64,000 nucleotides of DNA from Zygnema circumcarinatum SAG 698-1b. Taxonomy: Eukaryota > Plantae > Zygnematophyceae. The position numbers were made by a program, and so were the translations under genes. The number at the start of each line of letters is the position of its first letter. Positions within the stretch are counted from its first letter, which is position 1. Where the stretch lies: the NCBI GenBank assembly GCA_037447605.1, contig CM074815.1, forward strand, positions 1,426,001 to 1,490,000, read 5' to 3'. Positions 1 to 64,000 of this stretch are shown piece after piece. Below the pieces are notes generated by a model, which was not told the origin of the DNA, ran no database searches, and saw only the letters and a program-made list of their open reading frames with translations.

Positions 1-1656
1 CAGCAAGTCATCAATACGCGGTAACGCATACCGATTCTTGACAGTTATCTTGTTAAGTGCCCGATAGTCAATGCACATTCGCAAAGAACCATCTTTCTTC
101 CCCACAAAGAGGATTGGAGCACCGAAAGGACTCTGGCTGGGTTCAATCCAACCTTTGTCTCTCAAGTTTGAGAGTTGCTTACGCATCTCTTCGGTCTCCT
201 TGGGACTTAACCGATAAATCGGCCGCCACGGCGGCTTATGCCCAGGTTCCAAGGGAATAGTATGCCCGACACCTCGTGACGGAGGCAATCCCCGAGGTAA
301 GTCATCAGGAAAAATATCCCTGAATTCATCCAACAACGGTTGGATCCGAGATGGAACAGGTGACAACACATCCGTAGGTGTGACATGCCACTCTTGTTCC
401 TCGTCATGAACATCTTCCGTGGTATCCATGACTTGTACCAAAAACAAGGTACATCCTGCCTTAACAGCTTTAGCCAACTGCATGGCTGAACACTGAAAAG
501 GTGTATCAGACTGCTCAGCAGCATCTGAAGTCGTAATGCCTGGGCGCAGAGTTATTCGTCGTGCGCCACAACGCAAAACACAAGTGGGTATGGAAAAATC
601 CATCTGAGCCTTGACCATGGTTAACCACTGACTTCCCAGAATAACATCTAGGCCAGGCGCCAGATTAGTGACCAAACACCGAATCTGCCCTGAGTAAGTC
701 TGAATCTTCAGACGTGTGGTTATGGTGCCAAGGATTTGACCCTGTCTTCCATCACCAAAAGTCACGACTTCGGTGAGAGGGGAGACAGACAAGTCAACAA
801 GCTTAACAAGTACAGCACTAATGAAATTAGAATCAGCACCTGAATCAAGTAAAACTACTACAGATCTGCCGCCAATGAATCCTTGAAAGGTCATTGCACG
901 GTGTGCAAGGTGGAAGAGTGACCGCAATACATACGATGATGGAGAACATGAAGTCCGCCAGATCAAAGGGTACGGCGATCCAACCAGCAAACTGGTAGAA
1001 GTATCCACCCAATGTAGCATGGGATGGCCTTTTCGCCACATCTTGACCAACTTCCAGTTAGTATGGCTAAAAGTCCCAATAGAAGCATGCAAAGGCATCA
1101 ATACATGCAAACTTGAAACATGATTAGTGGTGCGCTGTAAACGTAAAGCAACAAATAGGCAATCAATAAGAGACACATTACCTGAAGGATTCAAAATCCA
1201 AACAGTCAATTGTTCTCCATTCATCACAACATTCATGAAAGAGTCAGGAGTCACGATTAAGGAAATCGAGAATGGAATCACATTCAGATGCTCAGGACAC
1301 AAAGTCACAAAGACATCATGGTCATCCGGCTGTCTGCCCATCACATTCAGAATGTCAAGAGGTTGTGGTACAAGCAAGCCTCTAGAACTGATAGCAGCAG
1401 CTGCAATCCTTAATCCATCTTCTCCACCCGCAGCGACTCCTACACTGCTGGTGGTGTGCCGTTTTCCGGCCCTTTTCCCTTCTTGTCCTTGATGCTTTGC
1501 GGACAGTCCTTCGCCATATGGCCAGACTGCCGGCATCGGAAACATCGTCCTTCCTTCTTCATCTTCTCCATTTCCTGTGGAGTAAGCTTCTGCACCTTCG
1601 CAGAAGGCTGTGGGGCAGAGGTTGCACTCGGCTTCCTCTTCTGCGGATTTGCCCCC
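1..1656 (-). CDS. pol: pol of copy A (aspartic protease + start of RT), partial
   Basis: Manual translation is stop-free from 1656 to the window edge (absent from the ORF track). Motifs [65 protein letters not shown]. Frame is -1 relative to gag. Confidence 0.93.
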
Positions 1657-2622
1657 TTAAGCTTTGGAAATGAAGGGAAGAGCTTCCGGTCTGCCTCTGG
1701 AGGTGGTGGACGTGAAGGCCCGGCGCTGCCGCCAGGAAAGGAATCAGCTTGCAAAGCCGCCGCATAGAAGAATTCTGCATCCACGGGCTCCCACGGTTGA
1801 GATGTACGTGGATTTAATCGCAATTCCTTCTTCAAATGCGGCTTCAGGCCCATCCAAAAGTGATAAAACACTGCTTCATCAGTAGGACGATGTGTCTTAA
1901 TGAGTGACACCGTCATACGCAGATCTCGCAGGAACTTCTTGGCACTACCAGTCTGTACCATACTGTGGTACCTTTGACGCGCTTCCATTCCAGGATCCAA
2001 GACCCCAAAATGACGCTCAAGTTCCTTGCGGAATTTCTCCCAATCACTTCCAATCTTAGTGGCTAAGCTCTCGTATACACGATAGGCATCGCCGCGAAGT
2101 GATGGATAGGAAAAATTCACCCACTCCTTCTGTGGGCAATTCGTGGCGTGAAGGTAACCCTTCACTTGGCCCAACCACTGTTCAATAGAACAGTCGGTTG
2201 CAGGGTGTTCTCCCCAAGGAGAAATGGGGGTAACCTTGGCCCTGTTACCAATCTTGAGGAGGGACCAAGGGGCCGGATCCTGTTCCAGGAAGTCCCCCAT
2301 CACCAGAGGGCGATCCCGAAGGGGATCCACCACCACTGGAAGGTGCGCCACCCCCGTTAGGATGACTCCCCCCTGTAGAAGAGGCAGGGGGTCCAGACGA
2401 CCGTCTGCTGCTTGAGGCAACAGGTTGGGTCGCAGTTCTCGTGGCAATTGATGGTGCTACCCCATCAGCTACCCCAGGAAGATCTTTCTCTGCCTCAACG
2501 GCTTCGGCCTGGGGAATGTTGGACGTACCTTTTGCTGCCGTCAAGTTCTTCATGGCGAGGGCCAAATCCCCTCGTAGGTCCGCACGAAGCTTGTCCATCT
2601 TCTTCTGAACGTTGCGCTCCAT
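1440..2622 (-). pseudogene. gag: gag of copy A, frameshifted near 2247
   Basis: ORF 1440-2447 has a capsid-like region and [14 protein letters not shown] knuckle. The N-terminus MERNVQKK... is in another frame; copy B joins both halves in frame (QDWSSRNRAKVTP) and A lacks 8 nt there. Confidence 0.85.
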
Positions 2623-2653
2623 CGAACAAACAATCTTGGAAAGAGAAACACAG

Positions 2654-2665
2654 GCTCTGATACCA
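2654..2665 (-). promoter_or_regulatory. Primer binding site (tRNA-iMet type) of copy A
   Basis: TGGTATCAGAGC on minus, 3 nt after the LTR end. Confidence 0.92.
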
Positions 2666-2668
2666 AAA

Positions 2669-3172
2669 TGTAACAAGCCTTGAGCACAACACCCAAAGCC
2701 TGCTAGAGACTAAGTCACTTAAACGTAATGCTGGTTTATGGAACGATTGCAAGTGCCCCCTTCCAAGGACCCCCTCTTGCATTCATCCACGCCCTTATAT
2801 CACACGCTCCCCGTCGAACCCTTTACCAAGCGTAAGGGACGGGAGCAGGGCCCCAGCATAATGTGATACTTCGTAGCCAATCGAAAGCAGTCCAATACCA
2901 GTTGTATGAGAGGCGGTCACGGTCACCAGCATTCCCAGTGTGTGACCGTGACACGTCACTCCGTATAGCGACCGGCGGTCGTGGTCGCGTTCCGATCTCG
3001 AACGCGACGCGCGACGCCGCAGAATCGCCGTCAGTCCGTACCGCCCGTACGGGTGGTACGGATCCGTACGGCTACACCGTACGACTGTACGGGCGGCTTG
3101 TACGGCCAAACCGTACGGAGATCCTCAGGATGCCGGCGGCACCGTGGTGTCTGTAGCGTTCCGTTCGCTACA
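2669..3172 (-). repeat. 5' LTR of gypsy A (~504 bp)
   Basis: Homologous to LTRs at 4408-4889 and 10337-10829; TG...CA termini. Confidence 0.93.
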
Positions 3173-4407
3173 CCATCTATTGGAAGAGGTGGCCCGGGGG
3201 AGAGTGCAATGGCTGTTGCATTCACGGCGGAATCAATTCAAGGGAATTGATGTGCAAGCGGCAAGGTATGCCTAGTTAGTTGTTGCTAAGCTTAGGGTGC
3301 CATGTTAGTATAGCTTGCAAGGAACTTACGTACCAAGAGGGGGATTGTTGATGTATAGGTACATCAAGGTGTTGGTACTTAGTTCCTCGCATGAATGTTG
3401 TCCGGGAGATCATGTGTTGATGTAGGGACAATGTCATGCATGAATGGTCATGTTTGGTATAGGACCAAACATGGGGGGATGCAAGTGTTGGGGCAATGCG
3501 GCAGGAGTCTAGGGAAGGTCTAGAGATGCGTGGGTTTTTGCGGCTTAGGCTTGGAGCCGTACCAAAGGGGAGTGCGCTGGATGCGCGTGTGGTGGTTTGG
3601 AGCGCGACTGTACGGATGGCGCGCGACTGTACTGTTTGACGCGGAAATGTTGGACGCAGAGGTCTTTACAGCCTTGAAGAAGCGGATCTGCACTAGCGAC
3701 ATGATTGAATTGGCGCCAGAGTGCAGATCGCGGCGCAATCTCCCTTCGCGGGACATTTGCATGATTAGGTATGTACTGGCACGGATTTTTGGTCGTGCCG
3801 AGGCACACGCATCGGGAGTCGGCGACGGGCACGGCGCGCAGGATTCGAAAGTGATGTAGGCAGCGCCGTAATGCTCCGCTAGCGGAATCGAGTGAGGAGT
3901 AGCGCCGCGACGCCAGCGTTCTGCGTGGAGGACAGTGGCGTAATCGGAAGGCGCCACTGTCGACATTCGGGTGGTGCCTGTAGGGCTCAGGGTCGGTGGC
4001 CACCATAGCTTCACGGGTCCCGCCATGCCTGAGTTAGTGGTGAGCCCGACTTACCTGGCAGACGAGGATCAAGATGAGGCTGAGTTGGATCCGACGGGCT
4101 GAGGAGCTGGATCCGTGTGAGCCAAGGAGGATCCGACGGAGCACGATTGAGATCAGGATAGGGCCCTTGCAAGGCGCTGCATGGGTGGCCGTGACATGAC
4201 GGCGTCACGTGACAATGGCCGCCATAGTATATGAGGGAGCAAGCTTGGCTCCCTACTTACTCGCTCATACTCACTCGGAACGTTATGCTGCTCAACCTTC
4301 GTGTTAGGAAGAGTAGGCAGAGGCTGAGGCCTTGAGGAGTCCGGCCTTGTGTAGGGGGTCGTGAAAGAACTGTCTCTCATCATGGTTAACTCTAGTGAAA
4401 GAGTTAG
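3173..4407 (+). mobile_element. Remnant of a second copia-like family (3' internal end, PPT, LTR), continuing at 10835 to about 11070 after gypsy B
   Basis: AAGAGGGGGA PPT (3335-3344) followed by TGTTG at 3346; shares motifs GGATCCGTGTG, GGATAGGGCCCT and TTAAGGAGTTTTAG with the copia C LTR. LTR 3' end not firmly placed. Confidence 0.55.
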
Positions 4408-7400
4408 TGTAGCGAACTGAACGCTACAGACACCACGGTGCCGCCGGCATCCTGAGGATCTCCGTACGGTTCGGCCGTACAAGCCGTCCGTACAGTCGTA
4501 CGGCCCCAGCTGTACGGGTCCGACGACCCGTACGGATGCGCGACGACGGCGACTCTGCGCGTCGCGCGTTGCGTTCGAGATCGGAACGCGACCACGACCG
4601 CCGGTCACTACACGGAGTCACGTGTCACGGCTCACATTGCATGGCTGTGACGATTGCCTCTCAGACAACTGGCATTGGACCAGCCATTGCCACGTGGCAC
4701 AGCGCCATTGGCTAGCCCTGTCTTTGGTCCCTTACGTGGAGCATTCTACCTGGAGCGGCATAAGGGGCGTGGATGAATGCAAGAGGGGGTCCCTTGAAAG
4801 GGGACTGCAATTGTTTTCCAGAAACCACATTACATTTAAGTGACTTAGTCTCTAGCAGGCTTTGGGTGTTGTGCTCAAGGCTTGTTACATTTTGGTATCA
4901 GAGCCTGTGTTTCTCTTTCCAAGATTGTTTGTTCGATGGAGCGCAACGTTCAGAAGAAGATGGACAAGCTTCGTGCGGACCTACGAGGGGATTTGACCCC
5001 TCGCCACTAAGAACTTGACGGAGGCAAGGGACGCTCACATTCCCTAGGCTGAGCGCCCAGGCAGCAGAAAGACCCTCCTGGGGTAGCTGATGGGTAGCAC
5101 CATCAAATGCCACGGAAGGCTGCGATCAACTGTTGCTCTACAGGGAATACCTGCCGCCCGGATCCGCCTTCTCACAGGGGGAGTCATCCCTGAACGGGGT
5201 GGCGCACCTTCCAGTGGTGGTGGATCCCCTTCGGGATCGCCCTCTGGTGATGGGGGACTTCCTGGAACAGGATCCGGCCCTTTGGTCCCTCCTCAAGATT
5301 GGTCTTCGAGGAACAGGGCCAAGGTAACCCCCATTTCTCCTTGGGGAGAACACCCTGCAACTGACTGTTCTATTGAACAGTGGCCCGGGGCCAAGTGAAG
5401 GGTTACCTTCACGCCATGGAATTGCCCACAGCAGGGGCAGTGGGTGAATTTCTCATATCATTGCGGATGCCTATCAGATACGAGAGCCTGTAGCCACTAA
5501 GATCGGAGTGCACTGGTGGTTGGAAGGAGTGAGCGTCATTTTGGGGTTTTGGATCCTGAATGGAAGTTGTCAAGGTACCACATAGTGGTAGATAACTTGT
5601 AGTGCCAAGGGATTTTGCCAGATCTGCGCATGACGGTGTCAACTTAGAGATAAAGAGTATATTCGTCCTGTACTGATGAATAGCGTTTTTATCACTTCTT
5701 GGACTGGCCTGAAAGCCGCATTTGAAGAAGGAATTGCGATGAAATCCATGACATCTCAACCGCGGGAGCCCGTGGATGGCAGAATTCTTTTAATGCGGTG
5801 GCTCTGCAGGCCATTCCTTTCCTGGCTAGATGCGGGCACTTTCACGTCCCACCACCTCCAGGAGACGGGAGCTCTCCTCCTTTCACTCCCAAGCTTCAGA
5901 GGTCCGCAAAAGAGGAAGCTGAGCCTCTACCTCTGCCTGCAACACTTGTCCTTTGAAGGTGCAGAAGCTCACTCATAGGAAATGGGGAGAAGATGAAGAA
6001 GGAAGGACGATGTTTCCGATGCCGGCAGTCTGGCCATTTGGAGAAGGACTGTCCGCAAAGCATCAAGGACAAGAAGGGAAAAGGGCCGGAAAACGGCACA
6101 CCACCAGCAGTGTAAGAGTCGCGGCGGGGGGAGAAGATGGATTAAGGGATCTGGAGTTGCCGGTTGGTCCAGCCCAGGCTGCTGCACCAGGTAACCCTCG
6201 AGACTCTGAGTTGATGGGGAGAGAGCCGGATGACTCATGTATGTATTTGTGACTTTGTGTCTGGCATCTAAATGTGATTCCATTCTCATCTCCTAATCGT
6301 GATTTCTTGACTCTTTCATGAATGTTGTGATGAATGGAGAACAAATTGATGTCCATTCAATCCTTCATGTAATGTGTCCTTAATCCATTTACATTTACTT
6401 TACGGTTAACGCAGCTCACTAATCATGTTTCAAGTTTGCATGTATTGATGCCTTTACATGCTTCGATTGGGACTTTTAGCCATACTAACTGGAAGTTGGT
6501 CAAGATCTGGCGAAAAGGACATCCCATGCTACATTGGGTGGATACTTCTACCAGTTTGCTGGTTGGATCGCCGTACCCTTTGATCTGGCGGACTTCATGT
6601 TCTCCATCATCGTATGTATTGCGGTCACTCTTCCACCTTGCACACCGTGCAATGACCTTTCAAGGATTCATTGGCGGCAGATCTGTAGTAGTTTTACTTG
6701 ATTCAGGTGCTGATTCTAATTTCATTAGCTGTTGCACTTGTTAAGCTTGTTGACTTGTTTGTTCTCCCCCTTTATTGAAGTCGTGACTTTTGGTGGATGA
6801 AGAGAGGGCTACCCTTGGCACCATAATTATACGTTGAAGATTCAGAACTTATCGAGGCAGATTTGGTGTTTCGTCACCACCCGGGTCTGCCCTTGCTGAG
6901 ATGTTATCTGGAAGTCAGCGGTTAACCATGGTCAAGGCTCATGATTTTTCCATACCACTCGCGTTTTGCGTTGCGGTTGCATCAATTGAGTAACTTGCGA
7001 CCCAGGCATCGAATGATTCCAAGACGTGGCATCTGATACACCTTTTCAGTGTTCAGCCACGAATCGCCGCAAGCTGCCAGGAACGCGCATCGCTTTGGTA
7101 CAAGTCATGGATACCATGCAGGTTATCATGTTGAGGAACAAGAGTGGCATGTCACATGCACGATGCGTTGTCACCTGTTCATTCCAAAATTCGATGCTGT
7201 CTGATGAATTCAGGATATTTTCCCTGACGACTTACCTTGGGATTTGTCTGCCACGAGGTGTCGGGCATACGATTCCTTGGAACCTTGATAAAAGCCGCCG
7301 TGCGCCGATCATTGGTTAAATCCTAAGCACCGAAGATACGGCAACAGCCACTCTCACAGATAAAGGATGGGATTGAACCCAGCCAAGCTCCTTTCGGTGT

Positions 7401-10400
7401 CTCAACTCTTTGTGGGGAAGAAAGATGGTCTTCGCGCATGTGTTGCTCACTATCGGTACTTAAGAGTACAAAGCTCTGCCGAGGTTCGATGCGTTACGTG
7501 CATCGATGACTTGCTGACAGATTGCAAGGTGCTCGAGTATTCACATCACTCGATCTTGCACAAGGTTATCATCAGATTCGTGTGACGGATGCTGATGTAC
7601 CTAAGACGGCGTTTCGTACGCCTATCGGTCATTTCCAGTATAAGGTTTTACCTTCTGGAATCACTGGAATGTTCAATAACCTTCTAGCTTGCCACTATCG
7701 GGAACGTTCATTGGCATGGATGACTTGCGTTTCGGTGCTTTTATGATATCCTCGCCTTTATAACACAGCTAGGACCATCTTCAACATTGCGAGAAAGGTG
7801 TTTGAAGTTTTGAGGGAGCATCATTTTTATGCCAAGTGGAAGAGAGCGTCACTTCACGGCAGCGAGCTGCCCTCATTGGCAGATTAATGATCAGGGCATC
7901 TTGATTGGTATTGGCTAAGGCGGTCGTTGGCTCAGACATGGGAGTACTTGGCCATTCACATCAAATTGGCCTTCTTCATTGCGAATTATTTTTGTAAATT
8001 TATTCAAGGGTTTAGCAAACTTGTTACTCCTCTGCACAAGCACTGGGTGTATGTGGTTGGTGTCACCTACATCCTGATTGCCTGAACGTTGGGTAAGGGC
8101 CTTTGAGGGTGTCAACAGACCTTGTCAGTGGGATTACATTGGTGTTGGCAGTAAGTTGCTAAACCATATGAGGTGGTTTGTATGCGTTGGATTTGTCGGG
8201 AGCCGTCCTATTTCAGCATGGTCACCTCTGTGGACGTAAGGCCGAAGACCATTAAATTCTACGCAATTAATTTAACCGAGCAAGAGCTCTCTAGCAATCC
8301 ATGCCTTGAGGACATGGCGGGGTCATTTAGAGGGGATAAAGCCGCTCACCGCTGTCACGGCATCATCGCCGTCGACATTTCTTTCCTCTCAACAGACATT
8401 GACTAGGCGGCAGGCACGCTGGTCCGAGTTCCTTCAACGATTTGACTGTCAGTGGGTCTATCGACCAGGGAGGTTGAATGTGGCGGACCCATTGAGCAGG
8501 CAGTCGCGACATCTAGCCTGGATGGTGCATTCGTCGACTCGGGTGATGGAGGAACGAAGCGGTCGAGATGAAGGGCCGGCCAACCCTGATTTTCCCTTTC
8601 CGGTATGCCTAGCCATAAACCACCGCACCAGTAGGACAGTCGACCCTCCTGCTCTCTCTGATCTCAGACGGATGATTCAAGAGGGCTATACTGGTGATCC
8701 CTTGTTCTTGGATGGCCAAGGTAGTGGCTATAAGGACAAAGTGGTGCTCTCAACAGATGGGTTTTGCATTCACCTGACGCAATCGTTGTGTCCCCAGACC
8801 GGATATCGCCACGTCAACTCATTCTGAGTGAATTATCCGCCGGATAGAGGTCATATAATGGCGAGATGAGACTGCTCGTGAGTTCTGGTGGCCGGGGCTC
8901 ACGAGGGATGTGAAGGCGTATGTACTCGCCTGTCCCACTTGTCAACGTGATAAGGCACGCACTGGCAGGATTCCTGGCCAGCTGCAACCCTTGACACCTC
9001 CTTTTCGGAAATGGGAGAGTGTTGGCATGGATTTGATCACTGATCTACCTGTCACACCACGGGGTTTTGACTCCATCTTAGTGTTCGTCGATAGGCTCAG
9101 CAAGATGGTGCATTTTGCACCAACTACTAAGACAGCTGGGGCCGATGAGATGGCACGGATATATGTTGACAAAGTATGGAGTTTGCATGGGCTTCAATCA
9201 GAGATTATTTCTGATCGAGATCCCAGATTCACTGGACATTTCTGGAAAGAAGTGCTACGAATCGTGGGTACCAAGCAGGCTATGAGTACAGCCTTCCACC
9301 CGCAAACTGACGGCCAGACGGAGCGGGTGAACCGAATCCTGGAAGATTATCTTCGGCATTATGTGGGACCTACACCGGATGTGTGGGATTAGTTGCTCCC
9401 GGTGGCTGAATATGCCATTAATAATGCGTACCAGGAATCTATCGGTACTACTCCATTTCTTTTTGAATTTTGGTCAGCATCCTCTAAATCCCCTGCAGCC
9501 GAAGGATCAATCCCCTTCTGAGTGGCACATGGGTGTCCACCGAAATCCCGATCCTTGGTGTACGAGAGGAGCTGGTGGGACTCAACCTCCTGCCGTTACT
9601 TCTTTTGTCCGATTGATGTCTGAGTCCTTGCAGCGGGCGCGGCAGACCCTGCAAGCGGCCAACTCCCGACAGAAGTCGTATGCTGATCGCAAGCGGACTC
9701 CACTTACCTTTATTGAGGGAGATGAAGTTTTGTTGAGTACCGCTCATCTTAAACTCAAAGCTTATGGCGGCACCCGTAAGCTGTGGCCACGTTATGTGGG
9801 GCCTTTTAAAGTCGTGAAGCGCATTGGAGAAGTGGCTTACAGTACCGTATCACCAGCCCATATGAAGTGGTATCTGGTTTTTCATGTGAGCTCGCCAAAG
9901 GCTTATGAACACCATGGGGATCCAACCACCTCCTACACCATTGGAGATTGAAGGCGATCTAGAGAATGAGGTAGAAGCCATTCAAACCCACCGAACAGTG
10001 CGAAAGGGTCGCAGATCCCATCACGAGTATCTCGTGAAATGGTTGGGCTATGGGGTTGAACATAGTACTTGGGAGAAAGAAGGCAACTTGACCAATTGCC
10101 AGGAGCTCCTTGCTTTGTATTGGGCGGCGCGGGCCGCCGGAGCGCGGGCGAGGGCTGAACGGGGGGTTCCTGGGCAGTCTTCGCGCAACTCGGACGGGGA
10201 CTTGACCGGGATTATCGCTGAGCCCTCCCGTACGTCATGCAGAGTTCGACGCGTGTCGTCAAAACTGCGAGCTACTTTGACTTGATTTACCCTCGTGAAC
10301 GAGGACGTTCACACTTCGCATTGGGGGGGGGAGTAATGTAGCGAACTGAACGTTAACAGACATTACGGTGCTGCTGCATCTTAGCAATTCCGACGGTTTG

Positions 10401-10829
10401 CTGTACAAGCTGTCTGCGAAGAACTTGTGCGTCAGCTGTACGGGTCCGTACTACCGGTACGGGACGGTACGGACTGACGGCGACTCTGCGGCGTTGGCGC
10501 GTCGCGTTCGAGATCGAACGTATGACCATTGGTCGCTATACAGGTAGTTTATGGTTACACATTGGGAATGCTGGTGACCGCTGACCGGCCTCTCATACAA
10601 CTGGCATTGGACCAGCCGATTGGCCACGTGGCATAGCGCCATTGGCTAGCCCTGCTCCCGGTCCCTTACGCTGGTAAAGGGTTCGACGGGGGGAGCGTAT
10701 AAGGGGCGTGGGATGAATGCAAGAGGGGGTCCTTGAAGGGGGCACTTGCAATCGTTCCAGAAACCAGCATTACATTTAAGTGACTTAGTCTCTAGCAGGC
10801 TTTGGGTGTTGTGCTCAAGGCTTGTTACA
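4408..10829 (+). mobile_element. Full-length Ty3/gypsy chromovirus copy B (family 1); reading frames broken
   Basis: LTRs 4408-4889 and 10337-10829, PBS TGGTATCAGAGC 4893-4904, PPT 10323-10333, TSD GTTAG (4403-4407 / 10830-10834); gag, DSGA protease, RT, RNase H, integrase (WESVGMDLI, FHPQTDGQTERVN) and chromodomain fragments. Confidence 0.95.
8910..10285 (+). pseudogene. Integrase, GPY/F region and chromodomain of copy B (frameshifted)
   Basis: ORFs 8910-9392, 9361-9951, 9905-10285: CPTCQ, RKLWPRYVGPF, EYLVKWLGYGVEHSTWE. Confidence 0.9.
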
Positions 10830-11339
10830 GTTAGAGATGTGTCCCTCTCGTGTTGAGGTAGAGGAGAAGTTCCAGCAAGCATATAGTGCTTAGCTACTGC
10901 AGTTGGGGTGTAAGCTGCCTATCAGTGGATAGAATAGTGCTCATGAGAGGAGGAGAATCGGGCATAAGGTTATATGTAGATTTCCTAAGAGAGCTTGTAT
11001 TACACCTTTGAATGTTAAGGAGTTTTAGGCCGTAGGGCTTTCCCTATACTTGTGTCATCTGGCCACATGTGAGTCCTTGTGTTGATTGGAGGATGAAATG
11101 GGTGGAGGCGAACATTGTATGGGCGGTGTGTCGTGATCACACGCGGAGACCATTGGAGGAGCTACTAAAGGAGCCGAGACTCATGGAGGAGATGAAGAAG
11201 TGTTCTTGTAGGTGGCGCGTTTTGTTTTCCGCTGTGCGCACCTGGTGAGGGGAGGAAGAGAAGGCATACTGTGGCGGATGCGGTATGTGGCCTAAGTAGA
11301 TGTGGAAGAAGTTTTGGAGTGTTCACTCAAGCATGTTTT

Positions 11340-12373
11340 TGTTGGTGGAGGGACTCCTCCACTGCTGCCGGCTTCTCCACTCGCATCACCTTCCATCGGA
11401 GTTCGCGTTCCAATCGATGATGACATTTCCCAAACTCTCACATTCACTCATAGCCCATTTTACTCACAGAGTGAACCTCTCAGAATATGCACAGCGGAAT
11501 AACAGAGAGAAAAGGATAGGAGAAAGCTCTCGGCTCTAAAACTCCTTAATAATGATCTTAACACCACAATTGAGAGACCCCCTCTCAACTAGCCCAATAA
11601 ACTCAAAAGCCCACTACCTCGCAGCACAAGCAAGTGTAGTGTTACAACACGCAGCAACAGCTTCCTCAGAGTCTACAATAGCTACGCCAGGATCCAGAAG
11701 TTAAAGATTACTACCAACCAAACAAAACAACACACTATATAATTTTATGTCACAACATCCGCGTGGACACTACAATACAACGGCTCACAACATCGGCTAA
11801 GGCCCGCAGGGCCCTATCCCCGACCCCCTCATCCTGGCACACTGTGATCCCCTGCCTGGGCCACACGGATCCCGTGACAAGCCTCTCCGCTGGCCAGGAT
11901 CCTCAATTCTCTAAGCTAATCCACTTCTTGGCGCCAGAGGATCTGACCTCAGCCCAAGATTGATGACGCCATTAAACTCCGCTGCCGCACGCCACCGGCT
12001 ATCTGACGCCCGCATATGATGAATCGCGCGACCTATTATTTTGCAGTGGACGCCGTGACGCTGGGCCAAGTCCGACCGCTCAATCCAGGCAGCGCCAGCG
12101 CTGCCACACTTCGACTCGCTACAAGTAGGATTCAAGGCTGCCACAAGGCTGGGCCGGGGCCATTATTTCACTGGCTCAAAGGCCGTCTCATACACGTCAT
12201 TTCTGATCTGTCGCTGGCCGCTGCTTCTGTCACTTCCCCGGGACTGGCCGCCACGCCTCTTCCACCCACCGTCCGGCATCACTTACTAACTTAGCGACCG
12301 CCAAAGGAAACACACAACACAAACACACAAAACTAATGTTCCAACAAAACATGCTAACTATCATACACTAACA
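11340..12373 (-). repeat. 3' LTR of copia C (~1.03 kb)
   Basis: Homologous to 16084-17060 and 22655-23636. Confidence 0.9.
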
Positions 12374-12691
12374 AACCCCCTCTTTGGAACTTTTAGTTTT
12401 GCGCGGGCCCCAGCCCGATCAACCTCCCGTTGACTAATAGTGTTTCCCCACTAACTCCCTTTGTTAGTAAGCATATCTCAAGGCCTGCCCTTGGTGCCCA
12501 ATTTAACTTCACCTTGGAACAAGCCCTCCTCGAAAGTACCTCCCGGGAACTCCCCTGCACATAATGGTACTTCGCACCCTAATGTGCTTGGTCCTCTTGT
12601 GGAAATACTGTGGTTTCCCTAGAATTGTAAGTAATCGACGCATTGATTGTCGGTAAAACAAGGTAACGTCGTTATCCCCTTGCATTTCCTT

Positions 12692-14181
12692 TCAAAGAAC
12701 TGCATGAAACCACACTCCTTCCTTCGGCATGACAAGCACTCCATGTAATTCTCCGCGGCTCGACATATAACGCCACCGAAGTCCCGCAACTTGGAACCTA
12801 CCTAAATCAGCCTCCCTCCTCCATTCAGGTAAACGAAACCCGAGGTCGAGCGTGACGTATCGACATCTCCTCCCCAATCTGAGTCTGTATAGCCAATCAC
12901 TCTGGTTGGCCCCCTCTCATACCTGATTCCATAATCGAGCGTCCCCTTCACATATCTGAAAATCCTCTTCACTGCCTCCCAATGCTCGAGGCCCGGATTC
13001 TCCATGAATCGCTGGGTCGGTGCCCACCGCCAAGTCCGGACACGCCAAGCCCGACAATAAGCATATTAGACTCCCCAATCGTAAAGGATCTCAGATGGCG
13101 CACCTCAACATCTTTTGTGCCTCCTCGCGATCCTAATTTTAAGGTGACATCTCCTTCAGTTCTAGTGCCGCACTCCATGGGGCTGGAACACGCCTAGCAT
13201 CCTCCATTCGAAAACGGCAAGCACATCCTAAGCATACCTTGACATAGAAACAAGCCTATCCCCGCCTCTTCGCCTGCATTCCCGCCAGAGCCGCCTCCCG
13301 TGACCATATATTTTGAAATTTGCCTCGTAGCGCCCCTTCAAAGATCTGATTCTTTCAAGGGAGAGGCTCACCATGATCAGGTCGTCCACATAGATTCCTA
13401 CGAACATGATGTCTGCCCCCTCTCCTTGACGGTACACTGAATGATCTGTCTCAAACCGAGCAAAGTCATTCCTCCTCAAAAGATCGTCAATCTTTTCGTA
13501 CCACACTCTCGGCGCCTGCTTCAAGCCGTACAGGCTCTTCACCAGTCGACAGACTAGGTGCTCCTTCCCGGGGACGACCTTCCCCTCCGGCTGCTCCATG
13601 TAAATCTCTTCCGTGAGATCACCATACAGAAATGCCGTCTTGATGTCCAATTGATGGACGTGCATTCCTTCAGCCGCTGCAATGGAAATCAAGGCTCTCA
13701 AGGAATTGAACTTTACCACTGGAGCGAACGTCTCCATGTAGTCAATCCCATACTGCTGGCCGTATCCTTTCGCCACTAACCGCGCCTTGTACCTATCCAC
13801 GCTTCCGTCTGCCTTCCTCTTGACTTTGAAGACCCATTTGCAGCCGATAGCTCGCCTCCCTTGAGGCAGCTCCTCCAATCTCCACGTGCCGTTCTCGATC
13901 AGGCTGTCCCATTCGCTATCAATCGCAACCCGCCACTTATCGCCATCGACTCCGTCGTGCGCCTCCTCAAAGGTCTGTGGCTCGGTAATCATGAAACAGT
14001 GTGCAACTCCCACAAGGTCAGCTGAATCTGATGGCACTCTCTCTTGGATCAGATTGGTACCAGGCGAAAACCGATCTGGTCGCCTCGTGTCTCGGCCGCT
14101 CCTCCGGACTGTCTTCGCACTTCGTCCTCTCGGGTAGAAGTAGAGTCCAGGAACAAAACCTGGGGGCATGTTCGCTAACAT
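12692..14181 (-). pseudogene. copia RT and RNase H (3' part frameshifted)
   Basis: EPQTFEEA, YKARLVAKGY, LDIKTAFLYG, SLYGLKQAPR, IYVDDL, GYTDSDWGGD. Confidence 0.93.
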
Positions 14182-14183
14182 TG

Positions 14184-17158
14184 TGTAGCGTAACGCTACA
14201 GCGTGACCCTGGAGGCGTACTCATAGTGATACTATGACTATCCCTTCATCTCAGCGCCTAGCGGATAGGTTAGGACGCTGCCAAGACCGCAGGAGGTCTT
14301 GGGCTCGATCCTTGTGGCGTGCAAAGGATCTCTTTTGGATCGTACTGGTCGTCCGTACAGGTGTACGGACGCACNNNNNNNNNNATCCAAATCTTCCTCG
14401 AACAGTCGTCAAGGAAGGTGACGAAGTACCTCGCTCCGCCACTGGTCGCCGGTGTAACTGGGCCACACAAGTCAGAATGTACCAATTCCAACTTCTCTCG
14501 CGCTCGATAGGACTCGTCTCCACTCCTCACGAATGGTCTCCTGTGCGCCTTGCCCTCCACACATTCTCGGCAAACACCCAACTCCTTCTCCACTACACCC
14601 GGGTCTAGCCTACGGACTAGCCCCCTCTCAGCCAACAGCTTCATGCCTCTGTGGTGTAAGTGACCAAGTCTACGATGCCATACATCTACGGCATTCTCTG
14701 AAACTGCATTCACCTCCTCATGATTCTCCCTCTTATAATCAAGATAATACAGCCCTCCTCTCTCATAACCCCTGAACAGCTGTCTCCCAGTTTCTGAGTG
14801 GATAGCCACGCATGACTTCTCCTCAAACAGAACACTGTATCCCTTCTTGCACACTTGGCTCACAGACATGAAATTCTGCATGAGGCCTGGGGTGTGAAGA
14901 ACATCACCAATGAGCAGTTTCTCCTGAACATCGTCTTCATTGATGACTGAGCCGTCTCCGAGGACCATCCTCACGGCTCCACCTCTCGTCACGGTGACTC
15001 CTTCACCGGTTGCTGAATGAACTGAGCGAGCCTTCTCCAAGTTGTCGAGCTTGGAGAACATCGATGTGTCTCCGCACATATGCGTGGAAGCGCCGGAGTC
15101 AATCAGCCACGGCCGCTTCAGGTCCTCTGCCTGAATCCTTCCCACAAAATCGTGCTCAGTATTCTCTGCCAGCATGAGGTTGCTCTCAACCGCTACCTTG
15201 CAAATTAACCTTGTGACCTTCTCTTCTTGCACTTGAAACAGTGCCGCCAACGCCTTCTTTCTTCTTCCTTCTGCCGGATGGTCGCGTTTCCTCCCCTTCT
15301 CGACCGCGGTTCTTGAAACAGCTGCCGGAGTAGTGGCCGGTTCGCCACATGTGAAGCATGTCACATTCGAGCGTTCTCCTCGGGCTGACTTCGGGGCGCC
15401 TCCTCCTCTTCGATTCGGTCGAGTGTGCAACGCGAGCACCTTCTCTTCTTGGCCGCCGACATCCTGAATCGAATCCTCCTCCTTTATCCTACGCTTAACT
15501 TGTTCAAGCTGGCCATAGAGGTATTGGTCGAATCGCCTTCAAGGTCAGCCATCGAACTTCGACCCCCGGCAAACCCCTAGAAACTGCTTATCTTATGGTT
15601 CCGTGATCTAACGGTTTCCCCTAAGGCGAACCTTCCATCAATGCATCAAATCTGACCATATAAGCTTCTAGTTTCTCCTCCGGTCATCTTCTATCTTGCC
15701 TAGTCAGAAAGTGTAAAGATCGACTATAGTCACATTGTCTTCACATCATACACTTCCTCTGTGACACTTCCACATAGCATGAGAGGTTTTCGATCATACG
15801 TTATAGAGGATGGACTTTACGCCATAACACCGCTGGCCGTGGCTTTGTCGTCCTTTGGCCTTCCATCGCGCGAGCGCCACGCCGTTCGACCGCCGCCCAC
15901 AGGCTCCAACCGTAACTCCTACGCCTTTTGATGCCGCCATCAACGTACCTAAGCAACCCTTTGCCCATTAAGCAAAGGCAAGGCACCAACCTCCATCTCC
16001 ACGCTTTGTAATCCTCGCCCCATCGGTGCAGATGCTGAACTCGGGACGCGTGGTCCCTCCAGCTCCATGAGCTCGATAACACTTGCTGGTGGAGGGACCT
16101 CCATCAACGCTTCCACTCGCATCACCTTCCATCGGAGTTCTGCTCCAATCGATGTAGATGACATTTCCCAAACTCTCTCATTCACTCATAGCCCATTTTA
16201 CTCTCAGAGTGAACCTCTCAGAATATGCACAGCGGAAATAACAGAGAGAAAAGGATAGGAGAAAGCTCTCGGCTCTAAAACTCCTTAATAATGATCTTAA
16301 CACCACAATTGAGAGACCCTCTCTCAACTAGCCCAATAAACTCAAAAGCCCACTACCTCGCAGCACAAGCAAGTGTAGGGTTAAGCAACACGAGCAACAA
16401 ACCGAAGTCTACAATAGCTACTGCGATCCGTAAGTTAAAGATTATCAACCAAACAAACAACACATCTATATAATGGCGTCACAACATCCGCGACAATTCT
16501 ACCATACAACGCGAAGCTCACAACATCGGGTTAGCGACCGCAAGGGCCCTATCCTCGATCTCATCCCCGCTGCCGATCCTCGCCGCTCACACGATCCCAG
16601 ACGCTTCCGTCGTGATCCTACTCGCCTTCTAAGCTAATCCACGCCGGCGCCGTAGATCCGACTCCTCGCCTAAGATTGATGACGCTACAAACTCAAGGCT
16701 GCCGCACGCCATCGACATCTCGACGCCGCCCGCATAATGACGACCGCTACGGCCGACATTTGACGCCGCAGACGCTGGCCAAGTCCAATCGCTCAATCCA
16801 GCGTTGACGCCGCCACTTCCGATTCGCTATGCCAGTATTCGCTGCCGCTGGCCATTTTCACTCCGGCCTCGGGTCCGCCACGCCACTTTTCCGATTTCCG
16901 TCACGCCGCTTCGTCACTTCTCGACCACGCTTCTTCCACTCCCACCAAATGTCCGTATTCGCTTACTAACTTAGCGCCAAGACCGCCAGCTTAAGGAAAA
17001 CACACAACACAAACACACAAAACTAATGTTCCAACAAAACATAACTATCATACACTAACAGTTTTATCCTTCCACTAGTTCTTCCGCCTCACACTAACAA
17101 GCCAGATTTTTCATTATTTTCTATCATTTTCAATTGTTTTTTTTTCTATTTTTTGTGC

Positions 17159-17189
<31 letters not shown>

Positions 17190-17206
17190 TGTGTGTGTGT
17201 GGGTGG

Positions 17207-17242
<36 letters not shown>

Positions 17243-20057
17243 GAGTATTTTCGTGTGTGACTTTTACAAACAAAAAAAAAAAACAAAAAATCAAACTAAT
17301 AAATACAACATGAGGCCACATGTTGTAATATTTAGATTGATTATGTTTTTTTTTTTTCTTTTTCTGTGAGTGTGTAGCGAAACGCTACAGTCACCCACGG
17401 GAGGTGTACTTAGGGCGCACTCCGTCCTAGTACTCTCACCCCGGGCGCGGGCCGAGTGGCCAAGGCGTCGGGGACCACCTAGGACCAGGAAGGGTCCTGG
17501 GATCAAACCTTGCGAAGGTTGCAAGGGTTCGATGCGGTGCGGTATACTGAGACATATATGTATCGCTAAGCCGATGTGGTCGTAGGATCACAATCTCACT
17601 ACATCTTCTACGTGCTTTGAACGTGAATCGCTGGCCTCGCATACTACGGTTACCGCTGGTACGACGAGCCGAAGGCCGAACTCAAGGCCAGCGCTGTAGG
17701 GATCCACCGCACCGACGTACGGCGGCGCTGCTGCGCACAAGGCGCTGCGGAATGCGCGGTGAGCTGCCAGACAGTTAGAGCACCTCTCACCCATTCGTGT
17801 CGTAGAGATTACCGCGGGCGTCAGCTATCGATGTTCGCTCCAATCCTCCATGTTGTAAGAGGTTCGGACCGGGGAAGCGTAGGCATGCGGCACCGCCGCC
17901 ACCCAACCAACGACCGGCATTCCCGGGTTGCACCGCCGTAGGCCGCCACCCCTCGGCTCCTAATTCTCTTCTTGCTCTCTCAACTCGAGTGCTGGTGTGT
18001 GATTCCGCAGATCAAGAGGAAGTTTTCAGCCGCTACATTTGGTATCAAGGCGCCTTCTTTTAATAGAGAACTCAAGGGTCATGGTGACCACCGCCGGGCC
18101 GGGAGGGGACCCGGGCCTTGGGAAGCCGCCATACCTCCACCACCCGCCCCCTGACGCAGGTGATGGAGGAGGAGAACTCGAGACCGCTGCCCTTTCATGG
18201 AGGGGCCTGGGCCCAGCCCACGGATGACCATAGTCATCTTGTGATCGCCAGTTCTTTTCTCGCCAATGAGAGTCAGCCGGTTCCTCGAAAGCAATAATAC
18301 GTAACTGNNNNNNNNNNNNNNNNNNNNNNNNNNNNNNNNNNNNNNNNNNNNNNNNNNNNNNNNNNNNNNNNNNNNNNNNNNNNNNNNNNNNNNNNNNNNN
18401 NNNNNNNCAGGGACTAGCGGTATAGTCTGACCTTCCACCCTGGTGAATGGCTATTGCGGCGGGTAGGCAGGATTAAGGCTATTTGAGGCATTATGTGGGA
18501 CCTATCCCGAATGGATGGGATGAACTGCTCCCGGTGGCTGAGTACGCCATTAATAATGCATTCCAGGAATCAATCGGTACCACTCCTTTCTTCTTGAACT
18601 TTGGTCAGCATCCTCTAAATCCCCTGCAGCCAAGAGATCAGCAGCCAGATGTGTGGAACATGGATGTTCACGGGCTCCCAGATCCTTGGGGCATGAGAGA
18701 GGAGGCCCCGGTGAGGTGGCCTCGCCGTTAGTCTTTCACTCGGGGAAAATGTCCGAGATTCTGAGGAGAGGGCAGGCGGGACACATTGGCGGTCCTTGGC
18801 TGTGACCCGTGATCGTCTTGCACATTAACCTTCATTTGTGAAGCGATCGGAATGTGACACGCGTCGAACTTCGCGCCCCGAAGACTACGGCGGAACGTGG
18901 TTGTGGCACCAGCTTCATGGGACCTTTCGGTGGGTAGGCGAATGGGGTGAATTAAACACCGGTTGGCTTTACCGGCTCATATGAAAGTGCATCCGGTCTT
19001 TCACGTGGGTCTTCTTAAGGCATACCGCAGCGATGGGAGAGTCCAACCACCTCCCCCTCCAGTGGAAGTTGAGGGTGACCTCGAGTATGAGGTAGGGAAC
19101 CCGTCCAAACCCACCGGGGCTGAGTAAGAGGTGGAACTTCCGCCACACGAGAATATCTGCGTGGTAAGTTTGGGCTATGGGGGTTGAACTATAGCGTGGG
19201 AGCGATGAGAGCAATCGACAAATTGCAGGGCTCCTGGGGTGTGGGAGGCATGAACCCCATTTGGTGGCTAGGAGGTTCACAGAGACCATCCACCTTGTAC
19301 TTTTCCGGAAAGGGACGGCCGGGATGAGCCCTCAGGTACACCCGCATGAGAGCAGAGCGAGCTACCTCTTAAGTACTTGTTTGCCAAGATTACTTTTCCC
19401 GGTGACGAGGCGTTCCGCGTACTCTGAGGGGAAGTAATGTAGCGTAACCTTCAGCGTGACCTGGCGTACTCATAGTATCTGTATTTACCCTTCATCTCGG
19501 CGCTGGCGGATAGGTTAGAGGCACTGCCAAGACGCTGAGGGTCTTGGGCTCGATCTGTGGCGTGCAAGGATCTCTTTTGGACCCGTCTTTGGTCGTCCGT
19601 ACGGGTACGGACGCACCGTATAGATCCCGCGGCCAGAGATTTGGCCCTTGGCGGCCTGCGTGGCGCCGCCCCGACAGCCCGACGCGCTTGAATGCGGCGG
19701 CAAATCCTGACAAATACCGTCAAGATGCTATGCGGACGAGGCTGGCCAGTCGACTCTGTCGGTGGCGATGCCCATTTACCGCGGCTTGGCGCGCACCCGT
19801 GAGAATCTTGGCCGAGACCGCGAAACTGTCCTTAGCGAATAACTTCGGCTGGGATCACCGCCGTGGCGGGCTTTCTGATTAGGCGATCCGGCTCGGTCCT
19901 CCGTCTTTGGTAGGGGGTTCGAGGGGGCTTAAAGGGCGCGCAGGATGGGAGACCATCGAGCTCTTTGGCTGCGGCATTGAATAAACCTCTCTCTCTCTCT
20001 CTCTTCCTCTCTTGACACTTAGACTCTCGAGCAGCTTTGCGAGGCATGTTGTTACCA
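14184..20057 (+). mobile_element. Ty3/gypsy chromovirus E (family 3) nested in copia C; mostly lost in assembly gaps
   Basis: 5' LTR start 14184-14374 then N gap; integrase end/chromodomain (GDLEYEV) 18408-19430, PPT, 3' LTR 19438-20057; TSD CATTG at 14179-14183 and 20058-20062. Confidence 0.8.
14385..18307. other. Gap-bounded second copy of about 20968-24850 (copia 5' half, LTR, GT flank, start of gypsy D); probable assembly redundancy
   Basis: Bounded by N gaps at 14375-14384 and 18308-18407; repeats the same unique LTR flanks and junctions at an offset of ~6.58 kb. Confidence 0.8.
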
Positions 20058-22640
20058 CATTGCCTCCCTCTCGGCGCTTCAGATCCTCGAGATCTTGCTG
20101 GCGTGGGCGGGACCGTCTCCCGCGAGTTCTCTACCCGCTTTGGGTAGGTGTGAAAGGGGTATTCTCCGGCTGGCTGTGCGGCTCCTCGCTATGCGCCTCC
20201 CCGCGAGGCGTCTCTCCATCATCAGCCGGCTCACTTGTCGCTGCCGCTGGCTCGGCTCCTTCATTTGCCGACGTGCTGGCACCCTGCACAGCACCACCCT
20301 TCTCTCCAACTGTTTCTCCCTCCTGCGTACACGATCGAGGTGGGTCTTCGTGAGGTAAAGATGATGCGGCAGCTCCAGCAGCCTTATCTTCATCAGCTGT
20401 AATGTCTCGTCACGGAGAACTTCCAGCGGTCCGAGGTTCCAAACTCTAGCCAAGTCGCATTGCTTTGGCGGTGTTGTGGCGAGCTGCGTAGCCCTCCGCG
20501 GCTTCGAGGGGTCAGATTTCTTCTTCACGTCGCGCCTTAGGCGTCGCGGCCGGCGTAGCGCCAAGGTCTCGGTGGGAAGCTGTGGGCTTCCTCCCCTCCA
20601 CATCTGCTTTCGGGGACCTGGTCTTCCCGAGCAGAAAGGCGGACATCATTCTAATGTAGCGGCGTAGAAAGCGCTTTACTCTCTCCCCAAAAAGGCCGGA
20701 AGGGGGAATCAATCAACATGGTCCTGGCCATGTCCCCCAATGTCCTATTCACACGTTCAGCTGCTCCATTACTCTGTGGGGAATAGGGGGCTGAGAATTC
20801 ATGCCTTATACCGCGGTTCTTCAGAAACGCTGCGAATTCCTTCGATTTGAACTCGCCACCATTGTCCAAACGAAAAGCCTTCAGCTTCAGTCCCGTCTCT
20901 GTCTCCGCCTGGTTNCAGCCAGTCTCGAAAGGCTCCGAAAGCCTCTGACTTGTTCTTCAGGAGTGTAATCCAAATCTTCCTCGAATAGTCGTCGAGAGGT
21001 GAAGTACCTCGCTCATGCTTGGTCGCCCGATTATGGCCCGGGCCACACAAGTCGAGAATGTACCAATTCAACTTCTGCCAGCTCGATGGGACTCGTCTCC
21101 ACTCTCAGTGGTCTCTGTGCGCCTTGCCCTCCACATTCTCGGCAAACGCAACTCCTTCTCCGCTACACACGGGTCTAGCCTACGGACTAGCCCCCTCTCA
21201 GCCAAAATCTTCATCCCTCTGTGGTGTAAGTGACCAAGTCTACGATGCCATACATCTACGGCATTCTCTGAAACTGCATTCACCTCCTCATGATTCTCCC
21301 TCTTATAGTAAGATCATCTGTGACCCTCACTTTCTCATAACCTGAGCAATTTTGTCTCGGTTTAGAGGTGGATAGCCAGCATGACTTCTCCTCAAACAGA
21401 AAACAGTATCCCTTCTTGCACACTTGGCTCACAGACATGAAATTCTGCATGAGGCCAGGGGTGTGAAGAACATCACCAATGTGCAGTTTCTCCTGAACAT
21501 CGTCTTCATTGATGACTGAGCCGTCTCCGAGGACCATCCTCACGGCTCCACCTCTCGTCACGGTGACTCCTTCACCGGTTGCTGAATGAACTGAGCGAGC
21601 CTTCTCCAAGTTGTCGAGCTTGGAGAACATCGATCTCCGCACATATGCGTGGAAGCGCCGGAGTCAATCAGCCACGGCCGCTTCAGGTCCTCTGCCTGAA
21701 TCCTTCCCACAAAATCGTGCTCAGTATTCTCTGCCAGCATGAGGTTGCTCTCAACTGCTACCTTGCAGTCTGAACTCTTGTGACCTCTCTTCTTGCACTT
21801 GAAACAAGTGCCGCTGAACGCCTTCTTCTCCTTCTTGCCGGATGAAGTCGCGTTTCCTCCCTTCTCTGGACTGCTTTTGTTCTTGAAACAGTCGCTGGAG
21901 TAGTGGCCGGTCTTGCCACATGTGAAGCATGTCACATTCGAGCGTTCTCCTCGGGCTGACTTCGGGGCGCCTCCTCCTCTTCGATTCGGTCGAGTGTGCA
22001 ACGCGAGCACCTTCTCTTCTTGACGTGGAGCATCACGGGTCGAGATCCTCCTCCTTTATCTCGGCTTAACTTGTTCAGTCATAGAGTATTGGTCGAGAGC
22101 GTCCTCAAGGCTGCCAAGAGCTTCGAATCTCTAGGAACCCGAAACCCACTAGAAACTGGCTTATCTTGTAGTGCATCCTACTTGGTTTCCCTAAGGTACA
22201 TGAACCTCTCCGTAATGCATCAAATCTGACCATATAAGCACGTTTCTCCTCACGAAGTCATCTCCAAATCTTGCCTAGGTGTAAGTATTTATGAGATGCA
22301 TTGTCTTTCACATCATACATCTCTTCTAGACACTTCCACATAGCATGAGAGGTTTTCAGATCATACAGCATAGAGGATGGACTTCCTCTTACGCTCATAA
22401 CGTCTGCGTCGAGGGCTTTGTTGTCGCGGCCTTCATCGTCGCGAGCGCCATTACGTGCTCGACTGCGCCATTTGAGGCTCAACCGGTAGCGCTCCGAGCG
22501 CCTTGATCTTTTGCCATCAGCATTACCCAAGCAACCCTTTGCCCACAAGCAAAGGCACCAACCTCCATCTCCACGCTTTGTAATCCTGCCCATCGAACGC
22601 CGGTATGCTGAACTTGACGTGGTCCTCCGAGTCTCCATGA
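20058..22640 (-). pseudogene. copia gag (two CCHC knuckles), protease, GAG-pre-integrase and integrase, frameshifted
   Basis: FDGQDYKAW, CFTCGKTGHYSSDC, CFKCKKRGHKSSDC, WLIDSGASTHM, WHRRLGHL, DNGGEF, YSPQSNGAAERVNRT. Confidence 0.92.
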
Positions 22641-23746
22641 GCTCTGATACCACTTGTTGGTGGAGAGGACTCCTCCCTTCTTGCCCAGAAACTACTCCAC
22701 TCGCATCACCTTCCGCCGGAGTTAAGTTCCCGATCGATGATGACATTTCCCAAACTCTCACATTCACTCATAGCCCATTTTACTCACGAGTGAACCTCTC
22801 GGGGAATATGCCGGAATAACGAGAGAGAAAGGATAGGAAAGCTCGGCCTCTAAACTCCTTAATAATGATCTTAACACCACAATTGAGAGACCCTCTCAAC
22901 TAGCCCAATAAACTCAAAGCCCACTACACCAGCGGCTGCAAGCAAGTGTAGTGTTAAGCAACACGAACACACTTGACTTCTCGAGTCTACAATAGCTTCT
23001 ATTTGGTGATCCGAAGTTAAGATTATCGGCAAACAAAGCAACACACTATCACGATGTCACAACATCAGGTGACACTACCAGCACGAAGCTCACAGCATCG
23101 GCTAGCGGCGCAAGATATCCGATCCTCATCTAGCGCCGTCCGGATCCTGCGTCGGCTCACACGGATCCCGTCACGTTTCCTCTGTCGGTCAGGCTCGGCC
23201 TCCCCAAGCTAATCCGTCGCTGCGGCGTGAGATCTGACCAGCCTCCAAGATTGATGGCGCGTCAAACTCAGCGTCGTCGCACGCCACCGACATCGGCGCT
23301 CCGTTACAATGATGAATCGCCTTGAGCATTTTGGCGGCATGGCGTCGAAATCCGTCGTTGATCAAAAGGTTGGCCTTGCAGCGTCCGCCGGTCAGCGGGG
23401 TGGCGCGTCCCGCCACATCTTCAATTAAGCTCGCGTAAAGCGTCAGCGCCGTCACTTTCCGATTCGTCACGTCGCGCCTCGTCACTTCTGACTCCGCCGC
23501 GCCGCGCCTCTTCCACCGACCAAATGTCCGTACCGCCGCCTACTAACTTAGGCGCGCACCGCCGCCAAGGAAACACACAACACAAACACACAAAACTAAT
23601 GTTCCAACAAAACATGCTAACTATCATACACTAACAGTTTTATCCTTCCACTAGTCTCTTCTGCCCCCTCACACCAACAGTTCGCATTCTTCATCATTTT
23701 CTTCATCATTTTCTGAATTGTTTTTTTTTTTTTTCATTTTTTGTGC

Positions 23747-23777
<31 letters not shown>

Positions 23778-23792
23778 TGTGTGTGTGGGTGG

Positions 23793-23830
<38 letters not shown>

Positions 23831-23949
23831 GAGTATTTTCGTGTGTGACTTTTACAAACAAAAAAAAAAAACAAAAAATCAAACTAATAAATACAACATG
23901 AGGCCACATGTTTGTAATATTTAGATGATTATGTTTTCTTTGTGAGGTG

Positions 23950-26900
23950 TGTAGCGAAACCTTCTGAGTCACCCGCGGGAGGGAGATACTTAGGGGCGCA
24001 CTCCGTCGAGTACTCTCTCACACCAGGAGCCTTGAGCCGAAGTGGCCAGGCGTCGGGGTTCCTAGGACGGGGAAGGGTCACGGGATCCGAGCACTGCAGT
24101 TTGGGGTTAGATGCAGCGGTATCGAGACATATATGCTGTCGCGTCGCCCGTGTGGTCGAGGATCCCCGGAATCCCGACCACATCTTCCTTACGTTTTGGA
24201 ACGTAACCGTCGTCCGTACAATTACGGTTCACGTTGAGTGCGGACGGTGGCACGATCGAACCGGCGCCGCCTTGGGGATCAACCGTTACGCGGCGCTCTT
24301 GGTGGCGTCGCGGCAGCAGCGCCAGCGAATCACGGTGTGAGCGTTAATGCGTTGGCACACCTCGACCCGTTCGGGTCCGGAGGACACGTGGCGGTCTGCG
24401 TTGGGCCGACCACGCTTCCAATCCTCCATGCTTGTAAGAGGTTGGCCGAGTAAAGGGGCGTGGTGGTTTATCCGTCACCCAACAGCGATACCGACATTCG
24501 GTTGCACCTGTAGAGTGCGCCACCCACTGAAGTTCTTGCTCCTCTCTCTCTCTCTTGCTCTCTCTCGTGAACTTCGAGGTCTTTGGTGTGTGATTCAGCC
24601 TTGAGGCGAAGAGGAAGTTTTAGGTCGTTACATTGATATCGAGCGGCGTTAGCGACGCTTCTCTTCAGCCAAGGGAGCACGCGGTCATGGTGACCACTTT
24701 CGCCCAGGGCGGAGGGACCCGAGGGCCTCGGGGCCGCCACCCCTCCACCACATCCCCGGGGCGAGGTGATGGAGGCTCGAGCTGGCAGTAGTCCCCATCA
24801 GGAGGGGGCCCGGGTCAGGAGCCTGACCAAGGTCATCTTGTATTCTTGCCCACTTTCAGCGCCAGGAGCGGCGGATTCCGGCGAGAATCGATCCCGTGAT
24901 CGGGGCCCGCATCCGCAGTGGCGGCCTTAAAGATGAAGAAGAGGATAGAGGATGCAGGGAAGGATATTGTCAATACTCCAAAAATATGTAGGTTAGGAGG
25001 CCTTTCGGACGGACTCAGAAAGGTCGAGGAAGGTATGCACGAACCCCCTCGGTACAGCGTAGAAGCGTGAATCACGGCGAGGTCACAGGGGAAGGGGTTA
25101 AGGCAAACCCCTCGGTAGCGTTATGCGTCAGCGCTGACCCATTTCGCAGGAAGCGGCCGGTGAAGTCAGGGACCCACAGTTTTTTCCGCGAGGATTCACC
25201 GGGGGTGGCGAACCACCGGCGTGGGGACCCCCGTGCAGAGGCGTTCTTTGAGGAGGAGAATCCGATCCTCGGTGCTCCTCACGCAACCCTAGTGAAAGGA
25301 TGCGGCAGAATCGGGCCAAGGTAGCCCGCTTTCCCTTTAGGGCGAACACACATCACCGCTCAATTGAAGCATTGAGGATTTGGAATCAAGCGAAGGGGCT
25401 ACTACGGCGATAGCGGCATCCCCTCCCGATTGGGTAAGCTTTGCTTACCCGGCACTTTCAGAAGGAGCCGCGCCACCGTGTGTATGAGGGCGCACTCCCC
25501 GATGAATTGGGGACGATTGGGTTTGATTCGAGGAGATGAACTTATCAAACACACTTTGGGGCCTTGGATCGGCTTGGAGAGCCGGGATAAGGATTCGAGC
25601 ACATGGTTGAGCCGGCGTCAAGCGTTTCTGCGAGACACTGCGACAGAGTACCACTCCCACAAGCTTTGGTGGTGAGTTCATTTTCCACGCCGGGAATGGC
25701 TTGAAGCCACACGAGGCGACTAAGAACTAACCCACGGACTCACGAGAGCAGGTGGGACCCTGTGGCTACGAGGCGTACTTTGATGCGGCCATTGATTGGA
25801 CACACGCCCTGCGGGCGTCACGAGCCCTTCGACGGCGGAGGTGGGGCGGCGTGTTTGAGGGCGGTACGGAGGCGGGACCCTGGCTCTACCAAAGCGGCGG
25901 GGAAAGAACAGCGAAGCGGCGGGCGTGGCCCCGCGCCCACCTTGCGACGCGGTGCCCGGTGACTCGGAAGAAATGGAGAAGATCACGGCCCGGAGAACAA
26001 GTGTTCAGATTCGCGCCAAGGAGGCATAAGGCCCGGGGATTCTTTGTAACGAGCGGTATACATTGGGTGTATGACCTACCAATGCTTACATCTGCGGTTG
26101 CCTTTTAATGGTAAAACACTTAGGTGAATGCAAGGGAGGTCGAGTTCGAACCTGCTTTGGGCGGGTTTATTACATTGTTAATTATCGAGCCTAAGGGGCG
26201 TACGATCCACCCTAAAAACACCGTGATCGCTGAGCATGGTACAGATTGGTTGAGCTGGAGCAGCCAAGTCTGTAGGTCCATGTGATGAAGGGGCTTGAAC
26301 GCGCTCGTGAAAACCCTTGAGCATGGTGCTCGAGGACGAGCACGGTTCAGTTGGGGAGGAATGCAACGAACGGTATACATTGAGTGTATGACCTAGTACT
26401 TACATCCGCGGTTGCCTTGTAATGGGAAAGCACTTAGGTGAATCTTAGGGAGGTCGAGTTCGAACCTGCTGGGCGGGTTTGTTACATTATCGAGCCTAGG
26501 GGCGGTATTTGCAATCCACCTAAAAACACCGTGATCTCACGAGCATGTGCAGTTGGTTATTTGGGCGACCAAGTCTGTGAGTCGTGTGATGAAGGAATGA
26601 GCGGCCTTCGTGAAAACCCTTGAGCGTGGTGCTGAGGGGCGGTACCAGTTTAGGTGGGGAGGAATGTAGCGAGCGATTACATTGAGTGTATGACACAGTA
26701 CTTACAGCCATGATTTGCCCAATAGTAAAGCACTTGGGTGAATCTTAGGGAGGGTCGAGGATTCGAACCACAACTTTGGGCGGGTTTTATTCTGATTACT
26801 TTCTCAACACCAAGGACAAGAAGGGCAAGGGGCCGGAAAACCCCAACCCACCAGCAGCTTAGGGGTCGTTGCTGGTGGACATGCTAGGCTAGGGGGAGGG

Positions 26901-29900
26901 AATGGGGCTGCCATCAAGGATAGGAGACTATTGTTTCTTAGAACCTTGGACATTCTTAACTTGGTGGGCAGGCCTTTGGGAGTGCAAGATCTCTTTGTGT
27001 TTGATGTACTCCCTTCTTCCATTTCTCTTTCCCCTGCCACTGTAGTGACTCCTCCTGGGTTTATGGATGTGGTGATGCATGGTCAATGGAATGTGTTTAT
27101 CCTCAATGTCATGGGTAATGATGTCTTGGTGAATTGTGCCATGAATGCCATGCATGTCATGCGGGACACATCTTATATATCGCTACTTGTTGCATGTCTT
27201 TGGTTCCTTATACGTAGCGAGTTCACTTACAACACCCGGCTTGGCGGTTGGTGGCACCGATTGAGAAGGGCACTGCGTTGAGTGCCGAGAAATGGAAGGA
27301 TCACCGGCCTGGCACGGTTGGCTCACCTTACACACATTGGTGTGGAGGGGCGGCTCGTCCTCACCCCGCCCCGCACATAGTCACGTCTATGTTCCCACCT
27401 TGCCCATCGTGCCATGACCTTCATCGGGTTCAGCCAATGGCCACCCAGCAGTTCTACTGCTAGATACTGGGGCAGATGCTAACTTTGTTAGTTCTACATT
27501 CACCCAGAGATTTGGGTTGACCACAGATCCCCATTGAGAAAGTGTTACTTTTCGAGGATGAGCCTTGAAAGGGCGGATCTCGGTAGCGTCACGCTCAAGA
27601 TCCAGAAGCAGATACACTCCGAGGTCAAGAGTGTCTTACAACACAAGCTGGCCCCGAAATGCTTGATGTTATTTTGGAGAGTGCTTGGTTAACCATGGTC
27701 AAGGCACGATGGACTTTACGTCCCGCATTGCATTCTTCACCCGGTGGTGACGGACACCGCACCTGGCGGGCACATCCCTTGTATCAAGCGACTTCCAGCA
27801 CTCCTTATCTATGCTTTCGCAATTTATGCAATTGGCCATGAGTTAAGGAGGATGCACCTTGTTCATGGTGCATGTCATGGCGGCCGCGAGATGTTCATGG
27901 CCGAAGATCGGGGAGTGGAAGATCACATCGCGGCGTGCTCTCCCTAACTTTCCCTCGATTCAACCTCTGTTGGTTTGAATTGAGGATGTCTTCCGGTGAC
28001 TTCAAGAGGGTTGCCCCCAGCCGAAGAGGGTGCGGGCACACAATCCCTCTTGAGCTTCGAGCACAAAAACGCCTTGGCTGACGATCTATCGATTAAGCAC
28101 GAAAGAAATGTCGAGGAGATCTTGGCGGTTAGCGCTTTTACGTGACAAAGTGGATGGGAACCGATCAAAGCCCCTTTGGGGCGCCCATCTTGTTTGTTGG
28201 GAAGAAAGATGGTTCGTTGAGGATGTGCATTGATTATCGCGCACTCAACAAGATCACTGTAAAGAACCGTTTGGCTTTACCACGTATTGATGATTTGTTG
28301 GATCGTCTTCACGGCGCCAGAGTGTTTACTTCACTCGATCTTGCTCAGGGGTACCATCAGATCCGCGTCACGGAAGCTGATGTGCCAAAAACTGCATTCC
28401 GGACGCCGATTGGTCATTTTCAATATAAGGTGTTGCCCTTTGGATTGACTAATGCTCCGGCGACTTTCTAGGCTGTCATGAACGAGATGTTCATCGGCAT
28501 GGACGAGTTTGTTTTGGTTTACCTGCGTGACCTCAGCCTTCTCTTGATGAGCCGAGAGGGAGGAACATCGCTGAAACAGCGTTAGAAAAGTGTTTGAGAC
28601 CACGAGGAAACACCAATTTTATGCCAAGGAGAGAGAGTAGCCGCTTCATGCGGTAGCGAGTTGCTTTATCTTGGGCATATTCTCAATGATCAGGGCCTTC
28701 GGCCAGACCCTGCCAAAGTTTCAGCGGTAGAAACTTGGGCACCACCGACTGACTTGCATCAGTTGAGGTCTTTCTTGGGATTTGCGAACTATTTTCGTAA
28801 GTGCATCCAAGGGTTTAGTAAGTTGGTTACTCCCTTGACTAATTTGACACGTTCCGGTGTCCCCTTTACATGGACCCCTGAATGCCAGGAAGCATTCGAG
28901 GGCGTGCGCCATGCACTTGTTACCGCGCCCACTCTCCGTTTAGCGGACCCGTCCAAGCCTTATGAAGTGGTTTGTGATGCTTCGGGATTCGCCTTGGGTG
29001 CCGTCTTGTTTCAAGATGGTCAACCTCTGGCGTATGAAAGTCGCAAAATGAATCCCGCTGAGCGCAACTATTCTGCAACAGAACAGGAACTGCTTGCAGT
29101 GGTCCACGCCCTGAGGACATGGCGGTGCTATTTAGAGGGGCCCGGCGATCCACGGCCAGTCGCGACCACCGCCCGTGACGTTCCTCCAGCCGCCGGACCT
29201 GTCTGGGCGTGGGGCACTGGCCAGTGCGAGTTCCGTCCGAGGTTTATTTGCCGGTGGTATCGGCTGGAAGAGGCGGATAGCAGCAGAACCAGCGGCCGGG
29301 CAGCCACAGGCATCTTCTGGATGGTCGCTGCGTCGACTCTACCAGTGTTGGTGGAACGAGAGGGCCGGTGAGGGCCGGCCAACCCAGTCTCCGTCTCCGG
29401 TATGCTTTGTGTAGATCCCTCCACCCGGTGGCCTTGATCAACCCTCTGCTTTCTCTGCGATCTCCGGGCAGAGATGATCGAGGGGCCCTCTTGGTGATCT
29501 TTGTTCTGGATGGCCCAGGTAATGGCTATAAGGACAAAAGTAAATTGTCTAGAGCCGGATTTTTGGTACCGGCCAGCGGTTAGAAGAAGGTCGTGCCCAA
29601 AGTAGGGGCGTCTGGCCGACTCGTGCAGGTGAGCTTCATGATCCTCAGGTACCCGAGGTCACATGGGGTTACCCAAAACCCGTGAGCCTTTCCGAGAGTT
29701 ACGGTGGCACGGACTCGGGGATGTGGCGTATGTCTTTAAGCTTGTCAACTTGTCATGAAACAAACCCCGCCTTGGCGGGGATCCTGGCGGTTAGCGACCC
29801 TCACACCTCCTTTTCGAAAATGGGGCCGGTGTGGGTATGGACTTGATCCGCAGTCTTCTGTGTGACACCTGGGGGAGCATGACTCCGTCCCTGCGTCTTT

Positions 29901-31799
29901 GTCGATAGAAACCGGCAAGATGGTGCACTTTGCACCAACTACTAAAACGGTTTGGGGCCAGGCAGAGATTACTGCGGTTGTATGGCGACAAAGTGTGGAG
30001 CGGCATGGTGCCGATCGAGAAATTGTGTCGACCCGTGATCCACGATTCACCGGCCATTTTTGGACGGAAGTGCTCAAAATCGTTGGGACCAAGCAGGCGT
30101 TGAGTACAGCTTTCCACCCGCAAACCGATGGCCAGACGGAACGGGTGAACATGATCTTGGAGGATTACCTCGGCATTATGTGGAACCTACCGGATGGGTG
30201 GGGACGGCTTGCTTCGGTAGGTATGCCATCAATAAAATGCTTTCCGAGTCCATTGGTACCACCTTTCTTGCTTCCCGAGAACTTTGGTCGGCATCCCACT
30301 AAATCCCGCAGCAAGGGATCCGGGTCCCACGATCCAGCGGGCATGGGCGTCCACAGGGAACCCCGATCCTTGGAAGGCGAGAGGGGGCTGATAAAGGACT
30401 CAACCTCACTTTGATCAAATCTTTGTCCAGAGCTAATATGCAGCTGACTGCGGGGGCGCGGCCGGACCACTGTAGCGGCCCGGTCGCGACAAAGGCCTAT
30501 CTTTGACGTCAGTACTTGCTCACATAGCGAGGCGGTGAGATATTCTTGAAATGCGACAACTTGAGACTCAAAGCTTATGGCCGGGTTTCTGCGTAAGATT
30601 GTAGCCCGTTTCGCCACAGGACGCAGGTGCGTGAAGCGAATCGATGATGTAAAAACGGGTTGGATTTACCATCCCGTGGGGGTGCGCATCCGGTCTTTTC
30701 GTGTGGGTTTGCTAAAGAGACTCTGCGAAGTAGCGATGGGAGGATCAACCACCTCCCCGCGGTGGAACTTGAAGGTGAACTTAGTATGAAGTTGGAAACC
30801 ATTTCCAGCCCGCAGTATTGTGAGAAAGGGTCGCTCTTCCCGTCACGAATACCTCGTGAAGTGGTTGGGCTATGGGGTTGAACATAGCACATGGGAAGCC
30901 GAGGGCAACTTAACCAATTGCCAGGAGCTCATCAACTTGTACTGGGAGGCGCAGGCCGCAGGAGAGCGGGCGAGGGCGGCACGGGGGGTTCCTGAGCCGT
31001 CCCCGCGCAACTCGGAAAGGGACTTGACCGGGATTATCGCTGAGCCCTCCCGGTTATCACGTAGAGTTCGACGCGTGCCGTTGAAACTACGAGCTGCCTT
31101 TACTACCCCACACACGTGAACGAGGGCGTTCACATTCTCACAGGGGGGGAGTAATGTAGCGAAACGCTACAGTCACCCACGGGAGGTGTACTTAGGGCGC
31201 ACTCCGTCCTAGTACTCTCACCCCGGGCGCGGGCCGAGTGGCCAAGGCGTCGGGGACCACCTAGGACCAGGAAGGGTCCTGGGATCGAACCTTGCGAAGG
31301 TTGCAAGGGTTCGATGCGGCGCGGTATACTGAGACATATATGTATCGCGTCGCCGATGTGGTCGAGGGATCACGGAATCCCGACCACATCTTTGTGCATG
31401 GAGCGTGGCGCCGTCTGCGTTTCGGGCACGTCGTGGACGGGCTGGCTGGACCCCGCGCGCGCGCGTGGGTGCGGCGTGCACTGGCGTGCACGCGGGCGGA
31501 TGGGGGTAGGCGTCGTGCATTGTGTCATGGCAGTCGAGAGGGACACGCGCAGTGCTACGTGGGCAGCCATCTTCCAATCCTGCAGTAGTTGGTGGGAGGT
31601 TTGGCGGGGAAGCGTAAAGGGGCATGGGTGACTGTCGTCACCCAACCAACGTACCGGCATTCGGTTGCACCCCTGCCGAGGGCTGCGCCACCCCCTGAAG
31701 TTCTTGCTCCCTCTCTCTCTCTCTTGCTCTCTCTCGCTGAACTCAGAGTGCTGGTGTGTGATTCCGCGCAGACTGAAGAGGCAGTTTTCAGTCGTTACA
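23950..31799 (+). mobile_element. Full-length Ty3/gypsy chromovirus D (family 2) carrying a TRIM insertion
   Basis: LTRs 23950-24632 and 31155-31799, degenerate PBS at 24633, PPT GGGGGGGAG before 31155; DTGA protease (~27460), RT 28142-28471, RNase H 28661-29150, integrase, chromodomain EYLVKWLGYG. TSD approximately GTGTG (imperfect). Confidence 0.93.
26045..26799 (+). mobile_element. Tandem TRIM (LTR-int-LTR-int-LTR) with tRNA-like LTRs
   Basis: LTRs 26045-26174, 26362-26486, 26665-26799 (TGTAA...TTACA); two homologous ~180-bp internal parts each starting with a degenerate PBS (TTATCGAGCC) and ending in PPT GGGGAGGAA; no ORF; interrupts D gag right after the zinc knuckle. Confidence 0.85.
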
Positions 31800-32239
<440 letters not shown>

Positions 32240-32240
<1 letters not shown>

Positions 32241-32700
32241 GTATTTTCGTGTGTGACATTTACAAACAAAAAAAAAAACAAAAAATCAAACTAATAAATA
32301 CAACATGAGGCCTCATGTTGTAATATTTAGATTGATTTTTTTTATTTTTTCCCTGTGACTGTGTTTGTGTGTGTGTGTATTTGCGTGTGTGACTTTTACA
32401 AACAAAAAAAAAAACACTCTCAATATTACAACATAAGGCCTAATGTTGTAATATTAAGATTTGTTGTTTTTTTGTTTTCCCTGTGACTGTGTTTGTGTGT
32501 GTGTGTATTTGCGTGTGTGACTTTTCCTAACAAAAAAAAAAAAAAAAAAAAAAAATCAAACTAATTAATACAACATGAGGCCTCATGTTGTTATATTTAG
32601 ATTTTTTTTTTTTTTTTTTTTTAAACCACACACAAACTGCGAAGACAGAATGAGGCCTCTTTTTGTTTTCTCAGTTTGTGTGTGGTTTTTTTTTGGTTTT
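32240..32700. repeat. Tandem array of AGGCCT-centred hairpins with A/T tracts and short GT runs
   Basis: Palindromes at 32299-32322 (24 bp perfect), 32422-32455, 32570-32591 (22 bp perfect), 32623-32688; a related unit at ~23880-23930. Confidence 0.9.
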
Positions 32701-32915
32701 TTTCCCATTTTAGGGCTACGTGGCAACACCTGATTGGATAACAGACATCCAAAAACACACTACCGCACCAACGTGGCAATTTCTGACTGGATAAGAAGTA
32801 TAACTAATTCCGTTCGTGCTAACCAATAGGAATGCACCACGTGGCCACTTTAAACACGCTGCGCAATTACCCTATTTACAACAATACGTCCCGTAAAACA
32901 TTCAAACCAGAAACT

Positions 32916-33280
32916 GTCGTACATAGAAAACGACACGTGGCAATGACAGAATGGGAACGCGATATACCCCATTTTATGCGCATTCGATCCAACGAAACGC
33001 ACAACCAATCAGGACGCGCGACGTGGCAACGTCAGACTCGCGGCAACTATACCCCATTTTCATTAAATTCATCATTCACAACCTAACCGAATCCGTACAC
33101 CACATAAAACATCAAAATCGAACGCCGTCGTACGTAGAAAACGACACGTGGCAATGACACAATAAGTACGCAATATACCCCATTTTCTGCGCATTCGATC
33201 CAACGAAACGCACAACCAATCAGGACGCGCGACGTGGCAACGTCAGACTCGCGGCAACTATACCCCATTTTCATTAAATT
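32916..33280. repeat. Two ~155-bp direct repeats (period ~211 bp) rich in ACGTGGC and CCAAT motifs
   Basis: 32916-33070 and 33127-33280 are near-identical. Confidence 0.9.
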
Positions 33281-33283
33281 AAT

Positions 33284-34060
33284 CCCGCCTAGCTGAAATT
33301 TTTTTTGGGTTGTGATATTTCCACCCCTTTTTTGGATCCAAACACCCCTTCCCGGCCGGGCAGATTTCAAAAAGGATTAAAAACGGAAAATGCTTTTTTC
33401 ACACCTTTTGGAATCGATACCCACCCTCCATCGGCTGATTTTATTTTTGCGAAACAAGGAAAATGATAACCCGTCACCCCATTTTGAATATCTCGCTTAC
33501 CTGAATTTCTTTTCACGCGTGCGGTCAATCGCAGCCGTCGATTCCATCGCAAATCGCAACACGGCAGATCACTATTTGATCTGCAGCCAGGCTCGGTCAC
33601 AGCGAATGGCACGTGCCCACGTATCCCGCCAAAGTCGCCTCAAAAGTTGTTTCGTACAAATGTCGTACGGTCGCTACTTTGAAGAACCCAAAATTTCGTA
33701 CATTGAGAGCTTGGACCAATCAAAATTTTCCACGTTAAAAATGTAACACGTGGCACCTGTTGATTGGCTGGGAGCTAACAATGACGAGATCTCGGGCCGA
33801 TCGACGCGCGCACTCGCAGGTGCGATTCGGCTTTGACGGGACTCGTGGGCGCTTTCCATTCGCTAAGATCGAGCCCGGCTGCAGATCGAACGGTGACCTG
33901 CAGTGATGCGATCTGCGAGGGAATCGACAGCTGCGATTGACACACACGTGTGAAGGACGGACACAGGCGAACAATCTCGTGGCGGACGGATCTTCCACTT
34001 CGAGCGGATTCGGGCTGGCAGATATTTCTTTCCCTCAAAAAAAAATTTCAGCTAGGCGGG
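33284..34060. mobile_element. MITE-like non-coding element with 23-bp TIRs
   Basis: CCCGCCTAGCTGAAATTTTTTTT ... AAAAAAAATTTCAGCTAGGCGGG, flanked by AT on both sides; internal imperfect inverted repeats 33521-33609 / 33856-33943. Confidence 0.6.
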
Positions 34061-35000
34061 ATACAGTATTCAAAATGCAGTGACGGGGTATCATTTTCCT
34101 TGGTTAGCAAAAATAAAATCAGCCGACGGAAGAAGGTGGGTATCGATTCCAAAAAGGTGTGAAAAAAGCATTTTCCGTTTTTAATCCCTTTTGAAATCTG
34201 CCCGGCCGGGAAGGGGTGTTTGGATCCAAAAAAGGGGTGGAAATATCACTACCCTTTTTTTTTGAGGGAAAGAAATATCTGCCAGCCCGAATCCGCTCGA
34301 AGTGGAAGATCCGTCCGCCACGAGATTGTTCGCCTGTGTCCGTCCTTCACACGTGTGTGTCAATCGCAGCTGTCGATTCCCTCGCAGATCGCATCACTGC
34401 AGGTCACCGTTCGATCTGCAGCCGGGCTCGATCTTAGCGAATGGAAAGCGCCCACGAGTCCCGTCAAAGCCGAATCGCACCTGCGAGTGCGCGCGTCGAT
34501 CGGCCCGAGATCTCGTCATTGTTAGCTCCCAGCCAATCAACAGGTGCCACGTGTTACATTTTTAACGTGGAAAATTTTGATTGGTCCAAGCTCTCAATGT
34601 ACGAAATTTTGGGTTCTTCAAAGTAGCGACCGTACGACATTTGTACGAAACAACTTTTGAGGCGACTTTGGCGGGATACGTGGGCACGTATCCATTCGCT
34701 GTGACCGAGCCTGGCTGCAGATCAAATAGTGATCTGCCGTGTTGCGATTTGCGATGGAATCGACGGCTGCGATTGACCGCACGCGTGAAAAGAAATTCAG
34801 GTAAGCGAGATATTCAAAATGGGGTGACGGGTTATCATTTTCCTTGTTTCGCAAAAATAAAATCAGCCGATGGAGGGTGGGTATCGATTCCAAAAGGTGT
34901 GAAAAAAGCATTTTCCGTTTTTAATCCTTTTTGAAATCTGCCCGGCCGGGAAGGGGTGTTTGGATCCAAAAAAGGGGTGGAAATATCACTACCCAAAAAT
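33301..35000. repeat. Large inverted repeat: ~745-bp arms, 209-bp spacer
   Basis: 33301-34045 is the near-exact reverse complement of 34255-35000; mirrored ORFs (33735-33998 / 34302-34565) are identical. Confidence 0.95.
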
Positions 35001-35458
35001 AATTTAACTTTCCAGACGTTTCTACTTTACCTTTATCGCGGGTCACTTTTCTGGGCGGCGACCTCGGACTTACCGTACCGTACCAGTACGGTATGGAAAA
35101 GTTTCGGTCGGAACTCGATTTCAGTAAAACACCGTTATCCAATCTCCAAAACCAATTCCGTATTACGTACTTTTTTATACTGTACGGTAAGTCTGAAGTC
35201 TGAAGTCTGAAGTCTGGAGTTTGTGGACTCTGAAGTTACCGTACTGGTATGCCTTTTTCTTAAAATCTTTCCTTGTTCAAAAATTTGAATTCGATCCCTA
35301 CGGATTTTTACGGATTCGCCTCTTTTCAGAGTCGAAATCCGTAGTGAGAAAATTCTGCAACCGGAAACTGAAAACATGACATCAACATACGTCATTCAGT
35401 TTACAAACCTCCCCTACTATGAAAGGGAGGCCAGTGGAGAGATCTGTGTGGTGAATGC

Positions 35459-38400
35459 CATGGCCGGCCCCGAGGCTGGCCGGGCGCCTCTCCCCTGCGG
35501 AGACCTTCCTCTTCTCCAACTATGGCGACGGGAGCTTTTACTCAGTGCTTCTTCCGCGTACCTCTCTCTCCTGGTGGGTGTAAAGCTTTGGGAATGCCTA
35601 ATCTTCATACAGTATTCGTTGGTGCTCCATACCTTGTGGGAATATGCAGAGGCGTAGAGCTGGTGGGCGGTGAAGGAGAGAGAATGAATGTTATTCTCTT
35701 GGTTTTGAACAAGGAGGCCGCCTTCTGTGCAGGGCGCTGCCGAGGTGGCGGAGGTTCCAGTTTCGAGGATGGCTCGCTCTGTTCGGAGGATGTTAGGCGC
35801 ACTGCGTGAGGTGAGAGGAGCATACGACGAAACCAGATGTCGTCGTGCGTGCTTTGGAATAGGGATGATGTTTTGTTTGCGGAGATTGTTCAATTTTATT
35901 TTCAGCGTTACTGGAATTGTCAGTTAGTATTGGAAGTATCTTGCATTTCAGAGTGCAATCACTTGAAACACGGGCAATTTTTTGAACGTCAGCATTGGTT
36001 GTTACTACGAACGTCATGAATTACGGCCTACTCGCATTCTCGGATAAGTTTGTTGAATTTATAAGTAGCTGAATAACTCACGTTGGCAATGCCATCAAAC
36101 GGACAAAGGCAACTTCAGTGCATCAGCTTGATATACAGATGCTGAAATAATCGTCCTATATTTGTGAAAAAAACTAAATATTTCCGTAGAAACAAATTCT
36201 TCTACCTTCAAGTGAAGGACTTCTGAAGAGAACATCTTCACTTTATAGTAACTCTAGTCCTTTTGAACCTTGGCCTCCGTAGTGTGGCTTGCGGGCAATG
36301 GGGCGGGTAATCCTGCTCGAAAAAGGTTCACACAATAAATGAAGGTTCACCAGCTTCCCAGTAATGGGGTCTTTTCATATTTTTGTTTAAGAAGCGCAAT
36401 TTTATTGCTCCTGCTACGTTTGATCACACAAAATTGGAGGCCATGTGACGCCATTTGGTTATTGAAACGTAATGAAATTGAGTCTTTGGAGATACTTCTG
36501 GTGGTCAAACGTCTCTTCATAACACCAAAACATCAGCAGCATGCTGATAGCCTTTAGTATGTTTAATGCCTTTTGGTAAGTTGCGCAGGGGAGCTTATCA
36601 TCCAATAGGCAAAGCGAAGAAAAGTGTATGTTTGAACGGCAGGAGAAATTGGAGGGAAGAGTGTGTATTGTAACGGGCGGAAATGCTGGTCTCGGCCTTG
36701 CAACAGCCATGGAACTCGCAGCAGCAGGAGCTCATGTGGTTATCGCCTGCAGGTGCGGACGTTTCCGTCTGAATTGAGTGCAACCAAACTGAATGAAGAA
36801 CAAACGATTAAGTTAGAGGCAATTGAGAGAGGACGTAGAGCCTGTATATCAGTACTTCAGGAATTTCACAGGGTGAAGTTCCTTGAACGTTGAGAACTCT
36901 GGAAGTATTAAAACAAACTCAGAATACGTGCAGGTCGCACAAGAAAGGACTGGCGGCAGTGGAGCACATTTTGAAGAATCCAAAAGTGAATTCAAACAGA
37001 GTTGAACTGATGGAGCTTGACCTGGCCTCTCTGCGGAGCGTTCGAAACTTCAGCATGCAAGTGGCCAACATGGGACTGCATCCGCAGCGTGAGTTCCATT
37101 GCCTATCTTCATATTGGATAAAGCTTATCCCAAACTTGGAATTCAAAACTATTTGAAGACTACGAAATGCTTTCACAAGAGACGGTCTTCGAGGCTTCGA
37201 GAAAATGAAACTTACAAATGTCATCAGCCTCCCGATATCTTCTATCTCTTTATTTTTCTGTGGAAACAGTGAGAGTATAAGGCATGGTGGGAGGGTATGG
37301 TAGGGTGTTTTAGTGCTTGTCAATAATGCGGGCATCATGGCACCACTCAAGCATACAATCACCCGTGATGGCTTTGAAAGTCAATGGCAGGTGAGCATCT
37401 GTGTTTGGTGAGCTGTTCCTTATCTCTGCTGGAGAGAATGATGGAGAGTCCCTTATTGTTACAATAAATTTTCAAAGTAGTGGGAATCTCTTTGATAATT
37501 CACATTTGCAATAACCAAGCAAGCAGGTCGCGAGTAATTATGTGGAAAAGTTGGTGGGCTCCCCTAGGTGAAACTTTTAGCACACTTTCTGCTCACTCAG
37601 CTTCTTGCAGACCTTCATGCGAGCCGGCTGACCAGCCGTAAAGAGGGTGGGTCTGCTATGCTTTGACCAGAATGGTGAAGTTGACGATCAGTCATTACTA
37701 CATGTGTGCTTTGCCCCAGGAGTGGAATCAGCAGGCGATGCTGCCTCACTTGTAACAGAACTAGCCGCTTCCAGGAACTTTTCACTTCCTGATCACCCCT
37801 TAGGGAGTTTTGACTTTGGCTTTGGTATGCATGTAGATGGACCGTTGCGGGTCGTGAATCTGACATCCATGACGCACCATGGTGGCCATCTTTTCTTTGA
37901 CGATTTAAATTTTCAGAGGAAGTACCGTCCTTTTGCAGCCTACGCTCAGGTGATTTGATTGTTTTCTTGTTGACATGCATTTCAATACGATTGTTTGTTG
38001 CTGATCTTGGCTGCTATAAAATACGAAGTCGTTGTTTACCTGTGAGTATACATAAGTCTTGATCTTGACGTTGGTACATGACTTTTCTGCCGTTTTTGAT
38101 GCAGTCTAAGTTTGCAATTGTTGTGGCAACTCGAGAGCTGCAGCGACGGAGAGGCAATGTTGTTGCGGTATGTTTTTAATCTACGCCTTTTGTTGTCTTT
38201 TGTTCCAGGAAGCCTTCCTTGTAACTTCTCCATGCGACTATTTGCTTTGAAGAATATTCTTACACTGGGGCTTGTCTGCAGGTTAGCGTTCACCCAGGAC
38301 TGGTAAATACGGAATTGGCCAGGTGCTCCCTCTCAAAGGAGGCCATTTAGGGTACAGGACCTTGATAGAACCAAACCAGAGTGCCCTGCAAAGTTCAGCG

Positions 38401-39092
38401 GGCCGAGATGAAGGGCGTGAAGGGAATTTCGGACTCAAACTTACTGATTCTTTTGACATTCTGGCCCGTCTCTTGCAGGAGCTTTTTTGACAGCTGCGTT
38501 CCTGCTATAATGCAACCGCTCCTTCGTCCTCTCTTTCCTGTGCTTCTCAAGACGCCGAGTGAGGTAAATACTTCTGAACATCCTTCTTGTGCGAGGTAGA
38601 TGCGGGAAGCGTAGAAGAATTCTACGAGTCAAGTGGCCTTCTGCAAAAATTGAATCGTATTGGCCAGTAAGAGGCAGGAGAGCTTGAAGAGCTTGCGGTA
38701 GCAACTTCACACGGTAGTGGAAGGCTTTGCATAGAGAAGTCATTGTTATTGCATGTCATTGCGGGGGATGTTGTGCAGGCATTGCAGACTGTGATGTGTG
38801 CCATCACCGCTCCCCCGGAAGCCGTGTCGGGAAGGTTAGCTAACTCTCTTCCCTTCAAAGCCGGCGAACCCCTAGTCTTACGATCTGTGGCGTCTCTGTT
38901 TACTGCCGTCGACATGCCTTTCCCTACCTTCTATGTGAAGCTTTCTCAATCAGTAGGAGATCCCCGTGCTTGTGCTTGAATATGCTCAGATACATGGCAG
39001 ACGGGAGAGTGCAAAGGTGCTCCCGGAGAGCTGAAGACGAGCGCTTGGGAGAACGCCTGTGGGAAGTTGCTCTTGCCTCTGTGAGAGCTTAA
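35459..39092 (+). CDS. Short-chain dehydrogenase/reductase (retinol dehydrogenase/TIC32-like), multi-exon
   Basis: GT-AG exons encode [12 protein letters not shown] (36643-36752), [31 protein letters not shown]|SKFA (YxxxK), [11 protein letters not shown] and RLWE, ending TAA 39090-39092. Start codon tentative. Confidence 0.9.
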
Positions 39093-41426
39093 AACAAGCA
39101 ATAAACTTGTTAGTGTTCATATAGATTTTGAGATCTTTAGTCATTGAAATGGTTACTGTTTGGTCTGGTTAGTGCATTTTTGTATGCGTGACTAAGAAAA
39201 TCATATTACTTTGATTGGAACGTAGTTTTATTCTGTACCTAAAACAGAAGAAGCACTACTTTGTATATATAGGTCGAGGTGGTGAGAAGTACTTCCTGTT
39301 TTCCATTTCTGTTGCAGCATCAATTTTAAGAAATAAAAAACCCAGGACGAAATCTTGTTAGAATCAACTCATCAACTTTCATGTAATTGGTGACACGTTT
39401 TTAATCTTTCACACAATCAACTTCGGACTGTCGGTTTGGATTAGTTAGTACAGGTTTCTCTCTGGTCCCCAAGAAAGCCCTACTCTTAAACCCCACTTGA
39501 TGGATGAGTGCAAGAGCTGGCAAAAATCGAAACATGAACTTTTTGGCACGGGTCATTCGTTTCCTATACAGTACGGGTTCTAATTTCATTTCTGAATCCA
39601 AATACGTTTCACTACGAAATACGAAATCAATACATGCTTGTCAGCGAAATAAGTGACAGTGAACTAAAGAGCACTTCTTTGAAACAAATTTCATGTCAAT
39701 GTCTTCAAGTTTGAAACACTCTACTGGCTCCAACCTCCTATTGGCCTACCCATGTGTTCGCTTCGTTATGACTCAATAGTGGAGCTGACTTCAACACAAC
39801 ACACAGTTAGGGGTTTTATGGACTGAGCAACTTTTTCTTCCATTTTTAGACTCATGACTGAGCCAAAAGATAATTTGATCATTGTTCGACATGGAAATTC
39901 AATCAAGTTCAAGAAACTAGATTTTCATCCAAAGTAAGTTTTTGGAGGCATTCAGGGTTTTTAAGGAATGGCATTATAAGCATCAAGTTGGTCTACAAAC
40001 ATCCGCCGGTTCTCACAGAGACACGTGGACTAATCAATCTGCTTGTGTTCAAACTCAACCTTCCTCAGCTCGCCCAAACCACACCGCGAACATTGAACTG
40101 CTGCAAAACTGCCAGCTTGGCACCAAAAGGTTTTCAATTACATTAGAAGTAGCCATCCTTTTTTTTATCCATGTCAGCAATAACCACAGAGGAACTCAAG
40201 ATGAACATGAGCAGGAGTCCCACCTGCTTCCTCAGCCTGAGCGACGTCACGCCTTGGCTTCTCCCACTCCCACTCACATTCCCTCTCCCTCTCTTCACCT
40301 GGCAGGCATTAAGCCCAACAGACAATGGGGAATGGAAATGGAAATCATGCATTCCATGGAAATCATTCCAAAAGCAGCCCCAACGGAAGCCCAGCCAAGG
40401 GCCTGGCTGGGGAAACTGCCAAATGCAGAACTGCCAGGAGTGGGGCACCAAACTGCATGGAGCGCAGGTGTCTTATTTCGGAATTTACTCCTTCTGCAGC
40501 ACCAACGAACAGAGGCTTAGAAGGCGAATATTTGAGGCTTGAGCCTGAGCGAATCAGCATGTGTGTCCAATATGCACTTTTTTCTCACGTTGCACGTTGC
40601 TGGTTCATAGAGATTTTTTTTTCCCCTTCCTCGTGCATGGAACAGTGAGGCTGTTTTAAAAAAGCAAAAGGCTCCATAGCCACGTAGCTTACACGTATGT
40701 GACATGGAGAGAGGCGCAGCTTGAACAGAGTGCAGAACTGTCGTATCGCATCATCGCCTGAACATGCAACCAACTGAAACGGTTTTACTCATAGATACGC
40801 TGATGAGTGTCGGTTCATCAACAGTAAAAGGATAAGTACAAGGATGGCCTCCTACAAACTGCTACCTCGGTACACCTCGCTCTCCCCTCGTACTGCGGGG
40901 CCCTTCTGACAATCCTGTTCTGTCTGGACAGTATGAAAGCCCTAAACGCTCAGACGATATGCTCTGCTCGTGAAGTGAGTCGAAGCAGCAGCTCCATGCC
41001 CTCTGGAGAACAACCTCCGCTGGCATTATAAACAGCTCCGCGGCAAACGACCGCTGAAAGCAGCATAGAGTCACTTTGTTCAGCAACATCACGAGCATTT
41101 GGCAGTCGAAACGTCCATTATTTTCACTCTAAACGCGAAAGCAGCCTAACTTCAGCGCAAAACTGTTCAAGTGGGTACCCATTTATTTCAGGAGCAAAGT
41201 CATGGGAAGTGAATGTTTTGCGTGAAGTTTTAGGAGGTCAGAAGCACGACGCCAGTTTTTTCAAGGAGATAATAGCTATAGCTCCACTTGCTTTGAAAAG
41301 ACATGCTCATTTCCAGAAGTCAACATCCATCAGCAGATGTGTGTTATAGCACTTACCATCGGAAAGCATGAAACGTCTTCTCATGTAGAAGAATAGAATA
41401 GACCTCACCCTTCATCCTCAGCACTT

Positions 41427-44400
41427 TCAGTTCATTGTGCCTCTACATCTGCACAAACCGCTCCCCAGCTTTCATGTGAACGGGCGTGCCTTGAAAGCAA
41501 GTTGTTGTGAAGAAGACTTGCAAGCTAACAAATCCAACATCCAAGCTGCTCAGACAGCTCCTATAGGTGGACTCGCCCTCATGCAAAGGGAGGAATGGTG
41601 CCTGCAGTCGGCTTTGTTAGGGACAAAGGCAGAAAACTCGCACACCTTTCAGCCCCACAATGGCACGGAATCTTGCACTCTTCCAGTGGGAACTTGTAGT
41701 CATATGTGAGCTCCTCACCCGGCTGAATGGCTCGCTTGGAGTAAATGACCACACGCTTGTGACCATCTGCAGCGATGATCTTTGTGTAGCAGTTGGGCTA
41801 CATAACCCCCAGGAAATCCAAACCATCCCAGCCCTGAGTTCAATCCTCCATATGAGAGGGGAAAGGGAAGAGGGGGGGGGGAGGGAGAGAGAGAGAAAAA
41901 GAGAGAATGGGGAAATCGGAACGAGGAAGGGAGAGTAAAGGCAACTTGCGAAGAGCTCACTTCACAAGAGTGATTGATGAAGCGTGCGAGGCCGCCCTTC
42001 ATCGTTGCGTCGACCTGCAGCATCCCAAAGGCCCGGCTTCTCGATCAGAAAAGGGAAAAAAACACAAACACACGGATTAGCTGCTATTGCAGGAGGAGGG
42101 GGCAATGCGTACCACCACTTCATCATCAATCCGAAAGAGGTAGCTGCTCCCAAGGCCTAGCTTCTCGTACCGCCGCTCCCGCATGTCAGACACCTGCAAG
42201 AGAATGGACGAAGGTGGAGAGCGGCACAACAAGAACTATCACTCCTTTGAATGTCAATGTCTGACGACGTCTGCATGCAGACATAAGATCTTGGCAGTTC
42301 AGGACTGCAAACCCCACAGGAGGAAGCAGGAAGCAAAACATACCGGCCGCCTTATCAGTTCCCCCGTGTATTCTATGATGAACTCATCCGGTTCCACACA
42401 TTCCACTGCGAGTAATCCCCATCCATGGATACGACTCCGTTCAAACTTGAGTCGCTTCTTTCGAGCCTGCGAGCATGTTCAAAAAACACCACTCACTTCA
42501 ATCATCAGTATAGCAAAGAAAAAGCATCAGGCAGAGTCAACGTGTCCTTGTTCCCAACGAAGAATGCCAAGGCTATCATTTACGGAGGATGCAAAAGGAT
42601 GGCTGTTGGCGTTCCCAGCTTGACCTGATAGGAGAGAACCGTACCTTGAGCACACTCAATTTGAGCAGGTCAGAGCCCTCCATAGCAACCGCCAACTGGC
42701 GATGCAGAGCACGGTGAGTGCGTGCAATCTGCAGCCCTCTCCCCTCACTCCTGTTGCCCCCTTCCCCCATCTCTGCAGACTCTTTTCCAAGAGGAGCATC
42801 CATTGTAACCTGACTGAGATGCAGTGCTGCCTGAACCTGCTCCTTCATCTTCTCCCGCCAAACCCACCCGTCGGAGGAGGAGCGAGCACATGAGCCCCCC
42901 ATGTCCGCTTTGCCGGCAGATTTATTTTTACGCTTTGAAAGGGCTTTGCGTGAAGGAGGATACCGTTGGGAGGCTGGAAGGGAGGGTTGTACGGCAGCGG
43001 GAGTGAAAGATTCTGGGTTTTCCTTTGGGCCAGCAGCAGGCAAAAATCTCGACTGCGCTTCTTTTTCTACTAAGCGTGCAGCTTTCAGGGATTCAACTAC
43101 ATCGCCGAAAATGGATTCCAATCGGAACTTCGGCTGCTTGTTGGGCCGAATACTGACAATTCGAATCTCCTTCCAGAGCTTCTTCTGAAGAAGCTGTCAG
43201 AGAATGACAGCATGGCTAGGTGTCAGCTTGACAGAAGCTACAAAAATAAATTCTAAGTAGTCAGCAAACACAGATGATGTAGAGTCTGCAGAGGTTACAA
43301 TGCAAGTACTAGCAATTTCATAAAGACTGATAGTAGAGTCTCTTACCTCTTGGAGACGTTTCTCCAGTTCCATCGTATCCGTTAGGCCACTCCACCATCC
43401 TTTAGCTGGTTGCGAAATGTCTGGCAGTTGCTCCACTTTGCTTGCAGCACTTGTTTCAGGACTGTCAGTATGAGCTCTGAGTTTGCTATCAGGCACTTTG
43501 AATTCGTCCATATTGCTCTTAAGAGAACGATGATCCAAAAAGTTGGAGCAGCTTCTTGTCATTCTCCTTTGTATGGGCCGTTCAAAAAGAGTAGATTTGG
43601 GACCTTTCCGTGCTACCCCTTCCAGCAACTCCCCTTGGAGACGGTCATTGTCTACCTCCCCAGACAGAACAACATTCTCAACTCCTGCGTCTGAGGCCTC
43701 TGCACAAAAGACCTTCACAAACTCTTTCTGACTTCTGACATGAGAGGAGTCAAAGCCTTGTACATGCACGTCCACAAGCCCCACTGCCTGCTCCGACTCA
43801 TCCGACGCATTTAGTCCGCTAGTCACCACCGACTCCAACACAAGACCATCCGTTACAGTGAGTTCAAATCTAACGGCATCTCCTTTCGCCTGTAACTCTG
43901 TCTCATCTTGATCATCCGACGCTGCAGAAACGATGATGCATGGCTGCAGGGGAGCCTCCCATGGTGTAACTTTGAGATTATGCATAGTCATGTCGGGGAC
44001 CACTTCTTTGCCATCAGTCTGCTGATTCACTTCTCTGACAATTTCATCCACATGTACTGAAATGGAGGGTCTGGATTCCTCTTGGGGCGTCTCGTAATCC
44101 ATATCCCTACCGACTTCCTCATCATCGCTAGTTATCAGATTGACAGCAGAACCGTTTCGTTCATCCAATGTGCCCAACCCCTGCCTGCCGGATGGGCTTG
44201 GAAGAGGGTCCACCGTCGGGACTGTCACCTCCTGAGGGTCGACTTCATCCACCTCTGCACGCACTGCTAGTACAAGGGCTGCTTGAATGGAAATGCCTCT
44301 CTTCCCAGGTTCAAGGGGCTCCATCTGCATGCCTTCAGCAATGCATGGAAACCCACATTCTTCATGGGATGCGCTCAGGGTGTCTCCATTCGTTTCTACG

Positions 44401-47400
44401 TCCTGCAGAGCATCTGTGTGAGCACTTGCATCTTTCTCAGGTTCATTGATGGGAAGAATCTGGTAGTCAGATTCCGTTTCTGAGTCCTCCCGTTCCGGTG
44501 TGTACGACGCCGGACTTTGAGGGCATTCAACAGGAGGGCGTGAAACTTCACAAGGAAACTCCTCATGATGGAATCCTGGTGGGAAAGCAAGTCCAATTCG
44601 TACGGGTTCAGTTCTCAATGATGATGAACCATTGGGAGCTGTGGCGAAGGGCTGGGGGGTATCGATATGAGGGAAGGGAGAATTTTCGGCTAGCCCAGCA
44701 AGCATCATTTCTGCTTGCTGGAGAATGAGCTCATGATGCAGGCGCCTTGATTCGTCCTCCTCAACAACTGCTGTAGAAATAGGGCTCGCCTCAGGACAAT
44801 GTTGGACGGCATCATCTTGTTGATTTCGGACCTGCTCGTCCTTCTTGACTCGAAACTTGGGCAGCTTCATAAGTACTTCCTGCATTCACATTTACTGTCA
44901 GTCTACCATCTGCCGCCAAAATAGCACTCACAAAAGAAACAGAAAGACCGAAGGGTTACTGAGTACTAACCGGTTGCCAGGCGATAACATCCTCTTCTAA
45001 GCTCGGCCTCTCCACTGTGGGGGGGGCAGTGGCAGGAGAACACACTCCGGTCTGTGAGGGAGCAGAAGAAGCTCTCGATTTTGCCTGAAGTTGAGCTGCT
45101 ATGGAGGGGTCTAGTAGGGCCTTCAAAAGGTCTGCCCGGACGGCCTCTAGGAGTTCCATTTGCAGAACTTCTAAAACAGATAGAGGGGCCGGCTGGCTAA
45201 ACCCTCCTCCTACAAGCTGCTCCAAGGCAACTGGAGGATAACCTAAGGTGTGAATGTTGTGAATCTGCAACAGTCAATGCCAAGATGAAGCCACATCAGA
45301 ACAAACGATAGAATAAGTTACAAACGCAGAGAATCACATGCAAGAAACATGAAGGTTATTTTGTTGAATGATTGCAACATTTCACTGTCAATATCATGAT
45401 CAAGCCACACGCACCTCTAAGGACCCGTGCAGCTGACCCTCTTGCAGCCATTGGCGCAAATACATCAGAGGAAAAGGGCCTTTGAACGTGTCATCTGCAC
45501 CCTCGTAAAGCCACTCTGCGGCATTCCAGCGGTGCCAATCGTTCTCCTGCGCTGCCTGCAGGCATCCCATTAGCAAAACTATAAAAATGAACATGAAAGC
45601 CTTCAATAGTGCCCAAAACAGCATACACCTATCACGTAAGAACTTTGAAATGCAACCACCCATCCGCCACCACCACACCGCTGTAAGTCATCTCCTCACC
45701 TCCTGTACAGCCTGGGACTGTTCGACGGAAGCATGGAATCCCTCAGTTGCCCATTCTGCACTGCCTGTAAGGGACATGCCTTTGAGACTGTTCAGTGGCA
45801 ATTCAGTAGGTGCAGAGAAACCCGCTTGGCGAAGCCTGGAGAGAGCCAATGCCAACTTCAACAGCATGGGAGGCTGCCTTATTCCGGCAAGCAGCCGCTG
45901 TACCGGCAGGTCTTCAGGGGCTTCTCCATTAGCCAGAGCTTTGCGGAGCTCTGAAAGACTAAGGGGGCCCACAATAATCCCTTCATTTTCATAGACCCAC
46001 TCTGGGGCATTTTCATCATCAGGAAAATCTTCGGTACGACTATTGAGGCAAGTGCTCGTCTCTTCGCATGAAGAAGGGGTTTTTTTCGTGGGATCGATGC
46101 CCGGTGAAGCGAATGATGCGGCAACTGGAGAATCACTGGATATGAGGTTCATGCTTGGCTGCTCGCAGACTGTAGAATTCGCCACACCAACCCTCGACGC
46201 ACTCCTGCAAATACATGGAAGTGGCATAATGAATATGAGTCAACCATACAAATATGAATATGCCAAGACTCAACCATATGTTGATGGATGTTGTCCATCT
46301 CGTCGTAAAAAGGATTGATCCCGAAAGGAGTAGGCAGTCCACAGATATGTGCTACGCTGCGAAAAAGGCGAACTTTGCGAGTCCTACATTTAGAGTAGAT
46401 GTTCGCTATCCCCCAACTAAATGGACATCTAGCGAACATTTTACTCACCAGAATAGAGGGATAGAGTTAAACTGGAAACACCAAGCTGCCTCAGGACAGC
46501 AGGGTTTTACTCAAGAGACCTTGTCAATGCAACTACCTAATAGTTCATCCGTATGCAACTTAGCATGACAACAATAGCATAATGGCAAAACGAAGCACAA
46601 TGAAAGCTACGCCTACAATAGAAATGACCAAGAAGTGACCTTAACAAAAATCCCGTTCTAACGTGACCTGTCTAGGCAAAACCTGGCAGCGATGGAGAAC
46701 GACAAAGCGGACAAGGTCCAAGGACATTATCCATGTGTCTTATGGAAGATTAAGCGACTAGCCATTCCTTTTTCTAGCATGAAGCAAATGTGAACAAGCT
46801 CAAGAGTTTTGGATTGTCCCCAGTCATTCAATTGTCCAACAATTACACAAGCAACTCTAAATTTTTCTAACCCTACATAACGAACAACAGTAGCCAGGGA
46901 ATCGCTGCAGACAATATGCAGTACTTGAAGGATTTAGTTTTGATAGTTCTACGTGCCCAGAATTCTTACATTTTGCAACGATGCTGCAGAGTTCCACGTT
47001 GGCTGACAGAATGGGACGGCGCATGCGTAAACACGGAACGGACTTGGTCACTCGCACTGTGGAATAAACTGTGTCTCTCAGCAGTTCCATGAGCGTCGCT
47101 TGACACAAGAAGTGGACCTTCGTCAGCCCAAAATGGATCGCTAGCCTTGGGATCACCTGTGGGAGGTGAAAGGCGTTGCAACTCCCTCCTTGCTTCCCCT
47201 CTTGAATGTGTCTCCACACCCCTGAGAACATACGTGTTGTCTTCTCGAGCCTGACAGCTCTCGTGCAGCATAGGAGAGTCTAAGAAACCATTGCTTCTTC
47301 CAGCTTCTAACCCAGCTACTCCTCCTGTGATACTTTCTAGCGCAACCAGGTTGCTATTACTGGGCCCCATATCACTGTCACCACAATTAGATTCCGTTAC

Positions 47401-50048
47401 AGCATCAATAGGGCTTGTGCCTTCACATTTAACGTCAGAGCCATGTTTACACTGTACATCTACAGAATGTCCTCCATGCATATCCATGGATGGAACATCC
47501 AATGATTGTCCGTTTTCTTCACGCGGTCTATCAGATAGCGATTTTTGCTTTGCCTCCTGCTCAGGAGCAAGCAATCTTTGACTTACTTCATCAGTTTCTT
47601 TTCTCCCCCGTACCAACTCAGAGTCCATATCACCGTTCATATCACCGTTCATGGGAAAATCCTGTTCCGCCAAAGCATGATAGAGGCCTGTTAGCTTAAA
47701 GCATGCGATCATCTGCATATAACTTAAGTATGACACACTGCAAAGATTCTCTCATGAAGTAAATATTTCCATTGAAGGCAGTCTCCGAAAGAGGGAAAAA
47801 TGAAATCAAATTCGTCCCCTGCCAGATTCTGGGCGCTGATTGACCATTTCAAGGTATAGGGCAGGCAAACTGATAAAACATTTCTTATACCCGAGGAACG
47901 ATGCGTGAATATGCCCACTAACGCATAATCAAGCAAGCCAACAGTGGTACAAGAGAGTGAAGATGAGAAACACTACGGCAGCAGAGACAAGCTCTCCTGA
48001 ATGTTACCTCAAAGTGCGGGGTCACCAGCGACGACGTGGACTCCGAGGTAGCTACTGAAGATGACGAAAGTGAAGAGGTGGAGGAACGAGTTACAGGTTT
48101 TGATGACTCAACCGGAAGCCCTTTTTCTTGTGAAACTGAGGCTAGGCTTTCTTGTGGGATCGAATGCTTTGCTGGCTCCCCTTGTACAAGAACTTCAGCA
48201 ATATAGCGAAATCGCTTACCCAGCCTTTCACTGCTACCTGCTCCCAAACGGTGTTTCCGGATCACGTCGCCCCGTGTCCGAGCACAACTACTTTCATTCA
48301 CCTGATTTCCAGATTCGCGAGAATGCCGTTTACTGACTGTTCTCAGCTTAACCAGAGGTGGACCTTCTTGGCAAAGTTTTGCTTCGCTAACAATAGTTTG
48401 AAGTCCATCCTTGACACTGCTTTGCTTCCACCACCTATCCTTTGAAGAAGCGTTGTCGTACTCTGACCCCAGACGTGCAGAGCGGTGGTGAATTTCACTC
48501 CGTCCTGTAACACTTCGAAGCCGCTTTTCATAACTTGAAACTGCAGTGTCATGAGGACGTTCGTCTGCCCTCCGTCGAGAAACTGGCTGCAGCAGGAACA
48601 CGAGCAATGGCACAAGCGGGGTATAAACAAAGAGAACTAAGGAAAGAAATTTCCGCAAGCACAAAGGAATCACTCTCATAGCCACGAATATTCGATAATT
48701 GCAGAATAATCTTGAAAAGAGTTTGGAACACACCTTGGGAGAGTGAGACCTGGCGTCCGCTCGCCGCTCCTCTAAGTCTTCGGCCCTCGAAACTGCAAAA
48801 GAAGCAAAAACACTTGACTCAAGCATCTTCTGACTGTGCATAACAAAGCAAAAAGTTGCAGCTTCCCCCTTCATTACTCGCTATGATCTCAATCCCTAAA
48901 TACCTCACGACTGCAGTCTCCGCCCAACATTGAACTCAGCTTCCAAGAAAACCACAAAAAACTGAAAGCCTACAGAACAGCACAAAACGACCTTCAATGA
49001 TAATGAGGAAACGACCATGATCTCAAATACCTTGATGAAATGCACGCCGTGTATCGTGGCCGCTTCTCTTGCCCTCAGCCAAGACATCCCTGCAAACCCG
49101 AGAAACTGTGTCATAGTTCTAGAGCCTAAAAAATCATGCAATGCAGACTAAAATTACAAGATTGAAGTTTATTGTCTTCATTACAGGGATACCAAGCTGA
49201 TCTTTCCTCGAGCGGAGCAGCAGCGACTCGAACGCCTTCATTGTCGTTTACAACAGTTAGTTTGGAGAGTGAAGGAGCAAATGTTAAGTTCTTGCCTGCC
49301 ATGGCCCACATTCTGCACATGACAAAGTACCACACGAACTTAACTCATAAGCAGGCTATGATCATAAAAACTTTAAAAAAAACTCAGCACTGGAGAAACC
49401 TGTTCTTCGCTTCACTCATACATATGCAGCATGCAACGGCCAAAAACTTGCAGCAGAAAAAGCTGTCTAACATAGAAAAGCACCTTCACATCCTGTCACG
49501 TTCATGGAAAGGTGCTACTCTTTATCCTTTTCCTCACTCCGAATCTCTTCAAACCAGAATCAGAAAACCTAATTCCGGAATAGGATAAAGAACTCAGTTC
49601 TCACTCCAGAATACTCCAGCCGCAGGTTGCCAGCTGTCGGTTCTCCATGCTGCCTCCTCTGCCACAGAGCATCCGCGTCGAAAGCAGGGCCGCCCACCCG
49701 AGCTCTGGAAGATCTTCCCCGCTCTCGCTCCTCTTCATCCGAGCAGTATTTCTGACCATATCCGCTCCCATGCAGACGAAGCCGAACACGCTTGGGAGAG
49801 CTCCCTGCAGGGCTCCCGCTTCTGGAGCGCCTGCGGCCCCCGCCATGGCGGTAGGCCCAGCTCGGCGAGCGCGGGCTGGGCGAGCGAGCCCTATCGCTCC
49901 AGCGCCTGCCTCCGCCTCTGGTGCGGCAGCTGCTGTCCTCCGCCATGGCCCCCCATCCCGCGCTGCCCGCCACCATGGTCTGCCGCCTCCTTCCCTCCCC
50001 TCCCGGGGCCGCCCGCCAGTCAGGGAGCGCCCGCCGTGGACCTTCCAT
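41427..50048 (-). CDS. SET1/ATXR7-like H3K4 methyltransferase with GYF-like domains, multi-exon
   Basis: Exons [49 protein letters not shown]|[14 protein letters not shown], post-SET CHCGAER|CRGTMN*; two GYF-like exons (45400-45560, 45870-46020); long acidic exon 43197-44885. Start codon tentative (50048 or 49976). Confidence 0.92.
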
Positions 50049-50141
50049 GCTGGAACAGGGCCTCCGGCCGTTCAACTGCTGGAAGGGTCGGGTCACACGA
50101 GGACTTGGACATGCACGGGAGAGGAGGGGGCCAATTGATGA

Positions 50142-50183
50142 GATGGGATGGGATGGGATGGGATGGGATGGGATGGGATGGGA
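50142..50183. repeat. (GATGG)n microsatellite upstream of the SET gene
   Basis: About 8 tandem copies read directly. Confidence 0.95.
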
Positions 50184-51074
50184 CATGGTGGCTTGTCAAC
50201 GACGGCGACGCCATCATATACCGTACACGGACAAAGGAGGGACCGATGGGAACTCGTCCTTGCCATATGCTCATGAATCGAGAGGGTTGGATAGCCCAGA
50301 GAGAGATACAGGTCATCCACCGTTGGATATGGCACGCATGACTATCGTGGGATGGTGAGCGTTGGATAGCCGCGTGCGACGTTTCTGGTCCTCACCGTTG
50401 GCGTGCGTGGGATGTAGGCCGTTGGATCTGCCACGTGTCGCTTGTCAAGTGCTGCTTTTGCGTCGTAGAAGAAGAAAATGGCATTTTGCGTCGTCTTTTC
50501 TTTGTCATTTTTTTTGCGTCTTTTGTATCGCGTTGTCATGAGCATGCCAATATGTTGTTGAAAGCATACGCACAGCAAAATGCGTGTGCAATGAGATCAT
50601 AACATTAGCATCAATGCCATCTCATGTGCGCGGTACTGCAAACTTGAGAGGGCATGCAGCAACAATGCTGCCCCCATGTCACATGCATTTTTCCACGACG
50701 GCACTTCATGATGGGGATATACCGATGATGCAGCACCATGTACCGCACAGATCGAACCGTTGATTCAGAAAATGGAATGGTTGCAACCATTGGATCAGCA
50801 ACCATTGGCAAACATTGGACTGGCCAATGGTTGCCGACCCAATGGTTCGACCTATGCAGTAGGTGTTTGCATGTGCCGCACAGTGACTGTAACATGACGG
50901 CAGCTCTATGTGACGCAGTAGTTAGGCAGGCGGTGAAACTGGAGCAAAGAACGGCTGCGAGCCGGCGGGAACAGGACGGCGCTTCGCAGTGCGGTGCTGG
51001 CAGAGGAGAAGCGGAGAGGACGTTGTTAGGGTTGCCTGCTTGCGGGAAGCTCTGCAGCACTCCCACAGGGCGCC

Positions 51075-52425
51075 ATGGGGAACGCAGCCACTGTGGCTTA
51101 TGCGGAGGAGAAGGAAGAGGTGCCTTCGAGTTGCCTTTGACTGGCGTCTCTCGGGCTTTATGAGAATCTGTTAGCGGGAGCGTGTTGCATGGCCTACAGG
51201 CAGCTGTGGCTGGTCAGGCAGCATGCTGTGTGGTTGCGAAATAGTGGCAGGCATCTGAATGGCTGATGTTTTTTTTTTTTTGTGCAGGATGAGGTGACCG
51301 CAGTGCCTGAAGAAGAGTCTGAAGAAACGGAGGAAGGGGAGAAGAAAATATCGGTATTTTCGAGAAACCTGGCTTTTCTTTGCCTTAAGCAGCGCCTTGT
51401 GTTCGTAGGCCATTGCTGTTTCAGGCTTGAATTGGGTGGATATGCACGTCGTGGCATGCAGGTCGATGACGTAAAGACTGCTCCCATGGATTTCCGGTTC
51501 CCAACCACGAATCAAGCAAGGCACTGCTTTACACGATACAATGAATATCACAAGTGAGTTGTGCCATCGTTAGTGATCAAGGCCGCACAATGTCCTTTGC
51601 TTGCCTATTTATGCGTTTCCCCCGTCGCGGTTTTATTTGGTTCTTGCATAGCTGATTACGAAACTTCTTGTTTACTAGCTGGCTATTTGGTTTGATATGA
51701 AGTTCTTTCCTTGATGCAGATGCATAGCCGAAAAGGGAGAGGATTCCAGTGACTGTACGAAATACGCCAAATACTATCGCTCTCTGTGCCCCGGAGAATG
51801 GGTGAGCATCAGTATTCCGTATCAAGTTTTGTTATTTGAATCTAAATTCACTATGGAAAGGGTCTTCTCTTGTTTTGTGCTTGCAAGCGGACTTCGCCCT
51901 TCCTGAATCTGATCAGGTTTAGGGGCATTCTCTTTATTCACTTTCCAGTCAGATTTCTCTGATTTTGTCTATCTATTGTGGCGAAAGTCGGCGTTTTCTT
52001 GATTGCGTAATGGAAGTGCTTAGAGGTGGCCTAGAGCCAGCTATTATTTTGAAAAAGACGAAGAGATCATGGCTTTTGAAACATCACTTATTTCTGTAGG
52101 CTGCAAAGAGACATGCATGCGTGAATGGCCGTTTAGTTTATTATCAAAGTATTCTTTGTTGCTCAGCTTTGTGTTTAAACTATTGACGGGGCTTTGCATT
52201 TGCATGCCTCTTTGCTTAGTCGGGAATGTTCCTTCTTCCTTATGAACCATGCTTGCATACCCGTTCGCGGTTTCGTGTCCATAATCTTGCTCTATGTTAG
52301 CTATGGAGTCGCATTGGTTCCTTCTCACTGCACTGTTTCACATTTTGAGAGGGCATCTGTATGCTGGGCAGGTTGAAAAATGGAACGAACAGCGGGAGAA
52401 CGGAGCCTTTGTTGGCCGATATTAG
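51075..52425 (+). CDS. COX6B: Cytochrome c oxidase subunit 6b, five predicted exons
   Basis: KTAPMDFRFPTTNQARHCFTRYNEYHK|CIAEKGEDSSDCTKYAKYYRSLCPGEW|VEKWNEQRENGAFVGRY*; acidic N-terminal extension. First exon tentative. Confidence 0.95.
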
Positions 52426-53364
52426 GCTGCTCTCTGGCACAGGTGTAATGTTAATCAATCTCGTACTAGTGACCACATGGCAGGAGGCTTTGGTTCTGGA
52501 TCCCGTTGTGGATATCCCTTGAGTGCACCAATTGAAGAATTCATTGGAAAGAAGCATCAAACGCTCATCTGCTCTCTCTTCTCGGCAGTTTATGGCTAGG
52601 ATTAGCAGATGTTTGTACCGGCAAATGCCATCAAGCATCTGCTGCGCAGTGGTTGATCCATTTTGCAAGCCTTGCTCTGTCAATGGCAACTGTTGCACTC
52701 GTAGATAATGCTACACCTCGACTTTGTATGTCTGATTGGTGATGATGTAGAAATAACATGAAAGCTTTCTTGCTGAGGTGGGCTCCTTTTGATTTACCTC
52801 AAAAGCCGGCAAATGAGCTTGGAATCGGGTACATCAAATTTTCCAATGTCTGACTAATGCTTGTCATCAAGGGGAAAAAAACGTAAAGCGTGTTCCCAAT
52901 CCCTAGTGGATTCAGTTTGACTTGGATAAACTTTGAGTTTTTTTTATTTCTTGGCTTACTTTCCAATGGCGTTACTGGTACATTGTGCTCGGACTTGGAA
53001 TCGAAACTCTCTGCCAGTGCGTTATGCCATGTGCCACGTTTGCCAGCCAAGTTGTTGGTATGGAGACACTTACTCTGCTACCAATGTCTTCTAGCACTGT
53101 CGAATTCACCTCTGCCATGTTTCATGTGGCAAAGGACGATGCATTGTTACATCTTTTGCCATACACATGGTTAGGGAAAATGGTGGCAATTTGGCACCAT
53201 CGAAATCATGCACTATCAACACATCGTATATCACATCAACATAGCATCGACAACAAGATGGGAGATAACGTGGAGGAAATGTGCAGTCGTGGCAAACCCT
53301 AATTGGCCCCCACTTAAGGCGTGTTCTAATGGAGGGCCAACTCGATGACAAGTGGGCGGAGGCA

Positions 53365-53480
53365 AAGGAAGTGGCATTGATCTCACGATGGCGATGCCAT
53401 CAAATGTACATGGACAAAATCAGCATGGGGAACCACGAGGAACTGGTCGCAAAGGACCTAAGGTCAAAAGAAAAAAGCTA
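53365..53480 (+). repeat. Interspersed repeat unit, also at 60590-60700 and 60745-60820 (minus)
   Basis: Shared GCATTGATCTC...GCCATCAAATGTACATGGACAAAATCAGCATGGGGAACCACGAGGAAC core. Confidence 0.75.
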
Positions 53481-55525
53481 AGAGCAAAAAGCTACGCAAA
53501 GGTACGCAAGCTACCCTCCCTAGAAGCAACCGCAAAGGTCGCCAATGTGCGGCACATCACATCGCGCGGAGGGAAAGAGGGAGGGAGCGGCGGATGGCCA
53601 CCGACACGGTCACCAACAACCAACCGCGGCTTCACGCCGAAGGAGCGGAGTAGCGCGGACGAAGGCAACGTTGAAGGGCGACGGAAATGCGCTGTCGATC
53701 AAAAGTAGCGAGGGTCGTTGGAGGAGGAGAGGAGGGCTTCCGAAGCCGTGCGCGCATCTCGAAGGAGCAGTGGGCGCACGCACGCACGCACGCACTGGCG
53801 AAGGAAGGCGAGGCGACCACAAATCTCAACAGCCATAGGAACGAACTCGTCGGCCGCGTCACGTCACGGCGGGCATACGCGCGGTCCTTGAGAGGGCCGC
53901 CTCGCCTTCACGGTGCGCGGGAGACGGGGCGGATCGGCCCACAACACAACCTCCCCAAACATGCGCCGAGCAACACCGCCCGTGAGGGAGGGAGGGAGGG
54001 AGGGCCGAATCAGGCCGAACTCCGCGCTCGCCACGAACAGACGGTCGAGGGCAATGCAGCAATCACATCGCGCACAACATGTTGAGCCAAAATGTATTCG
54101 CCGCCGACGAAGATGGACGCCGTGCACATCGATCGAATCACCACAAAGAGAACGAGGAAAACTCTACAATGGAGGGTGGGGAAGCCCGAGATGAAGTCGC
54201 GCTACAAGCTGCTACAAGCTTAAACTGGCTCGGGATCAAACGAAAGGTGGAAAATATCGGGGTAACAACCAACCAAGCCCCAGTTCCAAGACCAACACAA
54301 GACTGAAGCCTAGCACGCGCAACATCAAAAGGAAGAGTCGCAATAAGGGTAGAAGACTCAGCAGCAACAACCTCAGTCAAAGTGGGCTGGACACGCGTGA
54401 CAGACTCAAACCATGGGCATCACGCAATGCAATTTGGAACGGAAGAGCACCATCTTCAACATTTTCAACATGAGCAACAACAGACAAGCAACGGACGATC
54501 AGCCACAAGAAAACGCGAAGCCAAAATAGGAGCAACAAGAGCCCAAAGCGAAGCTTGCGTACGTGCAATCGGGCCCTCCGGCCGATCGAAAATACCAAGA
54601 CTCCCATTGTGAAGCCCTAAAAACCCCAATGTCTAAACCTGACCAATCGCAGTCTGCCACGTGACAAAGTATGCCTCCGTGGCACGCCCTGATTGGCCTG
54701 TACTTAGCCGGGGCAGCTTGAATGGAGGAGACCAGCAGCCCCGCTCCTCCAAGAAGGTGCTGCAGTCAGGCGCTGGTCTGCCAATGCGGGCGCGCTGGAC
54801 GGGAGGGGGGAGCAGCGGGGCTATGGAGGGCAGCAAGCGGGCGGAGGGCGACGAGGCGGAGCAGGAGGAGGAGGACAAGCCGCGCCCGCTCGCTGCAGAG
54901 GCGGACTGCAGCTTGCCGCCCGTGAAGAAGTAAGCAGCCAGGCATCATATTGATCTTCAGGCGGAATATTGCATTCTCTTGCGCATGAGGCGTGCTTGGT
55001 TGCGGGCATGGCTGTGACGGGCTGGTGACAGTCAAAGTTTTAGGGTTAGGTCACGCGAATCTGTAGGGACCTTAGGTCATGTATTTTACGAACTTAACTA
55101 AGAAATGATGGTTATACAGCTGTACTTTTTTCGATTTATGCAGAAGCTATTGATCTTATCATATTATGTAATATATTCATGAAGTAAGCCACTGACCGCA
55201 TTCATATCTGGATTCCAAACGTTAAACCGGATTGGAAGTTGAAGGCACGGACCAATGAACTTCCAAACTTTGGACACATGAGCTTCCAATCTTTGATCAT
55301 ATGAGCGTCCAAACTCTGGTCACACCTTTTAAGTCATACCGCCTTGTTAGACAAAGCTTTGGGTTTCAACACTGCTGTGTGGGAGGGAGGGGATGCTTTG
55401 TTCTCCTTTCGCTTCGGACAGATTGTGAAGCTGTCCTCCTGAATCGATGGACAGAATTGAAGACTGTGTTGCCATCCTGTTGAATTGTATAATGAATGTT
55501 TTTCCTTGTCGCAATACCTTTGCAG

Positions 55526-57546
55526 ATATGGATTCGGCCTAGGAAGGCCTTATGCTCCCAAAGGATGGACCTGGAAGATTGTTTCAGCTGCAGCCACAGT
55601 AGGCGGTTGGTGGGCCGATGTCTGCTATACGGAAATTGGCACAAGTGAGGATTTTCCAATGCTTTCCTCCTCTCCTTTTTCCATCTCCTCCTCTTCTCCA
55701 TTCAGTCTCCTTCTCTCCCTCGCCCTCTCCATTCCCTCTGTTCCCCTCTCGCGTCCTTTTTTTATCTTTGTCGCGACATCTTTCTCTACCCACTGCTCAC
55801 CCCTTCCCTCCGTAACTTAGAGGTTTCGAACTGCTGTAGGTGAAGAATTTCAGAGGCGGGAAGTGCGCATGATGAGCAGAAGTTTTGATTGCCAGCAAAG
55901 AGTTTTGAATTTCTTTCGCTTTTCCACTATTCCTTCATTGCTCTCCTCCCTTTTGTTTCTCCTGTTCCTCGTCCTCTCTGCTTCCCTCTATGCTTTTTTT
56001 CTTGTTTATTTAAATTGGAATTATTTTTTGGTCCATCAATTGAACTTGTTACGCGCGATGATTTTTGCGATTTTTTCCGAGCATCATATCTCGATTGTGA
56101 AAATGCGATTCTGTCACTTGCTGTTGAATTAACCCTGTCCACTTCAATGCGTGCTTTGCAAGTAATGTTTGTTTAGTCGAATTTGTGCGACACAACATCA
56201 AGTAAACTGGGCGGAAAGGCATGTACTGGGGTTATTTAGGCAATGTTTTCCGCAGGAGGAAGCCGTTGCGTGATTATTTAGCACGGAAGATGGGCATGAC
56301 TTTAAGCGAAAGCGAGCAATATGTGGAGATTAACTTCCCAAGAGTTCGAACGTGGCGAGGGCACAGTGAAGGAAAGAGGAAACAACCAGAGGAGGGGCGC
56401 AGAGCCAAAAGGCAGAGGATCGAGCTGTGTGAAGTGGGGCAATGCGAGGAAAGCAAGGAGACAGAGGGAAGCAATGGAGTCGGCTCACACGATGCTCAGG
56501 TTGAGTCTGACAATGCTCGCATGAGTGAGAGGTTAAAAACCGTGTTGCAAAGTCGTGGAGCGTGGAAGGGCTTAGAAGCTAATCAACGAGCTTTCAAGCC
56601 CTATTTGGAGCATTTATGGAGAAACGATCCCGATAAACTTAAGGTGGGTAGATTTGCTCGTCTCTGCCGTGTGTTGGGGAGGAAAGAATGGTTGAGAATG
56701 GTTGATTCGATTCAGATGTCTATGTGTGGACCACCCACAACCCCTCTCATCCAATTCCATCATGTGCGCTGACAGGTGTTCCAAGAACTCGTGATTTCTC
56801 AAATGAAAGAGCAGCAGGTAGAAGACCAAAAGGTGGTCGTTTTGCAGGTCTTGGTGACCATTCTTTCCGGTCCACCACTGCACCAGCTCACCGACAAGCA
56901 GAGTCTATGTGCTGCTATCTTCAACTCCATACCTTGGCAACAACACAAATCGTCGAAGGTGCAGGAGACTCTTGAAAGATGTACCTCCCACACCTCTGAG
57001 CCTCGACATAAGGAGCTCTCTCGTCTAGACTCTTTGCCGCATACTCCTTCCTGCCACGGCATCATCCCCATGGACCGTTCGTTTCCAACACCACCATCAC
57101 AATCTTCCATGGAGACTTCAAGAGATGGACCTGAGGAGATCAAGATCCTTGAGAACAAGGCTATCGAGAAATGTATTCAGCATGGCGGCAAGGCGAGGGA
57201 GAGGAAGGAGCTACTGCGCGAAATCCTGAATGAGCGCCAAGTTGAATTTGCAGAACTAGAGAGGCTCCGAGAAGCCAAGCGGATGGAAGTTATCGAGTTG
57301 GCACGAGAGCTGGCAGCTGCTTCAAATGCATCCATTCAAGTGGATATGGAGGTTGAGAATATTCAAAAGACTGCAAAGGAGTGCTGTGAGGCATGGAGGA
57401 GAAGTATGGAGAAGGCAAAAATCCTTGAAAGCAAGCGCTTGGATTTGGTGGGATTTGGTGAATGGGAGAAGGATTGTGAGGAAACTCTGGAAGCCTGCAG
57501 ACAGTATAGGTCGAAACTGGAGCAATTGAAGAATGATGCACAGTAG
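55526..57546 (+). CDS. Uncharacterised protein with MBD-like N-terminal motif and C-terminal coiled coil; start exon not located
   Basis: In-phase GT-AG exons 55526-55644, 56240-56643, 56776-57546; spliced PYAPKGWTWKIV...DVCYTEIGTSNVFRRRKPLRDYL; heptad-rich C-terminus. Confidence 0.65.
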
Positions 57547-60500
57547 TGGTGAAGGGTACTTTCACTTAAGAGCTGGGAAAGTTTTCAAAATGGATGCTAC
57601 TTTTCTGAAGGGTTGATCACTCAACAGGCACTTGAACATCACCATATTCAGTCATAGCAAATAACATTTGCTGACTTATTAGAAGAGAAATCCGGTGGAC
57701 TCCCTCAGTCCGCTGACGGCAGTAGATTCGGAGAAGCTACCTTTACTTGAGGGTTGGGTTTGGAGGCTTGGAGGGTTTGGAGGTTTTGAAGGGTTTGAAG
57801 GCCTCTTATCTCACCTACCCTTGGTGGCCTCTGCAAACCCCAATTGCCGCCATCGCAGTGCGATCATAGCAGCAGAGGGGAACCACGAAATTGTTGACCC
57901 TAAAGGAGTTTTGACAATTTCTTACCCTCTGACTCTATAAGGGGACGCACGTTGCTGGATGTTTCGCTAAGAAGAGATCTCAATGTTGCAGCAAAAATAT
58001 GTGAATGTCAATATGCTGAATCTGCAAGAGCTTTCAGTTGCGGGATCTCTTATTGTGTATTTGCCACCTCTCCTCACTGCATCCTTCACATACTCCAGCC
58101 AATTTTTGGCTGTGTACGAAAACAGAAAGGTCAGGCAGCAGAAATACGCCGCCTTCATCAGTTGGCAACTTTTAGGCAGATTGAAGACCCGTTTCAAAAC
58201 GGAGTCTTTGTGGCCGGATACTAGGCTGCTCTATAGTAGAAGTGCAAGTTTAATCAATTGTCATTTTAAGACCACATCAGGCTCTGGCAGTGGATCTGGG
58301 GAGGAGGAGGAGAATTGAGGAGTTCAGAAGAAGTAGGCATCAAGCTCCTGTCTGTTCTCTTTTATCGACAGTCTATGACTAGAAGAGCAGTTTTGCCTGC
58401 AACTGCCACCAGAAGGATGGCCGGCCTCATTCAGACATGCTGGAATCAGCGCAGCTTCTGGGACTGTCCGCAAAGGTTTTGTTGGAATTCGTCACGCTGA
58501 AAAATGTTATGATGGCAACACAAGCGTTGGGGAACTAGCGCATGAGTTAGGAGGTACTAGTCTGCCTACCTGCTCGCATCATGGGAAGCTGTCTCTTCGA
58601 TCTTCCTTAACCATTTTGACAAGGTTTACTTTAGCAATTAGCAAGTGCATCTGCCGCTGATGTTGACATCCTGTAGGCTTTTCGAGTTTTCGAGCATTGG
58701 TGCCATTATAGGACCTAATTTATGCTTTGACCTATTGCAGGTTGATGCAACGTATGATGTGCTGCTTTTGCAAAGTTTGGCAAAGAGAAGAGCAGGACAC
58801 GTAGATATCAGCGTGAAATTTGCAAATGCTCGGAAATGCCGACCAGCTCCCTCGCAGAGGCTACATGGGAACCGTTGAATCACCTCCGGCGACCGTAGCA
58901 ACTCCCATCTTCAATGGTCGAGCGGGACAGGGTGCTCGTTTCGGAGCTCTTGGAGCTTTGCTGGAGAGCTATCGCAGCTTAACTATTCGAGCACAAATGG
59001 ATCGGTACTAGGAGTTGGATTTGGAGTGTCACCTACAATTTCACCCCCTGAGGCAACAACAAGTATAGCGAGGTGAGTGAAGTACAGTTGGTTGGACTTC
59101 TCATGCTCCATTTTCAAATTTTCTGGAGCTGAATTTGCAGGAGATTTTAAAAATGGTGAAGTAATGCATGGTGGAGAAGTTGCCAGGTATGGATGTAACC
59201 TGTATGGATGTTGCGCCGACTCGATGATAGTCAGAGCTGTGTCTTTATGCTAACTCACAGCTAGTAGAAAAAGGGATTCAGATGAGTTGAATGGGCTGAA
59301 TACGGATAGCGTGGGGAAACTAGCAGAGCTGCAAGCACACCTTTGTGTATATTCCTTCCTAAAAGGTCCCTTTGTTGATTTTTCTTGGTTTATAATCTGT
59401 CCTGGATAGCCGTGAAAGTCGGATGTCGCTGGAAATTCGGGACGATATCGTGTTGTAGTGGGGTTAGAACACTCGAAGCCTCGAGGAAGGCGCCCGGAAT
59501 ATATACCTAGGTTTTGCCCATTGCATGATGGTGGAATTGAAACTGAAACTGAGACTATATGCGCTTTACCTCCGCAAAGGAAGGTTGTTGTGATCTCCGA
59601 GGCAACATGGATATCATCATCATCAATCTCATTCTTTATTTCCACCCTTCTCACACGAAGGCTGAGCTGTCTGTTCATTGTCTGCTGCAGGTAAGGCCTG
59701 CGTGATCAGTGATCACTGTTGGCGGTGTGGTGATTGAAGCTTTGGTGGGAAGCATTGTGGAGAGCTGGTTGACTGTTGGTATATTTCTCGTGTTAGCGAT
59801 CAACGCTCCCGCTGTCTCTGTAACCTGATTCACGTTTTCCCTCTCTCTGGATAACTTCATCCTATTTGAGGTGACTGCTTCTCCCCCTCCAAGGCATTTG
59901 GATATGTGACTTCCTTGGAGTTGTGGAGCCGTGCAACGTTAGGTGTGCAACGGACAGAACACAAGCAATGATTAGGAACGATGTCGTACATGCCTGTTTC
60001 TGCTTCTGTGCACCATGTTGCAATGTTCGTGTATATGTGTCTGCTGGTTGCTGTTCTTGCATCCTATCTGCATCTACGCTGTATAAGATAAAGCCTCTAC
60101 ACGCAGCATGCATAGCAATGAAACATGTGGATGCGGTAATGACAACAATACGTACTAAGAGTCCGCACCGACTACAATGCAGATGTGTTCACATAGTCGT
60201 TGTGGCGAATTGTTGTTGTTGCATGAACCATCCATGTACTCTTGCATCTAGCAACAAAAGGAATAACGCCACAGTGTGCGCCGTCGTGCGGCCCTTCGCA
60301 TCCACATAGCCGAGTGCCGCCGCGCCAGCATTGGCGCTTCCTTACGCCGTCTCGCGCCGTCTGGAAGCTCTGGAGGCTTCCACAGGTCGGTCCATTATGG
60401 TCGGAATCATTGGATTCAATGCTTGCCAACGGTTCCAACCATTGGCGCCAGATCTAGCCAAACATTGCCAATGGTGCCAAGTTGGAACCATCCAAGATTT

Positions 60501-60589
60501 TTGCTAATGTAATGTTACCTTTTTCGGAATTGGCGGGTCGTGTGATGCGTACACTCGAACAAATCATCATCATCACATCGTTTTTTTCG

Positions 60590-60820
60590 GTTGTCCTTTG
60601 GACCTTTGCCCCCAGTTCTTCGTGGTTCCCCTTGCTGACTTTGTCCATGCACATATGATGGCATCATCGCCATGCGCGAGATCAATGCGACATCCTCATC
60701 ATCATCATCGCGTAAAAAACCATTGGACATGCGCGCATAGAAATCGTTCGTTTCTTTTGTTCCTCGTGGTTCCCCACGCTGATTGTGTCCATGTACATTT
60801 GATGGCCTTGCCATCGTTAG
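60590..60820 (-). repeat. Two tandem copies of the 53.4-kb interspersed repeat
   Basis: Reverse complement matches 53365-53480. Confidence 0.75.
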
Positions 60821-61814
60821 TCAAACAAACATCTTTTTCTCTTATCGAACACGGAATTATACAAAAAGATTCACACGAGTCACATTGCGCAAGTATAAGA
60901 AGAAGTTTTCGAACAAGTCGCTACGAAAAGAAAAGTAGCAGTTTTAAAGAAGGTTAGGTGTGAACTTTGCGCGTTGTGTTGTGCTTCTTTGTAGTCTTAT
61001 GTCACGTGCCTTGTGTTCGTGTTCGTGTTCGTGTTTATGTTCATGTTGCAGCGCAGTGCAATACTCCGGAGTGATGCGCCATGTGGTGTTAGTAAGCCGT
61101 CATTTGAGTTATGCGAAGGTTTTTGAAAAAGAAGCACCTCATCTGGCGTGGTTGATCAAACGGAAACAGAAAAGCTTCCAGTATAACACCAACAGGTTCT
61201 GTAGAAGTGTTAGTTAAGTGCCAATGCCAAAATGTATTTTGTACAAAAAAAAAAATTGACCGACTCCCTCAATAGAGTCTGCTCGCAAGCTCGCGGCTCT
61301 GAGGAACAATGGTGACCGTTCCCTCTCTTCTAAGCCAAGCTCTGTCTGCTTAGGAGAGTACACTTCGTCGCATCGATGAACCCTACAGCCGCCTTGGCAG
61401 TCCCTGCAGTGCACCTCGCAGAGCCATAAGAGCAAAGCAATGAAAGGGCTCGCCCTCCTCCCGCGGTGTGGCCTCCCTCGCTCTCATAAACTCCAATTCC
61501 ATGGGGGAATGTGCCTGCTATCTCTGGTGCAGCAAAAATATGAGAATGCCTAAAGGCGGTATCGGCCCATACTTAATGGACAGTAACCCCTGGTGCTCAT
61601 AGATTGCCTGATCCGTCCATACATAGAGTCAGTCTCGCAGGACTGCCGGTGCTTTACTCGGCCAAGTAAGGTCACAGCAATCCTCCATGGCTGCCGGAAG
61701 AAAGGGGAAATAGAACCCACGGACTCAAGGTACTCAAGGACTCAATACTAACATTCCAGGTGCTTCAGAAGGTCTCCCTCTAGCGTTCCAGTCGTTGTAG
61801 CCTTCACTAAGAGA

Positions 61815-61870
61815 GACCGAGAGAGAGAGAGATAGAGAAAGAGAGAGAGCGAGAGAGAACGAGAGAGAGC
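61815..61870. repeat. Interrupted (GA)n microsatellite
   Basis: Direct reading. Confidence 0.9.
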
Positions 61871-61984
61871 AGGTTCAATAGTTCCCGCAATGTGCAGTCT
61901 GCCCCGCGCTCCGCTAGTTCGATATATAGCAGGTGAGGAAAGCTCCCCACCATCTTCAGCACACCTTATTGGTCTCCTTCTGTT

Positions 61985-64000
61985 ACCTTGCAGCTGACAT
62001 GCTGCTGCATGCGCCCCCACAACAGTGAAAGGAATCATTTCCTGACCTAAAAAAAGTAGGTTTTCTACGCTAGGTTACTCACGCTTCGACCGCTTTATAC
62101 TCTCTGATCAGGAAATTCCAAGGCCCGACCACAATCAATGTGGGGCGAACAAGTACAATGCCCATTACAACCAGCAACCCTCCCCCTCGCATGTCATGCA
62201 TGCAATACGGAAGGTGGCAGAAGAGTGAGGCGATCACTCCTTACCGTGTCAAAACTCCTGCAGGCAAAACTCCGGGTGCTCTGGGCGGTAAAGGAGCTCC
62301 GGAAGGACTACTGGTAGCCCCTGGTGGAGGCAACTGCTGGGGAGAGTCTGAGCCAATCATTTCTGCCACTTCTTGCAGTCCCTGTATCAGCTGCAAGTGG
62401 ACACGCCCGAACAGTTTTCAATACGTTAGTTCTTTGCATTAGTCGCCCGGAACTATCGAGTCTGCTTCGAACTCATTATTTGACCAGTCGGGCAGCTCAA
62501 GTTGCGGCTACAATTCAATCAACTTGGCCTGCTTTGTTTATTATTCAATGTGAGGTGGTTGGAAAATGTCAGTTGAGCGAATCCGTTCAATAGGGGCATC
62601 AAATGACATACTTTAAGCCCCTGAGGTGCTGAATTCGATGGAAAAGAAAGAGATCGGGCAGCCGTTCCTCTTGAGTAGGCATGCAATCCCTGCAGCCCAT
62701 AGATGCTAAGCAGGAAATTAGGAGGAGAAAGGACATGCATCGAAGATTCCACGCATTAATCGGAGGAACACCGTGACAAACGAAAAACTGCAATAACGTA
62801 ACTTTCCAACACAGGACTCATCTCTCCAGAATAATTTGAAAGGAAGTAGGGTCATACCACCGACCTGAATAAGTTCTGTATGCTGTTGATGCCCACCTTG
62901 TGCTTCAATAGCAAACCGGCAGAGCAACATGATGCCATGATTTGCGATATGCTGCACATGCATTTCCAGTAAAGTAATGGTCAAGGCACATTGCCAATAC
63001 TGTTCAGTTCAGCACCCGCACCTCAATGCTGTTGCTACTTCCCACTGCCAGCAACCCCTGCAGCCTGCTGTCTGAAAAAGGAAGGGAACCAAGATTTCAA
63101 ACCCTTCCTAGGTCTATATTGCAGCTCAAGCCGAGTGACTTCGAAAGGTCCACAGCGTCGGGCACGGTACAAACAACACTTCGGATGCATCGTCGGTCAG
63201 AAAATCTGGGGGTGACTAGACCGAAGAGCGCGTGTGCAGAGGAATTAATACCGTTCCTAACCAAGTGACCTTATGCGTTTTCTGGTGCTTTCACCCTTTG
63301 AGTCCGCTGGATAGATATGGCAAGAAAACAGTTCACTACCTGCTGGTTTCCAATCGTCTCCAGCTGATCCTTCTGCAACCACCAGGACAACGACAAAACC
63401 TTAGAATATTCATAATTCCGAGTTAATAAAGCCAATACATGCTGCTCTAGTGCCTGACCGGGAGCTGCAATACAACTAACATACATGGACAGGAGATATC
63501 ACATAAAAGGACCTACAATACCTCTCTACAGCTTAATGCCAAACGTCCAAAGGCAAAGCAGCTGAAAACGATCGTGAAGTCAGCAGAGAAGGTTTTCTAA
63601 CTCCACATAATGTGCAGACAAAACCTGAGCCGAAAGCTGACAAAAACATGTCCTAACTATCAAGGGTGGCTTACGATAGGCCTCCAAGGCACAGGTTCAA
63701 AAAGGAAGGTGTGCTTGTAATGGATATAAGGCGTCTAAGATACCCACCACATTCCCAATATCCTGCTGCACTGAATTCACATCTAGGCACAGTCGACCAA
63801 CGTTGTTCCTTGTTTCCACAATCTGCACACCAACCACCAAAAAGTGAGTAATCAAACACATCCTTAAACATAATCTGGAGAAGTAGGTTAGTCAACCCTC
63901 TCGATTTCCTTACGAAAGTACAAAACCATATCCTTCAGCGTTGCTGCTAAGCCGAAACTGGAATGTTTTAATTGTTGATTGGTTCGGATATGAAAAACAG
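61985..64000 (-). CDS. DUF1664-like coiled-coil protein, 3' exons; 5' end outside the window
   Basis: GT-AG exons IVETRNNVGRLCLDVNSVQQDIGNV, KDQLETIGNQQ, HIANHGIMLLCRFA, SAPQGLK|LIQGLQEVAEMI; family assignment from recalled plant DUF1664 motifs, no search run. Confidence 0.6.

Follow-up and report, generated by a model that had tools for sequence, protein, structure and literature searches.

A tandem TRIM of Helenus type, its tRNA-like LTR segment and the chromoviruses around it

Short LTR elements with Pol III-type promoters and the present array

For TRIMs driven by Pol III (Cassandra, Helenus, Ajax), neither the route of origin nor the autonomous partners responsible for mobility have been settled. 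The Cassandra LTR is described as 5S-derived (bioRxiv 10.1101/2023.07.14.548913), and no autonomous partner is known for it according to Kojima 2024 (PMC10886601). The latter study defined Helenus, giving Selaginella as the sole plant host, and proposed an origin by SINE insertion into a TRIM LTR; LTR similarity to an autonomous partner was not found and was deemed unlikely, and tandem arrays are reported for one fish family, LTR-11_DR (PMC10886601). Many other Repbase LTRs resemble tRNA, the TRIMs alone having been analysed further (PMC10886601). Pol III transcription, putative in the present array, is unvalidated for Helenus too (PMC10886601, Discussion). Tandem forms are well documented: the three-LTR form is given for 65/97 tandem TRIM copies in beet (PMC13570524), and about 20% of intact Cassandra copies in pear are described with three to five LTRs (PMC4079214).

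The array studied here lies on the + strand of a 64-kb window, the whole stretch of DNA analysed, and runs from 26045 to 26800 (756 bp) in the order LTR-I-LTR-I-LTR; the first-pass annotation had recognised these three LTRs and two internal parts, placing the end one base short, at 26799. The LTRs measure 130, 125 and 136 bp (83-90% identity) and the internal parts 187 and 178 bp (82% identity). LTR1 (26045-26174; TG..CA), with an A-box-like motif at 26098-26111 and a B box at 26144-26152, is followed by internal part I1 (26175-26361), which holds a damaged iMet PBS (26182-26191), a folding stretch and a PPT (26353-26361). LTR2 (26362-26486; A-box-like motif 26412-26425, B box 26458-26466) is shared by both units, and is followed by I2 (26487-26664; damaged PBS 26487-26496, PPT 26656-26664) and by LTR3 (26665-26800), the most diverged, with an A-box-like motif from 26715, a B-box variant at 26761-26769 and an altered terminal CA. 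Both internal parts open at a CA-TT junction followed by the damaged iMet PBS and close with GGGGAGG followed by an AA-TG junction, the PPT GGGGAGGAA occurring at 26353 and 26656. Thus, the PBS and PPT previously noted are both there; yet the PBS, then called degenerate, is intact in contigs of the same family (GGTATCAGAGC, runs X5 and X21). The monomer (26045-26486, 442 bp) is non-coding with TG..CA LTRs, the two tested ORFs that overlap it gave no Pfam match, and no further copy was found elsewhere in the 64-kb window. The flanking TTCTT (26040-26044) and TTCTC (26801-26805), which match at 4/5 bases, form a TSD candidate.

Besides PBS and PPT, some 160 additional bases in the internal parts are able to fold (fold z -3.05 for I1, -0.5 for I2). 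In the predicted fold of both, the stretch after the PBS pairs with that before the PPT around three hairpins. Its conservation is borderline (p ~0.05-0.06): 26/59 pairs are shared, a value attained in 32/500 nulls (25/500 for the reverse), and no two-sided change was seen in the shared fold. The predicted structure may be regarded as a candidate packaging signal.

In anatomy the array resembles Helenus/TRIMp3: it is non-coding, its 442-bp monomer falls inside the 311-1263 bp range, its short LTRs carry tRNA-like A and B boxes and then a T-rich end, and it has an iMet 3'-end PBS, a PPT and a candidate 5-bp TSD, the length given for plant and fungal Helenus families (PMC10886601). Unlike the LTRs displayed in that publication, those of the array have weaker, more decayed A and B boxes; compared by eye with Helenus-1_SMo (Selaginella moellendorffii) as printed, the array shares no sequence beyond generic tRNA motifs, and Helenus-1_SMo ends in TGTTAG..CCAACA like the Copia of the window, whereas the array ends like chromoviruses (PMC10886601). 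A motif search of the Kojima 2024 supplement gave no match to six array motifs (PMC10886601). The PBS of the gypsy and Copia elements in the window is of the plant iMet type, which differs from the fungal PBS forms appearing in those data (PMC10886601). A rust fungus as host was rejected on this ground; a streptophyte alga, or else another non-seed plant, is the likely host. With Cassandra, as it is described, the array has in common a Pol III-type LTR promoter (putative here), a Met PBS and frequent three-LTR tandems (PMC7215508, PMC4079214). Unlike Cassandra, however, it yields no Rfam match to 5S at E<=10, which speaks against this identity. Retrozymes are hammerhead-bearing non-autonomous LTR elements, and the array resembles them in being a small non-coding LTR element with folding internal RNA; no ribozyme family of Rfam matches it at E<=10 and its TGATGA..GAAA words lack hammerhead core pairing (by eye), which speaks against a retrozyme. 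With chromoviruses (Ty3/gypsy, chromodomain) the array shares termini, iMet PBS and the PPT-AA-TG junction but, unlike them, encodes nothing. A tRNA PBS excludes a typical self-priming Tcn1 (clades and PBS types as set out in PMC6317226).

We read the array as a degenerate TRIM dimer of the known Helenus/TRIMp3 type; what is new lies in the neighbouring chromovirus LTRs, which seem to have the same termini and the same tRNA-like segment. The earlier suggestion of a possibly new family is overstated; tandem TRIMs and TRIMs that bear tRNA sequence have both been described before. The explanation as a whole (a Helenus-type TRIM dimer, a putative Pol III promoter in the LTR, and a chromovirus as origin and helper) is given a probability of roughly 0.6. 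Devoid of the chromovirus link, the locus would merely add a host to a type already known; a high-copy TRIM family beside chromoviruses with the same termini and, apparently, the same tRNA-like segment allows both origin and partner to be tested within a single genome, and would extend Helenus to a gypsy-dependent family of the green lineage, likely algal.

The tRNA-like segment

The B box GTTCGAACC occurs at 26144 and 26458, with a one-base variant in LTR3 at 26761, and the A-box-like motifs stand 45-46 nt upstream of the B boxes, which is tRNA spacing. Measured against TRGCY..YGG, the A box reads TTGCC (4/5) with TGG in 2/3 LTRs, one mismatch and extra bases; measured against GGTTC, the B box reads AGTTC (4/5). 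The partial acceptor-like pairing TCCGC/GCGGG reported before is borne out, taking up 5/7 acceptor positions in tRNA register as read from the sequence. The CTTAGG arm likewise forms when LTR2 and LTR3 are folded to minimum energy, although these two fold no better than shuffles (z +0.7 and +0.6; LTR1, -2.5). The B box alone is common, with 27 matches versus 18.7 expected.

A sequence-only tRNA profile (tRNA positions 8-62; 64 distinct tRNAs of E. coli and phages, not eukaryotic) was run blind, in glocal mode, over both strands of the 64 kb. Among the 800 window peaks LTR3 ranks 1st, LTR2 3rd-4th and LTR1 7th, their scores being reached by 0/1000, 0/1000 and 2/1000 shuffles, respectively; the controls (I1, I2 and the LTR start of chromovirus family A; the labels A, B and C are coined in this analysis) score like shuffles. 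The TRIM LTR scores of 14.7-20.7 bits compare with a median of 38.7 for real tRNAs. The tRNA structure search proposed in the first-pass annotation found no tRNA in the TRIM LTRs, whether with Rfam, ARAGORN or a structural model built from 68 tRNAs; of the 18 window matches of the last, none lies on the + strand of any LTR. Searched by nhmmer with a tRNA HMM, LTR3 alone responded (E=2), and phage BLAST gave two weak matches, the best a tRNA-Gln at E=3, which are not counted. Given tRNA-like profile ranks, yet no cloverleaf and a weak A box, we classify the array as a degenerate TRIM of Helenus/TRIMp3 type. The tRNA-like character claimed for the LTRs thus holds for B boxes, spacing and profile ranks but not for a cloverleaf or a strong A box; judged by sequence, the segment is likely tRNA-derived, with B-box core and spacing kept and the cloverleaf lost.

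The first-pass annotation overlooked that two families of full-size chromoviruses in the same window also have the tRNA-like segment in their LTRs. On the + strand it lies at 31231-31291 in the 3' LTR of B, with a near-identical copy in the LTR starting at 17373, and at 14254-14324 in the family C LTR that starts at 14184, with a second copy in the LTR at 19439-20057. In the same profile the C copies rank 2nd/800 (LTR 14184; 3/1000 shuffles) and 18th (22/1000), the B 3' LTR 8th-9th/800 (10/1000), the B copy at 17373 22nd-23rd/800 (32/1000) and the noisy B 5' LTR 78th/800 (153/1000). The B and C segments align in register with those of the TRIM. In B and C the segment also folds into strong non-tRNA hairpins (z -3.5 and -3.9), one helix of which shows a two-sided change between the families. 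The B hairpins lie at 31215-31320 and 17433-17538, where the B-box-like word pairs with a second such word downstream; the first 140 nt of the family C LTRs comprise the tRNA-like segment, which also folds into three hairpins. The latter LTRs (14184-14374 and 19439-20057) sit in Copia with an exact 5-bp TSD (CATTG/CATTG), and what lies between them is scrambled across N gaps. Family A is represented by copies at 1-3181 and 4399-10832 in opposite orientation; in the one at 1-3172 the gag and pol frames are open, and the family A LTR start lacks the tRNA-like segment.

Could the likeness be fortuitous, the motifs being part of a hairpin-rich chromovirus LTR leader with no tRNA ancestry? Every structural tRNA search was negative, roughly one in 20 stretches as long as an LTR contains a B-box-like word (0.051), and the eight LTR copies are related, hence not independent tests. 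Nonetheless, 7/8 LTR sites fall within the top 23/800 peaks on the same strand and in register across three far-diverged families, and the family C segment aligns over the full-length tRNA model (5.0 bits, E 0.067 in 101 nt). We consider such a coincidence very improbable, and continue with a segment of likely tRNA origin.

Probable chromovirus relatives and a proposed mode of mobilisation

The array interrupts gag, at its zinc-knuckle end, of the decayed chromovirus B (23950-31799, + strand), in which RT, RNase H and chromodomain are identified by Pfam and gag is placed by tblastn; its LTRs occupy 23950-24632 (5', noisy) and 31155-31799 (3'). A chromovirus RNase H piece has its best named homologue in Closterium (63%), the one named entry among the top 8. 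In family contigs the LTR start TGTAGCGAAACGCTA is that of chromovirus B, with 15 identical terminal nt; the TRIM 3' end is TTACA, and termini, PBS and PPT are common with the chromovirus and not with Copia. The local Copia has other termini and no similarity to the TRIM LTRs. Beyond the termini, LTR2 is collinear with B LTR positions 22-148 (0/500 shuffles, z 4.5; z 3.7 with the first 20 nt left out). When the three TRIM LTRs are scanned over the window, which gives 499 peaks, copies of B take ranks 1 and 4, family C is at ranks 32 and 191, and the B 5' LTR is at 238. LTR1 and LTR3 give z ~2 against B, the control of LTR1 versus LTR A giving z 2.2; LTR halves alone are not significant, nhmmer finds no homology between TRIM and B or C in either direction, and the TRIM internal parts cannot be matched clearly with B, C or A. 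On sequence comparison, homology between the TRIM LTR and the first ~150 nt of the B LTR, although weak, is likely but not proven.

The alleged parasitism on a chromovirus accordingly keeps shared termini, PBS, PPT and a weak collinear LTR homology in its favour, with the helper itself predicted; the evidence for it is stronger than first presented, owing to the 15 shared terminal bases and that homology. A chromovirus with the tRNA-like module already present in its LTR is the likely source of the TRIM, and likely also mobilises it. Compared with Helenus in Kojima 2024, for which no similar partner was found, there is here moderate evidence for LTR similarity to a partner (PMC10886601). In the openly accessible literature searched, we found no report of an autonomous LTR element whose LTR promoter derives from a tRNA. 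Given the tRNA-like segments that Kojima noted in other Repbase LTRs, such a link may be commoner than the published record makes it seem (PMC10886601).

Under the explanation that we favour, TFIIIC would bind the A and B boxes of the 5' LTR, and transcription by Pol III would begin ~45 nt from the LTR start, run across the LTR end and the internal part, and terminate within the 3' LTR or beyond it. The TRIM LTR ends in three T, in LTR1 and LTR2 only. Sense-strand T4 runs are absent from LTR2 to the LTR3 B box and from the internal parts, and the whole array before the end of LTR3 has a single one, inside the LTR1 A box; Pol III could thus transcribe the TRIM in full, though 381-694 nt free of T4 is a weak statistic. 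Chromovirus B, on the other hand, has 13 T4 runs in its internal region and T4 at the LTR end, so that Pol III would be unable to make its genomic RNA. Chromovirus Gag would package the TRIM RNA, reverse transcription would be primed by tRNA-iMet and the PPT, and the chromovirus integrase would insert the product (AA-TG..CA-TT ends, 5-bp target). Priming by tRNA-iMet and PPT and insertion by a chromovirus integrase are what established LTR-retrotransposon biology predicts. The dimer may stem from read-through RNA, template switching or duplication in place. As for origin, the TRIM LTR would correspond to the first ~150 nt of a segment-bearing chromovirus LTR joined to an LTR 3' end; the module, a passenger or boundary in the autonomous LTR, would have become a promoter once a deletion joined it to a short internal part. 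That streptophyte-alga chromovirus LTRs carry a tRNA-derived Pol III module near their 5' end and spawned a Helenus-type TRIM by deletion is put forward tentatively, as something short of an even chance. If true, a TRIMp3 has been caught beside its own progenitor and helper, and an autonomous element captured the Pol III promoter first, as opposed to a SINE landing in a ready-made TRIM.

The same observations might be accommodated by an ordinary TRIM of chromovirus descent, transcribed by Pol II or by read-through, in which the tRNA-like segment is a relic, a TFIIIC boundary or a folded RNA element and not a promoter. The presence of the segment in the LTRs of full-size chromoviruses, whose genomic RNA Pol III could not produce, the weak A box, and the alternative hairpins of B and C, including the helix with a two-sided change, are all compatible with this; yet the TRIM retained just that part of the LTR, a simple scan finds no TATA-like motif in it, contigs with differing sequence on either side retain the B box, and anatomy and size fit Helenus (PMC10886601). 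A segment of this passive sort is unlikely in our judgement, though far from negligible. The putative promoter remains our preferred reading.

Family copies, assembly quality and neighbouring features

Contigs that match the TRIM number 96, 79, 28 and 0 in runs X5, X6, X21 and X22, variant contigs occur in 5/6 runs (one with a different 139-nt flank), and one TRIM piece lies within a 10,342-nt contig. Some family contigs connect LTR, internal part and LTR, and the joints seen fit whole monomers. The LTR start of the family, TGTAGCGAAACGCTATACA, is found both after the PPT and after other flanks. A flank in X3, X5 and X6 resembles the array locus's own left flank and may represent the same insertion. 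B boxes (GTTCRAACC) are present in family contigs of X5 and X21 in slightly differing contexts, few contigs spanning the core. In X5 the depth reaches 100,000 over the LTR core and ~12,500 over the internal part, a summed depth that does not equal copy number; the excess over the core hints at a further family having the entire LTR core in common. Neither an internal-LTR-internal (dimer) junction nor a TSD pair at other copies occurs among the family contigs listed, and the 10 matches of a metagenome pattern scan were all chance by BLAST and profile check.

In all four DNA runs contigs join the left and right flanks of the array directly, with ~4 nt of the left flank unaccounted for; this means that other copies of chromovirus B do not carry the array, and that the insertion site has not lost any long piece of sequence. 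Loose ends before 26802 that resemble the window's left flank were seen in 6, 7, 4 and 6 contigs of the four DNA runs. This empty site rules out a local tandem repeat as well as a deletion between two separate insertions. Multi-copy contigs and the empty site together bear out the earlier view of a dispersed family, and support a non-autonomous multi-copy element that, in this assembly, is inserted as a dimer.

Even if the family is real, the three-LTR form could be an artefact, a monomer having been duplicated in a noisy, scaffolded long-read assembly. Among repeat copies of the window 91/151 gap events are of one base (indel/substitution 0.4-0.5), one PBS base is lost identically at four places (both TRIM units, the B 5' PBS and one Copia PBS), N gaps join unlike elements, and none of the contigs listed spans the dimer junction. 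The units, however, differ by many substitutions (I1/I2 82%; transitions 19/31), and three-LTR TRIMs are described as common (PMC13570524, PMC4079214), which makes such an artefact very improbable; we retain the dimer as an element form. Part of the apparent element decay may nevertheless be assembly error, the best sequencing run containing 0.13 of words. Indel enrichment at CWG sites is weak (p 0.02; p 0.08 in the coding part alone). Dating from LTR divergence (K2P 0.11-0.20) was rejected because indel noise makes distances unreliable, which applies to all three values (I1/I2 0.21, LTR1/LTR3 0.20, LTR1/LTR2 0.11).

Several other features of the window deserve mention. Around or beside family B LTRs, at 17154-17375, 23742-23949 and 31800-32620, (TG)n is combined with arrays of a ~128-bp palindromic A/T-rich unit, possibly reflecting a target preference or a second small element. 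A 3.8-kb duplication (14385-18169 and 20968-24775; 77% identity), bounded by N gaps and comprising a Copia part, a TG array and a B LTR, could represent a haplotype placed wrongly during scaffolding, or else a noisy duplicate. A 750-bp inverted repeat at 33296-35005 (99.5%), with internal palindromes, is a young foldback-like element or an artefact. Finally, a multi-exon gene with GYF-like domains occupies 42579-48880 on the - strand; the only named close-ish homologue of its GYF-like exon, the best of 5 matches, is from Spirogloea muscicola (35%, E 4e-7).
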